64,000 bases of DNA from Gammaproteobacteria bacterium. Its GTDB lineage: Bacteria; Pseudomonadota; Gammaproteobacteria; Steroidobacterales; GCA-2729495. The stretch spans positions 562 to 64,561 of the forward strand of contig RFHQ01000063.1 of the NCBI GenBank assembly GCA_003695765.1. Direction: 5' to 3'. A model generated the notes under the pieces. It did not search any database. It saw nothing but the letters and a program-made list of their open reading frames with translations, and was not told the DNA's origin. The translations under genes were made by a program, and so were the position numbers. How positions within the stretch are numbered: position 1 is the first letter of the stretch; the number at the start of each line of letters is the position of its first letter. Below are positions 1 through 64,000 of this stretch, piece by piece.

Positions 1-2
1 CC

Positions 3-185
3 TACAGCCCCGATCCGGAGGCGCCGCCGATCCACGAGAACCTGGCGCGGGAGCTGTCGGACACGCTCGATTCCATCATCCTGTACGAGCAGAACCTGGA
101 GATGGCCAAGGCGCGCAAGGCGGAGCTGATCCAGAAGTTCGCCGCCGATATCAACCGCTTCAAGGAACTGAAGGGAATCGAATAG
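3..185 (+). CDS. 3' end of an unidentified gene entering from the left edge (last 60 codons)
   Basis: My own frame-3 translation gives YSPDPEAPPIHENLARELSDTLDSIILYEQNLEMAKARKAELIQKFAADINRFKELKGIE, then TAG at 183-185. Third positions are GC-rich. It is not in the supplied track. The antisense track ORF 2..229 looks like a GC artefact. Confidence 0.45.
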   Translation, partial: YSPDPEAPPIHENLARELSDTLDSIILYEQNLEMAKARKAELIQKFAADINRFKELKGIE

Positions 186-197
186 CGCGGGCCGCGC

Positions 198-656
198 TCA
201 GCGGCCGGTGCTGCCGAAACCGCGGGCACCGCGCTCGCTGGCGGTGAACTCCTCCACCAGGTCGAACTCCGCCTGCACCACGGGCAGGAACACCATCTGC
301 GCGAGCCGCTCGCCGGGCTGGATCTCGAAGGGCTCGCTGCCGCGGTTCCAGCAGGACACGAAGACCTGGCCCTGGTAATCCGAGTCGATCAGACCCACGA
401 GGTTGCCGAGCACGATGCCGTGCTTGTGACCGAGACCGGAGCGCGGCAGCAGCGTCGCGGCGAGACCCGGGTCCTGCATATGGATCGCGATGCCGGTCGG
501 CACCAGCTCGGTCTGGCCCGGAGCCAGCATCAGCGGCGCGTCGATGCAGGCGCGCAGGTCGACGCCGGCCGATCCGGGCGTCGCATAGGCCGGCAACGGG
601 AACTCCCTACCGATGCGGGCATCGAGGATCTTCAGCTGAACGCTGCGCCGGCTCAT
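198..656 (-). CDS. dut: dUTP diphosphatase
   Basis: The translation aligns along its whole length with E. coli Dut ([44 protein letters not shown], ERGxxGFGSTGR). I chose the start at ATG 654-656 ([11 protein letters not shown]). The track ORF extends to a TTG at 668. Confidence 0.95.
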
Positions 657-668
657 CGCTGCTGCCAA

Positions 669-1910
669 TCAGGAAACGGCGGGCTGGCCGATGCTTGCCG
701 GGGCCCTGTGCCGCGCCCGGTAGCGCTCGGCGACCAGCTCGATGATCTGCCGCGCCAGTTCCGGCTTGGCGCAGCGGGCCAGCGCCTGCCGCCCGCCCTG
801 CCACAGCACGACGGCCTCGTTGTCGGCGCAGTCGAAGCCCAGGTTCTCGCCGACCAGGTTCGCGACGATCATGTCCAGGTGCTTGCCCATCAGCTTGGCG
901 CGGGCATGCTCTTCGAGCTTCTCGGTCTCGGCGGCGAAGCCGACCGTAAACGGTCCGTCGTCCAGGGCCGCGATCGCGGCCAGCACATCGGCCGAGCGCA
1001 CCATGTCCAGCGCGAGGCGGTCGCTGCGTTTCTTGATCTTCTGCGGCCGCACATCGGCGGGCCGGTAGTCGCTGATCGCTGCGGCGCCGATGTAGATGTC
1101 CGCCTCCGGCGCGCGGGCCATTGCCTCCCGGTACATGTCACCGGCGGTTTCCACGTCCACGCGCTCGACCCCGGGCGGCGTCGGCAGGGAGACCGGGCCG
1201 GCCAGCAGCGTGACGCGGGCACCAGCGGCTGCGGCCGCCTCCGCCACGGCGAAGCCCATGCGGCCCGAACTGCGGTTGCTGACGAAGCGCACCGGGTCGA
1301 TGGGCTCGCGGGTCGGGCCGGCGCTGACCAGCACCGTCAGCCCCTGCAGCGGGCCGGCGGCCGCGGTGCCGGGTTGCAGCAACTCGGCCGCGATCCGCTC
1401 GGGCTCGGCCATGCGACCCGGACCCATATCGCCGCAAGCCTGCTCGCCCTCGTCCGGACCGATGAAATGCACGCCTCGCGCCCGCAGCCGGGCGCAGTTC
1501 TCCTGCGTCGCCGGATGTCGCCACATCGCCTGATTCATCGCCGGCGCCAGGTACAGCGGCGCGGTGCTGGCCAGGCAGCAGGTCGTAAGCAGGCTGCCGG
1601 CGTGGCCACCGGCCAGTTCCGCGATGACATTGGCCGTGGCCGGCGCGATCACGATCAGTTCGGCCCAGCGCGCCAGCTCGATATGACCCATCGCGGCCTC
1701 GGCCTGCTCGTCCCAGGGGTCGCTGCGCACCGGCTGCCCGGATACGGCCTGAAACACCAGCGGCGAGACCAGGCGGCCGGCGGCCGGCGTCAGCACGACG
1801 CGGACCTCGGCGCCGCGCTCGCGCAGCCGGCGCACCAGGTCGGGGCTCTTGTAGGCCGCGATGCCGCCGCTGACGCCGAGCAGCACGCGGACGGGCTTGT
1901 TCGTGCTCAT
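669..1910 (-). CDS. coaBC: Bifunctional phosphopantothenoylcysteine decarboxylase / phosphopantothenate-cysteine ligase
   Basis: The N-terminal flavoprotein domain ([21 protein letters not shown]) and the C-terminal CoaB domain (ISNRSSGKMG-like [15 protein letters not shown]) are both present. It sits immediately upstream of dut, as in enterics. Start taken at MSTNKPV (ATG at 1908-1910). Confidence 0.95.
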
Positions 1911-2042
1911 CGCCTGCTTCTCCGGCGTGCCGCCAAGCTGCATCCACGCCCAAGATTACAAGAATTCCTGCGGCCGGTCGCCGGGTTTTCGCCCGCTTTC
2001 CGGCACTTTCCCGGCTTCTTGAACGTCCCGGCTGCCGCCAAT

Positions 2043-2735
2043 ATGCGGCCCATGCAGGGACGACGGATCAAGGACTGGCCCGCCGGCGAGCGGCCCCGTG
2101 AGCGCCTCGCGGCCGCCGGGGCTCAGATGCTGTCCGACGCCGAGCTCGTCGCCTTGCTGCTAGGCCGGGGCCTGCCGGGCGTCACGGCGCTGGATCTCGC
2201 GCGGCAGCTGCTGGGGCACTTCGGCGGCATGCGCGGGCTGCTGAGTGCGGCACCGGCCGAGTTGCAGCAGCTGCGCGGCGTCGGGCCGGGCCGGGCCGCG
2301 CTCCTGCAGGCCGTGCGCGAGTGCAGTGTCCGATACCTGCAGGAAAAGCTGTCACCGGGCCGGACCATCGGTTCGCCGGCCGACAGCCGCGACTTCCTGC
2401 AGGCGCGCCTGCGCGACCGGCCCTATGAAGTCTTCTGCTGCCTGTTCCTGGACAATCGCCACCGGGTGCTGGCCTTCGAGGAACTGTTCCGCGGGACCAT
2501 CGACAATACGACGGTGTATCCACGCGAGGTCGTGCGCCAGGCACTGGCGCGCAATGCGGCGGCGCTGATCCTGGCGCACAATCACCCGTCCGGCGTGGCC
2601 GAACCGAGCGAGGCCGATCAGCTGATCACACGGCGAATTCGCGATGCACTGGAGCTGGTCGACGTGCGCCTGCTGGACCACTTCGTGATCGGTGACGGCA
2701 GCTGCGTCTCGCTGGCCGCCCGCGGCCTGATGTAA
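2043..2735 (+). CDS. radC: RadC/YicR-family JAMM-motif protein
   Basis: The C-terminal part of track ORF 420..2735 reads IKDWPAGERPRERL...LSDAELVALLLGRG...ALILAHNHPSGVAEPSEAD. It is divergent from coaBC, as in E. coli. An alternative start lies at 2052. Confidence 0.9.
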   Translation: MRPMQGRRIKDWPAGERPRERLAAAGAQMLSDAELVALLLGRGLPGVTALDLARQLLGHFGGMRGLLSAAPAELQQLRGVGPGRAALLQAVRECSVRYLQEKLSPGRTIGSPADSRDFLQARLRDRPYEVFCCLFLDNRHRVLAFEELFRGTIDNTTVYPREVVRQALARNAAALILAHNHPSGVAEPSEADQLITRRIRDALELVDVRLLDHFVIGDGSCVSLAARGLM

Positions 2736-2738
2736 AAG

Positions 2739-2808
2739 GGGACAGTGACCCTAACTCGTGCTCAACGACTGCCGCCGGACTTCAGCAGGGAGTTAGGGTC
2801 ACTGTCCC
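2739..2808. repeat. Perfect 18-bp inverted repeat (GGGACAGTGACCCTAACT / AGTTAGGGTCACTGTCCC) with a 34-nt spacer, lying between the convergent stop codons of radC and rho. It may be a bidirectional terminator or a REP-like hairpin.
   Basis: Read directly from the sequence. The arms are 2739-2756 and 2791-2808. The radC stop is at 2733-2735 and the rho stop at 2814-2816. No U-tract follows on either strand. Confidence 0.8.
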
Positions 2809-2813
2809 GGAAC

Positions 2814-4070
<1,257 letters not shown>

Positions 4071-4240
4071 CAGGCCCTCGCCCTGCTCCAGCTCCTCGCG
4101 CGAGACCACGTCTTCGGCAGTAAAGGTCGCGACCTGGTCTTCGTCCTGGCGCCGGCGTCGCCCTTTCTTCTTGCCGCCGGAGTTGCCCCGCGCCGCGTTC
4201 TTGCCGGAACGGCCGCGGGCCGAGTTGCCGAGATATCCCC

Positions 4241-4561
4241 TCATATCGATTCATCCAGGAATTGCGTCAATTGATTCTTTGCCAGCGCGCCGACCTTCTG
4301 TGCCTGCGGCTGCCCGTCCTTGAACAGCATCAGCGTCGGGATGCTGCGGATGCCGTATTGCATCGCCACGGCCTGCAGCTCGTCCACATTCAGCTTGGCG
4401 ACCTTGACCCGGTCGGCGTATTCGTCGGCCACCTGCTCGAGGATCGGCGCGATGGCCTTGCAGGGCCCGCACCACTCGGCCCAGAAGTCCACGAGCACCG
4501 GGGTGCTGGACTGCAGGACCTCGCTCTCGAAGTTATCGCTCGTGATATGCACTATGCTCAT
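4241..4561 (-). CDS. trxA: Thioredoxin 1
   Basis: The product is 106 aa with a WCGPC active site ([11 protein letters not shown]) and overall TrxA-like sequence. It sits upstream of rho and divergent from rhlB, as in E. coli. Confidence 0.97.
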
Positions 4562-4864
4562 CGGTCTGTCCGCTCAGGGTTCTGGTCTCTGGTGCTCGGG
4601 CCCGCAGGCGACGCCCCACTGGCGAAGCCACGGCTTCTGGTGTCATGATGTCGCCGCTTCCCCGTGAAGCCGGCAACTGAATGAGGCAAAATTCAGAAGC
4701 GGTTTCGAAGCTTCCTTCGAATGAATTTCGTCAGCGTGCGGGTATTTAAGCGGGCGCTGGCGGTCAAGGCCGCCGCGTATTACGGTTAATTTGAACCTGT
4801 CCCGCGGCGTTTTGCAAGTGCCCGGACCGCGCTTTTCCGCCGGGTATGGCGAGCACACAGCGAT

Positions 4865-6265
4865 ATGACAGAAGAAACAGCGCCCCGGTTCAGCGAACTT
4901 GGCCTGCCGCCCGAGATCATGGCCGGGATCGCGGCGGCGGGCTTCGAGACCTGCACACCGATCCAGGCGGCAGCGCTGCCGCGCGCGCTGGCTGGCCACG
5001 ATGTCGCCGGTCAGGCGCAGACCGGCACCGGAAAGACGGCGGCCTTCCTGATCGCCGTATTCAATTACCTGTTGACCCACCCGCGGGACTACAGCGGCAA
5101 GCAGTGCGCGCCCCGGGCGCTGATCATGGCCCCGACCCGCGAGCTGGCGGTGCAGATCCACAAGGATGCGCTGGTCCTCGGCAGCGGCACCGATTTCCGC
5201 ATGACCGTGACCTACGGAGGCGCGGATTATGACAAGCAGCGCAACGAGATCGCCGCCGGTACCGACATCCTGATCGGCACGCCCGGCCGGCTCATCGACT
5301 ATCTGAAGCAGGGCATCTACACGCTGAAACATGCCCAGGCGGTCGTGCTGGACGAGGCCGACCGCATGTTCGATCTCGGCTTCATCCGCGACATCCGTTA
5401 CCTGCTGCGGCGCCTGCCGGCGCCCGAAGAGCGCCTGAACCTGCTGTTCTCCGCGACCCTGAGCCAGCGCGTGCTGGAACTCGCCTACGAGCACATGAAC
5501 GACCCGGAACTGGTCCAGATCGAGCCGGACAAGCTGACCGTGGACCGGGTCACCCAGATCGTCTATTTCCCGTCCAACGAGGACAAGCCGCGGCTGCTGG
5601 TGCATCTGCTGCGCAGCATGCACGCGACCCGCACGATGGTCTTCGTCAACATGAAGCGCGACGCCGACTACGTGGCGCGCCTGCTGCAGGCCAACGGCTT
5701 CGAGGCCGAAGCGATCTCCGGCGATGTGCCGCAGCGCAAGCGGCTGCGGATGCTGCGCGATTTCGTGTCCGGCGAACTGCCCGTGCTGGTGGCCACCGAT
5801 GTCGCCTCGCGGGGACTGCACGTGCCGGACGTCAGCCACGTGATCAACTACGACCTGCCGCAGGATGTCGAGGACTACGTGCACCGCATCGGCCGCACGG
5901 CCCGCGCCGGCGCCACCGGTGACTCGATCAGCTTCGCCTGCGAGACCTATGCCTTCACCCTGCCGGACATTGAGGAATACATCGGCCATCGCATCCCGGT
6001 TGGCAGCTACGACCCGGACGAGCTGCCCCAGCTGCAGCGGCCGGCGCCGAGACCGCCGCGTGCCGGCGGGCGGCGCGGTGGCGAGCGGCGGGGCCAGCGC
6101 GGCGACGGCCGCGGGCGCCGCCCGGCCAAGCGCGCCCAGGCGGACGAGGCCGCACCGGCCCCGAAGTCGGGGCGCGAGCAGGCCGGCAGCGAGACCGGCG
6201 CCCCGAAACGCCGGCGCCGGCGACGCCGGCGCAAGACCACAGCCAAGGGCGGCCCCGGCGACTAG
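4865..6265 (+). CDS. rhlB: ATP-dependent DEAD-box RNA helicase RhlB, with an Arg-rich C-terminal tail
   Basis: Motifs present are the Q-motif (TPIQ), AQTGTGKT, DEAD (VLDEADRM), SAT and HRIGRTARAG. Synteny with trxA-rho is conserved. The tail is RRGGERRGQRGDGRGRR...KRRRRRRRRK. Confidence 0.9.
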   Translation: MTEETAPRFSELGLPPEIMAGIAAAGFETCTPIQAAALPRALAGHDVAGQAQTGTGKTAAFLIAVFNYLLTHPRDYSGKQCAPRALIMAPTRELAVQIHKDALVLGSGTDFRMTVTYGGADYDKQRNEIAAGTDILIGTPGRLIDYLKQGIYTLKHAQAVVLDEADRMFDLGFIRDIRYLLRRLPAPEERLNLLFSATLSQRVLELAYEHMNDPELVQIEPDKLTVDRVTQIVYFPSNEDKPRLLVHLLRSMHATRTMVFVNMKRDADYVARLLQANGFEAEAISGDVPQRKRLRMLRDFVSGELPVLVATDVASRGLHVPDVSHVINYDLPQDVEDYVHRIGRTARAGATGDSISFACETYAFTLPDIEEYIGHRIPVGSYDPDELPQLQRPAPRPPRAGGRRGGERRGQRGDGRGRRPAKRAQADEAAPAPKSGREQAGSETGAPKRRRRRRRRKTTAKGGPGD

Positions 6266-6924
6266 CCGAGCAGCGCAGGCAGCGAGCGATCGGCCAGATC
6301 GCGCACCGAGCGGTGCGCCCCGGGGTCCTGTTCCGGCCGCCCGGAATCCGGCCGCCGGATCGCGATGGTCGCACCGAGCCCGTAAGCCGCCGCCGCGTCG
6401 AGTACCGGGACGCTGTCGTCCAGCAGGACGCTGCGCCGCGGATCCAGGCCGACCCGCCGTTCCAGCGCAGGCCAGAAATCCGGCTGCTCCTTAGCGAGGC
6501 CCAGTTCGTGCGCGGATACCAGCTGCTCGAAATAGCCTGCCAGCCCGGTAAGCGCCGCCTTCAGCGCCAGCGTGTCGCCGTGTGCATTGGTCACGAGGAT
6601 CAGGCGGCGCTCGCGGCCGGCGGCGGCAAGAAACTGTCGCGCGCCCGGCAGGTAGCGGATCCGCTGGCTGGCTGCCGCCTTCAACGCCCGCAGGTCGATC
6701 GCGAAGCGCGCGGTCCAGAAATCCAGGCAATACCATTCCAGCGTGCCGCGGTATTGCGCGTACAGCGACTCGATCTCCTCCCGGGTGGCCGACAGCGGGC
6801 GCCCGCTCCGTCGCGCGACGAAGCGCGGAATCAGTTCCTGCCAGAAATAGTTGTCGAAGGCCAGGTCCAGGATGGTCCCGTCCATGTCGAGCAACAGGGT
6901 GTGCGGCGCTGCGCTTGCCTGCAT
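6262..6924 (-). CDS. yrfG: HAD-superfamily GMP/IMP nucleotidase, YrfG-like
   Basis: LLLDMDGTILDLAFDNYFWQELIP and WYCLDFW match E. coli YrfG closely. The later HAD motifs (LVTNAH, LLDDS) are also present. Confidence 0.85.
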   Translation of the reverse strand: MQASAAPHTLLLDMDGTILDLAFDNYFWQELIPRFVARRSGRPLSATREEIESLYAQYRGTLEWYCLDFWTARFAIDLRALKAAASQRIRYLPGARQFLAAAGRERRLILVTNAHGDTLALKAALTGLAGYFEQLVSAHELGLAKEQPDFWPALERRVGLDPRRSVLLDDSVPVLDAAAAYGLGATIAIRRPDSGRPEQDPGAHRSVRDLADRSLPALLG

Positions 6925-7013
6925 GGGCGTCCTGCTACGGCGAATTTCCAGCGTGGCCTATACTGCGAACCCCGGTCCGGGCGCAAGCCCGGCAGGATGC
7001 CGGGCGAGACTCC

Positions 7014-7811
7014 ATGCCGGAAGACCATGACAAGCTGCTGGAAGCCGTGTTGCAGATCGCGCGTGCCGCCGGGGCCGCGATCCTCGAGATCTATGCGGCC
7101 GATTTCACCGTCGAGACCAAGGCCGATCATTCGCCGCTGACGGCCGCCGACCGTGCCGCCCATGAGCTGATCCTGCGCGAGCTCGGCCAGCTGACACCGG
7201 ACATCCCGGTCTGGTCCGAAGAATCGGCCGATATCCCGTACGCGGAGCGCCGCGGCTGGCCGCGCCTGTGGCTGGTCGACCCGCTGGACGGCACCAAGGA
7301 ATTCATCAAGCGCAACGGCGAATTCACGGTCAACATTGCGCTGATCGACGGGCACCGGCCGGTGCTCGGCGTCGTGCACGTACCGGCCCAGGCGCGCAGC
7401 TATCTGGCCGCGGCCGGCACCGGCGCCTTCGTCGACGACGGCGACGGCCGGCGGCCGATCCGGGTGCAGCGACCGGCCGCCGAGCCGGTGCGCGTCGTCG
7501 GCAGCCGCTCGCATCGCGGCGCTTCGCTGGATCGCTACCTCGAGTGCCTCGGCCCGCACCTGCTGGTGCCGATGGGCAGTTCGCTGAAGCTGTGCCTGGT
7601 CGCCAGTGGCGACGCCGACGTCTATCCGCGGCTCGGGCCGACCTCGGAGTGGGACACGGCCGCCGCCCAGGCCGTGGTCGAATCCGCCGGTGGCCACGTG
7701 GTCGACCTCGACGGCCGTGCGCTGCAATACAACACGAAACCGGCGCCGCTGAACCCATATTTCATCGTCTACGGCGACGACAGCCGCGACTGGCTTGCCT
7801 GCGCGCGCTGA
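7014..7811 (+). CDS. cysQ: 3'(2'),5'-bisphosphate nucleotidase
   Basis: Inositol monophosphatase-family motifs are present (WLVDPLDGTKEF, EWDTAAAQAVVESAGG). I chose the start at ATG 7014 (MPEDHDKLLEAV), which lies inside the longer track ORF 6582..7811. Confidence 0.9.
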   Translation: MPEDHDKLLEAVLQIARAAGAAILEIYAADFTVETKADHSPLTAADRAAHELILRELGQLTPDIPVWSEESADIPYAERRGWPRLWLVDPLDGTKEFIKRNGEFTVNIALIDGHRPVLGVVHVPAQARSYLAAAGTGAFVDDGDGRRPIRVQRPAAEPVRVVGSRSHRGASLDRYLECLGPHLLVPMGSSLKLCLVASGDADVYPRLGPTSEWDTAAAQAVVESAGGHVVDLDGRALQYNTKPAPLNPYFIVYGDDSRDWLACAR

Positions 7812-8007
7812 TGCCGCCGAGGCCGAGCGGCTTGCGGGCGCCACGCTGCCGCTCGCCTCGACCGGTCCGGGGCTGCTAACATAGGCCTGCCTGCCGGGCA
7901 GCGCCTGCTGACGGCGAAGCCGGTCGCAAGGGCCGGATACGGTCGGCGGAACCGGCGCCAAACAACAACGCAGTGTGCAAGGCCTGCCCGCAGTCGAGTC
8001 AGACGAG

Positions 8008-8223
8008 ATGACTGACAACGTCGAAATAGGCACATTTGGCAATTACGCGCGCCTGAAGGAGCTCCGCGTCGAACACCGCGATCTGGACATCGCGATTGCG
8101 GAGCTGTCCCGGAATCCGAACGTCGATCAGCTGCGAGTGCGGCGGCTCAAGAAGCAGAAGCTGCGCCTGAAGGACATGATCGCGCACCTGGAGAACCAGT
8201 TGATTCCGGATCTGGACGCCTGA
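8008..8223 (+). CDS. DUF465/YdcH-family small protein
   Basis: The product is 71 aa with the characteristic LRVRRLKKQKLRLKDMIAHLE motif. Start taken at MTDNVEIG, inside track ORF 7975..8223. Confidence 0.75.
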   Translation: MTDNVEIGTFGNYARLKELRVEHRDLDIAIAELSRNPNVDQLRVRRLKKQKLRLKDMIAHLENQLIPDLDA

Positions 8224-8621
8224 GCCGGGCATCCGGGTTCCGGCGGCACGCGTGATCAGGCCGGCGGGAGGGCGGGCCCTCCCGATGACGGCGCGGACCG
8301 CGCCGGGGATTCTTTTATCCCGACACCGCCCGTTCCTGGCGGCTCCGTCCGCGCGCCCACGCGCTGTCGGCTTTCCTGACAATGGCGGGCCAGCTACAAG
8401 CCATTGATTCCAGATTGGTTCCTGCCAGAGCCGTGAGCTGCCTCACGCACCTGCGCAACGCGCTTGTCGCAGATTCTTACAAACGGCGGTTCGACCGCGG
8501 CGGCCGCGGCTGGCCGCCGACCCTGCCTGCTGTCCGGCGCCGGTCTTTTTTCGTGACCGGCGTCACAACATGAGGCCGCTGCGCCGGCTTCTGTCAAATC
8601 AGCGGCCTGGCGAGCCGTCAC

Positions 8622-8637
8622 TGGCACGAATGCTGCA
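8622..8637 (+). promoter_or_regulatory. Candidate sigma-54 (RpoN) -24/-12 promoter
   Basis: TGGCACGAATGCTGCA compared with the consensus TGGCACG-N4-TTGCW. The GG (8623-8624) and GC (8635-8636) dinucleotides are correctly spaced, and there is one mismatch (C for T at position 12). It lies in a non-coding gap and points at the CA-rich region. Confidence 0.6.
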
Positions 8638-8647
8638 ACTACCGGGG

Positions 8648-8812
8648 CGAGACACAACACAGCCATCAGTTCTCCTTCCTGAAAACGCAAGAACCAACAA
8701 CGCACAGCCAACCCCGGCCCGACAACAACAACGACAAACGGGCCAGACAACAACAATAAGAACGACAATATCCGCGCCCATCCCACCGCCCCTTCCCGGG
8801 GCGGTTTTTTTT
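8648..8812 (+). ncRNA. Candidate small RNA of about 165 nt, G-poor and CA-rich with repeated A-R-N triplets, possibly a CrcZ-like Hfq-binding sRNA. The 5' end is inferred from the promoter only.
   Basis: The stretch lies between the sigma-54 promoter and a strong intrinsic terminator. It contains AAGAACCAACAAC (8689-8701), ACAACAACAACGACAAAC (8722-8739, in the loop of a GGCCC/GGGCC hairpin) and ACAACAACAATAAGAACGACAATA (8747-8770). It also contains a CU-rich stretch UCUCCUUCCU (8671-8680). There is no credible ORF. Confidence 0.55.
8786..8812 (+). terminator. Rho-independent terminator
   Basis: The stem pairs CCGCCCC (8786-8792) with GGGGCGG (8798-8804) around the loop TTCCC. It is followed by eight T residues (8805-8812). 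Confidence 0.85.
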
Positions 8813-8865
8813 GTCTGCGCCCATCCCGATGTTGCAATCCGGCAGGCGGCGGGTATCGTCACGCG

Positions 8866-9624
8866 ATGCCCCGCATCGCACCGCCCCCTGCCAGCCGGCA
8901 CCTGGCCCTTTTCCTGGACCTGGACGGGACCCTGGTGCCGATCGCCGACCGGCCCGAAGACGTGCATGCCGACGGCGAGTTGCTGGCGCTGCTCGCAGCG
9001 CTGCAACAGGCGCTGGACGGCGCGCTGGCCATCGTCTCCGGGCGCAGCATCGCCGGCATCGACGCGGTGCTCGCGCCCTTGCGGCTCCCGGCGGCGGGCC
9101 TTCACGGCCTGGAACTGCGCGGCGGCGATGGCAGCGTCGAACGGCTTGCCAGTGCCAGCGTGCCGGCCGCCACCCGCGAGCGCCTGGCAGAACTGGTTGC
9201 GCGCCATCCCGGGCTGCTGCTGGAAGACAAGGGGCCCTGCCTGGCCCTGCACTACCGCGGCGCACCGGAACTGGCCGGCGTCGCCGAGGCCGCCGTCGGC
9301 GAGGAATTGCAGCGTCTCGGTCCCGATTACCTCCTCCAGCGTGGCAAGATGGTGCTGGAACTGAGACCGGCGGGCGCCAGCAAGGGCACGGCCGTCGAAC
9401 GCCTCGCGAGCCGGCCGCCCTGGGCGGGCCGGCGACCGGTCTACATTGGTGACGATGCAACCGACGAACACGGCTTCGAGGCGGTCAACCGGCTCGGCGG
9501 AGACAGCATCCGGGTCGCAGCGGCAGCGGAACCGACCGCGGCCCGCTGGCGGCTCGCGGACGAGGCCGCCGTGCGCCGCTGGCTCGCCGCACTCGTCGCC
9601 CCCGACTCGCAGCACTGCGCATGA
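8866..9624 (+). CDS. otsB: Trehalose-6-phosphate phosphatase
   Basis: The HAD-IIB motif LALFLDLDGTLVPIA is present with overall OtsB-like sequence. It is the first gene of the ots operon. Confidence 0.9.
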   Translation: MPRIAPPPASRHLALFLDLDGTLVPIADRPEDVHADGELLALLAALQQALDGALAIVSGRSIAGIDAVLAPLRLPAAGLHGLELRGGDGSVERLASASVPAATRERLAELVARHPGLLLEDKGPCLALHYRGAPELAGVAEAAVGEELQRLGPDYLLQRGKMVLELRPAGASKGTAVERLASRPPWAGRRPVYIGDDATDEHGFEAVNRLGGDSIRVAAAAEPTAARWRLADEAAVRRWLAALVAPDSQHCA

Positions 9625-11402
9625 ATAACCTGGATCTCGCGGTCATCGGCAACTGCCAGATCAGCGCCCTGCTGGACCGGCGGGCGCGTATCGTCTGGTC
9701 CTGCCTGCCCCGCCTGGACGGAAACCCGGCCTTCTGCAGCCTGCTCGAACCCGCCGCCGACGATGGCCGCGGCGTCTACGAGGTGGAACTGGTCGACTTC
9801 GCCCATGCCGAGCAGGAATACCTGCGCAATACGCCGATCGTGCAGACGACGCTGTACGACAGTCACGGCAATGCCGTGCGGATCACCGATTTCGCCCCGC
9901 GCTTCCAGCTCTTCGGGCGCAGCTATCACCCGATCATGCTGATCCGCACGCTGACGCCGGTGCACGGCTGGCCACGGCTGCGCCTGCGGATCCGGCCGAC
10001 CGGCGAGTACGGCGCGCGGCTGCCGGAAGTCACGCACGGCAGCAATCACATCCGCTTCGTGCTGCCGGAGGTCGTGCTGCGCGTGACCACCGACGTCTCG
10101 CTCGCTGCGATCCTCGAGGAAAAGCCCTTTGTGCTGACCGGGCCCCGACACCTGGTCCTCGGGCTGGACGAGCCGATCCCGGAGAGCGTCGGCGAGCTGG
10201 CGCGCGAGCACTTCGGCCACACCCGTGATTACTGGCTGAGCTGGGTCCGCGGCCTGGCGATACCGTTCGAGTGGCAGGAAGCGGTCATCCGCGCGGCCAT
10301 CACGCTGAAGCTCTGCACCTACGAGGACACCGGCGCGGTCATCGCAGCCATGACCACGTCGATTCCCGAAGCGCCGAACAGCGGCCGCAACTGGGACTAC
10401 CGCTACTGCTGGATCCGGGACAGCTACTTCGTCGTTCAGGCCCTGAACAGCCTCGGCGCGACCAAGACCATGGAAGCCTATCTGCGCTACATCCTGAACG
10501 TGTCGTTGGAAGCCGGCGATACGCTGCAGCCGGTCTATGGCATCACCGGGGACGCGGAACTGCCGGAACGGATCGTCGACAGCCTGCGCGGCTATCGCGG
10601 CATGGGTCCGGTGCGGGTCGGCAACGCCGCCTACGAGCAGGTCCAGAACGACGTCTACGGCGCGGTCGTGCTGTCCGCGACGCAATACTTCTTCGACAGC
10701 CGCCTGGCCGATCCCACACAGGCCGACAACTTCGAGCGCCTGGAACTGCTCGGCCACCGCGCAGCGGAACTGTACGACCAGCCCGATGCCGGTATCTGGG
10801 AATACCGCGGGCGCCAGCGGGTCCACACCTTTTCCAGCATCATGTGCTGGGCCGCTTGCGACCGGCTGGCGAAGATCGCCGCCCGGATCGGGCAGGACGA
10901 GCGCTGCCGTTACTGGCGCCGGCTGGCGGACCGGATCCACGAGGTCATCTGCGAGCGCGCCTGGGATGCGCAGCGTCAGACCTTCACCGACGCCTTCGGC
11001 CAGCCGGAACTCGATGCCAGCCTGCTGGTGATGCCCAGCCTCGGCTTCCTGCGCGCCGAAGATCCGCGCTTCGCCGGCACACTGCGCGCGATCGAGCAGG
11101 CGCTGAGGCACGGCGATCACCTGATGCGCTACCGCGCGCCGGACGATTTCGGCGAGCCCGAAAACGCCTTCAATATCTGCACCTTCTGGTACATCGACGC
11201 ACTGGCTGCTGCCGGTCGCGCCGCCGAGGCCCGCGAACTGTTCGAGAACATGCTTGCCTGCCGCAACAGCCTGGGACTGCTGTCCGAGGATCTCGATCCG
11301 CGCAGCGGCGAACTCTGGGGCAACTTTCCGCAGACCTACAGCATGGTCGGCATCATCAATGCGGCGCGGCGCCTGAGCCGCAGCTGGGAGGAGGCCTTGT
11401 GA
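9621..11402 (+). CDS. Glycoside hydrolase family 15 (glucoamylase/trehalase-like)
   Basis: The N-terminus LAVIGNCQISALLDRRARIVWSCLPRLDGNPAFCSLL and the motifs YRYCWIRDS and CTFWYIDAL are typical of bacterial GH15 proteins. Its start overlaps the otsB stop by 4 nt (ATGA). Confidence 0.9.
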   Translation: MNNLDLAVIGNCQISALLDRRARIVWSCLPRLDGNPAFCSLLEPAADDGRGVYEVELVDFAHAEQEYLRNTPIVQTTLYDSHGNAVRITDFAPRFQLFGRSYHPIMLIRTLTPVHGWPRLRLRIRPTGEYGARLPEVTHGSNHIRFVLPEVVLRVTTDVSLAAILEEKPFVLTGPRHLVLGLDEPIPESVGELAREHFGHTRDYWLSWVRGLAIPFEWQEAVIRAAITLKLCTYEDTGAVIAAMTTSIPEAPNSGRNWDYRYCWIRDSYFVVQALNSLGATKTMEAYLRYILNVSLEAGDTLQPVYGITGDAELPERIVDSLRGYRGMGPVRVGNAAYEQVQNDVYGAVVLSATQYFFDSRLADPTQADNFERLELLGHRAAELYDQPDAGIWEYRGRQRVHTFSSIMCWAACDRLAKIAARIGQDERCRYWRRLADRIHEVICERAWDAQRQTFTDAFGQPELDASLLVMPSLGFLRAEDPRFAGTLRAIEQALRHGDHLMRYRAPDDFGEPENAFNICTFWYIDALAAAGRAAEARELFENMLACRNSLGLLSEDLDPRSGELWGNFPQTYSMVGIINAARRLSRSWEEAL

Positions 11403-12778
11403 GCCGCGTCATCGCCGTGTCGAACCGGGTGGCGCGGCCACGCGGCGGCAGCAAGTCGGCCGGTGGCCTTGCGGTCGGCGTGCTCGCAGCTCTCAAGGAA
11501 CACGGTGGCCTGTGGTTCGGCTGGAACGGGCGTACGGTGCGCGGCGAGCCCGGAGACGTGACGCTGGAGGAAGACGGCCGCATCAGCTACGCGACCATCG
11601 ACCTGAACGAACAGGCCTACGAACTCTATTACAACGGCTTCAGCAACACCTCGCTGTGGCCGATCTGCCACTACCTGCTCGGATTCTTCCGTTACGAGCG
11701 GCGGGAGTTCGATGCCTACCGCCGGGTCAACGCGCTGTTCGCGCGCAAGCTGCTGCCACTGCTGCAACCCGACGACCTGATCTGGGTACACGACTATCAC
11801 CTGATCCCGCTGGCCTCGGAGCTGCGGCGGGCCGGGGCGCGCCAGCCGATCGGCTTCTATCTGCACGTGCCGTTCCCGGACATCGAGGTATTGCGTGTCC
11901 TGCCCGTCTACCGTGAACTGCTGCGCTCGCTGTGCGCCTACGACGTCGTCGGCTTCCAGACGCCGCGCGACCTGCGCTGCTTCAAGGAAGCGATCGCGGA
12001 GCGCGACATCGGCGGGCTGGAGCGCGCCGATCGCCGCAATACGCGGCCGGCCGCGCCGATGCATGCCGATGCCTTCCCGATCGGCATCGACGTGGACGAC
12101 TGTCAGGCGCTGGCGATGGAAAGCGGCGAGCAGGACAATGTGCGCCGCATGGTTCGCCACCTGCACGGCCGCCAGCTGCTGATCGGCGTGGACCGGCTGG
12201 ACTACAGCAAGGGCCTGCCGGACCGTTTCCGCGCCTTCGCCCGGCTGCTGGAGAACTACCCGGCGATTCGCAATCATGTCTCCTATCTGCAGATCGCGCC
12301 GGCGACCCGTTCCGGCGTCCGCGCCTATGCCGAGATCCGTCAGGAACTGGAGCAGCTGGCGGGCAAGATCAACGGCGAGTTCGCGGACATCGACTGGGTG
12401 CCGATCCGCTACCTGAACCGGGCCTTCGACCGGCCGACGCTGATGGCGTTCTTCCGCGAGGCCTCGGTCGGGCTGGTCACGCCGCTGCGCGACGGCATGA
12501 ACCTGGTGGCCAAGGAATTCATCGCCGCCCAGGACGAGACCGATCCCGGCGTTCTGGTGCTGTCGCAACTGGCCGGCGCGGCCGAGGAACTCACCGAAGC
12601 CGTGCTCGTCAATCCCTACGACGTCGACGGGGTCGCCGACGGCGTCCACCGCGCGCTGAGCATGCCGCGGGAGGAACGCGTCGAGCGGCACGCGAGCATG
12701 CTGGCGACCCTGCGCCGCAATGACATCACGGCCTGGCGCAGCCGCTTCGTCGACGCGCTGCTGGCGGCCCGGCAATGA
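11399..12778 (+). CDS. otsA: Alpha,alpha-trehalose-phosphate synthase (GT20)
   Basis: SNRV...[11 protein letters not shown]...[21 protein letters not shown] and VNPYD motifs are present. The GTG start at 11399 overlaps the GH15 stop (GTGA). Confidence 0.92.
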
Positions 12779-13698
12779 CGGCCCTGCTGGCCGACATCGG
12801 CGGCACCCACACGCGCTGCGCGATCAGTGCGGCCGGTCGCATCACGCAGCAACGTGAATACCTCAACGCCGACTGGAGCGGTGTCGAGCCGCTGCTGCGC
12901 CACTATCTGGATCGCCTGCCGGAACGCCCGCGGCGCGCGCTGCTGGCCGTCGCCGCGCCCTTGCAGGACGACCACGTCGACATGATCAATATCGACTGGC
13001 AATTCTCGCGCCGGGCGCTGCGCGAGGCACTGGGGCTTCAGGCGCTGGACGTGCTGAACGACTTCGAAGCGCTGGCCTACGCGCTGCCGGTGCTGAACGA
13101 CGGGCAGTTGCTGCAGATCGGCCCCGGCCACCCGCGCGCCGGCGCAACGAAAGCGGTGATCGGGCCGGGCACCGGGCTCGGCGTCGGCGTGCTGGCGCCG
13201 CTCGGCGACGACTGGCAGGCCCTGGCCAGCGAGGGTGGGCACGTGACGCTGCCGGCCTGCAACGACGCCGAGGCGGACCTGATCCGGCGGGCGCGTGACG
13301 AACTGGGGCATTGCTCGGCGGAACGCCTGGTCTCCGGGCCGGGCCTGTCACTGTTGCACCAGCTGCTGCACGGCGGCCCGCGCTTGCCGGCCGAGCGGCT
13401 GGGCGATCTGATCGAAGCCGGCGATGCGGCCGCGCGAAGCAGTCTGGAGACCCTGTTCCTGTTCCTCGGCACCGTGGCCTCGGACCTGGCGCTGACGGTC
13501 GGCGCCTGGGGCGGAATCTACATCGGCGGCGGCATCGTGCCCCGCTACCGCGAACTGTTCGCGGCGTCCGGGTTTCGCGCCCGGTTCATCGACAAGGGCC
13601 GCTACCAGCGGCTGCTCGAGAACACACCGACCTGGCTGATCGTGGCGCACAATCCAGCGCTGCTGGGCCTGCACCAGCGCGCGGCCCGGCGGGACTGA
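12775..13698 (+). CDS. glk: Glucokinase
   Basis: LLADIGGTHTRCA, IGPGTGLGV and EGGHV motifs are present. The ATGA overlap with otsA indicates translational coupling. Confidence 0.9.
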   Translation: MTALLADIGGTHTRCAISAAGRITQQREYLNADWSGVEPLLRHYLDRLPERPRRALLAVAAPLQDDHVDMINIDWQFSRRALREALGLQALDVLNDFEALAYALPVLNDGQLLQIGPGHPRAGATKAVIGPGTGLGVGVLAPLGDDWQALASEGGHVTLPACNDAEADLIRRARDELGHCSAERLVSGPGLSLLHQLLHGGPRLPAERLGDLIEAGDAAARSSLETLFLFLGTVASDLALTVGAWGGIYIGGGIVPRYRELFAASGFRARFIDKGRYQRLLENTPTWLIVAHNPALLGLHQRAARRD

Positions 13699-13704
13699 CA
13701 CCCC

Positions 13705-13905
13705 TCAGCCCCCGTCTTCCCGCAGGCGCTGCTCCAATTGCTGCTTGCGCTCGAGGCTCAGGTCTTCGACCGCCTCGGCGCGGTCCAGCGTGTTCGTCAA
13801 GGGGTCGAAGGCCGACTCTTCCGGCGGCGGTTCCCGGCCGCCGCAGCCGACCAGCAGCAGGGCCACGGCCAGCAGTGGCAGGAGGCGACAGTCAGGCGCC
13901 TGCAT
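13705..13905 (-). CDS. Small putative lipoprotein
   Basis: The product is 66 aa with a signal peptide and a lipobox-like LLVGC. Third positions are GC-rich. It overlaps the upstream hydrolase gene by 14 nt. Confidence 0.55.
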   Translation of the reverse strand: MQAPDCRLLPLLAVALLLVGCGGREPPPEESAFDPLTNTLDRAEAVEDLSLERKQQLEQRLREDGG

Positions 13906-14425
13906 CTTGTGAGTCCTCCGCGTCGAGCATGCTCAGGAAGGCTTCGAGTTCACGGCAGATGACGTCGATATTCGCGGTCAGGCGATGATCGCCGTCCAGC
14001 AACAGCAGGCTGCCCAGGGTTTCGCGGGCATAACGCAGGCTACCCTCGCAGGGCACGACGTCGTCGCGCCAGCCATGCACGATGAAGGTCGGACAGGCCG
14101 GGAGGCTGCCCGGCAGCCACTGCTCCAGCGGCGGCAGGTACAAGGCCGGCGCCAGCAGGAACAGCCCGCGCACCGGCCGGCGCGCGGCGGCGCGGACGGA
14201 GACGAAGCCGCCCATGCTGCTGCCGACGAGCACCGGCGCGCCACCGAGTTCGACCAGCCGGCCATCGAGTTTCGCGGCCCGCTCGCGCGGATCCTCCATG
14301 CCCTGGTAATCCAGCGACTCGACCGTCCAGCCGAGGCCCCGGGCGACCCCGGCCATCGCCCGGATCTTCGTTCCCCAGGGACCGCTTTCCTGGCCGTGCG
14401 AAAAACAGACGTGACGCAAGCGCAT
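13892..14425 (-). CDS. Alpha/beta hydrolase (YqiA-like esterase fold)
   Basis: The nucleophile elbow GSSMGG and a late H (DGDHRL) are present. Start taken at MRLRHVCFSHG (ATG 14423-14425). The upstream part of the track ORF is Arg/Pro-rich and unlikely to be coding. Confidence 0.75.
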   Translation of the reverse strand: MRLRHVCFSHGQESGPWGTKIRAMAGVARGLGWTVESLDYQGMEDPRERAAKLDGRLVELGGAPVLVGSSMGGFVSVRAAARRPVRGLFLLAPALYLPPLEQWLPGSLPACPTFIVHGWRDDVVPCEGSLRYARETLGSLLLLDGDHRLTANIDVICRELEAFLSMLDAEDSQDAGA

Positions 14426-14555
14426 GCGGAATTCACTGCAAGAGCCGGGCCGATGCCGGCATGCTAACCGAAGCGGCCCGCGGGATACTATCGGCCCTGC
14501 CGGGCGCCGGTGGATAGCGCCGCCGCGCGGCCTTTCCGTTGCACAGGGGTGAGCG

Positions 14556-17500
14556 ATGCCGGACAGGGGCTGGCAATTCTGGGTCGATCGCGGCGGCACC
14601 TTCACCGATGTCATCGGCGTTGCGCCGGACGGCCGGCTGTACAGCCACAAGCTGCTGTCGGAGAACCCGGAGCGCTATCGCGATGCGGCCGTCGCCGGCA
14701 TCCGCGCATTGCTGGACCGCCACGACCCGGACGGCGAGGTCGCCGCCGTGCGTATGGGCACGACCGTGGCCACGAACGCCTTGCTGGAACGGCGCGGTGA
14801 GCCGCTGCTGTACGTGACCACGGCCGGTTTCGGCGATGCATTGCGCATCGGCTACCAGAACCGCCCGGACCTCTTCGCGCTGCGCATCGTGCGGCCCGAG
14901 CCTTTGCCGGCGGCGGTGCTCGAAGTCGACGAACGCGTCACCGCCGATGGCGAGCCGCTGCGGCCCCTCGATGTCGAACAGGCCCGCGAGGGACTGCAGG
15001 CTCATTACCGGCAGGGCTTGCGCGCAGTCGCCGTCTGCCTCGTGCACGGCCACCGTCATCCGCGCAACGAGCGCCGGCTCGGCGAACTGGCGCGGGAAAT
15101 CGGATTCTCCCAGGTCTCGCTGTCCCACGAGGTCAATCCCCTGGTGAGGCTGGTCGGGCGCGGGGACACGACGGTCGCCGACGCCTACCTGACGCCGGTG
15201 CTGGAGCGCTATACCCGCGGCCTCGAAGCGGAACTGCGCGCAGCCGGCATCCAGCCGAAGCATCTGCTGTTCATGCAGAGCAACGGCGGCCTGGTCGACC
15301 GCCGGCACTTTCGCGGCAAGGACAGCGTCCTGTCCGGGCCGGCCGGCGGAGTCGTCGGCATGGTCAGCGCCTGCCGGGACATCAGCGACCGGCTGATCGG
15401 TTTCGACATGGGCGGAACTTCGACGGACGTGGCCCTGTACGACGGCGACTACGAGCGGGTCCAGGAAACCGAGATCGCCGGCGTGCGGCTGCGGGCGCCG
15501 ATGATCCGGATCCATACGGTCGCCGCCGGCGGTGGCTCGATCCTCCGCTACGCCGACGGCCGCTTCCGTGCCGGCCCGCAGTCCGCCGGGGCCAATCCGG
15601 GACCGCTGGCCTACCGTCGCGGCGGGCCCCTGACCGTCACCGACGCGAACCTGATGCTCGGCCGGCTGCTGCCGGCGCACTTTCCGCGCGTGTTCGGACC
15701 GGACGGTGACCTGCCGCTGGACGTCGCCAGCGTGCGTGAGGCCTTCGGCAGCCTGGCCGCAGAACTGGCCACGCAGGGCACGACGATGCGGCCGGAGGAC
15801 GTCGCCGCCGGCTTCGTGCGCGTGGCCGTCGACAACATGGCCAACGCCATCAAGAAGGTCTCCTTGCAGCGCGGGCAGGACCCGGCCGCGTTCACGCTCT
15901 GCTGCTTCGGCGGCGCCGGTGGACAGCATGCCTGCCAGGTCGCCGCCGCCCTCGGCATGCGCGAGGTCGTGATCCATCCACTGGCCGGGCTGCTGTCGGC
16001 TTTCGGTATCGGCACGGCGCCGCAGCGGGTGTACCGCGAGGCCGGCATCGGCGAAGCGCTGCAGCCCTCGCTGGCGCCCCGCCTGCAAGCGCGGATCGCC
16101 GAACTCTCAGCCGCCTGCCGCGCCGAGCTGCAGGCGCAGGCGGTGGCGCCAGCATCGGTCGAGATCGCGTGCACGCTGCAGCTTCGCGTGCCGGGCACCG
16201 ATACCAGCCTCCCGGTGTCGTTCGATGGCGACATCGAGCAGGCGCGGCAGGCTTTCGCGCGGGCGCACCAGCAGCGTTTCGGTTTCGCGGCCGACACCGC
16301 GCAGCTGCTGATCGATTCGCTGCGGGTGGATGCCAGCGGCGGCGGCAAGCACCCACCGCTGCAGGCCGCGCCGCCGGATGGCGACGCGCTGCCGGTCGAA
16401 CAGGTATCGATGTTCGCCGGCGACGAATGGCATGCAACGCCGGTCTACCGCCGGGTCGAGCTGCCGGCCGGCACGGTGATCGAAGGCCCGGCGCTGGTCA
16501 CCGACGCGTACGCGACCACCGTGGTCGAACCAGGCTGGTCGCTGCGCGTGGACAGCGCTGGCCGCCTGCGCCTGCGCGGCGAGTCCCCGCCCCGGATGGC
16601 CACCACGCAGACGGCGGCCGACCCGGTGCTGCTGGAGCTGTTCAACAACCACTTCATGAGCGTGGCCGAACAGATGGGGGCCGTGCTAGAGAACACGGCG
16701 CACTCGGTGAACATCAAGGAACGGCGGGATTTTTCCTGCGCCGTGTTCGACGCGGCCGGCCAGTTGCTGGCCAATGCGCCGCACATCCCCGTGCACCTCG
16801 GCTCGATGAGCGACAGTGTGCGCAGCGTGCTCGAGCGCGTGCGCCTCGCGCCGGGTGACGCCTGGCTGCTGAACGATCCGTTCCACGGTGGCACGCACCT
16901 GCCCGACATGACGGTTGTCAGCCCGGTCTTCGATGCCAGCGGCTCGCGACTGCAATTCCTCGTCGCCTGCCGGGCACACCATGCCGATGTCGGCGGCCTG
17001 ACGCCGGGCTCCATGCCGGCTTTCAGTCGTCGGCTCGACGAAGAGGGCGTGTGCTTCGACTGCTTTCCGCTGGTCCGCGACGGCGAGATGCGGACCGCAG
17101 CCCTGCGCGAGAAACTGCTCGCCGGACCCTGGCCGGCCCGCAAGCCCGAGCGCAACATCGCCGACCTGCGGGCCCAGCTCGCGGCCAACGCCAAGGGCAT
17201 CGCCGAACTCAGGCGGATGCTGGATCATTTCGGCGAGCCGACCGTACTCGCCTATGCGCAGCACGTGCAGGACAACGCCGCCGCCGCGGTCGCCGAGGCC
17301 ATCCGCGGGCTCGCTGCCGGTCACGGGGAATGCGGCCTGGACGACGGCAGCTGGATCCGCGTGAGCCTGCAGCCGGGCGGCGCCGGGCTCGTAGTCGACT
17401 TTGCGGGCAGCTCGCCGCAGTCACCCGGCAATTTCAATGCGCCGACCGGTGTCACGCATGCGGCGGTCGTCTATGCCTTCCGCTGCCTCGTGGAACGCGA

Positions 17501-18140
17501 GATCCCGTTGAACGCCGGCTGCCTGCGGCCGCTGGAGATCCGCATTCCGCGCGGCAGCCTGCTGAATCCCGCAGCGGGCGCCGCCGTGGCCTCCGGCAAT
17601 GTGGAGACCTCGCAGTGCATCGTCGATGCGCTGTTCGTCGCACTCGGCGTGCTCGCCGGCTCCCAGGGAACGATGAACAACCTGAGCTTCGGCGACGCGC
17701 GCTTCCAGTACTACGAGACCATCTGCGGCGGCGCGGGCGCCGGGCCGGGCTTTGCCGGCGCCAGTGCGGTGCACACGCACATGACGAACTCGCGGATCAC
17801 CGATGTCGAGATACTCGAGCAGCGCCTGCCGGTGCGGCTGCGAGAGTTCTCGATCCGCCGCGGCAGCGGTGGCGACGGGCGCTACCGTGGCGGCGACGGC
17901 GCGGTACGCCGGCTGGAGTTCCTCAGCGAGCTCGAACTGGCGATCGTCTCCAACCATCGCCGCAGCGGGCCGGCCGGCCTTGCCGGCGGCAGGGACGGCG
18001 CACCCGGCCGCAACACCCTGCTGCGCCGGGACGGCCGCCGCGAGGACCTGGGTGCCGTAGCCGCCTGCCGCGTACAGGCGGGCGACGTCTTGCTGATCGA
18101 GACCCCGGGCGGCGGCGGCTACGGTGCCCCGGACCGTTGA
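14556..18140 (+). CDS. Fused hydantoinase A/B-type ATP-dependent 5-oxoprolinase
   Basis: The product is 1194 aa. The N-terminal part matches HyuA ([21 protein letters not shown]) and the C-terminal part matches HyuB. Confidence 0.9.
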
Positions 18141-18167
18141 GACCGTTTTGCTTTATGCTCGCTGCCT

Positions 18168-20555
18168 GTGAATCCCGACCAGATCATCGTCCTCACGATT
18201 CTCGTCGCCGCGCTGCTGTTGTTCATCAGCGAGGCGATCCGCATGGATCTGGTGGCGCTGCTGGTGCTGGCGGCGCTGGCGATCACCGGACTGGTATCCA
18301 CCGGCGAAGCCTTCTCCGGCTTCAGCAACAATGCGGTCGTGACCGTCTGGGCGATGTTCATCCTCAGCGACGGGCTCACGCGCACCGGCATCGCGACCAT
18401 TCTCGGCCAACAGGTGATGCGCATCGCCGGGCGCCGCGAAATCCCGCTGATGATCGTCATCATGCTCAGTTGCGGCAGTCTGTCGTTCTTCATGAACAAC
18501 ATCGGCGTCGCCGCCCTGATGCTGCCGGTGGTCATGGACATCTCCCGGCGCACGGAAACGCCGCCATCGATCCTGCTGATGCCGATGGCCTTCGGCACGC
18601 TGCTCGGCGGTCTGACCACGCTGGTCGGCACGCCGCCGAACCTGCTGATCAGCGGTGCGCTGGCACAGGCCGGCTACACGCCCTTCGGACTGTTCGACTA
18701 CTTCGGAGTCGGTGCCGGCGCGATGGTCGCCGGCATCCTGTTCATCGCCCTCGTCGGGCGGCTGATCCTGCCGCGCAAGGATCCGACGGCGAAGTCGCAG
18801 CGCAGCCAGCGTAACCTGCGGGCGCAGTACGGCCTGCAGGAGAGCACCTTCGTGCTGACGGTGCCGCGCGGCTCGGTGCTGATCGGCAAATCGCTGGCGG
18901 AGAGCCGCCTTGGTGCCGCGGCCGGCCTGCTGGTCATGGCGCTGGAGCGCAATGGCCAGGTGGAGACGCTGCCGGCCCGCACCACGGTGCTGCGGCCCGG
19001 CGATCGCCTGCTGGTGCAGGGACGGATCGCCCGCTTCGAGGAGCTGCGCCGTTGGGGCGAGCTGGTCCTGGAGCGCGAGGCGCCGGTGACCGAAACGTTG
19101 CTGAAGGCACGCATCCAGCTCGTCGAAGCGACCGTCGCCGAGGACTCGGCGCTGGTCAAGGAGCCGGTCTCGCAGGCAGAGTTCCGGCGCAAGTACCGCG
19201 CCAGCGTCGTCGCGCTGCGCCGTGATGAGCAGGTGCGGCGGGCCAATCTCGGCCGCGTGCCGCTACGCGCCGGCGACGTCCTGCTGCTGCAGATCAGCGA
19301 GGACGCCGTCGACAGCCTGGCCAAGAGCCCGGATTTCGCGTCCGTGGAGCCGGTGACCGAAGCCGACCTGCTGCGCACCTACCATTTGCAGGAACGCATC
19401 TTCGTGCTGCGCGTGCCGGAGGAATGGGCGCTGGGTGGCAGCACGCTGGCCGGCAGCCGCCTCAGCGATGTCTTCGACTTCCGGTTGCTGGGCATCTTCC
19501 GCGGTGGCGAACTGGAGATGATGCCGGATCCGGAAGCGGAGATCTGCGCGGGCGACCTGCTGCTGATCCAGGGCCAGCCTGAAGACCTCGACCTGCTGCG
19601 CGGCCTGCGCGAACTGGAGATCGGTCAGGTGATCCCGCGGACGTTGGAACTGTTCGAGTCCGACCGCCTGGCGATGGTCGAGGCCACGCTGGCGCCGCAA
19701 TCGCCGTTGGCCGGGCAGCTGGTCAGCGACGTCAACTTCCGCGAAAAGTATGGCCTGGAGCTGGTCGCGATCCTGCGCTCGGGCAAGACCATCCGCTCGG
19801 ACATCGGCCGGCGCAAGCTGCAGTTCGGCGACGGCCTGCTGTTCGTGGGGCCGCGGCAGCGGCTGCAACGGCTCAGCGAAGATCCCGAACTGCTGGTGAT
19901 CACGCCGGTCAGCGGCAGCCCGGCTGCCGACACCCGCCTCGCGCCGCTGGCCGCCGCGATCATGCTCGGCGTGATCGGCGTGGTGCTCGCCGGCCTGCTC
20001 CCGATCTCCGTCGCGGCCGTGGCTGGCGCCGCGATCATGGTGCTGACCGGCTGCCTGAGCATGGAAGACGCCTACCGCGCGATCGACTGGCGGGCCGTGT
20101 TCCTGATCGCCGGCATGCTGCCACTGGGCATTGCGATGGAAGGCACCGGCACGGCCGCGATGCTGGCGAACAAGGTGATGGGACTGCTGGGTGATTACGG
20201 TCCCTGGCCGGTGATCATGGGCCTGTACGGCGTGACCGCGCTGGCGACGATGATCATCCCGACGGCGGCACTGGTCGTGCTGATGTCGCCGATCGTGCTG
20301 TCGGCCTGCGGGGAGCTCGGGATCATGCCGCACACCGCGATGATGGCCGTCGCAATGGCCGCTTCGGCCAGCTTCACGAGTCCGATCTCGCACCCGGCGA
20401 ACATCCTGATCATGGGGCCCGGCGGCTACCGCTTCGCCGACTACATCAAGCTGGGCGTGCCGCTGACGCTGATCGTCTTCGGCGCCGTCATGCTGCTGTT
20501 GCCGGTCTTCTGGCCGCTGACGCCGGTGGACGCCGCGGTCGCGACCGGCCCCTGA
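18168..20555 (+). CDS. SLC13/DASS-family permease with four central TrkA-C (RCK_C) domains
   Basis: Two polytopic halves typical of SLC13 flank four repeats of about 85 aa. Each repeat carries the pattern xVxxxSxLxGxxLxxxxFRxxYGxxVxAIxRxG...GDxLLxxG. The start codon is GTG. Confidence 0.85.
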   Translation: MNPDQIIVLTILVAALLLFISEAIRMDLVALLVLAALAITGLVSTGEAFSGFSNNAVVTVWAMFILSDGLTRTGIATILGQQVMRIAGRREIPLMIVIMLSCGSLSFFMNNIGVAALMLPVVMDISRRTETPPSILLMPMAFGTLLGGLTTLVGTPPNLLISGALAQAGYTPFGLFDYFGVGAGAMVAGILFIALVGRLILPRKDPTAKSQRSQRNLRAQYGLQESTFVLTVPRGSVLIGKSLAESRLGAAAGLLVMALERNGQVETLPARTTVLRPGDRLLVQGRIARFEELRRWGELVLEREAPVTETLLKARIQLVEATVAEDSALVKEPVSQAEFRRKYRASVVALRRDEQVRRANLGRVPLRAGDVLLLQISEDAVDSLAKSPDFASVEPVTEADLLRTYHLQERIFVLRVPEEWALGGSTLAGSRLSDVFDFRLLGIFRGGELEMMPDPEAEICAGDLLLIQGQPEDLDLLRGLRELEIGQVIPRTLELFESDRLAMVEATLAPQSPLAGQLVSDVNFREKYGLELVAILRSGKTIRSDIGRRKLQFGDGLLFVGPRQRLQRLSEDPELLVITPVSGSPAADTRLAPLAAAIMLGVIGVVLAGLLPISVAAVAGAAIMVLTGCLSMEDAYRAIDWRAVFLIAGMLPLGIAMEGTGTAAMLANKVMGLLGDYGPWPVIMGLYGVTALATMIIPTAALVVLMSPIVLSACGELGIMPHTAMMAVAMAASASFTSPISHPANILIMGPGGYRFADYIKLGVPLTLIVFGAVMLLLPVFWPLTPVDAAVATGP

Positions 20556-20632
20556 GCTAAGCGGGCCGCCGTATAATCGACGTTCGCGGCCCGAGTCGCG
20601 GCGTCTCTACGAACAACAAGCAGGATCCCCGC

Positions 20633-21868
20633 ATGTCCGAATCTGTCGTGATCGTCGGCGCCGGCCACGCGGCCGGCCAGGCCGCGATCTCGCTCCGCCA
20701 GGGCGGCTGGCAGGGCAGTATCAGCATTGTCGGCGAAGAACCCTACCCGCCCTACCAGCGGCCACCGCTGTCGAAGAAATTCCTGGCCGGCGAGTTGCCG
20801 CTGGAACGCCTCTACCTGCGTCCGGAGACCTTCTACGCCGAGCACGACATCGATCTGCGCCTTGGCAGCCGGATCACGGCGATCGACCGCGAGGCCCACC
20901 GGCTGACGCTCGGCGACGGCGGGGAATTGGCCTACGACAAGCTGATCCTCGCAACCGGCAGCCGCGTCCGGCGACTGGCGTTGCCCGGCGGCGAACTCAC
21001 CGGCGTGCACTATCTGCGGAACATCGACGACGTGCTCGCCCTGCAGGAGGGCTTCGAGCCCGGCGCGCGGCTGGTGATCATCGGCGCGGGCTACATCGGC
21101 CTGGAGGTCGCGGCCGTGGCCGTCAAGTCCGGCCTGGTGGTCACCGTGCTGGAGGCGGCCGACCGCGTCATGGGCCGGGTCGTGTCGCCCGAGGTCTCAG
21201 CCTTCTACCAGCGCGAGCACACTCGGGCGGGCGTGCGGCTTCGGCTGGAAACGCCGCCCGGTACCCGCATCGGCGGCGAGGGGCGCGTCAGCTCGGTGAT
21301 CGAGGGCGACGGCCGCGAGCACCGGGCCGAGCTCGTGCTGATCGGCATAGGCGTGCTGCCGGTGACCGAACTGGCCGAGGCGGCCGGACTCGACTGCGAC
21401 AACGGCATCGTCGTCGACGAATACTGTCGCACCGCCGACCCGGACATACTCGCGATCGGTGATTGCACGAACCACCCGAACGCGCTGCTCGGCAGGCGCT
21501 TGCGCCTGGAATCGGTGCACAACGCGCAGGAACAGGCCAAGACGGCGGCGCGCACGCTGCTCGGCCGGCTCGAGCCTTATGCCGACGTGCCCTGGTTCTG
21601 GTCCGACCAGTACGACCTGAAGCTGCAGATCGCCGGGCTCGGCGATCCCGGCTGCCGGCGCGTCATCCGCGGCGAGCCCGGTGAACGGTCCTTCGCGGTG
21701 TTCCATTGCGGCGACGACGGGCGACTGGTGGCCGTCGAGGCGATCAATTCCCCGCGCGAGTTCATGCTGGGCCGCAAGCTGATCGCCGCAGGCGCCCGTC
21801 TGGACCCCGCCGAACTGGCCGACAGCGGCAACGATTTCAAGGCGCTGGCCGAAACCGCCCTCGGCTGA
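20633..21868 (+). CDS. FAD/NAD(P)-dependent ferredoxin (rubredoxin/putidaredoxin-type) reductase
   Basis: The FAD dinucleotide fold VVIVGAGHAAGQ, the second fold LVIIGAGYIGLEVAA, the motif PPYQRPPLSK and the C-terminal reductase dimerisation region are present. Confidence 0.88.
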   Translation: MSESVVIVGAGHAAGQAAISLRQGGWQGSISIVGEEPYPPYQRPPLSKKFLAGELPLERLYLRPETFYAEHDIDLRLGSRITAIDREAHRLTLGDGGELAYDKLILATGSRVRRLALPGGELTGVHYLRNIDDVLALQEGFEPGARLVIIGAGYIGLEVAAVAVKSGLVVTVLEAADRVMGRVVSPEVSAFYQREHTRAGVRLRLETPPGTRIGGEGRVSSVIEGDGREHRAELVLIGIGVLPVTELAEAAGLDCDNGIVVDEYCRTADPDILAIGDCTNHPNALLGRRLRLESVHNAQEQAKTAARTLLGRLEPYADVPWFWSDQYDLKLQIAGLGDPGCRRVIRGEPGERSFAVFHCGDDGRLVAVEAINSPREFMLGRKLIAAGARLDPAELADSGNDFKALAETALG

Positions 21869-21871
21869 ATC

Positions 21872-22510
21872 TCAGCGGCTGTGCGGCTCGATCTCCAGAT
21901 AGCCGCTGCGGCCCGCATCGCCGACGACGAGCCATTCCCGGTAGCGGCCGGCGAATTCGGCCAGCGCGCCGCTGGCCCCGACCACACCCTGGAAGCGCGT
22001 TGGCCGCCGCCGCCCGCTCAGCAGGTAGGCGCCCGGCCGCGGCTCCAGCCGTCCGCTTCGCAGCAGCGCGGCCAGGCTGTCGGCGAGCAGCGGCCAGTAG
22101 TCGTCGTAGCCGACCAGGAACAGGCTGCCGTGGCCCGGCCAGGCGACGCTCCAGGCGCTGTCGGCGAACAAGCGCCCGCGCAGCAGCGAATTGTCGGCTG
22201 AGCTGGCCGACAGCTTGACACCGAGTGCCGGCGCACCCCCACTGTCTGGCTGCAGCAGGCTCAGCGCAAGGCGCGCATGGCGCAGGGCCGGGTCGCCGAA
22301 GGCCGCCGGCCCGTTTGCTTCCAGTCCCAGCAGATCCAGCGCGGAGGCCGACATCCCGCGCGCGACGGTGCCACGCTCGTCCAGCCGCGTGAGGTTGTCG
22401 CTGCTGAGCGTGAACGGCGTGTCGAAACGTGCCGGCAGATTGGCCGCGAGCAGCAGCAGCCCGGTGAGGCAGCCGCAGGCCAGACCGAGCAGCGCAGCGA
22501 GCAGCCGCAT
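21872..22510 (-). CDS. Hypothetical exported or membrane-anchored protein, paralogous to the gene immediately upstream
   Basis: Start at MRLLAALLGLACGC (ATG 22508-22510), overlapping the upstream stop (ATGA). It shares the motifs GSLxL..D and AG-Y-E-W with its neighbour. Confidence 0.6.
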   Translation of the reverse strand: MRLLAALLGLACGCLTGLLLLAANLPARFDTPFTLSSDNLTRLDERGTVARGMSASALDLLGLEANGPAAFGDPALRHARLALSLLQPDSGGAPALGVKLSASSADNSLLRGRLFADSAWSVAWPGHGSLFLVGYDDYWPLLADSLAALLRSGRLEPRPGAYLLSGRRRPTRFQGVVGASGALAEFAGRYREWLVVGDAGRSGYLEIEPHSR

Positions 22511-23172
22511 CACCGCCGGGCCTCGGTGATCGTCGACAGGTGGATGCGGCCGCGCGTGCCCCCGTCGGCCAGGACCTCCTGCAATTCCCAGGTCTCGCTG
22601 TAACTGCCGGCCAGCCGCCGGAACTCGCCGGTGCCGCGCAGGACACGCCCCCGGCCGCCGGGCAGCGGGCCGGCCGAAATCCGGCGACTGCGGGCGCGGC
22701 CCCAGAAACGGGCCGTCTCGGCCGGCAGCCGCCACTGGCCGGCGAGCCTGACCGGACCGAGATCGCTGCTGTCCTGCTGGCTCAGCAGCAGGCTGCCTCG
22801 ACTGGGCACGAGCAACAGCCAGTCGCTGCGCGTGACATTCGCCTGGCCGGCCTGACCGCTGATTCTCGCCGCCAGCCCGATCACGTTGCCGGACACATCG
22901 CGAAGGCGGAACAGCTCGGCCATGACCGCCTGCTGGCCGGAGGCCAGCAGGAATGCCGTCTGGCCGGCGAGGGCCTGCAGGCCGTCGGGCACCGCCGGCA
23001 GGCGCACGCGGTCCTGCGGCCAGTGGATGAAGAAGTCCTCGCGGCGCCCGCCGTTGGTCAGCACCTCGATGCTGGACAGGTAGCGCTCGTGTTTTGGCAG
23101 GGGATAGACGGCCGCAGCCGCTGCGACCAGTGCCAGCCCGGCGACGAAGCTGAAGAAAAACGCGCGTTTCAA
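22510..23172 (-). CDS. Hypothetical secreted protein (no family recognised)
   Basis: The product is 220 aa with an N-terminal signal sequence (MKRAFFFSFVAGLALVAAAAAV). Third positions are GC-rich. Confidence 0.65.
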   Translation of the reverse strand: MKRAFFFSFVAGLALVAAAAAVYPLPKHERYLSSIEVLTNGGRREDFFIHWPQDRVRLPAVPDGLQALAGQTAFLLASGQQAVMAELFRLRDVSGNVIGLAARISGQAGQANVTRSDWLLLVPSRGSLLLSQQDSSDLGPVRLAGQWRLPAETARFWGRARSRRISAGPLPGGRGRVLRGTGEFRRLAGSYSETWELQEVLADGGTRGRIHLSTITEARR

Positions 23173-23239
23173 GTTCGTTCAGCCAGCCAGAGTTCCGCCG
23201 ATACTAAACGGGCCCCGGCGTGGCGTACAGCGCCGGCGC

Positions 23240-24820
23240 TCAGGCGTAGTACTGCGCCAGGTATTCCTCGAAGCTCAGCCTGTCGCCGGCCTCGATCTCC
23301 GCCTGGCGGCGGTGGGAGTCCTCGGCTTCGGCCAGCAGCAGGGGCAGGCGGGCATTGACCTCATCGCCCAGCTCGCGGAAATAGTCGCTGTAGTCGCGGC
23401 TCAGGCGCAGGCCGAAGCTCGCCAGCGGCTCGCCGCTGGCGCGCAGTTCGGCCAGCAGGCGGGCCGACAGCGTCGCCTCCGGCTCCGCGACCCAATCCGC
23501 GTACCGTGCGCAGGCCTCGCGATATTCCGGGTGGCCGGACGCCGCCAGCAGTTCGCAGACCGCCGCCACAGCAGCGAAGATTTCGGCCGCCCAGTCCCGC
23601 AGGCGGCAGCGGCCGCCGGCCCGCGCGAGCTCGAGGCCCGGAGCACGGCCGCGCTGCGCGACCAGCGCCTGATTGTGGCGGTTCTCTGCCTCCTCGTCGT
23701 CAGCGATCGGCGGACTTTCGGCGAGCAGGCAATAGAGCAGAAAGGCCTCGACGAAGCGCGCCTGCCAGCGGTTGATGCCGATCGGTTCGAAGGGGTTGAT
23801 GTCGAGTATGCGCAGCTCGACGTATTGCACGCCGCCGCGGCGCAGGGCCAGCGTCGGCCGCTCACCGCTGCGTGCGACCCGCTTCGGCCGCACGGTGCTG
23901 TAGAACTCGTTCTCTATCTGCAACTCGTTGGCGTTCAACTGGCGGTACTCACCATCGACCAGCACGCCGATCTTCCGGTAGGCCGGATTCTCGGTGCGAA
24001 TCGCGCTTTCCAGGTCCGCGATGTACTCGTCGAGGCTGTTGGCCGACACCCGCAGGCGCTGCTGTTCGGCATTGTGGTAACCGAGATCGCCCATGCGCAG
24101 CGAAGTGGCCCACGGCGCGTAGACGGTGCCGTCGTCGAGGCGTTCCAGTCCCGCGCTGCCGCCCTTGAGGAAGCTGCGGCAGATCGCGGGCGAGGCGCCG
24201 AACAGGTACATCAGGAACCAGCCCATGCGGCGCACGTTGCGCACCAGGCCCAGATAAGCGGCGGAGCGGAACTCCGGCAATGGCGAGCGGTCGCCGCACA
24301 AGGCCTGGTATTCCGGCCAGAAGGCCTCGGGCAGCGAAAAGTTGTAGTGCAGACCGGCAATCGCCTGCATATAGCGGCCGTAGCGGTAACTGAGACCGCG
24401 CCGGTAGATGGTCTTCATCCGGCCGACGTTCGAATCCCCGTAGCGCGCGATCGGGATGTCTTCTTCGCCGCGGATACGGCAGGGCATGCTCATGGCCCAC
24501 AGCAGCTCATCACCGATGCGCCGGCAGGTGAACTGGTGCAGGTCACAGAGGAACTGCAGCGCGCCGCGCAGGTCGGCCAGCGGCGGAGTGATGAACTCCA
24601 GCAGGGCCTCGGAAAAGTCCGTGGTGATGAATCGGTTGGTCAGCGCGGATCCGAGCGCCCGGGGGTGCGGGGTCGCGGCGATGCAGCCGTCCGCCGTGAC
24701 ACGCAGGCTTTCCTTTTCGATCCCGCGCAGTGCGCCGCGCAGCAGGTCGCAGCCGCGCAGGCCGGCGAGCCGGCGCTCCAGCACGACCTGCCCGCCCGCC
24801 GGGGGATGCGTCAGCGACAT
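23240..24820 (-). CDS. gshA: Glutamate-cysteine ligase (E. coli type)
   Basis: The product is 526 aa. GIEKESLRV, TDFSEALLEFITPP, YMRIGDLGY-like LRMGDLGYHN and ELRILDINPF-type motifs are present. Confidence 0.95.
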   Translation of the reverse strand: MSLTHPPAGGQVVLERRLAGLRGCDLLRGALRGIEKESLRVTADGCIAATPHPRALGSALTNRFITTDFSEALLEFITPPLADLRGALQFLCDLHQFTCRRIGDELLWAMSMPCRIRGEEDIPIARYGDSNVGRMKTIYRRGLSYRYGRYMQAIAGLHYNFSLPEAFWPEYQALCGDRSPLPEFRSAAYLGLVRNVRRMGWFLMYLFGASPAICRSFLKGGSAGLERLDDGTVYAPWATSLRMGDLGYHNAEQQRLRVSANSLDEYIADLESAIRTENPAYRKIGVLVDGEYRQLNANELQIENEFYSTVRPKRVARSGERPTLALRRGGVQYVELRILDINPFEPIGINRWQARFVEAFLLYCLLAESPPIADDEEAENRHNQALVAQRGRAPGLELARAGGRCRLRDWAAEIFAAVAAVCELLAASGHPEYREACARYADWVAEPEATLSARLLAELRASGEPLASFGLRLSRDYSDYFRELGDEVNARLPLLLAEAEDSHRRQAEIEAGDRLSFEEYLAQYYA

Positions 24821-24927
24821 CGCGTCAGCGCCCGCGGCGGACTGCCGGCCGGGAACGAGGCTGCTCGGTAAGGGTCATAGACTTATATTAGTGGACGGCC
24901 GCCAGGCCCGGCCCGGAGAATATAGGA

Positions 24928-25296
24928 ATGCGCATGCTGCGTCTGCTCCCCGTGCTGTTGCTGCTGGCCGCCAGCGAGCCGGCGCTGGCCCTGCGTTGCG
25001 GGAACAAGCTGGTCATCGAGGGCGATCACAAGGCCAAGGTGCTGAAGCACTGCGGCGAGCCGGCCGCGGTCCAAGTGCGCCGAATCCTGCGTGCCGGCAT
25101 TCCGCGGCCGCCGGCCGGGCCGATCGAACAGGCACTGGATCGGCGCGAACTGCTGCTGCACCAGCGTTCCTGGGTCGAAGTGCTGGTCGAGGAATGGACC
25201 TACAACTTCGGGCCGCGCAAGCTGATGCGGGTCATCACCTTCGAGAACGGACTGGTCAGCCGGATCACGCAGCTCGGTTACGGCTACCGCGAGTGA
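24928..25296 (+). CDS. DUF2845-family periplasmic protein
   Basis: A signal peptide is followed by the pattern CGNKLVIEGDHKAKVLKHCGEP and a C-terminal WTYNFGP...VITFENG, as in DUF2845 (recognised from memory). Confidence 0.7.
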   Translation: MRMLRLLPVLLLLAASEPALALRCGNKLVIEGDHKAKVLKHCGEPAAVQVRRILRAGIPRPPAGPIEQALDRRELLLHQRSWVEVLVEEWTYNFGPRKLMRVITFENGLVSRITQLGYGYRE

Positions 25297-26273
25297 GCGC
25301 CCAGTTCGGCGAAGCTCGTCACCAGCCAGCCATCGGCGACACTGCCCAGCCGGTAGTCGGCGATGAAACCGCAGTGCCCGCCATAACGGCTGCGCTGCAC
25401 CTCGAGCAGGGCCGGTCGCGCCAGCTGCTCGAGACTGGCGATCGGGATCACCGGGTCGTCCTCGGCGAGCAGCATGCGCACCGGCACACTGAGCTCTGCG
25501 AGGCGTGAACCGGTCAGGGCGTAGCCGCGCAGGTAACTGAGCAGGTCCGGGAACTCCGTGTACTCGCGGACGAAGTAGTCGGTCATGTCCTGCAGCCGCC
25601 GGAAGCGGCGCAGGTCGCCGAAGCGGTAGTGCCCGGGGAAGGCCGCCTGCTTGCGCGCCAGAGAGCGCCGCCACTTGCGCAGGAAATACAGCCGGTAGCC
25701 GGCCCAGCCGCGGTCCAGCGCGTACATCGTCGCTTCCGGGTCGAGCACCGGGCAGACGGCGGCGACCGCGGCCAGCCGGAGCCCGGCCCGCGGCGCAGCC
25801 ACGGCGACCCGCAGCGCGAAATTGCCGCCGAGCGAGTAGCCGCCGAGGAACAGCCTGTCCTGCGGGTAACGCGACTGGATGCGGGCCACGGCGCCGACGA
25901 CTTCGGCGAGGCGGCAGGAATGGAACATTTCGCGGTTCAGGTGATGGGAGTCGCCGTGGTCGCGCAGGTTCAGACGGAAGACGCGATAGCCGGCCGCCCA
26001 CAGCGCGGCGCCGGAGGCCAGCATGTAGTTCGCGTCACCACTGCCCTCCCAGCCGTGGATCAGGACGGCCGTGCGGCCGGACGCCGGACCGCGCGGCGGC
26101 GCATGGTGCGCCAGCAGGCGCACCCCGCCGCCGCAGTCCAGTATCTCGTCGCGGGACGCCAGCAGCATTGCCGCGGCCTGCGGCAGGATCCGGCGGCGGC
26201 GCAGGCCGCTGCTCGCCAGCACCGACTGCAGGTGGCGGCCGCGCAGCAGCCACGCCGGCTCGAAATCTCGCAT
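25284..26273 (-). CDS. YheT/ABHD-type alpha/beta hydrolase
   Basis: WLLRGRHLQSVL..., VLIHGWEGS, the nucleophile GYSLGGN and a late D/H are present, with a length of 329 aa. Confidence 0.85.
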   Translation of the reverse strand: MRDFEPAWLLRGRHLQSVLASSGLRRRRILPQAAAMLLASRDEILDCGGGVRLLAHHAPPRGPASGRTAVLIHGWEGSGDANYMLASGAALWAAGYRVFRLNLRDHGDSHHLNREMFHSCRLAEVVGAVARIQSRYPQDRLFLGGYSLGGNFALRVAVAAPRAGLRLAAVAAVCPVLDPEATMYALDRGWAGYRLYFLRKWRRSLARKQAAFPGHYRFGDLRRFRRLQDMTDYFVREYTEFPDLLSYLRGYALTGSRLAELSVPVRMLLAEDDPVIPIASLEQLARPALLEVQRSRYGGHCGFIADYRLGSVADGWLVTSFAELGAHSR

Positions 26274-26285
26274 GCGGCGAGGGTA

Positions 26286-27626
26286 TCAGCGAAGGTCGGC
26301 GGCGGGCCACGCGCCCGCGGGCAGTTCGCCGTCCGGCAGCAAGCGGACCTGGACGCGATGATTGGCCACCGCCGCGCGGTTCCAGTCCCCGGCCAGAGCG
26401 CTGCCGTCGGCCGGGTACGGAGCCGGCGGCAGGCGCTCGCCCGCATCGGCGATCTCGATCCGCACCGGCCCGCCACGGTCCTCGAGTTCGGCACGGAAAT
26501 TCGCGAAGGCCCGCGACTCCAGCACCGCGCCACCGCCCGGCGCCGCCGGCGGCTCGCCGAAGCGGGTGCAGGCATCGACCGGCAGATCGGCCGGCGCCGG
26601 CTGCCAGTTACCGTCGCGGTCCGGCACCAGGCAGAAATCGCCGCGCTGTACCACCAGTCGCACCGTGCCGCTGAAGCCGATCCTTTCCAGCCGCTCGACC
26701 AGGCCGCGAAGCAGTTCGACGCGCGCGTCGCCGAGGGGCGGCTCGCCGGGCGGGTAGGCGCCGGCCTGGTTCAGGCCCCATTCCAGCGTCGCGAGATAGT
26801 CGTCGTACTGGCGCAACAGCGACGCCCTTTCTGCGTCCAGGTACTCGCGGATGCCGGCATCGTCCTCGGCGTCGGCCTTGCGTTGCCGCTCCAGCGCGGC
26901 GAGCAGTTCGGCGTTGCGGTCCGCGGCCGCCTGCCAGCGCGCCTGACCGTCGAGTTGCAGCCAGAACAACAGCGCGGCCAGCCCGGCCAGCGCCAGCGAC
27001 AACCAGCGACCGGCGCCGGGGCGGTGCTCGCGCGCAGCCTGCGCCGCCGACAGGGTCGCCAGCCGCTCGTCGAGCACGCGGGAGACGCTCTGCTCGATGT
27101 CCTCCCGCAGGCTGCGGCCATGGTGGCCGAGCATCTGCCGGAACCAGCGGTGCAGGTCGTCCCAGTCCGCGGGCCGCAGCGCCCGGTCGACCGCGTCGCG
27201 ATGGCTGGCGGCGCGTTGCGCGACCGCCGTGCTGCCCGCCGGCTCACCACCGTCCGGCACCAGATGCAGCGAGCGCAGCAGCTCGTCCACTTCCACCGGC
27301 TTGATCTGCTTCGGCAGCACGCCGACGGCGCCGAGCGCGCGCGCCTGACTGACGTACAGCTCGCCCGCCTGCGAGGTATACATCATGATCGGGATGGTCG
27401 CCGTATCGGGATTGTTCTTGATCGCCCGGACGGCCTGAAAGCCGTCCATGCCGGGCATCATGTGATCCATGAAAATGACGTCCGGACGGCTGTGGCTGAG
27501 GTATTCGAGCGCTTCTTCGGCCGAGGCCGCAGTCTCGACCTGCATGTCGTAACGCTCGAGGATGCGCGCCAGGAAGTGCCGCGCGGTGCGGGAATCGTCG
27601 ACGATCAGCGCGCACTTATGTGCCAT
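26286..27626 (-). CDS. Response-regulator receiver protein with one predicted transmembrane segment and a C-terminal domain of about 210 aa of unknown function
   Basis: The REC domain shows LIVDDS, DVIFMDHMMPGMDG, MYTS and K. It is followed by a hydrophobic stretch (WLSLALAGLAALLFWLQL) and then a domain with no motif I recognise. Confidence 0.85.
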   Translation of the reverse strand: MAHKCALIVDDSRTARHFLARILERYDMQVETAASAEEALEYLSHSRPDVIFMDHMMPGMDGFQAVRAIKNNPDTATIPIMMYTSQAGELYVSQARALGAVGVLPKQIKPVEVDELLRSLHLVPDGGEPAGSTAVAQRAASHRDAVDRALRPADWDDLHRWFRQMLGHHGRSLREDIEQSVSRVLDERLATLSAAQAAREHRPGAGRWLSLALAGLAALLFWLQLDGQARWQAAADRNAELLAALERQRKADAEDDAGIREYLDAERASLLRQYDDYLATLEWGLNQAGAYPPGEPPLGDARVELLRGLVERLERIGFSGTVRLVVQRGDFCLVPDRDGNWQPAPADLPVDACTRFGEPPAAPGGGAVLESRAFANFRAELEDRGGPVRIEIADAGERLPPAPYPADGSALAGDWNRAAVANHRVQVRLLPDGELPAGAWPAADLR

Positions 27627-27891
27627 CGGCCAGCCCGTCTCCAGCCACCGGTCGTCCCGATTTTACGTTGAATCGCCAGTATTTTCGCGGCCTGGCGCAC
27701 ATTTCCGCGACCGGCCCTTGTGGCGCCGGGCGAATGGCGCGATGCTATGCGCTGCCGTCGGCGCAACGCCGGTCCGAACAAGTAACGACAAACAGCACCG
27801 ATGCGCGGTTCGCCCGAGAGGGCAACGGCCGCGCCCCGAGCAGCCGGCCATCCGAGCCCGGCCTTTCGTCCGGCGGCAGCGAGAACCCAGG

Positions 27892-29946
27892 ATGAAGCAG
27901 ATCTTCCGTATACCCCGTTACCTGATGGTCGGTGCGAGCGTCATGCTCCTGACCACGCTGGTGACCGGGCTGGCCGTGCTGCTGCTGCACGTAGAACCGG
28001 TCACGAATTTCGCCAGCCAGCCGCTGCCGACGGTCCTGATGGCGCTGCTGGTGCTCGGCTGCGGCGTCGCGGCCGGTGTCGCGGCGGCCGTCGTCCAGCG
28101 GCATCGCGAGGACATCCGGGGCGTCGTCGCCGCGGTCGAGGCGCTCGAGGAAGGCGAGCTGGACACCTGGCCGCCGGCGCCGTTCGACGGAGACCTGGGC
28201 CAGCTCGCGCAGGCGTTCCGGCGGCTGCAGCAGCGCCTGAAGAAACTCACGGTCTCGCGCAACTACCTCGACCAGGTGCTCGCGAGCATGCAGGACGCGC
28301 TGCTGCTGGTCGGCGCGGACGGCCGCATCAAGCGCGTCAACCCAGCGGCCTGCGAACTGCTGGAAGCCACCGAGTCCGAGCTGCTGGGGCGGCCGGTCGT
28401 CGAACTGATCGCCCCGGCGCAGCGCGCCCAGTTCGGCGGCGAGCGGCGGCCGGATCCGCGCGGTGAAGCGATCATGTTGAGCCTGCGCGGGCGCGAAGTG
28501 CCGGTCGCCTACACCTGGTCGCCGATCGAGGCCACCGAACCCGACCTGTCGGGCGCCATCATCGCCGTGCGCGACATCACCGAACGCAAGCTGGCCGACC
28601 GGCGCATTCGCTATCTCGCGCGCATCGATGCCCTGACCAAAGTGCCGAACCGGATGCAGTTCCAGCACCTGCTGCAGCGGGCGATCGCGCGGGCACGGCG
28701 CGCACATGGTCATGTCGCGCTGCTGTATGTCGATATCGACCGCTTCAAGGACATCAACGACACCTTCGGGCATGCCGCCGGCGACGCGGCACTGGAGACC
28801 CTGGCGCGGCGGGTCACGAACCTGCTGCCCTCGGGCGCCTTCATGGGGCGGCTGGCGGGTGACGAATTCGGCGTCGTGCTGTTCCCGCGGGAGCCGGTGA
28901 GGCCGGACAACGGCGAACTGGGCCGCCTGGTGCAACGCATCCGGCGTGCTGTCGGCGAGGTACTGCTGGTCCAGGGGCATGAGCTGTATATCAGCGTCAG
29001 TATCGGCATCGCCGGCTTCCCGACCGATGCCGACAATGTGCTGGACCTCATTCGCAATGCCGATGCCGCGCTCTACGAAGCCAAGAGCGCCGGCGGCAAC
29101 CGGGTCGAGTACTACCGCCCGGAAATGAACGCCGCCCAGGTCGAGCGCCTGATCCTGAAGAGCCAGCTCCGCCGCTCCTACGAACTCGACGAGCTGCTGA
29201 TCAACTACCAGCCGAAGGTCTCCGTGCGCAGCGGCCGGATCGCCGGCGCCGAGGCCCTGGTCCGCTGGGACCTCAGCGAACACGGCCTGATCCTGCCGTC
29301 CGAATTCATCCCGCTGGCCGAGGAGACCAATCTGATACTGGAGATCGGCGAGTGGGTGCTGAATCGGGTCTGCGCCGACTACGCCGAATGGCGGCGGCAC
29401 GGCAGCCAGCCGGGGCGGATTTCGGTGAATCTCTCGCTGAAGCAGCTGGCCCAGCCGAATTTCTCGCGGCGGATCGGGCGGATATTGAAACGTCACGGCA
29501 TCACACCCGAATGCCTGGAACTGGAACTGACCGAGACCACGCTGATGGCCGATCCGGAGCGCACGATCGCCGTGCTCCGGGAGCTGCACGACATGCGCCT
29601 GCACCTGGCGATCGACGACTTCGGCACCGGCTATTCTTCGCTGAGCGCCCTGCAGAAATTCCCGATCTCGACGCTGAAGATCGACCAGTCCTTCGTCGCC
29701 AACGCGGCCAGCGACGCTGACGACGCGACGATGATCGCGACCATGGTGGACATGGCGCACCGGATGCACATGGAAGTCGTTGCCGAGGGGGTCGAATCCG
29801 AGGAGCAGCTGAGCCTGCTGCGCCGCCTCGATTGCGATTACGTCCAGGGACTGCTGTTCGGCGAGCCGATGAGCGCGCGCGCCTACCGCGACCTGATCGA
29901 CGCCCAGCGCGACGGTACCGATTCCTACCGGGCCTTGTTCGGCTGA
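27892..29946 (+). CDS. Membrane-bound HAMP-PAS-GGDEF-EAL signalling protein (c-di-GMP turnover)
   Basis: An N-terminal TM segment and a PAS domain (LASMQDALLLVGADGRIKRVNPAA) are present. The GGDEF domain carries AGDEF, and the EAL domain carries EALVRW, DDFGTGYSS and QG. Start taken at ATG 27892 within track ORF 27562..29946. Confidence 0.9.
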   Translation: MKQIFRIPRYLMVGASVMLLTTLVTGLAVLLLHVEPVTNFASQPLPTVLMALLVLGCGVAAGVAAAVVQRHREDIRGVVAAVEALEEGELDTWPPAPFDGDLGQLAQAFRRLQQRLKKLTVSRNYLDQVLASMQDALLLVGADGRIKRVNPAACELLEATESELLGRPVVELIAPAQRAQFGGERRPDPRGEAIMLSLRGREVPVAYTWSPIEATEPDLSGAIIAVRDITERKLADRRIRYLARIDALTKVPNRMQFQHLLQRAIARARRAHGHVALLYVDIDRFKDINDTFGHAAGDAALETLARRVTNLLPSGAFMGRLAGDEFGVVLFPREPVRPDNGELGRLVQRIRRAVGEVLLVQGHELYISVSIGIAGFPTDADNVLDLIRNADAALYEAKSAGGNRVEYYRPEMNAAQVERLILKSQLRRSYELDELLINYQPKVSVRSGRIAGAEALVRWDLSEHGLILPSEFIPLAEETNLILEIGEWVLNRVCADYAEWRRHGSQPGRISVNLSLKQLAQPNFSRRIGRILKRHGITPECLELELTETTLMADPERTIAVLRELHDMRLHLAIDDFGTGYSSLSALQKFPISTLKIDQSFVANAASDADDATMIATMVDMAHRMHMEVVAEGVESEEQLSLLRRLDCDYVQGLLFGEPMSARAYRDLIDAQRDGTDSYRALFG

Positions 29947-31082
29947 GACCGGCCGTAGCCGGTCAACTCCATGTAACCGCGACCCAGCCGGCGCTCGCCA
30001 GCGACTGACAGGACGTCGACGACTCCCTCCCAGTAGCGTACCGACAGGTCCTGTTCCTGGTCGGCAACTGCCGCGCGCAGCAGCAGCGATGGCTCGGCCA
30101 GCCAGTCCAGCCGCCAGCTCACGGGCCAGCGAATGCCGGTTCGCGGGCTGCGCCAATGCGCGACCGGACGCAACTGGAAATCCTGCACAGCCAGTGGCAC
30201 GCGATCGCCATTCGCGGTCACCAGACTGCCAGCGGACACGGCCTGCGGGCGGCCCTGCGCATCGCGCAACACGTAGAGCATCAGCTCGCGACCGTCGTCC
30301 AGCTGCAGGCCGAACCAGTCCCAGCCGACGACCCCGGGCGGCAGGCTGCTGCTGCTCCATTCGCGATCCAGCCAGGCGGAGCCGCTGACCATCAGCGGCT
30401 CCCCGCCCAGCAGCAGCACGCCGCTGACCGGCAGGCGCGTGTAGCTGTAATACCAGGAGGCGTTGCCCGGTTCCGGCCCTTTGGCGCTGAGGCCGGCATT
30501 GCCATGAAAAACCGGCGGCTTGCCCGGCGCGAGCCGCAGTGCCAGCGTCGCGTCGAGCTCGGCATCGCCGGCCTGCAAGGACAGTGGCAGAAAGCTCTCA
30601 CCGTCGCTGCGTGCCGACCAGTCATCCAGCCAGACTGCGAACGGCGCGCCTTGCACGCCGGCGATCCCGGCATAGGGCCGGGCAAAACGCTCGACGGCCC
30701 GGTGGTCGCCGCGACTGACATCGGTCAAGGCGAAATGAGCGAAATAGAGCTGATTGCGACTGTCGGCCGATGCCGGTGCCAGCGGAAACAGCGCATGACG
30801 GAAGAAGGTGAGCTGAAAACCAAAGCGCCGGCCACCGGCTGCGTCCAGGTGGCCGGTGAAATACCACCACTCGGTGCGGTAATCCGGATGCGGGCCATGA
30901 TCGCGGGGCAATTCGATCCGCCCCGGCGCCTGCGCTCGCCGAAACCCGGCCGGACTGGCATCGCCGCCGAGCAGGCTGGCCACGTCGACCGCGGGCGCGA
31001 CCGGATCGCCCGCGGGCCGGCTCAGCCACCAGGCCGAGAGCAGCAGGCCGACGACGAGCAGGGCGAGGAGCCAGCGTCCCAT
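29925..31082 (-). CDS. AttH/CrtC-like lipocalin-fold protein (hydroxyneurosporene synthase family)
   Basis: An N-terminal anchor is followed by HPDYRTEWWYFTGHL and FGFQLTFFR, which are typical of AttH-like proteins. It lies directly downstream of an FtsX-type ABC system, as in the attEFGH arrangement. Confidence 0.8.
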   Translation of the reverse strand: MGRWLLALLVVGLLLSAWWLSRPAGDPVAPAVDVASLLGGDASPAGFRRAQAPGRIELPRDHGPHPDYRTEWWYFTGHLDAAGGRRFGFQLTFFRHALFPLAPASADSRNQLYFAHFALTDVSRGDHRAVERFARPYAGIAGVQGAPFAVWLDDWSARSDGESFLPLSLQAGDAELDATLALRLAPGKPPVFHGNAGLSAKGPEPGNASWYYSYTRLPVSGVLLLGGEPLMVSGSAWLDREWSSSSLPPGVVGWDWFGLQLDDGRELMLYVLRDAQGRPQAVSAGSLVTANGDRVPLAVQDFQLRPVAHWRSPRTGIRWPVSWRLDWLAEPSLLLRAAVADQEQDLSVRYWEGVVDVLSVAGERRLGRGYMELTGYGRSQPNKAR

Positions 31083-33602
31083 TCAGAACTCCCGCAGCCC
31101 GCGCGCCGGTGGCCAGCGCAACGCCTGCCGCGCCGGCCACCAGCCGGCGAGCAGGCCGGCCAGCGCCGCCAGCAGCACCGAATCCACCAGCAGCCCGACG
31201 TCGACGGCAAAGCCCATCGACCAGCCGAAGGCCAGCCGGTTGACGATCGCGATCAGCAGCCAGGCCAGCAACAGCCCGACCGGCACGGCCAGCAGGCCCG
31301 AACAGGCGCCCAGCAGGCCCGACTGGAACAGGCTCAGCCGCAGCAACTGGCCCGGTGCCAGCCCCAGTGCCCGCATGACCGCGGTCTCGCGCGCACTGTC
31401 CAGGCGCTGGGCCTGCAACGCATTGACGATCGCGATCACGGCCACCAGCCCCGCGATCAGCCGCAGCACCTCGGTGATCGTGAAGGTGCGATCGAAGACG
31501 GCGAGGCTGATGTCGCGCAGGAAATCGGTGCTGATCACGCGCATGCCCCGGTGGCGCGCGGCCAGTTCGGCCGCCGCCCGTGCCAGCTGCTGCTCGCTGC
31601 CGGGCCGGGCGAACAGGCCGACGCTGTCCAGCGCGCGGTCGCCGAAATACCGGCGGTAGACGTCGAGATCCATGGCCACGGTGCCGAGATCGCTGCTGTA
31701 GTCGACGAATTCGGCGAGCACCTCGAAATCGCGCGCGCCCGACGGCGTCAGCAAGGTCAGCCGGTCGCCGGCGCGCAGCCCCCGCTTGCTGGCCAGCGAT
31801 TCGGACACGATCACCGCCGGCCCGGCGGCCAGCGATCGCAACAGCTCGGCCCGCGGCACGGCGCTCAGGGGCCAGCGGCCGTGGCGGGGGTCACTGCGCA
31901 CGGCCCGCAAGCTGCCGAGCCCCGCCGCATCCGGCAGCGGCCGGCGCCGGTCGAGCCGCCAGCCGGCCAGCCCCGGCAGTTCGCGCAACTCGTCGAGCAA
32001 GCTCTGCTCGTCAACGCCCGGCGCCGCGGGCAAGCGCAACAGCAGATCGGCGTCCAGGCTGTAGTCCAGCCAGATCCCGACACTGCTGCGGAAACTGCCG
32101 ATCATCAGGCCGATACCGCTGAAGGTGGCGACCGCCAGCATCAGCGCGGCCGCCGCCGGCCCGGTGCGCACGAGCTGGGCCGCGGCGCCGCGCGCAGCCC
32201 AGGCACCGGTGAGGCTGCCGAAGCGGGCGAGCAGCCGGCCGCAGCCCCGCAGCATCGGCGCGAGAGCGGGCGGCACGGCCAGCGCCAGGGCCACCAGCAG
32301 CAGGAACAGGCCGGCGAACGCGAACGGCAGCGCGGGCGCCGTCGCCAGCAACGCAGCCGCGGCGGCCAGACCGACGAGCGCCAGCAGCAGCAGCTGGCGA
32401 TAGCGGCGCGGCGCGCGCCGCAACGGCGCCGAGCGGTGCATGGCCTCGGCCGGGGGCGTCAACGCGGCCTCGGTCGCCGGCAGCAGCGCGGCCGCGAGCG
32501 CAGCCCCGGTGCCAAGCATGACCGCCTTGGCGAGCGCTGCGACCGACAGCGTGAACTCGTTCACGGCCGCGACCAGGTAGAGGTCGGAAATCGTGCGCAA
32601 GACCAGTCGCACGAGACCGGAACCGAGCACGATGCCACCGGCCAGGCCGAGCGCCACGCCGGCCAGCGCCAGCGCCGCGGTCTCGGCCAGCACCGCGAGC
32701 TGCAACTGGCGGCGCGCGAGGCCGAGACCGCGCAGCAGTCCGAAGATCTCGCGACGGCGCACGACCGCGAAGGCGACGGTGCTGTAGACGAGGAAACCGC
32801 CCAGCACGAGCGTCAGCAGGCTCAGCGCCTGCAGATTGACCCGGAAGGCGCGCGACATGCCCGTCAATTGGGCCAGCCGCTCCGGGACGCTGCGGAGCAC
32901 GAGGCCCTGGCGTTCCAGCCAGGGCCGCAGGCGCGCCGCGCTGCGCTCGTCGATACGCAGGTCGATCCGGCTGAAGCCGCCGCCCGGGGCAAACAGTTCG
33001 CGCGCTGTCAGCAAATCCGCGTGGATCAGCCGCTGGCGATCGTCATCGATCACCGCCAGCACCGGCAGGCGACGCCCGGGCCAGGGATCGGCCAGCACCA
33101 GCTCGTCCCCCGCGTTCAGCGCCAGCGCCTGTGCCACGGGCGCGGGCAGCAGCACGGCATCGGCCGTGGCCAGCAGCCGGCGCCATAACGCCGCATCGCC
33201 GAATGGCGCCAGCCGGGCGCCGACGCGCGTCGCGGCGAAGGGATCGCGGCCGACCAGGCGATAGGCACGGCCCGGATCGTCGGCCAGGCGCACGCGCCCC
33301 TCGATCACGCCCGCCGAGGCGGCGATGCCCTGCTCCCGGCGCAGCGCCGCGAGCACCGCCTCCGGCACCAGACCGCCGGGCCGGACGATCTCATGACTCG
33401 CCTGACCGCGCAGCAGCCGGGCGGTCGCGGCAAAGGCGCGGTTGGCGCTGTCGCTGGCCAGATCCACCGCGAGCACCGCGGCCACGCCGAGCGCGATGCC
33501 CGCGATCGTCAGCAACAGCTGAGCCGGATGGCGCGCGTGAAATCGCAACCCCGCGAGCAGGACGAGCCATGCCTGGTAGTGCGGTGGCCGGCGGCTCAGC
33601 AC
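31083..33602 (-). CDS. ABC transporter permease with duplicated FtsX domains (MacB/LolCE-like)
   Basis: The product is 839 aa with two FtsX-like TM bundles. Its stop abuts the AttH start, and its start overlaps the ATPase gene. Confidence 0.85.
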   Translation of the reverse strand: MLSRRPPHYQAWLVLLAGLRFHARHPAQLLLTIAGIALGVAAVLAVDLASDSANRAFAATARLLRGQASHEIVRPGGLVPEAVLAALRREQGIAASAGVIEGRVRLADDPGRAYRLVGRDPFAATRVGARLAPFGDAALWRRLLATADAVLLPAPVAQALALNAGDELVLADPWPGRRLPVLAVIDDDRQRLIHADLLTARELFAPGGGFSRIDLRIDERSAARLRPWLERQGLVLRSVPERLAQLTGMSRAFRVNLQALSLLTLVLGGFLVYSTVAFAVVRRREIFGLLRGLGLARRQLQLAVLAETAALALAGVALGLAGGIVLGSGLVRLVLRTISDLYLVAAVNEFTLSVAALAKAVMLGTGAALAAALLPATEAALTPPAEAMHRSAPLRRAPRRYRQLLLLALVGLAAAAALLATAPALPFAFAGLFLLLVALALAVPPALAPMLRGCGRLLARFGSLTGAWAARGAAAQLVRTGPAAAALMLAVATFSGIGLMIGSFRSSVGIWLDYSLDADLLLRLPAAPGVDEQSLLDELRELPGLAGWRLDRRRPLPDAAGLGSLRAVRSDPRHGRWPLSAVPRAELLRSLAAGPAVIVSESLASKRGLRAGDRLTLLTPSGARDFEVLAEFVDYSSDLGTVAMDLDVYRRYFGDRALDSVGLFARPGSEQQLARAAAELAARHRGMRVISTDFLRDISLAVFDRTFTITEVLRLIAGLVAVIAIVNALQAQRLDSARETAVMRALGLAPGQLLRLSLFQSGLLGACSGLLAVPVGLLLAWLLIAIVNRLAFGWSMGFAVDVGLLVDSVLLAALAGLLAGWWPARQALRWPPARGLREF

Positions 33603-34321
33603 GGCGCGGGCACCAGCCGGCCGTCACGGATCTCCAGCAGGCGCGTCGCGCGGCCGATGACCTGGCGGCTGTGGGTCGCCATCACGAGGCTGCGGCCGCG
33701 ATCACCGCTGTGCGCCTGCAGCAGGTCCAGGGTGCGGCGGGCATTGTCGAGGTCCAGGTTGCCGGTCGGCTCGTCGGCGATGACCACGCTCGGCTCGTGC
33801 ACGACGGCGCGCAGCACGGCGACCCGCTGCTGCTCGCCTCCGGCCAGTTCGTCGGGATAGCGCGCCGCCAGTTCCGCCAGTCCAGCCTCGGCCAGCAGCC
33901 GCTGGCAACGCGCTGCCGCGGTCCGGCGCGGCAGGCCGTTCAGCTCCGCCGGCAGCAGCAGGTTTTCCAGCACCGTCAGCGTCGGCACGAGGTTGAAGGC
34001 CTGAAAGACGAAGCCGATCTCCCGTCGCCTGAATGCGGCGAGCCGGCTCTCGTCCAGCGTATCGAGACGCTGCCCCCGGTAGCGGATCTCTCCGGCGCTG
34101 GGCCGGTCCAGCGCCCCGAGCAGGTTCAGCAGCGTCGACTTGCCCGAGCCGCTGCGCCCGATGATCACGAGCCGCTCGCCGGCGGCGATGTCCAGGTTCA
34201 GATCGCGCAGCACCGGCCGCTCCGGATTGCCATAATGCTTGCTGACACCGCTCAGGCGGAAATCGGGCCGGTCGTCGCCGCCGTCCGGCGATTCAGCCCC
34301 ATTGTTCAATTTATCAGCCAC
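33596..34321 (-). CDS. ABC transporter ATP-binding protein (LolD/MacB-ATPase type)
   Basis: Walker A (GRSGSGKST), the signature (LAGGEQQRVA) and Walker B (VVIADEPTGNLD) are present. Confidence 0.92.
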   Translation of the reverse strand: MADKLNNGAESPDGGDDRPDFRLSGVSKHYGNPERPVLRDLNLDIAAGERLVIIGRSGSGKSTLLNLLGALDRPSAGEIRYRGQRLDTLDESRLAAFRRREIGFVFQAFNLVPTLTVLENLLLPAELNGLPRRTAAARCQRLLAEAGLAELAARYPDELAGGEQQRVAVLRAVVHEPSVVIADEPTGNLDLDNARRTLDLLQAHSGDRGRSLVMATHSRQVIGRATRLLEIRDGRLVPAPC

Positions 34322-34460
34322 TTAGACTCCCGTCGGTCACTGTCGGAAAGCCCGCATTGACCCGCGGGCGGCGCACTGGGGCATAATTCCCGACCCGATC
34401 GCCGCGGCCCGCGGAGGCAAGCAGGGCCGCGGCGGCGCCAAGAGCAGGAGAGAACTCAGG

Positions 34461-34805
34461 ATGATCAAGCTCCGTTGCGCCACCGCGCTGACCGCCTGGC
34501 TGTTGACCGCGCCCGCCATCACGCTGGGCGCCTGCCCCTATCCGGAAGACGTCGACATCCCCGACGGCTCCGCCGCGACCGAGCAGGAAATGCTCGCCGC
34601 CCAGAAACAGGTCAAGGCCTACATCGCCGATATGGAAGCCTACCTGAAGTGTCTCGACGAAGAAGAGGCGGCGCTGGGCGAAGAGGTGACGCCTGAGCAG
34701 CGGGCGCTGCACGTCTCGCGTCACAACGCCGCTGTCGACGCGATGGAGCAGGTCGCCGCGCAGTTCAACGAACAGATCCGCGCATACAAGTCGGTCAACG
34801 ACTAG
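34461..34805 (+). CDS. Hypothetical secreted alpha-helical protein
   Basis: The product is 114 aa with a signal peptide ending ITLGAC. Third positions are GC-rich. No family recognised. Confidence 0.6.
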   Translation: MIKLRCATALTAWLLTAPAITLGACPYPEDVDIPDGSAATEQEMLAAQKQVKAYIADMEAYLKCLDEEEAALGEEVTPEQRALHVSRHNAAVDAMEQVAAQFNEQIRAYKSVND

Positions 34806-34889
34806 GCCGACGGGCCGGCCGGCCCGCAGGCCGCCCGGCAGACTGATCGCCGGCACCGCGGCCGGCCCGATGACAGGACACAAGCAACG

Positions 34890-35873
34890 ATGAGCACACC
34901 CGCCCGCGTTACGATCACCGGTGCCGCCGGACAGATCGGCTACCAACTCGCGTTTCGCATTGCCTCCGGACAATTGCTCGGCGCCAATCAACCGATCGTG
35001 TTGCAGCTGCTGGAGATTCCACCGGCCCTCGATGCGCTGCGCGGTGTCGTCATGGAACTCGAGGACTGCGCCTTCCCGACATTGCACGGCATCGTCGCGA
35101 CCGATCAGGCCGACGTCGCGTTCAAGGACACCGACTACGCCTTGCTGGTCGGCGCCAAGCCGCGTGGCCCGGGGATGGAGCGCAGCGATCTGCTGAAGGA
35201 CAACGCGCGGATCTTTTCCGCTCAGGGCCGCGCGCTGAACGAACATGCGTCGCGCGACGTGCGCGTGCTCGTTGTCGGCAACCCCGCCAACACCAATGCG
35301 CTGATCGCGCAGCAGAACGCGCCCGACCTGAACCCGGCCAACTTCACGGCGATGACGCGGCTGGATCACAATCGCGCGCTGGCGCAAATCGCGGCGAAGA
35401 CCGGCCAGCACGTCAGCAAGATCCGGCAGATGACGATCTGGGGCAATCACTCGGCCACGCAGTACCCGGACATCAGCCATGCGACCATCGACGACAAGCC
35501 CGTCATCGACATGGTCGACGAAGACTGGGTCGTGAACGAATTCATTCCCACCGTGCAGCAGCGGGGCGCCGCGATCATCAAGGCGCGCGGCGCGTCGAGC
35601 GCCGCATCGGCCGCGTCGGCCGCGATCGATCATGTCCGCGACTGGGCGCTCGGCACGCCCGGTGACGACTGGGTCAGCATGGCGGTGCCGGCCGACGGCA
35701 GCTACGACATCGAGCCCGGCGTCATCTATTCCTTCCCCTGCCGCTGCAGCAACGGCAGGTATGAGATCGTCCAGGGGCTGGAGATCAGCGACTTCAGCCG
35801 CGAACGAATGGTTGCGACGGATCGCGAACTGCGCGAAGAACGAGCGGCCGTGGCAGAACTGTTGCAGGCCTGA
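34890..35873 (+). CDS. mdh: Malate dehydrogenase (LDH-like MDH, 327 aa)
   Basis: [45 protein letters not shown] and IWGNHS are present. Confidence 0.95.
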
Positions 35874-35926
35874 TGCACCGCGGCCCGCTGCGGGCCGCAC
35901 TGCAGCAATGACAATGTCCTGCGAGC

Positions 35927-35942
35927 CCGGACCGTGGTCCGG
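35927..35942. promoter_or_regulatory. Near-perfect 16-bp palindrome CCGGACCGTGGTCCGG upstream of fadE; candidate operator
   Basis: Read from the sequence. 14 of 16 positions are self-complementary. It lies about 80 bp upstream of the fadE GTG start and is followed by an AT-rich stretch (TATATTTATAT). Confidence 0.3.
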
Positions 35943-36022
35943 TATATTTATATCGGGTACCGGAACTATCTTTCCGCGCCGGGTGCAATCCGGGCCGGCA
36001 GCGGACACCGCGAGGAACTGAC

Positions 36023-38533
36023 GTGACAAGCTTTATTCTCTGGCTGATCTGGACCGCCGCGCTGGCGGGCGTCGTCATCACGCTGGCCTACCGGCGAACC
36101 CCGCTGCGGACCGCCACCGCCGTGGCGGGCGCGGCGCTGGCCGTCTACACGCTGTTCGGTGTCGGCCACTGGTTGTGGCTGCTGTTGCTGTGGCTGGCTT
36201 TCGGCGGCGTCGCGCTGCTGAACCTGCCGGATTTCCGGCGCGAGCGCATCAGCCGCCCGCTGCTGAAGATCTACCGCGGCATGGTGCCGGACATGTCCGA
36301 CACCGAGCGCGAGGCGCTGGAGGCGGGCACCGTCTGGTGGGAGGGCGAACTGTTCAGCGGCCTGCCGGACTGGAGCAAGCTGACCTACCTGCCGCCGGCG
36401 GAACTGACCGCGGAAGAGCAGGCTTTCGTCGACGGCCCGACGCAGCGGCTCTGCGAAATGCTCGACGAGTGGCAGATCACGCACGAGCTGGCCGACATGC
36501 CGAAGCCGGTCTGGGATTTCATTCTCAAGGAACGCTTCTTCGCGATGATCATTCCGAAGGAGTACGGTGGCCTGGAGTTCTCGCCGCTGGCCGTGGCGAC
36601 CGTGCTCGGCCGCATCGCCAGCCGCAGCGCCGTGGCGGCGTCGACGATCGGGGTGCCGAATTCCCTGGGCCCGGCCGAGCTGCTGCTGCACTACGGGACC
36701 GAGGAGCAGAAGCGCCACTACCTGCCGCGGCTCGCCAGCGGCAAGGAGATCCCCTGCTTCGCACTGACCTCGCCGCGCGTCGGCTCCGACGCCTCCGCGA
36801 TCACCGACTACGGCGTGGTCTGCAAGGGCGAGTGGCAGGGCAAGGAAATCGTCGGCATCCGCCTGAACTGGGACAAGCGCTACATCACGCTGGCGCCGAT
36901 CGCCACGATCCTGGGGCTGGCCTTCAAGCTCTACGACCCGGACCACCTGATCGGCGAGCAGGACGAATACGGCATCACTGCGGCGCTGATCCCGACCGAC
37001 CTGCCCGGAGTCGAAACCGGGCGGCGGCACTTCCCGCTGAACATCCCGTTCCAGAACGGCCCGACCCGCGGCAAGGACGTGTTCGTACCACTGGATGCGA
37101 TCATCGGTGGCCCGGAGCGCGCCGGCCAGGGCTGGAAGATGCTGGTCGAGCAGTTGTCAGCGGGGCGAGCCATCGTGCTGCCGGCGAACAGCATGGGCGG
37201 CAGCCAGGCCGGCACCTGGGCCACCGGCGCCTACGCGCGCATTCGCCGCCAGTTCGGCCTGCCGATCGGCAAATTCGAGGGGGTCGGCGAAGCGCTCGCG
37301 CGCATGGCCGGCTACACCTATATCATCAACTCGGCGGTCAAGGTCACGACCACCGCGATCGGCCGCGGTGAAAAGCCTGCCGTGCCATCGGCGATCCTGA
37401 AATACCACTGCACGGAAATGGCCCGTCAGGTCGCCGCCGACGCGATGGACGTGCACGGCGGCAAGGGCATCATGCTGGGGCCGAAGAACTATCTCGGTCG
37501 CGGCTACCAGGCGATCCCGATCGCCATCACGGTCGAGGGCGCCAATATCCTCACCCGCAGCCTGATCATATTCGGGCAGGGCGCCGTGCGTTGCCATCCC
37601 TTCGTGCTGAAGGAGATGGAAGCCGCGGCGGACAAGGATTTCGAACGCGGCCTGCGCCAGTTCGACGAAGCCCTGTTCGGCCATGTCGGCTATGCGATCA
37701 GCAATGCCGCCCGCGCCTGGGTACTGGCACTGACGCATGCGCGGCTGACACAGTCACCGGTGTTCGGCCCGACGGCGCGCTACTACCAGCACATCAATCG
37801 CTACAGTGCGGCTTTCGCGCTGGCGGCCGATGTCTCGATGCTGACCCTGGGCGGTTCGCTGAAACGCAAGGAGCAGCTGTCGGCGCGGCTCGGTGACGTG
37901 TTCAGCGCGATCTATCTCGCGAGCATGGTGCTGAAGCATTACGAGGACCAGGGGCGGCCGGAGGAAGACCTGCCGCTGGTCGAATGGGCCTGTCGCACGC
38001 TGCTGTACCGTGCCCAGGAGCAGTTGCACGGCCTGCTGAGGAACCTGCCGAACCGGCTGGCGGCCGGGCTGCTGCGCATGCTGGTCTTCCCGCGCGGCCG
38101 CAGCTACTTCGCCCCGGCCGATGAACTCGGCCAGCAGATCGTCGACCTGATGATCCACCCGACGCAGACCCGGCAGCGGCTCTGCGCCGATGCGTTCACG
38201 GCCGACGTCCCCGGGAGTCCGCTCGGCGCCTTGCAAAGGGCGCTGCTGGCCGCCGAAGACGCGGAGCCGCTGCAGGCGAAGCTGCGCGAGGCGCGCCGTG
38301 CCGGACTGATCGGCAGCGAGGATCCACGCCAGCAGATCGACGAGGCCGAGCAGGCAGGCGCGCTCGACGCGGCCGAGGCCGCGCAGTTGCGCGCACTCGA
38401 CGACCTGGTGATGGAACTGTGCTCGGTGGACGATTTCGAGGGCTGGGAGCTGGGCACAAAGACCCGCAAGCCCCGGGCGCGAAAGAAAAAAACGGTTGCA
38501 AAATCACCCGAGTTGCGCGCCGCGGCTTCATGA
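36023..38533 (+). CDS. fadE: Large acyl-CoA dehydrogenase, FadE type
   Basis: The product is 836 aa. N-terminal TM helices are followed by acyl-CoA dehydrogenase domains and a long C-terminal DUF1974-like extension. The start codon is GTG. Confidence 0.9.
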   Translation: MTSFILWLIWTAALAGVVITLAYRRTPLRTATAVAGAALAVYTLFGVGHWLWLLLLWLAFGGVALLNLPDFRRERISRPLLKIYRGMVPDMSDTEREALEAGTVWWEGELFSGLPDWSKLTYLPPAELTAEEQAFVDGPTQRLCEMLDEWQITHELADMPKPVWDFILKERFFAMIIPKEYGGLEFSPLAVATVLGRIASRSAVAASTIGVPNSLGPAELLLHYGTEEQKRHYLPRLASGKEIPCFALTSPRVGSDASAITDYGVVCKGEWQGKEIVGIRLNWDKRYITLAPIATILGLAFKLYDPDHLIGEQDEYGITAALIPTDLPGVETGRRHFPLNIPFQNGPTRGKDVFVPLDAIIGGPERAGQGWKMLVEQLSAGRAIVLPANSMGGSQAGTWATGAYARIRRQFGLPIGKFEGVGEALARMAGYTYIINSAVKVTTTAIGRGEKPAVPSAILKYHCTEMARQVAADAMDVHGGKGIMLGPKNYLGRGYQAIPIAITVEGANILTRSLIIFGQGAVRCHPFVLKEMEAAADKDFERGLRQFDEALFGHVGYAISNAARAWVLALTHARLTQSPVFGPTARYYQHINRYSAAFALAADVSMLTLGGSLKRKEQLSARLGDVFSAIYLASMVLKHYEDQGRPEEDLPLVEWACRTLLYRAQEQLHGLLRNLPNRLAAGLLRMLVFPRGRSYFAPADELGQQIVDLMIHPTQTRQRLCADAFTADVPGSPLGALQRALLAAEDAEPLQAKLREARRAGLIGSEDPRQQIDEAEQAGALDAAEAAQLRALDDLVMELCSVDDFEGWELGTKTRKPRARKKKTVAKSPELRAAAS

Positions 38534-38590
38534 CAGCGGCGACACGCTGCGTTAACATCGCGCCACGGCAGATGGCGTGAGGGAGCAGCC

Positions 38591-39070
38591 ATGAGCAGAC
38601 GCGGTATTGCGGCAACGGCCGGCCTCCTGGTTCTGCTGCTGGCGGCCTGCGGGCCGGGGCAGGAACAGTCGACGGGCGCGGGCCAAGCCGGGGGAACGCC
38701 GGCGGCGGCTGCGCCCCGGACGCCGGCGCCACCGGGTGCCGCCGTGTTCTTCATCGAGCCGGCCAATGGAGCAACAGTGAAGTCACCGGTCACGATCAAG
38801 TTCGGCATCAGCGGGATGAGCGTGGCGCCTGCCGGCGACCCGACGCCGAATACCGGCCACCACCACCTGCTGATCGACACCGAACTGTCCGACCCGACGC
38901 AACCGGTGCCCAGCGACGCCAATCACCTGCACTTCGGCAAGGGCCAGACCGAGGCCAGCATCGAACTGCCGCCGGGCGAGCATCGGCTGCAGCTGGTGCT
39001 GGGTGACGCGAACCATGTGCCGCATGATCCGCCGGTCGTGTCGGAACCCATCACGATCACCGTCGAATAG
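38591..39070 (+). CDS. DUF4399-domain lipoprotein
   Basis: The lipobox LLLAAC, the motif GHHHLLID and the ending HFGKGQTE...LQLVLGD are characteristic of DUF4399 (recognised from memory). Confidence 0.8.
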   Translation: MSRRGIAATAGLLVLLLAACGPGQEQSTGAGQAGGTPAAAAPRTPAPPGAAVFFIEPANGATVKSPVTIKFGISGMSVAPAGDPTPNTGHHHLLIDTELSDPTQPVPSDANHLHFGKGQTEASIELPPGEHRLQLVLGDANHVPHDPPVVSEPITITVE

Positions 39071-39088
39071 ATTCGAACTGGACTCGAT

Positions 39089-40558
39089 ATGACTCAACCG
39101 GTCGTAGGCATCAGCGGGTTTTCCATCTACCTGCCACCTTTTCGCGTAGACCTGCGCGCGTGGTCGGAATGGACCGGCGCCAACTGGGACAAGATCCGCT
39201 CGGTCGTCGGCACGGGCTTTCGCCTGCTCGGCCCCGGCCAGAGCGTTTACACGATGGCGGCAAACGCGGTATTGCAGCTGCTGCGCAATTACGACATCGA
39301 TCCGGGCCGGGTCCGTTACCTGGCCCTCGGCACCGAGTCGAGCACCGACAACTCGGCCGGTGCGATCATCATCAAGGGCATGGTCGACAGCGCGCTGCAG
39401 GCCAACGGGATGCCGCCCTTGTCGCGCCACTGCGAGGTACCGGAGTTCAAGCACGCCTGCCTGGGCGGCGTCTACGGGCTCAAGAACGCGCTGCGTTTCC
39501 TGCTGGCCGATGCCGATGACGATTCGGTCGCGATCGTGGTGTCGGCCGACAAGGCGCTGTACCGGCAGGGCAGCAGCGGTGAACCGACACAGGGCGCCGG
39601 CGCTGTCGCGGTCCTGCTGGAACGCAATCCGCGAATCGCCCGCATCGACCTGCGCGAGGCGGGCACCGCGTCGGACTATCGCGGTGTCGATTTCCGCAAA
39701 CCGCTGATCAACCGCAACGGTACCGGCGCGAGCCCCGAGTTCGTCGACATTCCGGTATTCAACGGCAAATATTCCACCAGTTGCTACATCGACGAGTGCC
39801 AGCACGCGCTGGAAGACATGTACGCGCGCCGCGGCCTGAAGGCCGGCGAATATCTGCGCGGCCTGCGCGCGGCGTTCCTGCACCGGCCCTATCGCCGCAT
39901 GCCGGAGTCCGGCTGGAGCATGGCCTATCTGTTCGCGCTCGCCGGCGGCGACGACAGCGACCATCAGGAGTTGCAGGTCTATTGCAGCAAGGCCGGCGTC
40001 GACCCGCAGGCGCTGCTCGCCGAATTGCGGCAGCCGCCGCGCCTGAGCGAATTCGCCAGCCGCGAACGTATCGGCGAGGAAGTGTTCCCGCTATCGCTGG
40101 CCGTGCTGCGCGAGTTCCGTCGTGACCCGGCCTTCCAGGACATCGTCAAGGCCAAGCTGCGGCTGGGCGCCGAGGCCATGTGCGAACTGGGCAACCTCTA
40201 CACCGGCGCCCTGCCCGCCTGGGTTGCGGCCGGCCTGACCGAAGCCGTCGAGACCGGCGAAGAACTGGCCGGCGAGGAAATCCTGATGATCGGCTACGGC
40301 AGCGGAGACGCCGCCGACGCGATGCCGATGCACATCGTGCCCGGCTGGCAGGAAGCCGCTCGCGCCATCCGTTTCGCCGAGGCCCTGCAACCGGTCGTCG
40401 AACTGAACCACGAGCAGTACCAGGCGATCCGCGAGCGCGGCGAAGCCGCGCAGCTGGACTATCAGCCGCACGGTGAGTTCATCGTCGAGCGCGTCGGCGC
40501 CGAATCCGCGGCGTCCTTCCAGGACGCCGGCATCGAGTACTACCGCTACGTACAGTAG
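39089..40558 (+). CDS. mvaS: Hydroxymethylglutaryl-CoA synthase-family enzyme
   Basis: GTESSTDNS, the catalytic region EFKHACLGG and GEPTQGAGAVAVL match HMGS motifs. At 489 aa it is longer than typical bacterial MvaS. Confidence 0.85.
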   Translation: MTQPVVGISGFSIYLPPFRVDLRAWSEWTGANWDKIRSVVGTGFRLLGPGQSVYTMAANAVLQLLRNYDIDPGRVRYLALGTESSTDNSAGAIIIKGMVDSALQANGMPPLSRHCEVPEFKHACLGGVYGLKNALRFLLADADDDSVAIVVSADKALYRQGSSGEPTQGAGAVAVLLERNPRIARIDLREAGTASDYRGVDFRKPLINRNGTGASPEFVDIPVFNGKYSTSCYIDECQHALEDMYARRGLKAGEYLRGLRAAFLHRPYRRMPESGWSMAYLFALAGGDDSDHQELQVYCSKAGVDPQALLAELRQPPRLSEFASRERIGEEVFPLSLAVLREFRRDPAFQDIVKAKLRLGAEAMCELGNLYTGALPAWVAAGLTEAVETGEELAGEEILMIGYGSGDAADAMPMHIVPGWQEAARAIRFAEALQPVVELNHEQYQAIRERGEAAQLDYQPHGEFIVERVGAESAASFQDAGIEYYRYVQ

Positions 40559-40563
40559 GCCCG

Positions 40564-41589
40564 TCAGCCACCCAGCTCGACGCCCGGCACCGCCAGCTGC
40601 AGTTCCGGCACCGCGTAACCGGCTTCGCGAAAGGCCGCGCGCAAGGCCTGCGCGCGTTCCGGATCGTCGGTGAACGCGATGCCGAAGTCGCCGCCACCGG
40701 CACCGGAGGTCTTGTAGACGGCGCCTACGCGGGCCGCGATCGCCGCCAGTTCCCGGTGTTCCGGCGTCAGGATGCCGATCCGGCCGGCGCGGTCCACTGC
40801 CGCCAGTGCAGCGGCGAACTCGCTGACGGCGGCCAGGATGCCGGTGATCTCGCCGCGCTCCCAGGCGTCGGCCGCCAGGCGCGCCGCGGCCCCGAGCTCG
40901 CCGATCGCGCCGGCCGCCCGGCCGCCGGCTTCTTGCAGCGCCGCGTAACGGACCAGCATCGCCGGCGTGCTGGCCGGCCTCCCGGACCACGCGAGCACCG
41001 GCAACAGCCCGGCGGGCCAATCCAGGCGCCGGCAGGCCGAGGCCCCGCGCAGCGGCTCCGCACGCAGCAGGCCCCCGTGCAGGGCGCTGAGCACGTCGAT
41101 GCCGCTGCCGCGGCCGCCCTGAAAGCGCCGGTGCGCGGCCAGCAGCAACGCGCCGAGTTCCTCCGGTGCCGGGCGCAGCGCCCAGGCCGGCAGCAAGGCC
41201 GCCGCCAGCGCCACCAGCACGGCAGCGCTGGAGCCCAGTCCGGCCTTGGCACGGCCGCCGGCCCCGTCGTCGAACTGCAGGGCCCCGCTGTCCAGCTCGA
41301 TCTCCACGGGCCGCGGCTGCCAGTCCCATGGACCCGCGCGCAACTCCGCGACCAGCGCCGCGAGCAGCGCGCCGCGTTCGCCCGGTTCGGCGCCGGTCCA
41401 TTGCAAGCCCGAGTCGCGGTGGCAACGGAAGGGCCAACGCCCGCCGCCGCTGGCCAGCCAGCTGCCGGTCGCCGGCCGCACGATCGCATGGGCCCGGGCG
41501 TCGACGGCGGCGACCACGGCCGGCGCGCCGTCCAGTACCGCGTACTCGCCGCAGATCAGTAGCTTGCCCGGGGCACTGGCCTCAGTCAT
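40564..41589 (-). CDS. mvaK2: GHMP-family kinase, most like phosphomevalonate kinase (ERG8/MvaK2 type)
   Basis: The N-terminal PGKLLICGEYAVLDG is typical of PMK, whereas mevalonate kinases have GEHAVV. The GHMP motif GLGSSAA is present. It overlaps the mvaD stop by 8 nt. Confidence 0.75.
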   Translation of the reverse strand: MTEASAPGKLLICGEYAVLDGAPAVVAAVDARAHAIVRPATGSWLASGGGRWPFRCHRDSGLQWTGAEPGERGALLAALVAELRAGPWDWQPRPVEIELDSGALQFDDGAGGRAKAGLGSSAAVLVALAAALLPAWALRPAPEELGALLLAAHRRFQGGRGSGIDVLSALHGGLLRAEPLRGASACRRLDWPAGLLPVLAWSGRPASTPAMLVRYAALQEAGGRAAGAIGELGAAARLAADAWERGEITGILAAVSEFAAALAAVDRAGRIGILTPEHRELAAIAARVGAVYKTSGAGGGDFGIAFTDDPERAQALRAAFREAGYAVPELQLAVPGVELGG

Positions 41590-42565
41590 CGCCTGTCAGC
41601 AGCCGGGCGCCTTCGCCGAGCCCGCCGCGAATGGTCCGCAGAACGCCCGGGATGGCCGCGAGGCGTTGCTCGATCTCGGCCGCCGCAGCCGGTTCGCAGA
41701 CCGCCTTGACCTGCGGGCCGGCATCCACGGTGAAGAACACCGGCAACCCGTCCCGCCGCCATTGCTGGATCGCCTGCAGGCAGGCCAGCGTTGCCGGGGA
41801 CCAGTACAGCAATGGTGGCCGCGTCGTCAGCATGACCGCATGCATCTTCAGGCAATTGTGCTCGGCGAGCTCGGCCAGCGCCGGGAAATCGCGGGTGGCA
41901 ATCGACGCTTCGGCCGCCGCAAGATCTGCCGGCTGGGTCTGCAGCCAGGCCGGGTAATAGGGTGAACTGTCGCGGCTGAGGCGCATGCCATCGCGGGAGC
42001 TGGTGGCCTTCGGCGCTTCGGTGGTCACGGCGACGACTACCTCCAGCGGCCAGTCCGCCGCGGCCAGCAGGGAGCGGCAGCGGGTCTGCTCGCCGTGCTG
42101 TTCCAGCCGCACGAAACCGCCGTACAGCGAGCGCGGAGCCGAGCCGGAACCGATCCGCGCGATATCGACCAGCCGCGGCTCGCCGGCAGGGATGCCCAGC
42201 GCTGCGGCCGCGGCCACCGTCAGCGCCGCGTAACCGGAAGCCGAAGAGGCGAGGCCGGCGCCGGTCGGGAAATCGTTCCGCGACTCGACGCGCGCCCGCC
42301 AGCCGATGCCGGCCAGGCTCCGCAGTGCATCGAGGCAGGCCGTCAGCCGTGCCTGCTCGCCAGGCGCACGCCGACCGTTCAGCCAGAGTTCGTCGTCGGC
42401 GAATTCCGGGTCGAAGGCGACGGTGCTGCGCGATTGCATGGCGCCCAGCGTGATCGACAGCGAGTCGACCGCGGGCAGGTTGGCCTCGCCGTCGTCGCGC
42501 TTGCCCCAGTATTTGATCAGGGCGACATTGGGGTGGGCGACAGCCGTCGCGCGCATTCGGGCCAT
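41582..42565 (-). CDS. mvaD: Diphosphomevalonate decarboxylase
   Basis: PNVALIKYWGKRD, SLSITL, AGLASSASG and FTVDAGPQV are present. The start may instead be the internal ATG at 42556. Confidence 0.88.
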   Translation of the reverse strand: MARMRATAVAHPNVALIKYWGKRDDGEANLPAVDSLSITLGAMQSRSTVAFDPEFADDELWLNGRRAPGEQARLTACLDALRSLAGIGWRARVESRNDFPTGAGLASSASGYAALTVAAAAALGIPAGEPRLVDIARIGSGSAPRSLYGGFVRLEQHGEQTRCRSLLAAADWPLEVVVAVTTEAPKATSSRDGMRLSRDSSPYYPAWLQTQPADLAAAEASIATRDFPALAELAEHNCLKMHAVMLTTRPPLLYWSPATLACLQAIQQWRRDGLPVFFTVDAGPQVKAVCEPAAAAEIEQRLAAIPGVLRTIRGGLGEGARLLTGDD

Positions 42566-42644
42566 GGCGGGATACAGCCTGCAAACCGCGGAGCGGCGGC
42601 ATTATAGCGGCAGCCGACGAATCGAAGGTTTATCATCTCGCCCC

Positions 42645-43559
42645 ATGAACGAGACCGCTCCACTGCCAACGGCACCCGGTGACCGGATCGAGGGCTACCT
42701 CGCGCGCGTCGAGCGGGCGCTGGAGCGCTGGCTGCCGGGCAGCGAAACGCCGCCGTCCCGGCTGCACGAGGCCATGCGTTACTCGGTGCTCGGCGGTGGC
42801 AAGCGCATCCGGCCGCTGCTGGTCTACGCGGCCGGTGAAGCGCTGGGGACCGAGGTCGCGCTGCTGGACGCGCCGGCCGTCGCGATCGAACTGATGCACG
42901 CGTTCTCGCTGGTGCACGACGACCTGCCGGCGATGGACAACGACGACCTGCGGCGCGGGCGACCGACCACGCATCGGGCCTTCGACGAGGCCACGGCGAT
43001 CCTGGCCGCCGATGCGCTGCAGCCGCTCGCCTTTCAGGTGCTGAGCAGCGATCCGGCGCTGCTGCCCTTCCCGGACGCCCAGGTCGCGCTCGTGCGGCTG
43101 CTGGCGGAGGCCTGTGGCTCGGAAGGGATCACCGGCGGGCAGGCCATCGACCTGGCCTCCGAGGGGCGGCAACTCGATGCCGCGGAACTCGAGCACATGT
43201 ACCGCCTGAAGACCGGCCGCTTGCTGCGAGCCAGCATCATGGCGCCGGCCTGCTGCCCGCCGCGCCCGGCGACCGAGATCCGGCATGCGCTGGAGCGCTT
43301 TTCGGATCGCCTCGGGCTGGCTTTCCAGATCCGCGACGACATCCTCGACATCGAGGGCGAAACCGCGGTCATCGGCAAGCAGCAGGGGGCCGACATCGCC
43401 CGGGACAAGGCGACCTACCCGGCGATGTTCGGACTCGAACAGGCCCGCGGGCGGCTGGCCGAGCTGCTCTCCGAAGCCATGGAGGAACTCGAGCGCTTCG
43501 GTGAGCGCGGCGAGTTCCTGCGCAGCCTGACCCGCATGGTCGTCGAGCGGCGACACTGA
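42645..43559 (+). CDS. ispA: (2E,6E)-farnesyl diphosphate synthase
   Basis: GGKRIRP, the first DDxxD motif (LVHDDLPAMDNDDLRRG) and the second (FQIRDDILD) are present. Start taken at ATG 42645 inside track ORF 42306..43559. Confidence 0.92.
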   Translation: MNETAPLPTAPGDRIEGYLARVERALERWLPGSETPPSRLHEAMRYSVLGGGKRIRPLLVYAAGEALGTEVALLDAPAVAIELMHAFSLVHDDLPAMDNDDLRRGRPTTHRAFDEATAILAADALQPLAFQVLSSDPALLPFPDAQVALVRLLAEACGSEGITGGQAIDLASEGRQLDAAELEHMYRLKTGRLLRASIMAPACCPPRPATEIRHALERFSDRLGLAFQIRDDILDIEGETAVIGKQQGADIARDKATYPAMFGLEQARGRLAELLSEAMEELERFGERGEFLRSLTRMVVERRH

Positions 43560-43624
43560 TCACGCTGCCGGCGCCGGGGCGGCTGCTACAATAGGCCGCG
43601 ATCCAGGCTGCCCTCGCCCGGCCT

Positions 43625-45247
43625 ATGTACACCAGCTTCTTTGGGCTGAACGAGAAGCCCTTCTCGATCACTCCGGACCCTCGCTACCTGTTCATGAGCG
43701 AGCGGCATACGGAGGGCCTGGCCCATCTGCTGTATGGGGTCCGGGAATCCGGCGGCTTCATTCAGCTGACCGGCGAAGTCGGCACCGGCAAGACGACGCT
43801 GGTCCGGACGCTGCTGCAGCAGCTGCCGGCGGACGCCGACGTCGCGCTGATCCTGAATCCCCAGCTGTCGCGCGTCGAATTCCTCAGCGCGATCTGCGAG
43901 GAGCTGGGCGTGCCGCTGCCCGACGACCCAAACAGCGTGAAATCCTTGACCAACGCGCTGAACGCCTTCCTGTTGCGCAACCACGCGCGCGGCCGGCACA
44001 CGATCCTGATCGTCGACGAGGCGCAGAACCTGAAGCTGGACGTGCTCGAGCAGGTCCGCCTGCTGACCAACCTGGAGACAGCCAAACAGAAGCTGCTGCA
44101 GATCATCCTGATCGGCCAGCCGGAACTGCGCGAAGTGCTGGAGCGGCGCGACATGCGCCAGCTCGCCCAGCGCATCACCGGCCGCTATCACCTCGAACCG
44201 CTGTCGCGCGAAGAAACCGACGCCTACGTCCAGCACCGGCTCAAGGTCGCCGGCGCGGTCGGCACGATCTTCACCCCCGGCGCCCGCCGGACCCTGTACC
44301 GCCTCTCGGGCGGCGTGCCGCGGGTCATCAACGTGATCGCCGACCGGGCGCTGCTGGGGGCGTTTTCCCGCGAAAGCCAGCAGGTCACGCCGGCCATCGT
44401 CCGCGCGGCGGCGCGCGAAGTCTATGGCCGGCGGCCGGGCGCCGGCCTGTCCTGGCTGCGCTGGGCGGGCGCCGGCGCGCTGCTCGGCCTCGGCCTCTTC
44501 ACCGGCTTCGCGTGGCTCGGCCGGGCCGGCGACGGCGAACCGGCCGTGCCCCGGCCCGCGCCGGTGCTGGAAACTGCCGCCGGCGCGCCGGCGACACCGG
44601 CCGCGGAGCCGGCGGCCGACGGGCCGGTCCTGCAGGACATCCTCGCCAGCGCCGGCGATGCGACCAGCACCGACGCGGCCTTCGCCACCCTGTTCCGCCT
44701 CTGGGGAGAAACCTACCGGCGCGGCACCGGCAGCGCCTGCAAGCAGGCTGAGCAACACCAGCTGTTCTGCCTCTTCCAGCGGGGCTCGCTGGCGCAGGTG
44801 CGCGGCATGGACCGCCCGGCGATCCTGACGCTGCGCGACCTCGACAGCAATCAGCACCAGGTCGTCCTCTCCGGTCTCGGCGAGCAGCAGGCGACCCTGA
44901 CCATCGGCGAGCAGGAATACCGGGTCCCGCTCGCCGAGCTGGACCGCTACTGGTTCGGCGAATATCTGCTCCTTTGGCGGCCGGTGGCGGGCGAGGTGAA
45001 GGCCTACTTTCCGGGCATGCGCGATCCGGGCGTGCGCTGGATACGCGAGGCCCTGGCTGCAATCCAGGGCCGCCCGGCGACACCGATGGGTTCGGACCTG
45101 TTCGACGAGGCGCTGGCCGAGCGCGTGCGCGAATACCAGCGCCAGCGCCGCCTGACCGTGGACGGGCTGGTCGGCCAGCAGACGCAGATCGCCATGATCA
45201 CCGACCTCGGCGCCGGCGATCAGCCGAGACTGACCCGGGTGAACTGA
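43625..45247 (+). CDS. exeA: ExeA/GspA-type AAA ATPase with a C-terminal peptidoglycan-binding domain
   Basis: FGLNEKPFSITPDPRYLF, Walker A (GEVGTGKTT), a central TM segment and a C-terminal PG_binding_1-like region (RLTVDGLVGQQT) are present. Confidence 0.88.
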   Translation: MYTSFFGLNEKPFSITPDPRYLFMSERHTEGLAHLLYGVRESGGFIQLTGEVGTGKTTLVRTLLQQLPADADVALILNPQLSRVEFLSAICEELGVPLPDDPNSVKSLTNALNAFLLRNHARGRHTILIVDEAQNLKLDVLEQVRLLTNLETAKQKLLQIILIGQPELREVLERRDMRQLAQRITGRYHLEPLSREETDAYVQHRLKVAGAVGTIFTPGARRTLYRLSGGVPRVINVIADRALLGAFSRESQQVTPAIVRAAAREVYGRRPGAGLSWLRWAGAGALLGLGLFTGFAWLGRAGDGEPAVPRPAPVLETAAGAPATPAAEPAADGPVLQDILASAGDATSTDAAFATLFRLWGETYRRGTGSACKQAEQHQLFCLFQRGSLAQVRGMDRPAILTLRDLDSNQHQVVLSGLGEQQATLTIGEQEYRVPLAELDRYWFGEYLLLWRPVAGEVKAYFPGMRDPGVRWIREALAAIQGRPATPMGSDLFDEALAERVREYQRQRRLTVDGLVGQQTQIAMITDLGAGDQPRLTRVN

Positions 45248-45915
45248 TGTCCTTCATTCTCGACGCCTTGCGCAAGAGCGAGCACGAGCGCCAAGACCGG
45301 CTCACGCCCGGCATCGCCGACGCGCGCCAGCGCCGGGCCGGCGGCGGGCGCGCTCCGTGGCTGCTCTTGCTGAGCCTGCTGCTGGCCGCGAATGCCGTGC
45401 TCGTCGCCTGGCTGCTGCTGCGCGATGCGGGCGGCAGCGGTCCGCAGACGGTCGCATTGCCGGTGCCCCCGGCCGGCCAGCCGGCGCCTCTCGGCGATCT
45501 CAAGCCGCTGCCCGAGGCCAGCGAGACGCTGCGCGAGCCCGCGCCGGCCGCACCGGCACTCAAGGCCGACGGGCCGGCGGCCGGAGCCGGCGCGACGGCG
45601 GCGCCCCGCGTCACGGCGGAGCAGATCCCGCCTTCGCCGGCGGCCGGCGAGACCCCGGCGCCGCCGGCGGCGGACAGCGGTGAGGTCCTGCCCTCGCTGC
45701 AGCAGCTGGTGCTCGGCGGCCTGCTGGAACTGCCGCCGCTGCGCATCGACATGCACGTCTACAGCGACGATCCGGGACGTCGCTTCGTGTTCGTCAACAT
45801 GCGCAAATACCGGGAAGGCGAGCGGCTCCGGGAAGGCCCGCTGCTCGAGCGGATCACGGCCGACGGCGTGGTGCTGAACCACCAGGGCCGGCGCTTCACG
45901 CTGGCGCGCGAGTGA
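45247..45915 (+). CDS. exeB: GspB/ExeB-like general secretion accessory protein
   Basis: The N-terminus MSFILDALRKSEHERQ and a single TM segment are typical of GspB. Its start shares one nucleotide with the exeA stop (TGATG). Confidence 0.7.
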   Translation: MSFILDALRKSEHERQDRLTPGIADARQRRAGGGRAPWLLLLSLLLAANAVLVAWLLLRDAGGSGPQTVALPVPPAGQPAPLGDLKPLPEASETLREPAPAAPALKADGPAAGAGATAAPRVTAEQIPPSPAAGETPAPPAADSGEVLPSLQQLVLGGLLELPPLRIDMHVYSDDPGRRFVFVNMRKYREGERLREGPLLERITADGVVLNHQGRRFTLARE

Positions 45916-47795
45916 GCGAGGCCCGCGAAGCCCCGGCCGGCAGCGGCGACGCTGCGCCGATCACCTATCTCGACGGACTGCGCCTGGACCGGGCCCTGCG
46001 CGCCGGGATCCGCCGCTTGCTGGCCGAGCGCGACGAGATCAACCGGATCAACGTGTTCCCGGTCGCCGACGGCGACACCGGCACGAATCTGGCGCTGACC
46101 ATGGGCAGCATCGCGGCCGCGCTGCGCCAGCAACCGTCGCGCTCGATCGGCCGCCTGCTGATCCGGGTCGCCGACGCCGCACTGGACGGCGCGCGCGGCA
46201 ATTCCGGCGCCATCATCGCGCAGTTCTTCCAGGGGCTGGCCGACCGCATCGGCAAACGCGAGCGCATCGGTAGCGAGGAACTCGCGGACGCGCTGGCGGC
46301 AGCCAATCGCTACGCCCACGATGCACTGGACCGCCCGCTGGAAGGCACCGTGCTGACGGTGATCGGCGACGTGGCCGCCGAGGCTCAGCGGCTGGCCGCC
46401 GACGGCATCGCCGATCTCGCCCGCGTGATGACCGCACTGCAAGCGCGCGCCCGCGAATCGCTGGAGAAGACCCGCACGGGGCTGGAAGCCATGCGCAAGT
46501 CCAACGTCGTCGACGCCGGTGCCCAGGGTTTCGTGCTGCTGCTGGACGGCATGGCCGACTTCGTCGCCCACGGTTCGCTGCGGCAAGTGCCCGACCCGGG
46601 CGAGGTGCTGCCGCCGGAGGAGGAGCTGGAGCTGCCGCCCGACATCGAACCGGCGGACATCGAGTACCGCTTTTGCACCGAGTGCATGGTCACCGGCACG
46701 GCCATCGACCGGCGCAAGCTGCGCGAGGCGCTGACCGAACTCGGCAACAGCATGGTGATCGCCGGCACGCGCAACAAGCTGAAGGTGCACATACACACCA
46801 ACGAGCCGGAGCGGGTCTTCGAGATCGCCGCCCGCCACGGCAGCGTCAGCGCGACCAAGGCGGATGACATGCGCCAGCAGTCACGCACCGTGCGCCAAGG
46901 CGTGCGCGCGGTCGTCGTCTGCGATTCGGCAGCCGATCTGCCCGAATCAGTCTACGAAGAACTGGGCATCCATTTCGTACCCCTGCGCGTGAACTTCGGC
47001 GAACGCAGTTTCATGGACAAGGTCAGCCTGACGCCGCGGGAGTTCTTCGCCCGTGCGGAACGCAGCCCCGAGCCGCCGCGCACCTCGCAACCGGCGCCGG
47101 GCGACTATCGCCGGGTGTTCGAGTTCCTGGCCTCGCACTTCGAGCAGGTGATCGCGATCAGCCTCACCAGCAAGCTCAGCGGCACCTGGCAGGCGGCGGT
47201 CAGCGCGGCGGAGCGCGTCCGTGGCGGGCGGGTCGTGACCGTCGTCGACAGCCGTAGCGCATCGGTTGGCCAGGGACTGATCGCGATGCGGGCAGCCGAG
47301 TGCGCTCAGGCCGGCCTGAGCGGCGACGCGCTGCTCGACGAAGTACGGCGCGCGGTCGAGGAGACCGTCTGCGTCGGCCTCGTGCCCGATCTGACGGCGG
47401 CGGTGCGCGGCGGGCGCATTCCCGGCTGGCTCAAGTGGCTGGCCGAGCACCTCGGCATCGCACCGATGTTCCAGCTCGACCAGCAGGGCCGCCTCGTCAC
47501 CCGTGGCATCGCCCGCGCCGGCGGCGACCTGACGGCCGCGCTGGCGCGCTTCCTGCGCCGCCGCCTGCCGCCGGCCGAGCGTTACCGGGTCGCGATCGGC
47601 CATGCGGCGGATCCGGAGGCGGCGATCCGGCTTGCCGGGCTGGTGCGGGAACAGCTGCCCTGCAAGGGGACGCCGATCGTCGTCGAGGTCAGCGCCGCGC
47701 TCGGCGCGCATGGCGGTCGCGGCATACTCGCCATCGCCGCGCAGCCATGGCGTGAGCCGCCAGCGCAGCCCGAGGGCGATCAGGCATCCGGCTGA
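45912..47795 (+). CDS. Dak2 (FakA-like N-terminal and middle domains) fused to a complete DegV (FakB-like) fatty-acid-binding domain
   Basis: The N-terminal part carries VFPVADGDTGTNL, the CTECMV motif and KVHIHTNEPERV, as in YloV/FakA. The C-terminal part carries VVVCDSAADLP..., GIHFVPLRVNFG and the DegV signature PRTSQPAPGDY. The GTG start overlaps the exeB stop. Confidence 0.85.
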   Translation: MSEAREAPAGSGDAAPITYLDGLRLDRALRAGIRRLLAERDEINRINVFPVADGDTGTNLALTMGSIAAALRQQPSRSIGRLLIRVADAALDGARGNSGAIIAQFFQGLADRIGKRERIGSEELADALAAANRYAHDALDRPLEGTVLTVIGDVAAEAQRLAADGIADLARVMTALQARARESLEKTRTGLEAMRKSNVVDAGAQGFVLLLDGMADFVAHGSLRQVPDPGEVLPPEEELELPPDIEPADIEYRFCTECMVTGTAIDRRKLREALTELGNSMVIAGTRNKLKVHIHTNEPERVFEIAARHGSVSATKADDMRQQSRTVRQGVRAVVVCDSAADLPESVYEELGIHFVPLRVNFGERSFMDKVSLTPREFFARAERSPEPPRTSQPAPGDYRRVFEFLASHFEQVIAISLTSKLSGTWQAAVSAAERVRGGRVVTVVDSRSASVGQGLIAMRAAECAQAGLSGDALLDEVRRAVEETVCVGLVPDLTAAVRGGRIPGWLKWLAEHLGIAPMFQLDQQGRLVTRGIARAGGDLTAALARFLRRRLPPAERYRVAIGHAADPEAAIRLAGLVREQLPCKGTPIVVEVSAALGAHGGRGILAIAAQPWREPPAQPEGDQASG

Positions 47796-48448
47796 AGCTC
47801 GCGGATCAGTTCCGGGCCGTCGTGGCGCGGGTCGTTGACACGACGGCTGACCGGCCAGCAGCGCAGCCGGTCATCGGGGCAGGGGCGCAGCAAGGTCTCG
47901 AGCCGGTCGAGGTCACTGTCCCCGAACCAGGCGTCAAGCTGCGGTGGTGCCAGGACGACCGGCATGCGCCCGTGCAGATCGGCCAGCGTACGGTTGGCCT
48001 CGGTGGTGATGATCGTGCAGCTCTCCAGCCGCTGTTCGCCGCCTTCCCAGCGCTCCCAGAGCCCGGCCATCGCCAGCGGGCGCCCGTCGGCGGCCGATAT
48101 GTACCACGGTTGCTTCGCCCCGTTGCGCGCTTGCCACTCGTAGAAGCCATCGGCCAGGATCACGCAGCGCCGACGCCGGAAGGCCGCCCGGAAGGCCGGT
48201 TTGCTGCGCACGGTCTCCGCGCGTGCATTGATCATGCGATTGCCGATCGCCGGATCCTGCGCCCAGGACGGCACCAGCCCCCAGCGCAGCCAGGCGCCGC
48301 TGCGCTCGCCCGCCGCGCCCGGGCGCAGCGCCACGATGTCCTGGCTCGGCGCGATGTTGTATCGGGGCGGTGGATCGAAACCGAGGTCCACGCCGAAGGT
48401 CTCCAGCACGGCTTCGCGGGGCGAATAGAATGCGAAGCGGCCGCACAT
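47780..48448 (-). CDS. yedK: SOS-response-associated peptidase (SRAP/YedK family), an abasic-site crosslinking protein
   Basis: The N-terminal MCGRF with catalytic Cys2 is present, along with YNIAPSQ, a PMINARAET-like motif (NRMINARAETV), RRCVILADGFYEW and MPVVL. Confidence 0.9.
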   Translation of the reverse strand: MCGRFAFYSPREAVLETFGVDLGFDPPPRYNIAPSQDIVALRPGAAGERSGAWLRWGLVPSWAQDPAIGNRMINARAETVRSKPAFRAAFRRRRCVILADGFYEWQARNGAKQPWYISAADGRPLAMAGLWERWEGGEQRLESCTIITTEANRTLADLHGRMPVVLAPPQLDAWFGDSDLDRLETLLRPCPDDRLRCWPVSRRVNDPRHDGPELIRELQPDA

Positions 48449-48454
48449 GCCCGC

Positions 48455-49228
48455 TTACTCGCGAATGCCGGTGCCGCGGCCGATCAGCCACAGGGCCAGC
48501 GCGAACAGGCCAACCAGGAACAGCAGGATGATTGCGTACGCGGTGCCGATGCCGATATCCGAGACGCCGAGGACGCCGTAGCGAAAGGCATTGATCATGT
48601 ACAGGATGGGATTGAACAGCGAAGCGCGCTGGGCGAATTCGGGCAGCAGGTCGACCGAGTAGAACACTCCGCCCAGATAGGTCAGCGGCGCGAGCACGAA
48701 TGATGGAATGATCGACACGTCGTCGAATTTCCTTGCAAAGACCGCGTTCAGCAAGCCGCCCAGCGAGAACACCATCGATGTCAGCAACACGACGCTGATC
48801 GCGATCCAGGCATTGTGGACCTGCAGCCTCGTGAAGAACAGCGCGATACCGGTGACGACGGCGCCGACGATCAGCCCCCGGGTCACGCCGCCGAGCACAT
48901 GGCCGAGGATGATGGTCCAGTTCGGCATCGGGGAGACGAGCATCTCCTCGAGGTGCCGGTTGTACTTGGCGCTGAAGAACGACGAGACGACATTTCCGTA
49001 GGAGTTGGTGATCACCGACATCATGATCAGCCCCGGGGCGATATAGGCCATGTAGTCGAAACCGCCCATCTGGCCGATGCGCCGCCCGATCAGCGTGCCG
49101 AAGATCACGAAATACAGTGTCATCGTGATCGCCGGCGGCACGATGGTCTGCACCCAGATGCGGATCACGCGCTGGTATTCCTTGTGCGCCAGCGTAAACA
49201 GCGCAATCAGTTGTTCGCGGAGTGTCAT
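48455..49228 (-). CDS. yadH: ABC-2 type transporter permease
   Basis: The sequence is close to E. coli YadH throughout (RIWVQTIVPPAITMTLYF, PGLIMMSVITNSY, LTYLGGVFYS). The ATG at 49226-49228 overlaps the ATPase stop (ATGA). The upstream part of the track ORF is rejected. Confidence 0.9.
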   Translation of the reverse strand: MTLREQLIALFTLAHKEYQRVIRIWVQTIVPPAITMTLYFVIFGTLIGRRIGQMGGFDYMAYIAPGLIMMSVITNSYGNVVSSFFSAKYNRHLEEMLVSPMPNWTIILGHVLGGVTRGLIVGAVVTGIALFFTRLQVHNAWIAISVVLLTSMVFSLGGLLNAVFARKFDDVSIIPSFVLAPLTYLGGVFYSVDLLPEFAQRASLFNPILYMINAFRYGVLGVSDIGIGTAYAIILLFLVGLFALALWLIGRGTGIRE

Positions 49229-50169
49229 TGGCGATGGGCCGCTTCCAGCTGCTCGTCGAGGCTGCGGTCCGTCAGGTGGAAGAACACTTCCTCGAGCCGG
49301 TTGGCCTTGTTGCGCATGCTGATCACGCGGATGCCGGCGTCGCTGAGCCGCTCGAAAGCGGTGTTCAGATCCTGCCCGGCCCGCACCTCGATCTCGATCT
49401 CCTGCTCGCCGAGCCGGGTCGCGCGGTAGCCGTCCAGCGGCGGCAGCGCAGCCAGCGGTTCCGCGGTATTGAGAATGAAGACCTGCTGATGCAGCTTGCG
49501 CAGCACCGACTGCAGGCGGTCGTGTTCGACGATCCGGCCCCGATCGATGATCGCCACGTTGCGGCAGAGGTTCTCGGCTTCCTCGAGATAATGCGTGGTC
49601 AGGATGATCGTCGTGCCGGCGGCGTTGATGTCCTCGAGGAACCGCCACATCGAACGGCGGATCTCGATGTCCACGCCGGCCGTCGGCTCGTCCAGGATCA
49701 GGAGCCGCGGATGATGCACGAGCGCGCGAGCGATCATCAGCCGGCGTTTCATGCCGCCCGACAGGTTGCGCGCGATCTCGCGACGCCGCTCCCACAGCTG
49801 CAGCTGCTCCAGGGCCTCCTGCGCGCGGGCCCGGGCCAGCCGCGGCGGGATGCCGTAGAAGCCGGCCTGGTTGACCAGAATGTTCTGCACGCGATCGAAC
49901 TGGTTCAGGTTGATCTCCTGCGGAACGACGCCGAGACAGGCCTTGGCGGCGGCCATCTCGCGGTCCATGTCGTGGCCGAAGACGCTGATCCGGCCGGCCG
50001 TCTTGTTGACCAGTGAGGTGACGATGCCGATCAGCGTCGTCTTCCCCGCGCCGTTCGGGCCGAGCAAGGCGAAGAAGTCACCAGGGGCGACATCGAGATC
50101 GACGCCGCGCAGCGCCCGCACACCGTTGCGATAGGTCTTGACCAATCCCTGGATGGAGAGCGCCTGCAT
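49225..50169 (-). CDS. yadG: ABC transporter ATP-binding protein
   Basis: Walker A (GPNGAGKTT), the signature (LSGGMKRRL) and Walker B (LLILDEPTAG) are present. It pairs with yadH. Confidence 0.92.
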   Translation of the reverse strand: MQALSIQGLVKTYRNGVRALRGVDLDVAPGDFFALLGPNGAGKTTLIGIVTSLVNKTAGRISVFGHDMDREMAAAKACLGVVPQEINLNQFDRVQNILVNQAGFYGIPPRLARARAQEALEQLQLWERRREIARNLSGGMKRRLMIARALVHHPRLLILDEPTAGVDIEIRRSMWRFLEDINAAGTTIILTTHYLEEAENLCRNVAIIDRGRIVEHDRLQSVLRKLHQQVFILNTAEPLAALPPLDGYRATRLGEQEIEIEVRAGQDLNTAFERLSDAGIRVISMRNKANRLEEVFFHLTDRSLDEQLEAAHRQ

Positions 50170-50239
50170 GGCGGCGCATTGTGCCTACGGCCGGGAAGGA
50201 GGCCAAGCACGGCGACGGCCGCCGCCGCGCATCGGCGGC

Positions 50240-50794
50240 TCAGGCCCGCGCGCCGAGAGCGAGCAGTTCCAGCCGGCAGAGTTCCCGCAAGCCCCGGTCG
50301 CGCTGCCGGGCAGCGCGCAGCAACTGCGGCCACAGCCGCGGATGCCGGCCGAAACGTGCCCGCAGGCGGACCGCCGCGGACGGCGCGGTGAATTCGATCA
50401 GCACGCCGGACTGTGCGGGCGCGCCGTCGCCCAGTCCGAGGCAGAGACGCGCCAGCAGCGGATCCTGCCGCGCGGTCTGCCACAAGTAGGTCTGCAGCAT
50501 AGCCGCATAGACCGCCATCGAGCGGAGCCAGCCGGTCGCGAGGTGCGGTGCCGCCGGATCGGCGACCCGCCCGTCCGAGGCCGGCGCGAGCCCCGCCAGC
50601 AGGCCGGGCAGGCCGGCGATGAAGGCCAGCGCTTCCGGGTCCAGCAGGCGCAGCGCGGCCGCCACACCCGGTTCCAGTTCCAGCAGGCGCCAGCTTTCGG
50701 CCGTGGCCTCCGGGTGCCGGATCAGGTTCAGGAAGGCCCGGTTCAGCTCCTGCAAGTCGCTGAGAAAATGCATATCAGGCGGCTCGTGCCCCAT
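50240..50794 (-). CDS. Hypothetical alpha-helical protein, possibly distantly FlhD-like, divergent from the FlhC-like gene
   Basis: A GAGGA Shine-Dalgarno sequence lies 7 nt before ATG 50792-50794. The N-terminal part (MHFLSDLQELNRAFLNLI...LELEPGVAAALRLLDPEALAFIAGL) loosely follows the FlhD pattern ([20 protein letters not shown]...LGINEEMATTLAALTLPQMVKLA). The function is not established. Confidence 0.6.
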   Translation of the reverse strand: MGHEPPDMHFLSDLQELNRAFLNLIRHPEATAESWRLLELEPGVAAALRLLDPEALAFIAGLPGLLAGLAPASDGRVADPAAPHLATGWLRSMAVYAAMLQTYLWQTARQDPLLARLCLGLGDGAPAQSGVLIEFTAPSAAVRLRARFGRHPRLWPQLLRAARQRDRGLRELCRLELLALGARA

Positions 50795-50917
50795 TTGCGT
50801 ATCCTCGTCGCGTAGCAACAAGATTACCATATATGGGAAATTCGGACCATAAAAGGTAAATTGTTTGTTGATTCGCTTTCAGCGCCCTATTTGGCGTCAA
50901 ACAGGGAGGAAATAAAA
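50795..50917. promoter_or_regulatory. AT-rich divergent promoter region containing the 10-bp palindrome CCATATATGG
   Basis: This is the only clearly AT-rich spacer I noticed in the window. The palindrome lies at 50827-50836. A GGGAGGA Shine-Dalgarno sequence at 50904-50910 precedes the ATG at 50918. Confidence 0.5.
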
Positions 50918-51475
50918 ATGCGCATTACAGATGATCGATATTCAGGCGAACTGGCCCGCTTCGAACTCGCCATGCGCATGATCCGCCTCGAGGCCCGGAC
51001 CGGCACCATCCGGGCCTGCACCGGTTTCAGCGAAGACCGCGTCCGCAAGCTGGTCGGCAGCTACTGTCGCACGGCCGACGGCCTGACGGTCCGGCGCCGG
51101 CGGGGCAAATCGCCGCGCCGCATCGACCGCTTCGTCGGCAATGCCTGGCGCCAGGCCGAGGCCACCCTGCTGGCCCTGCTGTTCGTCTATACCGGCGCGC
51201 TGCGGCTGGCCGGCGGCGAGCTGCGCCCGACACGCGGGATCAGCGCCGTCAGCCTGGGCGAACGGCTCTGCCAGGCCTACGAGACCTACGCGCGGATCAA
51301 GGAACCGGCGAACCTGTCCTTCGAGTGGGCCTGGAGCCTTTATCATGCACTGGTGGCCGGCGGCGAACTGTATTTCAGCTACTGCGACGCTTGCGAGCTT
51401 CCCTATGTGCAGGATCGCTTCGCGCTCGATTACCGCCGTTGCCCAACTTGTGAAATCGTCAGCAGGAAGGAATGA
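50918..51475 (+). CDS. FlhC-family zinc-ribbon transcriptional regulator
   Basis: The 185-aa product aligns by eye with E. coli FlhC. LAMRMIRLEARTG...S.DRVRKL matches LAMELITLGARLQ...SRGRLIKL, and AWSLYHALVAGGEL matches AWTLVRFVESGLL. The C-terminal CDAC-N16-CPTC corresponds to the FlhC Cys4 zinc site. Confidence 0.75.
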   Translation: MRITDDRYSGELARFELAMRMIRLEARTGTIRACTGFSEDRVRKLVGSYCRTADGLTVRRRRGKSPRRIDRFVGNAWRQAEATLLALLFVYTGALRLAGGELRPTRGISAVSLGERLCQAYETYARIKEPANLSFEWAWSLYHALVAGGELYFSYCDACELPYVQDRFALDYRRCPTCEIVSRKE

Positions 51476-51484
51476 GCCGGCGCC

Positions 51485-52438
51485 TTGTCTGAACTGCCAG
51501 TCACTTTCGCGGCCAGCGGCATCGACCGCTGCACCGCGCTGCGCCGTGAACCGGCGCGGCTCGCCGGACTGCTGTCCTCGGCCGCGGCCCGGATCGTGCC
51601 CGTCTGGCAACAGCGCTGCCTCGCCGACGGCAGCGCGGCCCTGCTGCTGCCACCGGCGCAACTGGGCCTCGGCCGCGATGACCTGGCGCGCCTGACGCTG
51701 CTCGGCCGCCGCGGCGACGATGTCCTGTTCGCGATCGACCTCGCGGAGCAGGAAGCGGCCGGGCTGGGCACGGCCCGCTTCCGGCCGCTGCCCGAGCTGA
51801 TGGGGGCGCTGGACGCCGCCGACGCCGCATTGCTCGCCTATGCGCGGGCGATGATCAACTGGCAACGCCAGCACGCCTTCTGCGGCCGGTGCGGCAGCGC
51901 GAACCGCGTCGAGGAAGCCGGCTTCGTCATGGTCTGCTCGCGTTCCGGCTGCGGCGCTCGCAGTTTCCCGCGACTCGACCCGGCGATCATCGTGCTGGTG
52001 CACCGCGGCCGCCGTTGCCTGCTCGGGCGCCAGCCGAACTGGCCCGACGGCCGTTTTTCGACGATTGCCGGCTTCGTCGAGCCCGGCGAGACCCTGGAGG
52101 GTGCGCTGCGCCGGGAGGTCCGCGAGGAGACCGGCATCGAGACCGGTGCCTGCGAATACCTCGGTTCGCAGCCCTGGCCCTTCCCTGCGTCGCTGATGAT
52201 CGGCTTTCACGCCGAGGCGCTCAGCCAGGACATCCGCCTGGCCGACGGCGAGCTCGCCGAGGCGCGCTGGCTCAGCCGGGAGGACATCGCAGCCGGTGCC
52301 GTCACGCTGCCGCCGCAGACCTCGATCGCATTTCGACTGATCGAGCGCTGGTTCGACGCTGGCGGCGGTCGGACCCTGGCCGAACTGGGTCTCGGCGGCC
52401 CGCCGTTGCGCCTGCGCCAGGCGCCGGCGGCCGGCTGA
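51485..52438 (+). CDS. nudC: NAD+ diphosphatase (NADH pyrophosphatase / RNA NAD-decapping Nudix hydrolase)
   Basis: A zinc ribbon (CGRCGS...CSRSGCG) is followed by the Nudix box GFVEPGETLEGALRREVREETGI and the SQPWPFPxS motif. The putative start is TTG. Confidence 0.88.
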   Translation: MSELPVTFAASGIDRCTALRREPARLAGLLSSAAARIVPVWQQRCLADGSAALLLPPAQLGLGRDDLARLTLLGRRGDDVLFAIDLAEQEAAGLGTARFRPLPELMGALDAADAALLAYARAMINWQRQHAFCGRCGSANRVEEAGFVMVCSRSGCGARSFPRLDPAIIVLVHRGRRCLLGRQPNWPDGRFSTIAGFVEPGETLEGALRREVREETGIETGACEYLGSQPWPFPASLMIGFHAEALSQDIRLADGELAEARWLSREDIAAGAVTLPPQTSIAFRLIERWFDAGGGRTLAELGLGGPPLRLRQAPAAG

Positions 52439-52452
52439 GCCGGAGTCACTCG

Positions 52453-53205
52453 ATGTGCCTCGTCGCCGTTGCGGCCTCGGCCCATCCGCGCTGGCCGCTG
52501 CTGGTGCTCGGCAACCGCGACGAGTTCCACGCGCGCCCGTCCGCGGCCGCCGACTGGTGGCCCGACGATACCGGCCTTCTCGGCGGGCGTGACCTGGAAG
52601 CCGGCGGCAGCTGGCTGGCCGTGCGCCGCGATGGGCATTTCGCCGTCATCGCCAATCGCCCGCAGAAAGGCCCGCCGCGTCCGGACAGCCCCAGCCGCGG
52701 CCTGCTGGTCCGCGATTATCTCGCCAGCGGCCTGACGCCCGCGGCCTTCGCCGAATGGCTGCTCGCCCGGCGCCACGAATACGCCGGCTTTTGCCTGGCC
52801 TTCGGCGGGCCCGGCGACCTGCGCCTGATCTGCGAGCCCGGCGGCGAGCCGGAACGGCTGCTGTCCGGCCTGCGGGTGTTCAGCAATGCGCCTGCGGACC
52901 AGCGCTGGCCGAAGGTCGACTACGTCGAGCAGCAACTGCAACAGCTACTCGCCGACCGGCTCCCCGACCCGGAGGCTCTGCTGGCGCCGCTGGAGCGCCG
53001 CGCAGCGCTGCCGGCCAGCGATCCGGCACTGCCCTGGGTCGCGCTGTCGCCATTCGTCACCGGGAAGGACTACGGGACCCGCGCCGTATCGCTGTTCGCC
53101 GTCGGCGCCGATGGCCGCTGTCGCTTCGTCGAGCGCCGTTACGCCGCCGGCGGCCGCCCCGCCGGCGTCGCCGAATTCAGCTTTCCGCTGCGCGCGCCCG
53201 CCTAA
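52453..53205 (+). CDS. NRDE-family (TANGO2-like, DUF833) protein
   Basis: The N-terminal MCL with Cys2, the eponymous LGNRDEF motif and GGTWL-like GGSWLAV are present. Start taken at ATG 52453 inside a longer track ORF. Confidence 0.85.
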   Translation: MCLVAVAASAHPRWPLLVLGNRDEFHARPSAAADWWPDDTGLLGGRDLEAGGSWLAVRRDGHFAVIANRPQKGPPRPDSPSRGLLVRDYLASGLTPAAFAEWLLARRHEYAGFCLAFGGPGDLRLICEPGGEPERLLSGLRVFSNAPADQRWPKVDYVEQQLQQLLADRLPDPEALLAPLERRAALPASDPALPWVALSPFVTGKDYGTRAVSLFAVGADGRCRFVERRYAAGGRPAGVAEFSFPLRAPA

Positions 53206-53878
53206 GCGGGAGCCGGCAACTGCCGCGCCAGGAAGTCACGGATGTCGGCCAGTTCTTCCGGCGTCACCGCATGCATCATCGGGTAGGTCTTCCAGCGGAC
53301 ATCGCAGCCGGCCGCGATGAGGGCATCGCGCGATGCCTCCCCGATCCACAGTGGCAGCACGTGGTCGGCTTCGCCATGCGCCATGAAGATCGGCAGTCGC
53401 TGGTTCGCCGGCTGCAACTCGGCCGGCAGCCGGTCGGGCAACGGCAGATAACAGGACAGCGCCAGCAGCGCAGCCAGCCGTTCCGGGAAGCGCAGCGCGG
53501 TGAACAGCGCCGTCGCGCCGCCCTGCGAGAAACCGGCCAGCACGATACGCTCCGGCGGCACGCCGCGTGCCTGCTCGCGACGGATCAGTTCGCCGATCGC
53601 CTCGGCCGCGGCACGAATGCCGGCTTCGTCCTCCCGGCCCGGGCCGAAGCTGAGGATGTCGTACCAGGCGCGCATGACCATGCCGTTGTTGATCGTCACC
53701 GGCAGCAACGGCGCGTTCGGAAAGACGAAGCGCAACGGCCGGTCCGGCCCGAGATCGAGCGCCGGCACGACCGGTTCGAAGTCATGGGCGTCGGCGCCGA
53801 GGCCGTGCAGCCAGACGATCGACGCGACCGGGTCGGTCCCGGTCGTGTGCTCGAAGGTTTCCAGCGTGGTCGTCGACA
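53202..53878 (-). CDS. Phospholipase/carboxylesterase-family serine hydrolase
   Basis: IVWLHGLGADAHDF, the nucleophile elbow GFSQGG and a late HGEADHVLP are present. Start taken at MSTTTLETF (ATG 53876-53878). Confidence 0.88.
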
Positions 53879-53947
53879 TCGTGGCTCCGGGAACGCGGAG
53901 CGGCGATCTTAGCCGAGGGTCCCGGCAGGCGCAGCCGCGGACCGCGC

Positions 53948-54001
53948 TTGACTCCCGGCGCCGAACTGGTACTATGCGCATCCTTTTTTAATTATGCGCA
54001 T
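53948..54001 (+). promoter_or_regulatory. Candidate sigma-70 promoter (TTGACT-N16-TACTAT) overlapped by two copies of the palindrome ATGCGCAT spaced 20 bp apart; candidate ArgR operator
   Basis: The -35 element is at 53948-53953 and the -10 at 53970-53975. The ATGCGCAT copies are at 53974-53981 and 53994-54001. The region lies immediately upstream of the argR ATG at 54007. Confidence 0.5.
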
Positions 54002-54006
54002 TTCTT

Positions 54007-54456
54007 ATGCCGGTCGCCCGCGACAGACAGCAGCAGCGCCAGCAGGCCATCCGCGAGATCCTCGCCGAGCACCCGGTCGCCCGGCAGGCCGAGATCGTCG
54101 CGCGGCTGAAGGCGCGCGGCATCCCGGCGACCCAGTCCAGCGTCAGCCGGGACCTGCGGCAGATGGGCATCGCCAAGCTGGGAGAGGCCTATGCGCCGGC
54201 GACGGCGGCCGTCAGCGCCGACAACCCGCCGCCGCCGCCGGATTTCGTACGGGAATTGCGCGGCGCCGGCGCCAACCTGCTGGTCCTGAAAACAGCCGTC
54301 GGCGCGGCCGCGAGGGTCGCCGTGTTCCTCGACCGTTCGGGCTGGCCGGAAATCGTGGGCACCGTGTCCGGCGACGACACGATCTTCATCGCCACCGAGT
54401 CGGGCGCGGCGCAGAAACGCCTCGCCGCCCGGCTGCGGTCCCAGTTCAACTGCTGA
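54007..54456 (+). CDS. argR: Arginine repressor
   Basis: The product is 149 aa. The winged-helix region (QAEIVARLKARGIPATQSSVSRDLRQMG) and the C-terminal oligomerisation/arginine-binding region (GTVSGDDTIFIA) are present. Confidence 0.9.
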   Translation: MPVARDRQQQRQQAIREILAEHPVARQAEIVARLKARGIPATQSSVSRDLRQMGIAKLGEAYAPATAAVSADNPPPPPDFVRELRGAGANLLVLKTAVGAAARVAVFLDRSGWPEIVGTVSGDDTIFIATESGAAQKRLAARLRSQFNC

Positions 54457-54481
54457 GGCAGTCCAGCAACGAGCAGACAGC

Positions 54482-55708
54482 ATGAGCCAGAACGATCAAT
54501 ACAACGAGTCCCCGATCGTGCTCGCCTTCTCCGGCGGGCTGGATACCTCTTTCTGTGTCCCTTGGCTGAAAGAGACCTATGGACGCCCGGTGGTCACGAT
54601 GACGATCAATACCGGCGGCCTGGACGCGGCGGCCGAGCGGGACCTCGAGGAACGTGCGCTGGCGCTGGGCGCGGCGGAGCACGTGCTGGTCGAGGCGCGG
54701 CCGCGTTTCTTCGACCAGGTGCTGCGTTACCTGATCGCCGGCAACGTGCGCCGCGGGCAGTTCTACCCGCTGTGCGTCGGGGCCGAGCGCGGCATCCAGG
54801 CGACGTTGATGGCCGAGATCGCGATGCAGCTGGGCAGCGACACGGTCGCGCATGGCTGCACGGCGGCCGGCAACGACCAGGTGCGTTTCGAGGTTGCACT
54901 GCGCACGATCAATCCGGAGCTGACCGTGCTGGCGCCGGTGCGCGACAACGCCTTCGTGCGCAGCGAGCAGGTGAAGTACCTGGAGGAACGCGGCCTGCCG
55001 GTCCCGGCCAAGGGCTCGGCCTATTCGATCAACCGCGGGCTCTGGGGCGTGACAATCGGCGGCACCGAGACGCTGGATTCACGCGAATCGATTCCGGAGG
55101 ACGCCTGGGTGCTGTCGCCCGGCGCGCTGCGCGAACCGCGGGCGCCGGAGCGCCACGTGATCGCCTTCGAAGAAGGCATCCCGGTGGCGCTGGACGGCGA
55201 GCAGATGGATCCGGTGCCGCTGATCGAGCGCCTGGAGCGCCTGGGCGGCCCGTTTGCCATCGGCCGCGGCATCCATCTCGGTGACACCGTCCTCGGCACC
55301 AAGGGCCGGGTCGCTTTCGAAGCGCCGGCGGCCGAAATCCTGCTGACCGCGCATCGCGAGCTGGAAAAGCTCGTGCTCAGCGGCCCGCAGCAGCGGATCA
55401 AGGAGCTGGTCGCGGCCGCCTACGGCGACTTCGTCCACGAGGGCCGGCAACTCGACCCGGTCTGCCGCGATATCGAAGCGCTGTTGGAATCGTCGCAGGC
55501 GCGGGTCACCGGTGAGGTCACGGTGCAGTTGCGCAGCGGCAGCCTGTTCGTCGAAGGCCTGCAATCGCCGTATTCGCTGATGGCGGCCAGCAAGGGCGTC
55601 TACGGCGAAGCCGCCGGCGAATGGACGCCGCAGGATGCGCTCGGCTATTCGAAGATCCTGGCACTGAGCGGCATGCTGCAGACGCGGGCCGCGGGCGGCA
55701 AGCAATGA
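54482..55708 (+). CDS. argG: Argininosuccinate synthase
   Basis: VLAFSGGLDTS, HGCTAAGNDQVRFE and SINRGLWG are present. Confidence 0.95.
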   Translation: MSQNDQYNESPIVLAFSGGLDTSFCVPWLKETYGRPVVTMTINTGGLDAAAERDLEERALALGAAEHVLVEARPRFFDQVLRYLIAGNVRRGQFYPLCVGAERGIQATLMAEIAMQLGSDTVAHGCTAAGNDQVRFEVALRTINPELTVLAPVRDNAFVRSEQVKYLEERGLPVPAKGSAYSINRGLWGVTIGGTETLDSRESIPEDAWVLSPGALREPRAPERHVIAFEEGIPVALDGEQMDPVPLIERLERLGGPFAIGRGIHLGDTVLGTKGRVAFEAPAAEILLTAHRELEKLVLSGPQQRIKELVAAAYGDFVHEGRQLDPVCRDIEALLESSQARVTGEVTVQLRSGSLFVEGLQSPYSLMAASKGVYGEAAGEWTPQDALGYSKILALSGMLQTRAAGGKQ

Positions 55709-56766
55709 AAACCATCATCGCCGACAAGATCGCCTCGGTCGCTCAGCACCTGGACCTGAAACGCGAACTGCGCGTCAGCGAGGACATTCCCTGCGAGGAA
55801 GGTGTGCTCGTGGCCGCGGAGATCCTGAACAGCAAGTCCAGCTACAACCAGCTGGAACTGACCAGCGGACGCATGGCCAAGCTGCGCCAGGGCGATGTGA
55901 TCGTCGGCGCGCTGGGCCATCGCAAGGCTTTGTTCGGCTATTCCGGGCATCTGCCCGAGTCGCTGCGGCCCGGGGACGTCCTGCAGGTTTTGAACATCGG
56001 CGGCGTGCTCGGCGTCTGCGATTCCGTGAACGCGAACTTCGGCGCGCCCTTCGACGCCCGCGTCCTCGGCGCAGTGCTGGTGTTCCCCTACCTCGGCGAG
56101 CGCATCGGCGTGCCGGCGCGGATGGGTGTCCGGCGGCTGGACCCGGACGCGGACGGCAGCACTGGCGGCGTGCCGGTCGTGGCCATCGCCGGCACCTGCA
56201 TGAACTCCGGCAAGACCGCCGCCGCCTGCGCGCTGATCAGCCGCTTGCGCCACCTGGGCCTTGCGGTCGACGGCTTCAAGGCCACCGGCGTGTCGCTGCG
56301 CCGGGACATCCTGGCGATGGAGGACGCCGGCGCGCGGCGCACGGCGATCTTCAGCGACTTCGGCGTCGTCAGCACCACGGCTGAGAACGGGCCGGCGGTC
56401 ACGCGCATGTTGCTCGGACAACTCGCCGAGCAGCGCCCGGACGTGATCGTCTATGAACTCGGCGACGGCATACTCGGCGCCTACGGCGTCGAAGCCATCC
56501 TGCAGGATCCGGGCGTGCGCGACCACCTGTCCTGCCTGATGCTCTGCGCGAACGACCCGGTCGCGGCCTGGGGCGGTGTGAAACTGCTGCGGGAGGAATT
56601 CGACCTCGAGCCGCAGATCGTCACCGGCCCGGCGACCGACAACACCGTCGGCAAGGACATCATCCGCGAGCGGCTCGGCGTCGCCGCGATTAATGCGATC
56701 ACGGACGGCAACGAGCTCGGCGACGCCGTGGCCGCCATGCTGGGCCTCAGCGCCCAGCGCAGCTGA
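55705..56766 (+). CDS. Uncharacterised 353-aa protein embedded in the arginine operon, with an N-terminal beta-rich domain and a C-terminal P-loop domain (GTxxxSGKT)
   Basis: An ATGA overlap with the argG stop couples it to argG, and 14 nt separate it from argC. The Walker-A-like VVAIAGTCMNSGKTAAA spans residues about 158-174 and resembles the BioD/CobB/CobQ/DUF1611 type of P-loop. Third positions are GC-rich throughout. I see no similarity to ArgA, ArgJ, ArgE or GNAT proteins. Confidence 0.8.
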   Translation: MKTIIADKIASVAQHLDLKRELRVSEDIPCEEGVLVAAEILNSKSSYNQLELTSGRMAKLRQGDVIVGALGHRKALFGYSGHLPESLRPGDVLQVLNIGGVLGVCDSVNANFGAPFDARVLGAVLVFPYLGERIGVPARMGVRRLDPDADGSTGGVPVVAIAGTCMNSGKTAAACALISRLRHLGLAVDGFKATGVSLRRDILAMEDAGARRTAIFSDFGVVSTTAENGPAVTRMLLGQLAEQRPDVIVYELGDGILGAYGVEAILQDPGVRDHLSCLMLCANDPVAAWGGVKLLREEFDLEPQIVTGPATDNTVGKDIIRERLGVAAINAITDGNELGDAVAAMLGLSAQRS

Positions 56767-56780
56767 GCGGAGCGTTGCCG

Positions 56781-57836
56781 ATGCAGAGCATCCCGACATT
56801 CGTCCTCGGCGGCAGCGGTTATGTGGCCGGCGAACTGCTGAGACTGCTGGCAGTCCACCCGCTGTTCGAGCTCGCCGGCGTGCTGTCGGAGAGCCGCGCC
56901 GGCGAGCCGGTCGCGGCGACGTTCCCGTCGTTGGCGGCCGCATATCACGAGCGGCGTTTCGTCGATCGCGAAAGCCTGTTCGCGGCGCTGCCGGCCGGGC
57001 CGGCCGCGCTGTTCTCGGCCGCGCCCCACGGCGCCAGCGCGGCGCTGCTGGCCGAGGTTCTCGAGCGGGCCGCGCAGGCCGGCTGCGAGCTCCGCGTCGT
57101 CGACGTGTCTGCCGACTTCCGCTTCCGCGATCCTTCGGCCTATGCGGCCGTCTACGGCAGTCCGCATGCCGCCCCGGAATTGCTCGCGCAGTTCAGCTGC
57201 GCGCTGCCGGAGCACCTGGCCGAGGCCCGGACACCCCATGTCGCCCATCCCGGCTGTTTCGCGACTGCCTTGCTGCTGGCCGCCGTCCCGCTGTTGCGCC
57301 TGGCACTCTGTGCCGAGGATCTGCACGCCAGCGGCGTGACCGGCAGCACCGGCTCCGGCCGCGCGCCGACTGCCACCACGCATCACCCGGAACGTCACGC
57401 GAACCTCTGCGCCTACAAGCCGTTGGCGCACCGGCACGCGCCGGAAGTACAGCAGCTCTGCGAACAACTGACGGGCCGGCGGCCGCGGTTGCACTTCGTG
57501 CCGCATTCCGGACCATTCGCCCGCGGCATCCACCTGACGCTGCAGGCGCCGCTGCGCGAACCGGTCGCGGCGGACCGGCTGCGCGAGCGGCTCGCGGATT
57601 TCTATGCCGGCAGCGAATTCGTCAAGGTCCGTGACGGCACGCCGCGGCTCAAGGACGTGATCGGCAGCAATTACGCCCATCTCGGCGTGGCCAGCGACGG
57701 CGAGGCGCTGGCCGTGTTCGTGGTCATCGACAATCTGGTCAAGGGCGCCGCCGGCGGCGCGATCCAATGGATGAACCGGCTGTTCGGCCTGCCCGAGGCC
57801 AGCGGCCTGACGGCGCCGGCACTGGCCTGGGCCTGA
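56781..57836 (+). CDS. argC: N-acyl-gamma-glutamyl-phosphate reductase
   Basis: The NAD fold VLGGSGYVAGELLRLL and the catalytic Cys region HPGCFATA are present, along with the C-terminal NLVKGAAGGAIQ. The start may instead be the TTG at 56775. Confidence 0.92.
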   Translation: MQSIPTFVLGGSGYVAGELLRLLAVHPLFELAGVLSESRAGEPVAATFPSLAAAYHERRFVDRESLFAALPAGPAALFSAAPHGASAALLAEVLERAAQAGCELRVVDVSADFRFRDPSAYAAVYGSPHAAPELLAQFSCALPEHLAEARTPHVAHPGCFATALLLAAVPLLRLALCAEDLHASGVTGSTGSGRAPTATTHHPERHANLCAYKPLAHRHAPEVQQLCEQLTGRRPRLHFVPHSGPFARGIHLTLQAPLREPVAADRLRERLADFYAGSEFVKVRDGTPRLKDVIGSNYAHLGVASDGEALAVFVVIDNLVKGAAGGAIQWMNRLFGLPEASGLTAPALAWA

Positions 57837-57847
57837 GGCGCGGTCCG

Positions 57848-59005
57848 ATGGATGCACTGGCAATGGAAAGGCGGCACCTGGCGCAGGTCTATGGTCAACT
57901 GGACCTGGTGCCGGAACGGGGCGACGGCGTCTACCTGCACTGCCGCGGGCGGCGGGTACTCGATCTCTACGGCGGGCATGCGGTCGCCGCACTCGGCTAT
58001 GGTCACCCGGAACTGCTCGCCGCGCTGAACCGGCAGGCCGCCGAACTGCTGTTCCAGAGCAACGCAGTGCCGCTGCCGGTGCGCGCGCGGGCCGCCGATG
58101 CGCTGGCCGAGTTCGCACCGCCGGGCCTCGCGCGCGTGTTTTTCGTCAATACCGGCGCCGAGGCCAACGAAAACGCGCTGCGGCTGGCCTGCCGGCTCAC
58201 GGGCCGGCAACGCGTCGCTGCGATCGAACATGGCTTTCACGGGCGCAGCGCCGCGGCCGGCGCGGTCACCTGGGGCGCGCGCGATCGCTGGTATGCGTTC
58301 CCGCGCACGCCTTTCGACGTCGACTTCATTCCGCGCGACGACGTAGCCGCGGTCGAGCAATTGGTGACCGGCGACACCGCAGCCGTGATCCTGGAGCTGG
58401 TGCAGGGCATCGCCGGCGCCGTCGAGCTGCAGCCGGCCTTCGTGCAGGCCGTCGCCCGCGCCTGCGAGCGCCACGGCGCATTGCTGATCGTCGACGAGGT
58501 GCAGACCGGCATGGGCCGTTGTGGCGCACCGTTCGCGACCGATCTCTACGGCCTGCAGCCCGATATCCTGAGCACGGCCAAGTCACTCGCGGCCGGCTTT
58601 CCCTGCGGCGCCGTGCTGATGACCGAAGCGGTCGCGAGCGGCCTCGGCAAGGGCGATCTCGGCACGACCTTCGGCGGCGGGCCGCTGGCCTGCGCGCTGG
58701 TCGAAACCGTGATCCGCGTGATCCGGCGGGACGGCCTGATCGACAACGTGAATCGGCTGCACGCACGGCTTGCCGCGGCGCTGCCCCTGGGCCCGGCCGC
58801 CAGCCTGCAAGGACGCGGCTTCCTCGCCGGCCTGCGGCTGACCCGGCCGGCCGCCGACGTGCAGCGGGAACTGCTGGCGCGGGACATCCTCGTGGGCTCG
58901 AGCAGCGACCCGATGGTCCTGCGACTGCTGCCCCCGCTGATTCTCGCCGACGCACAGCTGGACGAACTGCTGGAAGCGCTGGCCGACTTGCCGGCCGGCG
59001 TCTGA
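57848..59005 (+). CDS. argD: Acyl-ornithine aminotransferase (class III PLP aminotransferase)
   Basis: GHAVAALGYGHP, NTGAEANE, FHGRS, DEVQTGMGR and TFGGGP are present. Start taken at ATG 57848 within the longer track ORF. Confidence 0.9.
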   Translation: MDALAMERRHLAQVYGQLDLVPERGDGVYLHCRGRRVLDLYGGHAVAALGYGHPELLAALNRQAAELLFQSNAVPLPVRARAADALAEFAPPGLARVFFVNTGAEANENALRLACRLTGRQRVAAIEHGFHGRSAAAGAVTWGARDRWYAFPRTPFDVDFIPRDDVAAVEQLVTGDTAAVILELVQGIAGAVELQPAFVQAVARACERHGALLIVDEVQTGMGRCGAPFATDLYGLQPDILSTAKSLAAGFPCGAVLMTEAVASGLGKGDLGTTFGGGPLACALVETVIRVIRRDGLIDNVNRLHARLAAALPLGPAASLQGRGFLAGLRLTRPAADVQRELLARDILVGSSSDPMVLRLLPPLILADAQLDELLEALADLPAGV

Positions 59006-59022
59006 ACGGAGAAGGTATCGCG

Positions 59023-60036
59023 ATGAAAGAATTTCACGATCTCGCAGACTTCACGGCCGAGGAGATCCAGCAGCTGCTGGACCTGGCCGCACGCCTGAAA
59101 CGGCAGCCCGAGCCGCGGGCACTGGAGGGCAAGGTCATGGCCTTGCTGTTCATGAGCCCGTCGCTGCGCACGCTGGCCTCCTTCCAGGCGGCGATGCACC
59201 GGCTGGGCGGCGGCGCCTTCGTGATTTCGCCGGACATGTCGATTCACGGCCTCGAGACCCGGCCGGGCATCGTCATGGACGGCATGGCCGCCGAACACAT
59301 CCGTGAGGCGGTGCCGGTGATCGCCTCCTACGCCGATGTCATGGGCATCCGCGCCTTCGCCGAGCGCCGCAGCCTGGAACACGACCTCGCCGACCGGGAA
59401 TACCAGGCGATGCGCGGCCTCGTACAGCTGCCGCTGATCAACATGGAATCGGCGATCCAGCACCCCTGTCAGAGCCTGGCCGACTGGCAGACGCTGGACG
59501 AACTCGGCATCCCGCGCCAGGGCGGGCGCTTCGTGCTGAGCTGGGCTTCGCATCCGAACGCGCTGCCGCTGGCCGTGCCGGCGACGACGGTGAAAATGGC
59601 GGCGATGCGGGGCATGGACGTCACCGTACTGCGGCCCGACGGTTTCGAGCTGCCCGAGGCGATCATGCAGCAGGCGCGGCAGCTGGCCGCGGCTTCCGGC
59701 GGCTCGGTCACGGAGACCGACGAACGCGCCGAAGCGATGCGGGATGCGCATGTGATCTACGCCAAGTCCTGGTCATCGACGCGCCACTACGGCGACAAGC
59801 TCGCCGATGCCGAGTTGCGCCGCCAGCACGAGGACTGGTGTGTGGATGAAGACTGGTTCGCCACCGCCCGGCCGGACTGCCGCTTCATGCATTGCCTGCC
59901 GGTGCGGCGCGGCGTCGTCGTCGCCGACCGGATCCTCGACGGACCGCGCAGCGTCGTGATCCAGGAAGCGCAGAACCGGATGTACGCGCAGATGGCTGTG
60001 CTGCACGCGATGCTGGCCGGCGGGAGCAAGCCCTGA
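59023..60036 (+). CDS. argF: N-acyl-L-ornithine carbamoyltransferase (argF' class: acetyl- or succinyl-ornithine transcarbamylase), not a canonical OTCase
   Basis: SPSLRTL replaces STRTR. The protein carries VMDGMAAEHI, INMES..HPCQSLAD and HCLPVRR, and overall resembles Xanthomonas AOTCase and Bacteroides SOTCase as I remember them. Confidence 0.88.
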   Translation: MKEFHDLADFTAEEIQQLLDLAARLKRQPEPRALEGKVMALLFMSPSLRTLASFQAAMHRLGGGAFVISPDMSIHGLETRPGIVMDGMAAEHIREAVPVIASYADVMGIRAFAERRSLEHDLADREYQAMRGLVQLPLINMESAIQHPCQSLADWQTLDELGIPRQGGRFVLSWASHPNALPLAVPATTVKMAAMRGMDVTVLRPDGFELPEAIMQQARQLAAASGGSVTETDERAEAMRDAHVIYAKSWSSTRHYGDKLADAELRRQHEDWCVDEDWFATARPDCRFMHCLPVRRGVVVADRILDGPRSVVIQEAQNRMYAQMAVLHAMLAGGSKP

Positions 60037-60971
60037 TGGACACGCTCAAGAACCGCGACATCGTCGTCGCCGCGCTCAAGCACGCGGCGCCGTACGTGCG
60101 CCTGTACAAGGGCAAGACCTTCGTGCTCAAGGCCGGCGGCGAGATCTTCGCCAGCGTGGACAGCACGCGGGCGCTGGTCGAGCAGATCGCGATCCTGCAC
60201 CAGGTCGGCATCCGCGTCGTACTGGTGCACGGCGGCGGCCCGCAATCGACGAAACTCGCCGAGGCACTCGGCCTGCCAACGCAGTTCGTCCAGGGACGCC
60301 GGGTGACCGACGAGCACGCGCTCGAAGTCGCCGCAATGGTGCTGAACGGCCAGATCAACACGCGCATCCTGGCTGCCTGCCGCGATCTCGAACTGCCGGC
60401 GGTTGGCATCAGCGGCGTCGATGCGGGCCTGATCCGCGCGCACAAGCGCCCGCCGGTCGAGGTCGCAGGCCACGACGCCGGGCCGGTGGACTACGGCTAC
60501 GTAGGAGACATCGATTCGGTCGATGCCGAAGTCCTGCGCACGCAACTGGCCAGCGGCCTGATGCCGGTGATCAGCCCGCTGTCCGCCGACCGTGGCGGCA
60601 CACTGCTGAATATCAACGCCGACACCGTCGCCGCGGCCATCGCGGCCGAACTGGGCGCCGAGAAACTGATCCTGACCACCGGCGCGCCGGGCATCCTCGA
60701 GGAGCGGGACGACCCGCGCTCGGTCGTCTCCTACATCGATCTCGACGGCCTGCGGCGGCTGCGCGACCGCGGCGCGCTGGCAGAAGGCATGCTGCCGAAG
60801 GCCGCGGCCATCGAGGCCGCGATCAACGGTGGCGTGCCGCGCGTCCACGTGATCTCCTACAAGCTGCCGGACAGCCTGCTGCTGGAAGTCTTCACCAACG
60901 AAGGCACCGGCACGCTCGTGGTCGAGAACATCGCCACGCTGACGCCGGCGGAGCAGGCGCCGGGCGGCTGA
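60036..60971 (+). CDS. argB: N-acyl-glutamate kinase (stand-alone, 311 aa, with no GNAT domain)
   Basis: APYVRLYKGKTFVLKAGGE, VLVHGGGPQ, NINADT and the C-terminal GTGT are present. The ATG shares one nucleotide with the argF' stop (TGATG). Confidence 0.93.
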   Translation: MDTLKNRDIVVAALKHAAPYVRLYKGKTFVLKAGGEIFASVDSTRALVEQIAILHQVGIRVVLVHGGGPQSTKLAEALGLPTQFVQGRRVTDEHALEVAAMVLNGQINTRILAACRDLELPAVGISGVDAGLIRAHKRPPVEVAGHDAGPVDYGYVGDIDSVDAEVLRTQLASGLMPVISPLSADRGGTLLNINADTVAAAIAAELGAEKLILTTGAPGILEERDDPRSVVSYIDLDGLRRLRDRGALAEGMLPKAAAIEAAINGGVPRVHVISYKLPDSLLLEVFTNEGTGTLVVENIATLTPAEQAPGG

Positions 60972-60983
60972 GGACGGACGAAG

Positions 60984-62186
60984 ATGCAACGGCTCTGGGA
61001 CAAGGGAACGCCGCTGGACGAGCGGGTGCTGCGTTACACCGCCGGCGAAGACCATCTGCTGGATGCCCGCCTGGTCGAGTACGACCTGCGCGCGTCGCTG
61101 GCCCATGCGCAGATGCTCAACCGCCAGCAGCTGCTCTCGGACGAGGATCTCGCCGCCATCGAGGCCGGCTTGCAGGAACTCGGCGAGGCCCATGCGCGCG
61201 GCGAGTGGCAGATCACGCTGGACGACGAGGACGTGCACACGGCGCTGGAAAAGCGCCTGACCGAGCGCATCGGCGAAGCCGGCAAGCGCATACACCTGGG
61301 CCGCTCGCGCAACGACCAGGTGCTGGCGGCGCTGCGCCTGTATCTGCTCGATGCCGCCGACAGCCTGGAAGGGGCGGCCGATGCCGTCGCCGATGCGCTG
61401 GAGGCGCTGGGCGAACGCGAGGCCGACACCGAACTGCCCGGCTACACGCACATGCAGCAGGCCATGCCCAGCTCCGTGCACCTGTGGGCGCAGGGCTTCG
61501 CCGCGGAACTGCGCGACGATGCCGAGGGCATCGCCGCGAGCCGCCGGCGGATCTCGCGCAACCCGCTGGGCAGCGCGGCCGGCTACGGTGTGCCGGGCCT
61601 GCCGATCGACCGCGACTTCACCTGCGAGGCGCTGGGTTTCGACACGGTGCAGGAACCGGTGACCGCGGTGCAGCTGTCGCGCGGCAAGGCCGAGGCCGGC
61701 CTGGTCTTCGAACTCTGCCTGCTGCTGCAGGACCTGGGCCGGCTGGCCACCGACCTGCTGCTGTTCTACACGCAGGAATTCGCCTACATCAGCTTGCCGG
61801 AAGAAATGACCACGGGTTCGTCGATCATGCCCCAGAAGCGCAACCCGGACGTGCTGGAACTGGTGCGCGGTGCGACCGCGACGCTGCAGGGCAGCCTGGT
61901 CGAAATCCTGAACCTGCCGGCCAAGCTGCCGTCCGGCTATCAGCGCGATCTGCAGCGCCTGAAACCGCCGCTGTTCCGCGCGATCGACCTGAGCCTGGAC
62001 TCCTGCGCGATCATGGAGAAACTGCTGGACGGCGTCGAGTTCCTGCCGGACAACATTCTGCTGGACCCCGGCATCTACGCGGCCGGGCGCGCGAACCGGC
62101 TGGTCCTGGAAGAGGGCATCAGCTTTCGCGAGGCCTATCGCCGCGTGGCCGAGGAAATCCGGCGCGAGGCAGACGACGATGACTGA
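60984..62186 (+). CDS. argH: Argininosuccinate lyase (short 400-aa form)
   Basis: LWDKG..., GRSRNDQV, YTHMQQAMP and the signature GSSIMPQKRNPD are present. Confidence 0.93.
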   Translation: MQRLWDKGTPLDERVLRYTAGEDHLLDARLVEYDLRASLAHAQMLNRQQLLSDEDLAAIEAGLQELGEAHARGEWQITLDDEDVHTALEKRLTERIGEAGKRIHLGRSRNDQVLAALRLYLLDAADSLEGAADAVADALEALGEREADTELPGYTHMQQAMPSSVHLWAQGFAAELRDDAEGIAASRRRISRNPLGSAAGYGVPGLPIDRDFTCEALGFDTVQEPVTAVQLSRGKAEAGLVFELCLLLQDLGRLATDLLLFYTQEFAYISLPEEMTTGSSIMPQKRNPDVLELVRGATATLQGSLVEILNLPAKLPSGYQRDLQRLKPPLFRAIDLSLDSCAIMEKLLDGVEFLPDNILLDPGIYAAGRANRLVLEEGISFREAYRRVAEEIRREADDDD

Positions 62187-62391
62187 GAGCCGGCTGCGGG
62201 CCGCCCTGCTCGTCGCTGTCGTGCTGCTGGCCGGCTGCGGCCTGAAGGGCGGACTCTACCTGCCCGAGGCCGAAACGCCGGCCGGACCCGCGGCCGCCGA
62301 ACCGGCCGGTGGCGGCCCCGCTGGCGATCGGGTCGTGGACCCCGGCGATGATCCGGAGCGCGAACGGCAACGGGGCAACGGCGGTGACTGA
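62179..62391 (+). CDS. lptM: LptM/YifL-like small lipoprotein
   Basis: The lipobox LLAGC is followed by GLKGGLYLP, which matches the E. coli YifL motif TGCGLKGPLYFP. The remainder is Pro/Ala/Gly-rich. It overlaps the argH stop by 8 nt. Confidence 0.7.
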   Translation: MTESRLRAALLVAVVLLAGCGLKGGLYLPEAETPAGPAAAEPAGGGPAGDRVVDPGDDPERERQRGNGGD

Positions 62392-64000
62392 ACGGCCGCA
62401 GCTGGTGCTGGTGGACGGCTCGTCCTACCTGTACCGCGCCTTCCATGCCCTGCCGCCGCTGACGACCTCGGACGGCCGGCCCACCGGCGCCGTGCACGGC
62501 GTGCTCAACATGCTGAACAAGCTGCGCCGCGAACTGGCGCCGGCCCATGTCGCCGTGGTCTTCGACGCCCCCGGCAAGACTTTTCGTGACGAGCTGTTCG
62601 AGCAGTACAAGGCCAACCGGCCACCGATGCCGGATGAACTGAGGCAACAGATCCCGCCGCTGCTGGAAGCAATCGAGGCCAGCGGACTGCCGCTGCTGCA
62701 GGTCGACGGCGTGGAGGCGGACGACGTCATCGGCACGCTGACCCGCCGCGCCGTCGCGGCCGGCATGGAGGTCGTGATCGTCAGCGGCGACAAGGACCTC
62801 GCTCAGCTGGTCGGCGAGCAGGTCACGCTGCTCGACACCATGCCGCGCGGCCGCAGTCAGGAACCGCGCGTCACCGACCGCGGCGGCGTGCAGGCGCGTT
62901 TCGGCGTGCGTCCCGATCAGATCATCGATTACCTCGCACTGGTCGGGGACAGCTCGGACAACATCCCGGGCGTGCCCGGCGTCGGCGAAAAGACGGCCCG
63001 GGCGCTGCTGGCGCACTATGCGCACATCGACGACTTGCTCGCGGATCTCGACGGCGTCGCGAGGCTCGACATCCGCGGCGCGAAGACGCTCGCCAGGCGG
63101 ATCGCCGAGAACCGCGAACGCCTGCTCCTGTCGCGCGAACTCGCGACGATTCGCTGTGATCTCGACCTGCCGCTCGCGCCCGACGAACTCCGGCCGCAGG
63201 CAACGGACCGCGAACGGCTGCGCGAGCTGTATCGCCGCCTGGAGCTGCGTCGGCTGCTGGAGAACCTGGAGCGCGATGCCAGCGCAACGCCGCCCGCCAT
63301 CGCCCGCGATGCCACGGCCGGCAACGATTATGCGGTCGTCCAGGACGCGGAGGCGCTGCAGGCCTGGCTGGAGAAGATCGCCGCAGCCGAGCGGGTCGCT
63401 TTCGACACCGAGACCGACAGCCTCGATTACATGCACGCCCGGATCGTCGGGCTGTCCTTCGCTGTGGCCCCGGGCGAGGCGGCCTACGTGCCGCTGGCGC
63501 ATTGCGGTCCGGACGCGCCGCGGCAACTCGACCGGGACCGCGTGCTGGCGGTCCTGCGCGACTGGCTGGAAGACCCGCGGCGGGAAAAGATCGGACATCA
63601 CCTGAAATTCGATGCGCATGTGCTGCGCAATCACGGCCTGCAACTGCGCGGCATGGCCTGGGACACGATGCTGGAGTCCTACGTGCTCAACAGCGCGGCG
63701 ACCCGGCACGACCTCGATTCGGTCGCCCGCAAGTATCTCGGCGCAGAGACCACGCGCTATGCGGATGTGGCCGGCAAGGGCGCCAAGCAGATCAGCTTCG
63801 ACCAGGTGCCGCTGGCGCAGGCTGCGCCCTATGCGGCCGAGGACGCAGACATCAGCCTGCAGCTGCACGAACGCCTGTGGCCGGAGATCGAGGCGACCGG
63901 CGCGCTGGCCGCCGTCTACACGGAGATCGAACGGCCGCTGATCCCGGTGCTGCTGGACATGGAGGCCACGGGCGTCTATGTCGACAGCGGCCAACTCGCC
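62384..64000 (+). CDS. polA: DNA polymerase I, N-terminal 539 codons (5' nuclease domain and the start of the 3'-5' exonuclease domain); continues beyond the window
   Basis: It is not in the supplied track. My own translation reads (V)[43 protein letters not shown]...[27 protein letters not shown]...[11 protein letters not shown]...[11 protein letters not shown]...[11 protein letters not shown]. The GTG at 62384 overlaps the lptM stop. An alternative in-frame ATG lies at 62348. Confidence 0.93.
   Translation, partial: [539 protein letters not shown]

What the first reader, a model, noticed from the sequence alone, without database searches (positions are those of the whole stretch)
8622..8812. 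Candidate sigma-54-driven, CA-rich (ARN-repeat) small RNA resembling Pseudomonas CrcZ, in the only large non-coding gap
Seen in the sequence: TGGCACGAATGCTGCA (8622-8637) matches the RpoN consensus TGGCACG-N4-TTGCW with correct GG/GC spacing and one mismatch. About 10 nt downstream begins a stretch of roughly 165 nt that is strikingly G-poor and A/C-rich. It carries three blocks of A-R-N triplets: AAGAACCAACAAC; ACAACAACAACGACAAAC, displayed in the loop of a GGCCC/GGGCC hairpin at 8716-8744; and ACAACAACAATAAGAACGACAATA. The stretch ends in a textbook intrinsic terminator, a 7-bp GC stem followed by eight U. It has no credible ORF. A CU-rich stretch UCUCCUUCCU (8671-8680) resembles the 16S anti-Shine-Dalgarno sequence and could pair with ribosome-binding sites. 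Established knowledge: the Pseudomonas sRNAs CrcZ, CrcY and CrcX are transcribed from RpoN/CbrB-dependent promoters. They carry several AAnAAnAA (CA) motifs that titrate Hfq/Crc to relieve catabolite repression, and (ARN)n is the known Hfq distal-face motif. Inference: this may be an analogous Hfq sponge in a non-pseudomonad. Alternatively it may be a terminator-controlled leader of the otsB-GH15-otsA-glk operon, whose start lies only 53 nt past the terminator.
Basis: partly seen in the sequence, partly recalled or inferred. Interest (0 to 1): 0.8.

Follow-up and report, generated by a model that had tools for sequence, protein, structure and literature searches.

The report
Conserved sigma-54-driven AAN-repeat small RNA
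A non-coding RNA gene of about 165 bases, with a sigma-54-type promoter, a large rigidly spaced upstream enhancer and a strong terminator, sits at the same spot in nine uncultured gammaproteobacterial genomes; its A-A-N repeat tracts suggest it works through the RNA chaperone Hfq, as Pseudomonas CrcZ does, but it is not related to CrcZ.

Summary
Window 8622-8637 is a -24/-12 (sigma-54) element. Positions 8646-8812 are the most A+C-rich stretch of the 64 kb and end in a 7-8 bp GC hairpin plus U8.

What makes it more than chance is conservation. The same element lies between a DUF465 gene and otsB in nine distinct uncultured Gammaproteobacteria whose OtsB proteins are only 52-76% identical. These parts are kept:
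- the promoter TGGCAYG-N4-MTGCA;
- a 5' block CAACACAGCC;
- a hairpin with compensatory changes and an (AAC)n loop;
- a single-stranded (AAN)5-7 tract;
- an invariant CGCCCAU box;
- the terminator.

Upstream, five protein-site-like blocks keep their spacing to within 1-2 bp in all nine genomes.

No reading frame is conserved on either strand, and no Rfam family matches. In one genome a 1.3-kb gene separates the RNA from otsB, and otsB keeps its own promoter-like box, so the RNA is not an otsB leader.

Best reading: a new, independently transcribed, sigma-54-dependent sRNA that binds Hfq. It is analogous to CrcZ but not homologous to it. Whether it mainly base-pairs with targets or titrates Hfq is unresolved. 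Transcription, RpoN dependence and Hfq binding are all untested.

The parts
8365..8381 (+). Enhancer site A1, TGTCGGCTTTCCTGACA (TGTCG-N7-YTKACA), centred about -273 from the inferred start
   Evidence: Present at -272 to -274 in all 9 orthologues. The pattern occurs only twice in the 64 kb, both times here, with 0.03 expected.
8397..8410 (.). Conserved block CAAGCCATTGATT(C). In the window it fits the IHF consensus in reverse orientation
   Evidence: Conserved columns in alignment A2. The IHF-type match is found in the window only; the consensus WATCARNNNNTTR is taken from PMC3045617. Weak evidence.
8433..8446 (.). Enhancer site B1, GTGAGCTGCCTCAC (GTGR-N6-TCAC, the core of CRP-family sites), centred about -206
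   Evidence: Present at -205.5 to -207.5 in all 9. There are 3 matches in the window, 2 of them here, with 0.5 expected.
8465..8481 (+). Enhancer site A2, TGTCGCAGATTCTTACA, centred about -173
   Evidence: Present at -172 to -174 in all 9.
8553..8566 (.). Enhancer site B2, GTGACCGGCGTCAC, centred about -87
   Evidence: Present at -86.5 or -87.5 in all 9.
8592..8598 (+). TGTCAAA, which looks like a half A site, centred at -51
   Evidence: TGTYAAA at -51 in 8 of 9; L067 has the variant TAGTTAAA at the same position.
8622..8637 (+). Sigma-54-type -24/-12 promoter TGGCACGAATGCTGCA
   Evidence: TGGCAYG-N4-MTGCA is kept in all 9 orthologues at a fixed distance from the conserved 5' block. It is the only such match in the window.
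8646..8812 (+). Predicted sRNA, about 165 nt. The start is inferred at 8646-8648 from the promoter geometry; the end is the U8 tract
   Evidence: Covariance model R1 matches this region at 169.6 bits and the other orthologues at 69-170 bits. No Rfam family matches. Stops and non-3n indels break every frame in some orthologue.
8648..8666 (+). 5' conserved single-stranded block CGAGACACAACACAGCCAT, a candidate seed; CAU would be the anti-start codon
   Evidence: Invariant in the 4 closest orthologues. CAAC(A/G)CAGCC is recognisable in 8 of 9. Predicted unpaired.
8671..8680 (+). CU-rich anti-Shine-Dalgarno stretch UCUCCUUCCU
   Evidence: UCUCC lies 4-6 nt after the CAU in 6 of 9. It is replaced by a short hairpin in L061 and L062 and is absent in L063.
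8716..8744 (+). Hairpin GGCCCG/CGGGCC with a 17-nt A/C loop containing (AAC)n
   Evidence: 4 of its 6 pairs show changes on both sides across orthologues. The loop carries ARN runs in most orthologues.
8749..8763 (+). Single-stranded (AAN)5 tract AACAACAATAAGAAC
   Evidence: Runs of 5-7 ARN triplets at this position in 8 of 9. The two A positions are kept and N varies. Local shuffles give p about 0.002-0.05 for AAN runs in 8 of 9.
8770..8784 (+). C-rich box ATCCGCGCCCATCCC; the core CGCCCAU is invariant
   Evidence: CGCCCAT is invariant in all 9. Its function is unknown.
8785..8812 (+). Intrinsic terminator ACCGCCCC-UUCCC-GGGGCGGU followed by U8
   Evidence: Found by the terminator scan. Kept in all 9, with two pairs changed on both sides in L066 and G-U pairs that fit only the + strand.

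Best explanation
Window 8646-8812 (+) is an independent gene for a trans-acting small RNA of about 165 nt.

Transcription (inferred):
- RNA polymerase with sigma-54 starts at the conserved -24/-12 element (8622-8637).
- It is activated from an enhancer of about 260 bp by an unidentified enhancer-binding protein.
- The likely activator sites are the TGTCG-N7-YTKACA sites at -273 and -173, and the TGTCAAA at -51.
- A CRP-family-type protein probably also takes part, at GTGR-N6-TCAC at -206 and -87.
- Transcription stops at the GC hairpin plus U8.

Action (inferred):
- The RNA presents two unpaired (AAN)5-7 tracts, one in the loop of a covarying hairpin and one just 3' of it. Each is about the length that fills the six A-R-N pockets of the distal face of an Hfq hexamer.
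- It also presents a U8 tail suited to the proximal face.
- I therefore expect it to be an Hfq-bound sRNA of the class II type.
- It would use its invariant single-stranded blocks to pair with translation-initiation regions of mRNAs encoded elsewhere and repress them. Those blocks are the 5' CAACACAGCCAU, the anti-SD UCUCC in most members, and CGCCCAU.
- When strongly induced it would also compete for Hfq.

Shown: the sequence features, their conservation, hairpin covariation, absence of coding potential, and independence from otsB.
Inferred: the transcript itself, RpoN dependence, Hfq binding and base-pairing to targets.

Separate confidences: independent non-coding RNA gene about 0.85; sigma-54 dependence about 0.7; Hfq binding through AAN tracts about 0.55.
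For: Conservation:
- Nine distinct orthologues lie in the same suhB-DUF465-[RNA]-otsB context, although OtsB is only 52-76% identical.
- The promoter, 5' block, hairpin, AAN tract, CGCCCAU box and terminator are all conserved.

Structure:
- 94% of pair cells form standard pairs. Six pairs show changes on both sides. 0 of 500 shuffles reach the observed values, and slid controls collapse.
- G-U pairs fit only the + strand.

AAN tracts:
- ARN runs of 5-7 triplets sit at fixed positions, with the two A kept and N varying.
- AANAANAA is enriched.
- The tracts are predicted unpaired in every fold.

Enhancer:
- The enhancer blocks keep their spacing to within 1-2 bp in all nine although the sequence between them diverges.
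- The motifs are nearly unique to this locus in the window.

Non-coding:
- No frame is conserved on either strand.

Independence from otsB:
- L066 has a 1.3-kb insertion between the RNA and otsB.
- The box TTGCAAT...GGTATCGTCACGCG-ATG stays with otsB.

Literature:
- A-R-N motifs, six distal pockets of Hfq, and CrcZ with six A-rich stretches transcribed from an RpoN/CbrB promoter (PMC4063720).
Against: - There are no expression data of any kind.
- The organisms are uncultured, and hfq, rpoN and the activator were not seen. No EBP signature (GAFTGA) occurs in the 64-kb window, and none of these genes appears in the Pfam survey.
- The -24/-12 match on its own is at chance level.
- The AAN periodicity is only modestly significant per sequence, and the sequences are related. 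L063 has only short tracts.
- No complementary target site above chance was found in the window or in the neighbouring genes.
- The anti-SD is missing in 3 of 9.
- The proteins that bind the enhancer are guesses. The A sites differ by one base pair in spacing from the GlrR consensus read here and from the NifA and TyrR boxes as recalled from memory.
Confidence: 0.55

Rival explanations
1. A pure CrcZ-like protein sponge. The RNA has no base-pairing targets. Its only job is to sequester Hfq, with or without a Crc-like partner, on its AAN tracts when the sigma-54 activator is on. That would release mRNAs held repressed by Hfq on A-rich ribosome-binding sites.
For: - It combines a sigma-54 promoter with several AAnAAnAA motifs in unpaired regions, the combination described for CrcZ (PMC4063720).
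- The two tracts of 15-21 nt match the capacity of one hexamer each.
- CRP-type sites in the enhancer would fit a link to carbon status.
Against: - There are only two tracts, against six in the 407-nt CrcZ.
- The most strongly conserved parts are not the A-rich tracts but CAACACAGCC and CGCCCAU. A pure Hfq sponge would not need these.
- CbrAB is described as exclusive to pseudomonads (PMC6296734), and no CbrB subsites are present.
- There is no homology to CrcZ.
- Whether Crc exists in this lineage is unknown.
Confidence: 0.25
2. A 5' leader or attenuator of the otsB-GH15-otsA-glk operon. The sigma-54 promoter drives the operon, and the terminator is a regulated stop, for example through Hfq or a metabolite.
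For: - The element lies 53 nt upstream of otsB on the same strand in 8 of 9 genomes.
- Some read-through is always possible.
Against: - In L066 a 1.3-kb OMP-like gene on the opposite strand, with its own terminator, separates the RNA from otsB. The RNA, its promoter and its enhancer are nevertheless intact.
- A conserved box TTGCAWT-N16-TATCKT-N6-ATG stays directly in front of otsB in all nine. This suggests an own promoter and a leaderless mRNA.
- No conserved antiterminator alternative exists. The only G-rich partner, the 5' GGGGCG, is specific to the window.
- More distant otsB operons lack the element.
Confidence: 0.06
3. A small protein gene on the minus strand, possibly a type I toxin with an antisense RNA. 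The minus strand reads GGAAGGAGA-ACTG-ATG GCT GTG TTG ..., a textbook ribosome-binding site plus start codon. In the window it opens a 90-codon frame across the promoter and enhancer region. The rigid spacing would then reflect coding constraint.
For: - SD plus ATG on the minus strand in 6 of 9.
- The frame is open for about 90 codons in the two high-GC genomes, and a gene was called there in L045.
Against: - The ATG is absent in L062, L063 and L067.
- A 1-nt indel between the ATG and the promoter puts L061, L062 and L066 in another frame, while the downstream spacing stays fixed.
- Stops occur after 34 codons in L046, L048, L061 and L066.
- The peptide sequences are unrelated after MAVL.
- The gene callers found nothing there in the other genomes.
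- The conserved blocks are palindromes typical of protein-binding DNA.
Confidence: 0.03
4. A conserved DNA-level regulatory region only. The conserved blocks, including the 'RNA' part, are protein-binding sites that control DUF465 or otsB, and no stable RNA with a function of its own is made.
For: The intergenic region carries many conserved, palindromic, rigidly spaced blocks.
Against: - Compensatory changes keep two hairpins. G-U pairs, the U8 tract and the strand-asymmetric A/C composition make sense only for a + strand transcript.
- The element stays intact when separated from otsB.
Confidence: 0.05

Closest known systems
Pseudomonas/Azotobacter CrcZ, CrcY, CrcX (Hfq/Crc-titrating RNAs)
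   Same: - Sigma-54-type promoter with an upstream enhancer.
- Several AAnAAnAA (A-R-N) motifs in unpaired regions.
- Intrinsic terminator.
- Non-coding.
- Expected to contact the distal face of Hfq (PMC4063720).
   Different: - No sequence or structure similarity (no Rfam hit).
- About 120-167 nt with two A-rich tracts, against 407 nt with six.
- The upstream sites are not the CbrB subsites TGTTAC/GTAACA.
- It lies next to DUF465/otsB, not next to cbrB.
- It carries invariant non-A-rich blocks (CAACACAGCC, CGCCCAU) that look like seeds.
- The host lineage is an uncultured gammaproteobacterial group, whereas CbrAB is reported as exclusive to pseudomonads (PMC6296734).
Class II Hfq-dependent base-pairing sRNAs of enterobacteria (ChiX, MgrR, CyaR); from my own knowledge, not checked here
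   Same: [quoted passage not shown] This combination binds the distal and proximal faces of Hfq. They have a short conserved seed and can compete strongly for Hfq.
   Different: No homology. Those sRNAs use sigma-70 promoters. The AAN tracts here are much longer (5-7 triplets, in two copies).
GlmY/GlmZ promoters (sigma-54, GlrR/QseF, IHF)
   Same: An sRNA gene driven by a sigma-54 promoter with several upstream TGTC...GACA-type inverted repeats and an IHF-like block (PMC3045617).
   Different: The GlrR consensus is TGTC-N10-GACA; the spacing here is N9, and the second half is often TTACA. There is no Rfam GlmY or GlmZ hit. The additional CRP-type sites are not part of the glmY design.
NrsZ (P. 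aeruginosa) and GlnZ; RpoN-dependent sRNAs of the NtrC regulon
   Same: sRNAs whose synthesis depends on RpoN (PMC9731577).
   Different: No NtrC-type TGCACC...GGTGCA sites upstream. Location and architecture differ, and there is no Rfam hit.
Rfam suhB / MmgR (alpha-proteobacterial sRNA)
   Same: A suhB gene lies two genes upstream, and the RNA has a CU-rich anti-SD stretch. There is a weak cmscan hit.
   Different: The hit scores 15.9 bits against a gathering score of 41 and covers only the terminator. The host is a gammaproteobacterium. Not a member.

Membership tests
CrcZ/CrcY/CrcX | Sequence and structure similarity to the Rfam covariance models of the family | tested here: not met
   No match at gathering score in the window. 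No CrcZ-type match at E<=10 in 8200-9000 or at E<=1 in four orthologous loci.
CrcZ/CrcY/CrcX | RpoN (-24/-12) promoter | tested here: met
   TGGCAYG-N4-MTGCA is conserved in 9 of 9 at a fixed distance from the RNA 5' block. This is at sequence level only; activity was not tested.
CrcZ/CrcY/CrcX | CbrB-binding subsites TGTTAC / GTAACA upstream (PMC6296734) | tested here: not met
   Neither hexamer occurs in 8224-8645. The conserved sites have other sequences.
CrcZ/CrcY/CrcX | Several A-rich AAnAAnAA motifs in unpaired RNA | tested here: met
   4 matches in the window RNA and 2-8 in the orthologues. They are predicted unpaired.
CrcZ/CrcY/CrcX | Location next to cbrB, in a genome with crc | tested here: not met
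   The flanking genes are DUF465 and otsB in all nine. No EBP gene lies in the 64-kb window. Presence of crc elsewhere in the genome could not be checked.
CrcZ/CrcY/CrcX | Binds and titrates Hfq (distal face) | not testable with these tools
   Needs EMSA, co-IP or genetics.
Class II Hfq-dependent sRNA | Rho-independent terminator with a U tail of at least 6 | tested here: met
   A 7-8 bp GC stem plus U7-U9 in 9 of 9.
Class II Hfq-dependent sRNA | Single-stranded ARN motif | tested here: met
   (ARN)5-7 in 8 of 9.
Class II Hfq-dependent sRNA | Hfq-dependent stability and base-pairing with mRNA targets | not testable with these tools
   No target above chance in the sequence held here. Whole genomes and experiments are needed.
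GlmY/GlmZ | GlrR sites TGTC-N10-GACA upstream of a sigma-54 promoter, and the GlmY/GlmZ RNA fold | tested here: not met
   No TGTC-N10-GACA; the sites are TGTCG-N7-YTKACA, that is N9. No Rfam hit.
Rfam suhB/MmgR | Score at or above the gathering threshold (41 bits) | tested here: not met
   15.9 bits, E=1.6, terminator only.
Transcription attenuator / leader of otsB | Contiguous with the regulated ORF, no promoter in between, and a conserved alternative (antiterminator) fold | tested here: not met
   L066 has a 1.3-kb insertion. A conserved promoter-like box lies next to otsB. The consensus fold contains only the two hairpins.
Protein-coding gene (either strand) | An open frame conserved across orthologues | tested here: not met
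   Stops in all three + frames in L061, L062 and L066, and in all three - frames in L063 and L066. The minus-strand ATG frame is not conserved.

The most novel reading that the evidence does not exclude
An uncultured gammaproteobacterial lineage that is not expected to have CbrAB/Crc has independently evolved a compact CrcZ-like regulator. It would be a sigma-54-driven RNA whose two hexamer-length (AAN)n tracts sequester Hfq. It would be switched on by a composite enhancer that combines an unknown enhancer-binding protein with a CRP-family protein taking the architectural place usually held by IHF. That would make Hfq titration by a sigma-54-controlled RNA a convergent, general solution for global metabolic switching rather than a pseudomonad peculiarity.
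Probability: 0.25. Interest if true: 0.75.

Novelty: new variant of a known kind. Interest (0 to 1): 0.55.

Why it matters
- Sigma-54-dependent sRNAs are few: GlmY/Z, Qrr, CrcZ/Y/X, NrsZ and GlnZ. The Hfq-titrating CrcZ type is known only from Pseudomonadaceae.
- This is a well-delimited new family with a conserved promoter, an unusually ordered enhancer, AAN tracts and candidate seeds, in a lineage known only from metagenomes.
- It gives a concrete case for testing whether the CrcZ principle arose more than once.
- It offers a new enhancer architecture to assign to an activator.
- It can seed a new covariance model for annotating such genomes.
- It also corrects the annotation of a spurious minus-strand ORF called in one genome (L045).

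Tried and rejected
1. Rfam at gathering score on the window, and at permissive E-values on the locus and on four orthologous loci. Only chance-level hits appeared: mir-1203, suhB/MmgR at 15.9 bits, AgvB and STnc560.
2. The GTDB genome scan with OtsB returned 42 loci at 53% identity or less. None has a CA-rich element or a match to model R1.
3. The metagenome scan with the invariant 18-mer GAGACACAACACAGCCAT gave 12 hits, 11 by chance and 1 the already known L046 contig.
4. otsB operons of Thioalkalivibrio sp. XN8 (L064) and of a 3.9-Mb MAG (L065) have a different upstream context and no R1 hit.
5. Search for a paralogue in the 64-kb window: none.
6. Search for target sites complementary to the CGCCCAU box and the 5' block in the window and in the neighbouring genes of all loci: nothing above chance.
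7. The minus-strand ORF with a perfect SD plus ATG was examined and rejected.
8. Taxonomy through Rho homologues gave only names of the type 'Gammaproteobacteria bacterium'.
9. A search for an EBP signature (GAFTGA) among window ORFs of at least 80 aa found none. A Pfam survey of 48 of them showed no Hfq, RpoN, Crc or CRP domains.
10. Assigning the enhancer sites to a known activator failed. CbrB, GlrR, NifA, NtrC and IHF patterns do not match, apart from one IHF-like block found only in the window.
11. Literature searches for the conserved sequences and for sigma-54-dependent sRNAs found no prior description.
Full report
1. THE OBSERVATION

- TGGCACGAATGCTGCA at 8622-8637;
- the CU-rich UCUCCUUCCU at 8671-8680;
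- the hairpin GGCCCG (8716-8721) / CGGGCC (8739-8744) with the loop ACAACAACAACGACAAA;
- the following ACAACAACAATAAGAACGACAATA;
- a terminator at 8785-8805 (8 pairs, 7 of them GC) followed by eight T.

otsB (Pfam Trehalose_PPase) starts at 8866. It is followed by GH15, a further long ORF that I did not scan in the window but whose position matches the GT20 (otsA) gene of the orthologous loci, and glucokinase. Upstream lie a DEAD-box helicase, a HAD hydrolase on the minus strand, an inositol monophosphatase (suhB-like) and a DUF465 gene ending at 8223.

Significance differs between features:
- The promoter match is the only one in the 64 kb, but about 0.9 such matches are expected by chance with one mismatch allowed.
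- The composition is a clear outlier. The best 120-nt window has 79% A+C against 67% for the next best in the window, and G is only 16%.
- AANAANAA is strongly enriched, with 12 matches against 1.6 expected. Four of the 12 fall inside 8724-8762.

2. CONSERVATION

The best OtsB matches there are 53% identical or less and carry no such element.

OtsB and Rho homologues from the large protein collection led to eight other distinct genomes or contigs with the same gene order: rho, trx, DEAD, HAD, suhB, DUF465, a gap of about 600 nt, otsB, GH15, otsA, glk. These are L045 (OtsB 76% identical), L046, L048, L061, L062, L063, L066 and L067. L001 and L002 are the same species as the window at 99.8% identity. 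The only names attached to these proteins are 'Gammaproteobacteria bacterium' MAGs.

The gap aligns along its whole length. A covariance model built from seven sequences (R1) recovers the two further orthologues at 84-88 bits. It finds nothing else in 288 kb of held sequence. That includes the rest of the window, the distant otsB loci, and the otsB loci of Thioalkalivibrio sp. XN8 and another MAG, which lack the suhB-DUF465 context.

A metagenome scan with the invariant 18-mer found only a contig already known. The family therefore appears confined to one uncultured lineage.

3. ANATOMY OF THE RNA

Across the nine orthologues (119-167 nt) the order of parts is as follows.
(a) A 5' single-stranded block CAAC(A/G)CAGCC(AU). 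The 19-mer CGAGACACAACACAGCCAT is invariant in the four closest genomes.
(b) A variable module. In six genomes it is UCUCC, 4-6 nt after the CAU. In L061 and L062 it is a short hairpin. In L063 it is largely missing.
(c) A hairpin whose stem changes from GGCCCG/CGGGCC to GCCUGA/UCAGGC, GGCCUG/CAGGCC or GAGCC/GGCUC, and whose loop is A/C-rich.
(d) A single-stranded A-rich tract.
(e) The invariant CGCCCAU box.
(f) The terminator and a U7-U9 tail.

On the model-derived alignment 94% of pair cells are standard pairs. Six of 14 pairs show changes on both sides. 0 of 500 column shuffles reach the observed covariation, and slid controls collapse. Since that alignment was fitted to the model's structure, the pair counts lean towards it. 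G-U pairs occur that would be C-A on the other strand, so the + strand is the folded one. Single-sequence folds predict the two hairpins and leave the A-rich tracts unpaired.

The A-rich tracts are periodic. The tract after the hairpin reads:
- AAC AAC AAU AAG AAC in the window;
- AAU AAU AAU AAA AAA AAU in L061;
- AAU AAC AAU AAC AAC AAG in L066;
- AAU AAG AAG AAA AAU AAA AGC in L067.

The two A positions are kept while the third varies among all four bases. Runs of 5-7 triplets are found in 8 of 9. Shuffling the local 75 nt gives p of about 0.002-0.05 per sequence for AAN runs. This is modest, and the sequences are not independent, but the substitution pattern is what selection for A-R-N triplets would give.

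4. NOT CODING

The long frames that cross the element in the window (for example 8570-9364 on + and 8394-8837 on -) are open because of the 69% G+C content.

In the orthologues the element varies in length by amounts that are not multiples of three. Stops interrupt all three + frames in L061, L062 and L066, and all three - frames in L063 and L066.

One thing deserved a closer look. The minus strand of the 5' part reads GGAAGGAGA-ACTG-ATGGCTGTGTTG, a textbook ribosome-binding site and start codon, and a gene was called there in L045. The reasons to reject it as a gene are:
- The ATG is missing in three genomes.
- A 1-nt indel shifts the frame in three others while the downstream spacing stays fixed.
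- Stops follow after 34 codons in four genomes.
- The peptides are unrelated beyond MAVL.

I read this instead as the RNA carrying an 'anti-initiation-region' sequence, that is anti-start codon plus anti-SD at natural spacing. This is an inference.

5. PROMOTER AND ENHANCER

TGGCAYG-N4-MTGCA is kept in all nine genomes. It lies 24 nt before the point where RNA conservation begins, which puts the start at about 8646-8648. This follows from the known geometry of sigma-54 promoters.

Upstream, conserved blocks occur at nearly identical distances in all nine genomes, although the sequence between them is diverged:
- TGTCG-N7-YTKACA at -273 and -173;
- GTGR-N6-TCAC at -206 and -87;
- TGTYAAA at -51.

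In the window these lie at 8365-8381, 8465-8481, 8433-8446, 8553-8566 and 8592-8598. Both motifs are essentially unique to this locus in the 64 kb.

What the sites resemble:
- GTGR-N6-TCAC is the core of CRP/Vfr/Clp-type sites (established consensus TGTGA-N6-TCACA). L063 has the perfect TGTGACGTGCGTCACA.
- The TGTC-type sites resemble sites of NtrC-family activators but match none that I could check. GlrR is TGTC-N10-GACA (PMC3045617). CbrB uses TGTTAC/GTAACA subsites (PMC6296734). Neither occurs here, nor do NifA-, NtrC- or IHF-type patterns, except for one IHF-like block at 8397-8410.

No enhancer-binding protein signature (GAFTGA) occurs among window ORFs of at least 80 aa, and no Hfq, RpoN, Crc or CRP domains appeared in the Pfam survey. 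The rigid spacing is not a coding artefact (section 4).

That the site at -87 sits where IHF usually bends sigma-54 promoters, and so might be occupied by a bending CRP-type protein, is speculation.

6. INDEPENDENCE FROM otsB

In L066 a 1.3-kb segment lies between the RNA terminator and otsB. It carries an OMP-like gene on the opposite strand with its own terminator. The RNA, promoter and enhancer remain intact on the DUF465 side. The box TTGCAAT...GGTATCGTCACGCG remains directly in front of the otsB ATG.

That box is conserved in all nine genomes. TATCKT always lies six nt before the start codon, and no Shine-Dalgarno is present. It looks like a sigma-70-type promoter for a leaderless otsB mRNA. 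It matches 8 of 12 consensus positions, below the scan's threshold, so this is an inference. No conserved antiterminator fold exists. The leader or attenuator reading is therefore unlikely.

7. MECHANISM

Established knowledge:
- The distal face of an Hfq hexamer binds A-R-N triplets in six pockets.
- U-rich 3' tails bind the proximal face.
- The 407-nt CrcZ is transcribed from an RpoN/CbrB promoter and titrates Hfq through six A-rich stretches (PMC4063720).

Here two unpaired tracts of 15-21 nt, plus U8, fit an RNA that occupies both faces of Hfq. I commit to an Hfq-bound, sigma-54-induced sRNA.

The strongest primary-sequence conservation lies in the non-A-rich single-stranded blocks (CAACACAGCC, CGCCCAU). 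I therefore favour a class II-type base-pairing regulator that also competes for Hfq (0.55) over a pure sponge (0.25). No target could be found in the sequence held, so the choice between these needs whole genomes and experiments.

8. COMPARISON WITH KNOWN FAMILIES, AND NOVELTY

The element works like CrcZ in design: sigma-54 promoter plus AAnAAnAA tracts. It fails the membership tests that could be run: no model hit, no CbrB sites, different context, and about 40% of the size.

It is not GlmY/GlmZ, NrsZ or MmgR either. Text searches found no earlier description.

I class it as a new variant of a known kind: a new sRNA family that is analogous to the sigma-54-driven, ARN-rich Hfq regulators but not homologous to them.

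Interest is moderate to good. The comparative case for a real, regulated RNA gene is strong and the enhancer is unusual. Against that, every functional statement is inferred, and the hosts are uncultured.

Noticed in passing
window 8832-8865: TTGCAATCCGGCAGGCGGCGGGTATCGTCACGCG abuts the otsB ATG. It is conserved in all nine orthologues, with TATCKT exactly 6 nt before the start codon and no Shine-Dalgarno. It looks like a promoter for a leaderless otsB mRNA. It stays with otsB when the RNA is separated from it in L066.
   Followed up: partly
window 8655-8679, minus strand: A perfect SD plus ATG (GGAAGGAGA-ACTG-ATGGCTGTGTTG) lies antisense to the 5' end of the RNA. A gene was called here in L045 (4556-4801). 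The frame and the start codon are not conserved, so it is probably spurious. It may mirror the initiation region of a target mRNA whose protein would begin MAVL.
   Followed up: yes
L066 4191-5555: A 1.3-kb insertion carrying an OMP-like beta-barrel gene (called at 4529-5239, no Pfam hit on record) lies between the RNA and otsB, on the strand opposite to both.
   Followed up: partly
window 8773-8782 and 8816-8825: GCGCCCATCC occurs twice, on either side of the terminator. The second copy is present only in the window genome.
   Followed up: partly
window 7961-7969: AACAACAAC lies about 40 nt upstream of the DUF465 start codon (8008). It is shared only with L045, so it is probably not a conserved Hfq site.
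   Followed up: yes
window 39071-43559: Mevalonate-pathway genes lie together: an HMG-CoA synthase-like gene, a GHMP kinase, diphosphomevalonate decarboxylase and a polyprenyl synthase. To my knowledge (not checked here) this pathway is uncommon in Gammaproteobacteria. A CrtC-like gene lies at 29925-31082 (-).
   Followed up: no
window 2814-4244 (-): Rho is 476 aa, with an N-terminal extension relative to the 418-aa forms deposited for the same lineage. Its closest relatives are all unnamed MAG proteins.
   Followed up: no
L061 409-476 (+): A sub-threshold Rfam hit to Pseudomonas sRNA P10 (32.6 bits against a gathering score of 37, E=1.4e-4) lies inside the region of the HAD hydrolase gene.
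   Followed up: no
window 26286-29946: A 458-aa protein in which only a receiver domain is recognised lies next to a HAMP-PAS-GGDEF-EAL protein. Neither has a sigma-54 activator domain.
   Followed up: no
window 8289-8305: A GC hairpin with a weak T tract lies 66 nt after the DUF465 stop codon. It is a likely terminator of DUF465, which would separate that gene from the enhancer of the RNA.
   Followed up: no

What the first reader, a model, noticed from the sequence alone, without database searches (positions are those of the whole stretch)
55705..56766. Unknown P-loop protein occupying the 'missing enzyme' slot of the arginine operon; candidate non-GNAT N-acyl-glutamate synthase or other novel step
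Seen in the sequence: a 353-aa ORF is coupled to argG by an ATGA overlap and lies 14 nt before argC. The operon around it is tightly packed: argR-argG-X-argC-argD-argF'-argB-argH. X has an N-terminal beta-rich domain of about 150 aa. It is followed by a domain with the Walker-A-like loop VVAIAGTCMNSGKTAAA (nt about 56176-56226), of the GTxxxxGKT type I associate with BioD/CobB/CobQ/DUF1611-like enzymes. The operon encodes no ArgA, ArgJ, GNAT protein or ArgE-type deacylase. Its ArgB is a stand-alone 311-aa kinase, unlike the Xanthomonas-type bifunctional ArgA/B with a C-terminal GNAT domain. Established knowledge, from memory: Bacteroidetes clusters with the same argF' class place a GNAT gene between argR and argG. 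The first-step enzyme of such acyl-cycle variants has repeatedly turned out to be non-orthologous between lineages (ArgA, ArgJ, short NAGS, ArgH-A fusions). A DUF1611 member, DgcN, has been reported as a glutamate N-acetyltransferase. Inference: X may supply the missing acyl-glutamate-forming (or deacylating) activity by a different fold.
Basis: partly seen in the sequence, partly recalled or inferred. Interest (0 to 1): 0.8.

Follow-up and report, generated by a model that had tools for sequence, protein, structure and literature searches.

The report
Predicted non-GNAT N-succinylglutamate synthase gene
A conserved gene of unknown fold family inside an arginine-synthesis operon most likely encodes the operon's missing first enzyme, which would make N-succinyl-glutamate; this idea was already published as an untested prediction for its Steroidobacter ortholog.

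Summary
ORF X (55705-56766, 353 aa) overlaps the argG stop (ATGA) and lies inside a tightly packed argR-argG-X-argC-argD-argF'-argB-argH operon. That operon has no ArgA, ArgJ, GNAT or ArgE gene. X matches no Pfam or NCBIfam model at threshold, yet it has more than 7,000 homologs.

The gene order is conserved in all 80 related genome loci examined. Members at 30-45% identity still sit next to argC, argB and argD. ArgF' carries Ala at the acetyl/succinyl specificity position, so the intermediates are probably succinylated.

X is 68% identical to Steroidobacter denitrificans ACG33_RS14135.

What this analysis adds:
- The DgcN/DUF1611 link is only generic P-loop similarity; BioD and CTP synthetase match at least as well.
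- The BioD-type catalytic residues are invariant across the family.
- The N-terminal beta domain has no solved structural relative.
- Archaeal homologs sit beside RimK-type ligases, and one also beside an AstE/AspA-type deacylase.

The acyl donor (succinyl-CoA, or succinate plus ATP) and the missing desuccinylase remain open.

The parts
53948..53975 (+). Sigma-70-like promoter (TTGACT, 16 nt spacer, TACTAT) upstream of argR. Probable single promoter of the operon (inferred).
   Evidence: It is the only promoter-like match in 53800-62500. No convincing terminator lies inside the cluster.
53973..54001 (+). Two TATGCGCAT palindrome-containing boxes (53973-53981 and 53993-54001), 20 bp apart, overlapping the -10 element. 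Candidate ArgR operator (inferred).
   Evidence: These are the only two copies in the 64 kb window (0.23 expected by chance). The 10-mer TATGCGCATC is present upstream of argR in 33 of 69 related loci, and Steroidobacter loci have TGCATATTTATGCA instead.
54007..54456 (+). argR, arginine repressor (149 aa).
   Evidence: Pfam Arg_repressor and Arg_repressor_C, E about 1e-17.
54482..55708 (+). argG, argininosuccinate synthase (408 aa). Its stop overlaps the X start codon (ATGA).
   Evidence: TIGR00032 scores 301 bits against a cut-off of 268. Junction sequence.
55705..56766 (+). X, 353 aa. Predicted alternative (non-GNAT) N-succinyl-L-glutamate synthase and ortholog of S. denitrificans ACG33_RS14135.
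   Evidence: No Pfam or NCBIfam hit at threshold. 68% identity to ACG33_14140, E 2e-180. Conserved operon position in 80 of 80 loci.
55705..56160 (+). X N-terminal all-beta domain (aa 1-152). Conserved Gly-rich loops, with R73 and P84.
   Evidence: AF2 pLDDT 94-97. No PDB structural match (best E 1.3, TM at most 0.25). Conservation.
56167..56763 (+). X C-terminal BioD-like (SIMIBI-class) P-loop domain (aa 155-353).
   Evidence: Foldseek: BioD E 2.4e-6 with TMt 0.57-0.60, followed by SRP GTPases, HypB and CTP synthetase. Profile against PDB sequences: BioD 4e-4.
56176..56226 (+). Walker-A segment VVAIAGTCMNSGKTAAA. G169 and K170 are invariant; T171 is conserved in at least 90% of members.
56278..56307 (+). 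Segment K192 to D201 (FKATGVSLRRD). The invariant Lys aligns with BioD K37. D201 is conserved in at least 90% of members.
   Evidence: HMMER alignments to BioD. Invariance.
56437..56469 (+). Walker-B-like strand PDVIVYELGDG with invariant E251 (compare BioD ...VEGAGG).
   Evidence: The comparison with the BioD motif is from established knowledge.
56781..57836 (+). [quoted passage not shown]
   Evidence: TIGR01850 scores 294 bits against a cut-off of 234.
57848..59005 (+). argD, N-acylornithine aminotransferase (probable start 57848; the longest ORF starts at 57767).
   Evidence: Pfam Aminotran_3, E 2.8e-81. Start position.
59023..60036 (+). argF', N-acylornithine carbamoyltransferase (337 aa) with Ala at the E92-equivalent position. 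Predicted to be specific for N-succinylornithine.
   Evidence: NF003384 scores 341 bits against a cut-off of 288. The alignment to X. campestris AOTCase shows 'DGMAAEHI' against 'DGDTEEHI', and the best PDB hit is the E92A mutant 3L02. The position is Ala in 69 of 71 related loci.
60036..60971 (+). argB, stand-alone N-acylglutamate kinase (311 aa). Its start overlaps the argF' stop (TGATG).
   Evidence: TIGR00761 scores 218 bits against a cut-off of 151. It has only the AA_kinase domain and no GNAT.
60984..62186 (+). argH, argininosuccinate lyase, short form (400 aa).
   Evidence: TIGR00838 scores 303 bits against a cut-off of 279.5 and covers profile positions 13-393 of 455.

Best explanation
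X is the missing first enzyme of a succinyl-type arginine pathway. It attaches a succinyl group to the alpha-amino group of L-glutamate, giving N-succinyl-L-glutamate.

The operon's other enzymes then process that product. ArgB phosphorylates it, ArgC reduces it, ArgD transaminates it, and ArgF' (Ala-92 type) carbamoylates it to N-succinylcitrulline. A desuccinylase encoded elsewhere would release citrulline for ArgG and ArgH. That enzyme has not been identified. A DapE-like M20 enzyme, as proposed for Bacteroides BT3549, is an inference.

X is a two-domain protein. The C-terminal domain is a BioD-like P-loop with an intact Walker A (GKT), an invariant Lys after strand 2, an invariant Glu in a Walker-B-like strand, and conserved Asp residues. 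It would bind the nucleotide part of the acyl donor. The novel N-terminal beta domain, with conserved Gly-rich loops and Arg73, would help bind glutamate.

Shown here: gene context, orthology, fold class, residue conservation and the ArgF' specificity residue. Inferred: the reaction itself.

Of the 0.6 confidence that the product is N-acyl-glutamate, I assign about 0.35 to succinyl-CoA as donor (the DgcN precedent) and about 0.25 to succinate plus ATP (BioD/CobQ-type chemistry).
For: 1. The operon lacks exactly this step, and X is its only unassigned gene.

2. The order argR-argG-X-argC-argD-argF'-argB-argH holds in all related loci long enough to show it. X is as conserved (66-84% identity) as ArgG and ArgF'.

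3. At 30-45% identity the family is still next to argC, argB and argD in clusters that lack argG and argH: L081, L089, L091 and L057. This ties X to the N-acyl-glutamate end of the pathway.

4. X is 68% identical to S. denitrificans ACG33_14140, which sits in the same operon. For that protein Price et al. report three things: no ArgA in a prototrophic genome, homologs that never co-occur with ArgA homologs, and some clusters that carry a separate argE candidate.

5. ArgF' has Ala, Val or Pro at the specificity position in 71 of 71 loci, which indicates succinyl intermediates.

6. The closest folds are all enzymes that form C-N bonds or transfer acyl groups: BioD, CTP synthetase and DgcN.

7. 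Independent contexts support the same role. Archaeal homologs sit beside RimK-type glutamate ligases, and one also sits beside an AstE/AspA-family N-acyl-Glu/Asp amidohydrolase. This is the slot where an N-acyl-amino-acid-forming enzyme would be expected.

8. In Bacteroides a GNAT (BT3761) in the arg operon performs this step, so non-orthologous replacement at this step has a precedent.
Against: There is no biochemical or genetic test of any family member; Price et al. made a prediction only.

S. denitrificans also lacks ArgE, so 'missing step' logic alone cannot separate ArgA from ArgE.

The similarity to the one characterised acyltransferase of this fold class (DgcN) is generic. It ranks 50th, with TMq 0.37, equal to BioD and SRP GTPases. 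Pfam DUF1611_C is below threshold, and the N-terminal domains are unrelated.

Invariant residues of the Mg/gamma-phosphate type suggest NTP use, which a simple acyl-CoA transferase would not need.

Absence of ArgA or ArgJ could be checked only within this 64 kb window, not across the whole genome.
Confidence: 0.6

Rival explanations
1. Same product, different chemistry. X is an ATP-dependent succinate:L-glutamate ligase. It would phosphorylate succinate to an acyl phosphate, which the glutamate amine then attacks, as in BioD, CobB/CobQ and CTP synthetase. No CoA thioester would be involved. This reading is nested within the 0.6 given to the best explanation.
For: BioD is the best structural hit (E 2.4e-6, TMt 0.57-0.60), with CTP synthetase close behind. 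BioD is also the best sequence-profile hit (4e-4).

Sub-threshold NCBIfam and Pfam matches go to CobB, CobQ, BioD and CbiA.

The BioD catalytic constellation appears conserved: GKT, an invariant Lys192 aligned to BioD K37, D201, and an invariant E251 in hhhhE-x-G.
Against: DgcN, from the same broad clade, is reported to use acetyl-CoA (Yu et al. 2023, as cited). P-loop conservation therefore does not prove ATP turnover.

No ligase for N-acyl-glutamate is known in arginine synthesis, and succinyl-CoA is a ready donor.
Confidence: 0.25
2. X is the missing N-succinylcitrulline desuccinylase, replacing ArgE.
For: The deacylase is also missing from the operon, from the window and, per Price et al., from S. 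denitrificans. In Xanthomonas-type clusters the deacylase gene follows argG; this point is from memory.
Against: To my knowledge no P-loop or BioD-like enzyme is an amidohydrolase.

Linkage to argC, argB and argD persists in clusters that lack argF', argG or argH (L081, L057).

Some homolog clusters carry separate argE candidates, and X anti-correlates with ArgA.

One archaeal homolog sits next to a dedicated AstE/AspA-type deacylase.
Confidence: 0.05
3. X is an ArgJ-like transsuccinylase. It would move the succinyl group from N-succinylcitrulline (or N-succinylornithine) to glutamate, filling both gaps at once.
For: Both ArgA and ArgE are unaccounted for in S. denitrificans. A single recycling enzyme would be the most economical explanation.
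Against: No nucleophile of the ArgJ type is conserved, and the fold is unrelated.

The conserved NTP-binding machinery would have no purpose in this reaction.

A recycling enzyme still needs an anaplerotic synthase.

Some clusters have separate argE candidates.
Confidence: 0.05
4. X is not a pathway enzyme. It would be an accessory or regulatory NTPase of the SIMIBI class, for example a chaperone, metallochaperone or assembly factor for an arginine enzyme, as with HypB, MobB or MeaB.
For: Foldseek hits to HypB and SRP GTPases score as well as the hits to enzymes. MobB is the most frequent sub-threshold family match.
Against: No NKxD-type base-specificity motif and no metal-binding Cys/His motif is conserved.

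None of the operon's enzymes is known to need such a factor.

The anti-correlation with ArgA and the recurrent pairing with ligase and deacylase genes point to a catalytic role.
Confidence: 0.08

Closest known systems
[quoted passage not shown]
   Same: X is its ortholog: 68% identity over the full length, E 2e-180. The operon argR-argG-X-argC-argD-argF'-argB-argH is identical. ArgF' has the same succinyl-type signature.
   Different: The organism differs (an uncultured gammaproteobacterial MAG). There is no functional difference. The published assignment is itself an untested prediction.
DgcN, D-glutamate N-acetyltransferase (DUF1611 family; PDB 7XRJ)
   Same: Both have a BioD-like P-loop domain. 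DgcN acylates the amino group of glutamate, so it gives a precedent for an acyltransferase in this fold class (Foldseek E 2.2e-4).
   Different: Pfam DUF1611_C is below threshold (12 bits against 25). There is no DUF1611_N domain; the N-terminal domain of X is all-beta and has no PDB match. The 7XRJ match ranks 50th and is no better than BioD, SRP or CTPS matches. The X-family profile does not hit 7XRJ by sequence even at E of 10 or less. DgcN acts in D-Glu catabolism with an acetyl group; X would act in L-Glu biosynthesis with a succinyl group.
Dethiobiotin synthetase BioD, with the related CobB/CobQ amidotransferases and the CTP synthetase synthase domain
   Same: These give the best structural and profile matches. 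They share a GTxxxxGKT Walker A, a Lys after strand 2, and an acidic residue in an hhhhE-G strand. All of them form C-N bonds through phosphorylated intermediates (established knowledge).
   Different: X has an extra 150-aa beta domain. The curated BioD, CobB and CobQ models are far below their cut-offs. The genomic context is arginine synthesis, not biotin, cobalamin or CTP synthesis. ATP use by X has not been shown.
GNAT-type N-succinylglutamate synthase of Bacteroidetes (BT3761), and classical ArgA or bifunctional ArgA/B
   Same: They have the same predicted reaction and sit in an arg operon. The pathway with succinylated intermediates is the same.
   Different: The fold is unrelated. X has no GNAT or AA-kinase similarity.

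Membership tests
ACG33_RS14135 family (predicted alternative ArgA, Price et al.) | Full-length sequence homology to ACG33_RS14135 | tested here: met
   BLASTP gives 68% identity over 354 aa, E 2e-180. P0317 is named ACG33_14140 [S. denitrificans].
ACG33_RS14135 family (predicted alternative ArgA, Price et al.) | Encoded inside an arginine-biosynthesis gene cluster | tested here: met
   True in the window, in 80 of 80 related loci and in the S. denitrificans locus L092.
ACG33_RS14135 family (predicted alternative ArgA, Price et al.) | Neighbouring ArgF' has A, P, S or V at position 92 (succinyl type) | tested here: met
   Ala in the window. Ala in 69 of 71 loci, Val in one and Pro in one.
ACG33_RS14135 family (predicted alternative ArgA, Price et al.) | Genome lacks canonical ArgA or ArgJ | not testable with these tools
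   Only 64 kb is available. No GNAT, ArgJ or M20 protein was found among 38 window proteins scanned. The claim for S. denitrificans comes.
ACG33_RS14135 family (predicted alternative ArgA, Price et al.) | N-succinyl-L-glutamate synthase activity | not testable with these tools
   No experiment exists for any member.
DUF1611 / DgcN | Pfam PF07755 (DUF1611_C) at or above the gathering score | tested here: not met
   12.2 bits against a cut-off of 25, E 0.12. 33 of 53 family members match weakly, with a best E of 1.3e-5, which is no better than CbiA or MobB.
DUF1611 / DgcN | DUF1611-type N-terminal domain | tested here: not met
   No Pfam hit on residues 1-150. The confident all-beta model has no PDB match, 7XRJ included.
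DUF1611 / DgcN | Specific structural similarity to 7XRJ, beyond the generic P-loop fold | tested here: inconclusive
   7XRJ ranks 50th, with E 2.2e-4, TMq 0.37 and rmsd 7.5 A. BioD gives TMq 0.34-0.39, SRP GTPases 0.36-0.41 and CTPS 0.37-0.42.
DUF1611 / DgcN | Acetyl-CoA-dependent N-acetylation of glutamate | not testable with these tools
   This needs a biochemical assay. The Yu et al. 2023 paper was not available.
BioD-like SIMIBI P-loop enzymes (fold class) | Walker A GxxxxGK[TS] preceded by GT | tested here: met
   The motif is GTCMNSGKT. G169 and K170 are invariant, and T171 is conserved in at least 90% of members.
BioD-like SIMIBI P-loop enzymes (fold class) | Lys after strand 2 (BioD K37) and an acidic residue in the Walker-B-like strand (BioD E115) | tested here: met
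   K192 is invariant and aligns with the Lys of the BioD KP motif. E251 is invariant within VYELGDG.
BioD-like SIMIBI P-loop enzymes (fold class) | Fold similarity to solved members | tested here: met
   Foldseek gives BioD 3of5 E 2.4e-6 with TMt 0.57-0.60.
BioD proper (dethiobiotin synthetase) | TIGR00347 at its curated cut-off | tested here: not met
   Only 14 of 53 members match, and weakly (best E 1.1e-4). X itself does not match.
GNAT-type ArgA, ArgJ, ArgE (M20) | Any domain-level similarity | tested here: not met
   No such Pfam or NCBIfam hit even at E of 10 or less (pfam) or 1 or less (ncbifam).

The most novel reading that the evidence does not exclude
X founds a new enzyme family that makes N-acyl acidic amino acids without CoA. 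It would be an ATP-dependent succinate:L-glutamate ligase, built from a BioD-like P-loop domain and a beta domain with no solved relative. This would give arginine biosynthesis a chemically new first step. The archaeal branch of the same family would work with RimK-type ligases, and in one lineage an AstE/AspA deacylase, to make N-acyl-Glu/Asp peptides.
Probability: 0.25. Interest if true: 0.8.

Novelty: already known. Interest (0 to 1): 0.45.

Why it matters
If confirmed, the first committed step of arginine synthesis would have yet another non-orthologous solution, this time from the P-loop NTPase world rather than GNAT or ArgJ. The family is abundant in uncultured Gammaproteobacteria (Steroidobacteraceae, Woeseiaceae and Chromatiales-like MAGs) and reaches into Archaea. 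It has more than 7,000 sequence clusters, all of them labelled 'hypothetical'.

A correct assignment would close a recurrent gap in metabolic reconstructions and auxotrophy predictions for these environmental lineages. It would also prevent two kinds of mis-annotation: of X as 'DUF1611/DgcN', and of the neighbouring ArgF' as an acetylornithine enzyme.

The prediction is already published, so the remaining value is experimental. The open items are the acyl donor (succinyl-CoA or ATP plus succinate), the role of the novel N-terminal domain, and the identity of the still-missing desuccinylase.

Tried and rejected
1. The first literature search for DUF1611/DgcN was swamped by 'DGCN' machine-learning papers. 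The DgcN structure paper (PMC10030869) is not held, so DgcN's ligand-binding residues could not be compared.

2. I looked for a DUF1611 seed to run a profile-profile comparison with the X family. hmmsearch with the X C-domain profile against all ORFs of the 1.27 Mb of held DNA found none, so no such comparison was made.

3. I looked for a conserved flanking gene that could be the missing deacylase. The upstream carboxylesterase-like ORF (53202-53981, minus strand) is conserved in only 17 loci, and nothing else is universal. This idea was rejected.

4. Pfam scans of 30 further likely genes in the window found no GNAT, ArgJ or M20 protein. A few short stretches of the window were not scanned.

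5. Foldseek with the N-terminal domain alone found nothing significant.

6. An E. coli-type ARG-box core (TGAATwwwwATTCA, up to 3 mismatches) is absent upstream of argR in the window. A different palindromic repeat is present instead.

7. Genome-wide absence of ArgA, ArgJ and ArgE in the source organism could not be tested.
Full report
**Observation.** It spans 55705-56766 on the + strand and encodes 353 aa. Its ATG overlaps the argG stop as ATGA, and its stop lies 14 nt before the argC ATG at 56781. A longer in-frame ORF from 55621 is not used, because all homologs begin at MKTIIADK. The Walker-A-like segment VVAIAGTCMNSGKTAAA is residues 158-174, nt 56176-56226.

Pfam and NCBIfam assign every neighbour:
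- argR, 54007-54456
- argG, 54482-55708
- argC, 56781-57836
- argD, about 57848-59005
- argF', 59023-60036
- argB, 60036-60971 (311 aa, kinase domain only)
- argH, 60984-62186

None of them is ArgA, ArgJ, a GNAT protein or an M20 deacylase. Junctions are tight: gaps of 25, -4, 14, 11, 17, -1 and 12 nt. The only sigma-70-like promoter match in the region lies upstream of argR.

**X is a real, widespread and unannotated family.** X gets no Pfam or NCBIfam hit at E below 0.01. At permissive thresholds only the P-loop region matches: MobB at E 0.037 and DUF1611_C at E 0.12 (12 bits against a cut-off of 25). The word-indexed search returned more than 7,000 homologs. All are 'hypothetical', none has a Pfam domain, and the top hits are 72-84% identical proteins from uncultured Gammaproteobacteria and Chromatiales MAGs. 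The window itself matches an NCBI MAG protein, D6727_04605. The exhaustive search of 50%-identity representatives found 1,455 clusters at E of 0.001 or less and 201 at E of 1e-30 or less. Full-length members reach down to about 30% identity.

**Synteny.** I mapped the window's eight proteins onto 80 loci from GTDB species genomes. These include Steroidobacteraceae, Woeseiaceae, Sinobacteraceae and Chromatiales-like MAGs. Every locus long enough to show it has the order argR-argG-X-argC-argD-argF'-argB-argH: 55 complete, the rest cut by contig ends. The one exception, L057, has argR-X-argC-argB. X is 66-84% identical across these loci, which is as conserved as ArgG and ArgF' and more conserved than ArgC.

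More distant members keep the association with the early steps only:
- L089 (45% identity): argR-X-argC-argD-argF-argB
- L091 (about 39%): X-argC-argD-argF'
- L081 (30%): X-argC-argB, with argD adjacent

None of these has argG or argH nearby. The constant partners are therefore the enzymes that consume N-acyl-glutamate.

[quoted passage not shown] GapMind 2026' (bioRxiv 10.1101/2024.10.14.618325). [quoted passage not shown]
- S. denitrificans DSM 18526 grows in minimal medium but lacks ArgA.
- Its arg cluster contains a hypothetical protein, ACG33_RS14135 (A0A127FCT3), whose homologs are virtually always in arg operons.
- Those homologs never co-occur with ArgA homologs.
- Foldseek gives a weak hit to DgcN (7XRJ; rmsd 5.6 A, E 1.4e-7).
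- The neighbouring ArgF' proteins mostly have A, P, S or V at position 92, implying succinylated intermediates.
- ArgE is also missing, although some homolog clusters contain argE candidates.

The protein was added to GapMind as a predicted ArgA, and it was not tested experimentally. No other paper in the library mentions the family.

I confirmed the link directly. A search seeded with a Steroidobacter locus recovered 'hypothetical protein ACG33_14140 [Steroidobacter denitrificans]'. It is 68% identical to X over 354 residues, E 2e-180, and lies in the identical operon on CP011971.1.

**Acyl group.** The window's ArgF' passes the NCBIfam 'N-acetylornithine carbamoyltransferase' model, scoring 341 bits against a cut-off of 288. 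Aligned to the X. campestris enzyme, however, it reads DGMAAEHI against DGDTEEHI. It therefore has Ala at the E92 position, and its single best PDB hit is the E92A mutant 3L02. According to Shi et al. 2007, as cited by Price et al., E92 to A, P, S or V switches specificity to N-succinylornithine. In my loci the residue is Ala in 69 of 71, Val in L089 and Pro in L091. The pathway here is therefore most likely the succinyl variant known from Bacteroidetes. There a GNAT (BT3761) in the arg operon is the genetically supported N-succinylglutamate synthase, and a DapE-like protein (BT3549) is the candidate N-succinylcitrulline desuccinylase.

**Structure.** AlphaFold2 with a 53-sequence alignment of diverse members gave a very confident model, with pLDDT 96.9 and pTM 0.93. 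Residues 1 to about 150 form an all-beta domain, and residues 155-353 form an alpha/beta P-loop domain.

Foldseek of the full model against the PDB gave these hits:

| Target | E-value | TM-score |
|---|---|---|
| BioD (dethiobiotin synthetase), top hit | 2.4e-6 | TMt 0.57-0.60; TMq 0.34-0.39 |
| SRP54/FtsY, HypB, CTP synthetase | next in the ranking | TMq 0.34-0.42 |
| DgcN (7XRJ), rank 50 | 2.2e-4 | TMq 0.37; rmsd 7.5 A; 14% identity |

Measured by query-normalised TM-score, all of these are equivalent. The structure places X in the SIMIBI/BioD-like P-loop class and does not single out DgcN.

Sequence profiles agree with this:
- The family profile hits BioD (4e-4), FtsY and MobB among PDB sequences, but not 7XRJ even at E of 10 or less.
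- Member-by-member Pfam scans give sub-threshold CbiA (35 of 53 members), MobB (35 of 53), DUF1611_C (33 of 53) and AAA_26 (13 of 53).
- NCBIfam gives sub-threshold MobB, CobB, BioD and CobQ.

The N-terminal domain, modelled on its own (pLDDT 94.3), has no significant PDB match; the best has E 1.3 and TM at most 0.25. X is therefore not a DUF1611 member by any test I could run. UniRef's label 'DUF1611 domain-containing' for ACG33_14140 overstates the relationship.

**Conserved residues.** Across 53 members at 27-67% identity to X, P84, G169, K170, K192, E251 and D284 are invariant. S11, G33, E51, G71, R73, T171, D201, D218, Y260 and others are conserved in at least 90%. K192 aligns with the Lys of the BioD KP motif (K37 in E. 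coli BioD). E251 sits at the end of a hydrophobic strand (VYELGDG), like BioD E115; that comparison rests on established knowledge. The domain thus keeps a full nucleotide/Mg-type constellation. This fits binding of an NTP or of the 3'-phospho-ADP part of an acyl-CoA, and it does not tell the two apart.

**Independent context from the divergent branch.** All four non-arg prokaryotic contexts I sampled place the homolog next to RimK-type ATP-grasp ligases:
- L084: the RimK-type gene is divergent.
- L088: the RimK-type gene lies between two X paralogs, with a class-V aminotransferase and an M20 peptidase nearby.
- L093/L094 (archaeal): an AstE/AspA-family gene (the succinylglutamate desuccinylase / aspartoacylase family) lies immediately upstream, and a RimK-type gene is convergent.
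- L097/L098 (haloarchaeal): the X homolog is translationally coupled to one RimK-type gene and faces a second.

RimK-family ligases add glutamate to carboxylates, and AstE/AspA enzymes hydrolyse N-succinyl-Glu or N-acetyl-Asp. From memory, the animal trio NAT8L/RIMKLA-B/ASPA and the bacterial GNAT-ATP-grasp fusion Ngg show the same logic, with an N-acyltransferase in the slot that X homologs occupy here. This is circumstantial, but it independently supports a family-wide activity that forms N-acyl-Glu or N-acyl-Asp. It also argues against X being the deacylase.

**Mechanistic conclusion.** The best explanation (0.6) is that X makes N-succinyl-L-glutamate for ArgB. Within that 0.6, I assign about 0.35 to succinyl-CoA as donor (DgcN precedent) and about 0.25 to ATP-dependent ligation of succinate (BioD/CobQ/CTPS-type chemistry). 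The second option is the most novel reading that the evidence does not exclude.

The rivals are less likely. A desuccinylase role (0.05) and an ArgJ-like transsuccinylase role (0.05) are disfavoured by the fold, by linkage to argC and argB in clusters without argF' and argG, by separate argE candidates in some clusters, and by the adjacent dedicated deacylase in one archaeal lineage. An accessory NTPase role (0.08) is disfavoured by the lack of GTPase or metal-binding motifs and by the anti-correlation with ArgA.

The desuccinylase remains unidentified. No candidate lies in the operon, in the conserved flanks or among 38 window proteins scanned. A DapE-like M20 enzyme encoded elsewhere is a reasonable inference from Bacteroides.

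**Verdict.** The novelty class is 'already known' as a prediction. Interest is moderate (0.45), because the family is large, unannotated and directly testable, and because the acyl donor and the missing desuccinylase are still open.

Noticed in passing
window 59023-60036 (argF'): ArgF' passes NCBIfam's 'N-acetylornithine carbamoyltransferase' equivalog model. It nevertheless has Ala at the E92-equivalent specificity position, as do 69 of 71 related loci. Automated annotation will probably mislabel a succinylornithine enzyme as an acetylornithine enzyme.
   Followed up: yes
window 53948-54001: Two TATGCGCAT boxes lie 20 bp apart and overlap the -10 element of the only sigma-70-like promoter match. 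They are the only two copies in the window, and the motif recurs upstream of argR in many related loci. This is a candidate ArgR operator that differs from the E. coli ARG-box consensus.
   Followed up: partly
window 60984-62186 (argH): ArgH is short at 400 aa. It matches positions 13-393 of the 455-position TIGR00838 profile and gives no hit beyond Lyase_1. The same length is seen in related loci and in S. denitrificans (401 aa).
   Followed up: partly
L093/L094 6984-9923; L097/L098; L088; L084: Divergent X-family members (31-36% identity), several of them archaeal, are not in arg operons. They sit beside RimK-type ATP-grasp ligases. One lineage also has an AstE/AspA-family deacylase, and others have a Peptidase_C39 protein with weak mechanosensitive-channel-domain hits. 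This may be a pathway for an N-acyl-Glu/Asp peptide.
   Followed up: partly
L088 1-231 and 1292-2353: Two X-family paralogs flank a single RimK-type gene on one contig. The upstream fragment translates to ...VVTGPATDTVIGRKIV..., which matches the conserved C-terminus of X.
   Followed up: partly
L086/L087 8001-9086 (P0240): A 33%-identical X homolog lies on contigs whose other genes look eukaryotic (PP2C, RNase III, MRP-S33, CCDC39-like). The family may extend into a eukaryote.
   Followed up: no
P0258 (row of alignment A1): In this member many conserved Gly positions read Trp, for example NLWWVAWI for NLGGVAGI and EFWDWVYWEYWV for ELGDG.LG.YGV. That pattern is expected if UGA = Gly (genetic code 25, Gracilibacteria/Absconditabacteria) was translated as Trp. 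It suggests the family occurs in that lineage.
   Followed up: no
P0317; PMC12363236: UniRef labels the S. denitrificans ortholog 'DUF1611 domain-containing'. A metagenome survey reports dgcN as common in Woeseiales, a group that carries X in its arg operon (L056). X-family genes might be counted as dgcN in such surveys.
   Followed up: no
window 62178-64000: Directly after argH, overlapping its stop, is a small lipoprotein-like ORF (…LLAGCGLKGGLYLPE…) followed by a long ORF that runs off the window end. S. denitrificans has a 4HBT thioesterase gene, then LptM and polA, after argH (L092).
   Followed up: partly
window 14556-18140 and 23240-24820: A fused hydantoinase A/B (5-oxoprolinase-like) gene of 1,194 aa and a glutamate-cysteine ligase gene lie within 10 kb of each other. 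Both belong to glutamate/glutathione metabolism and are unrelated to the finding.
   Followed up: no
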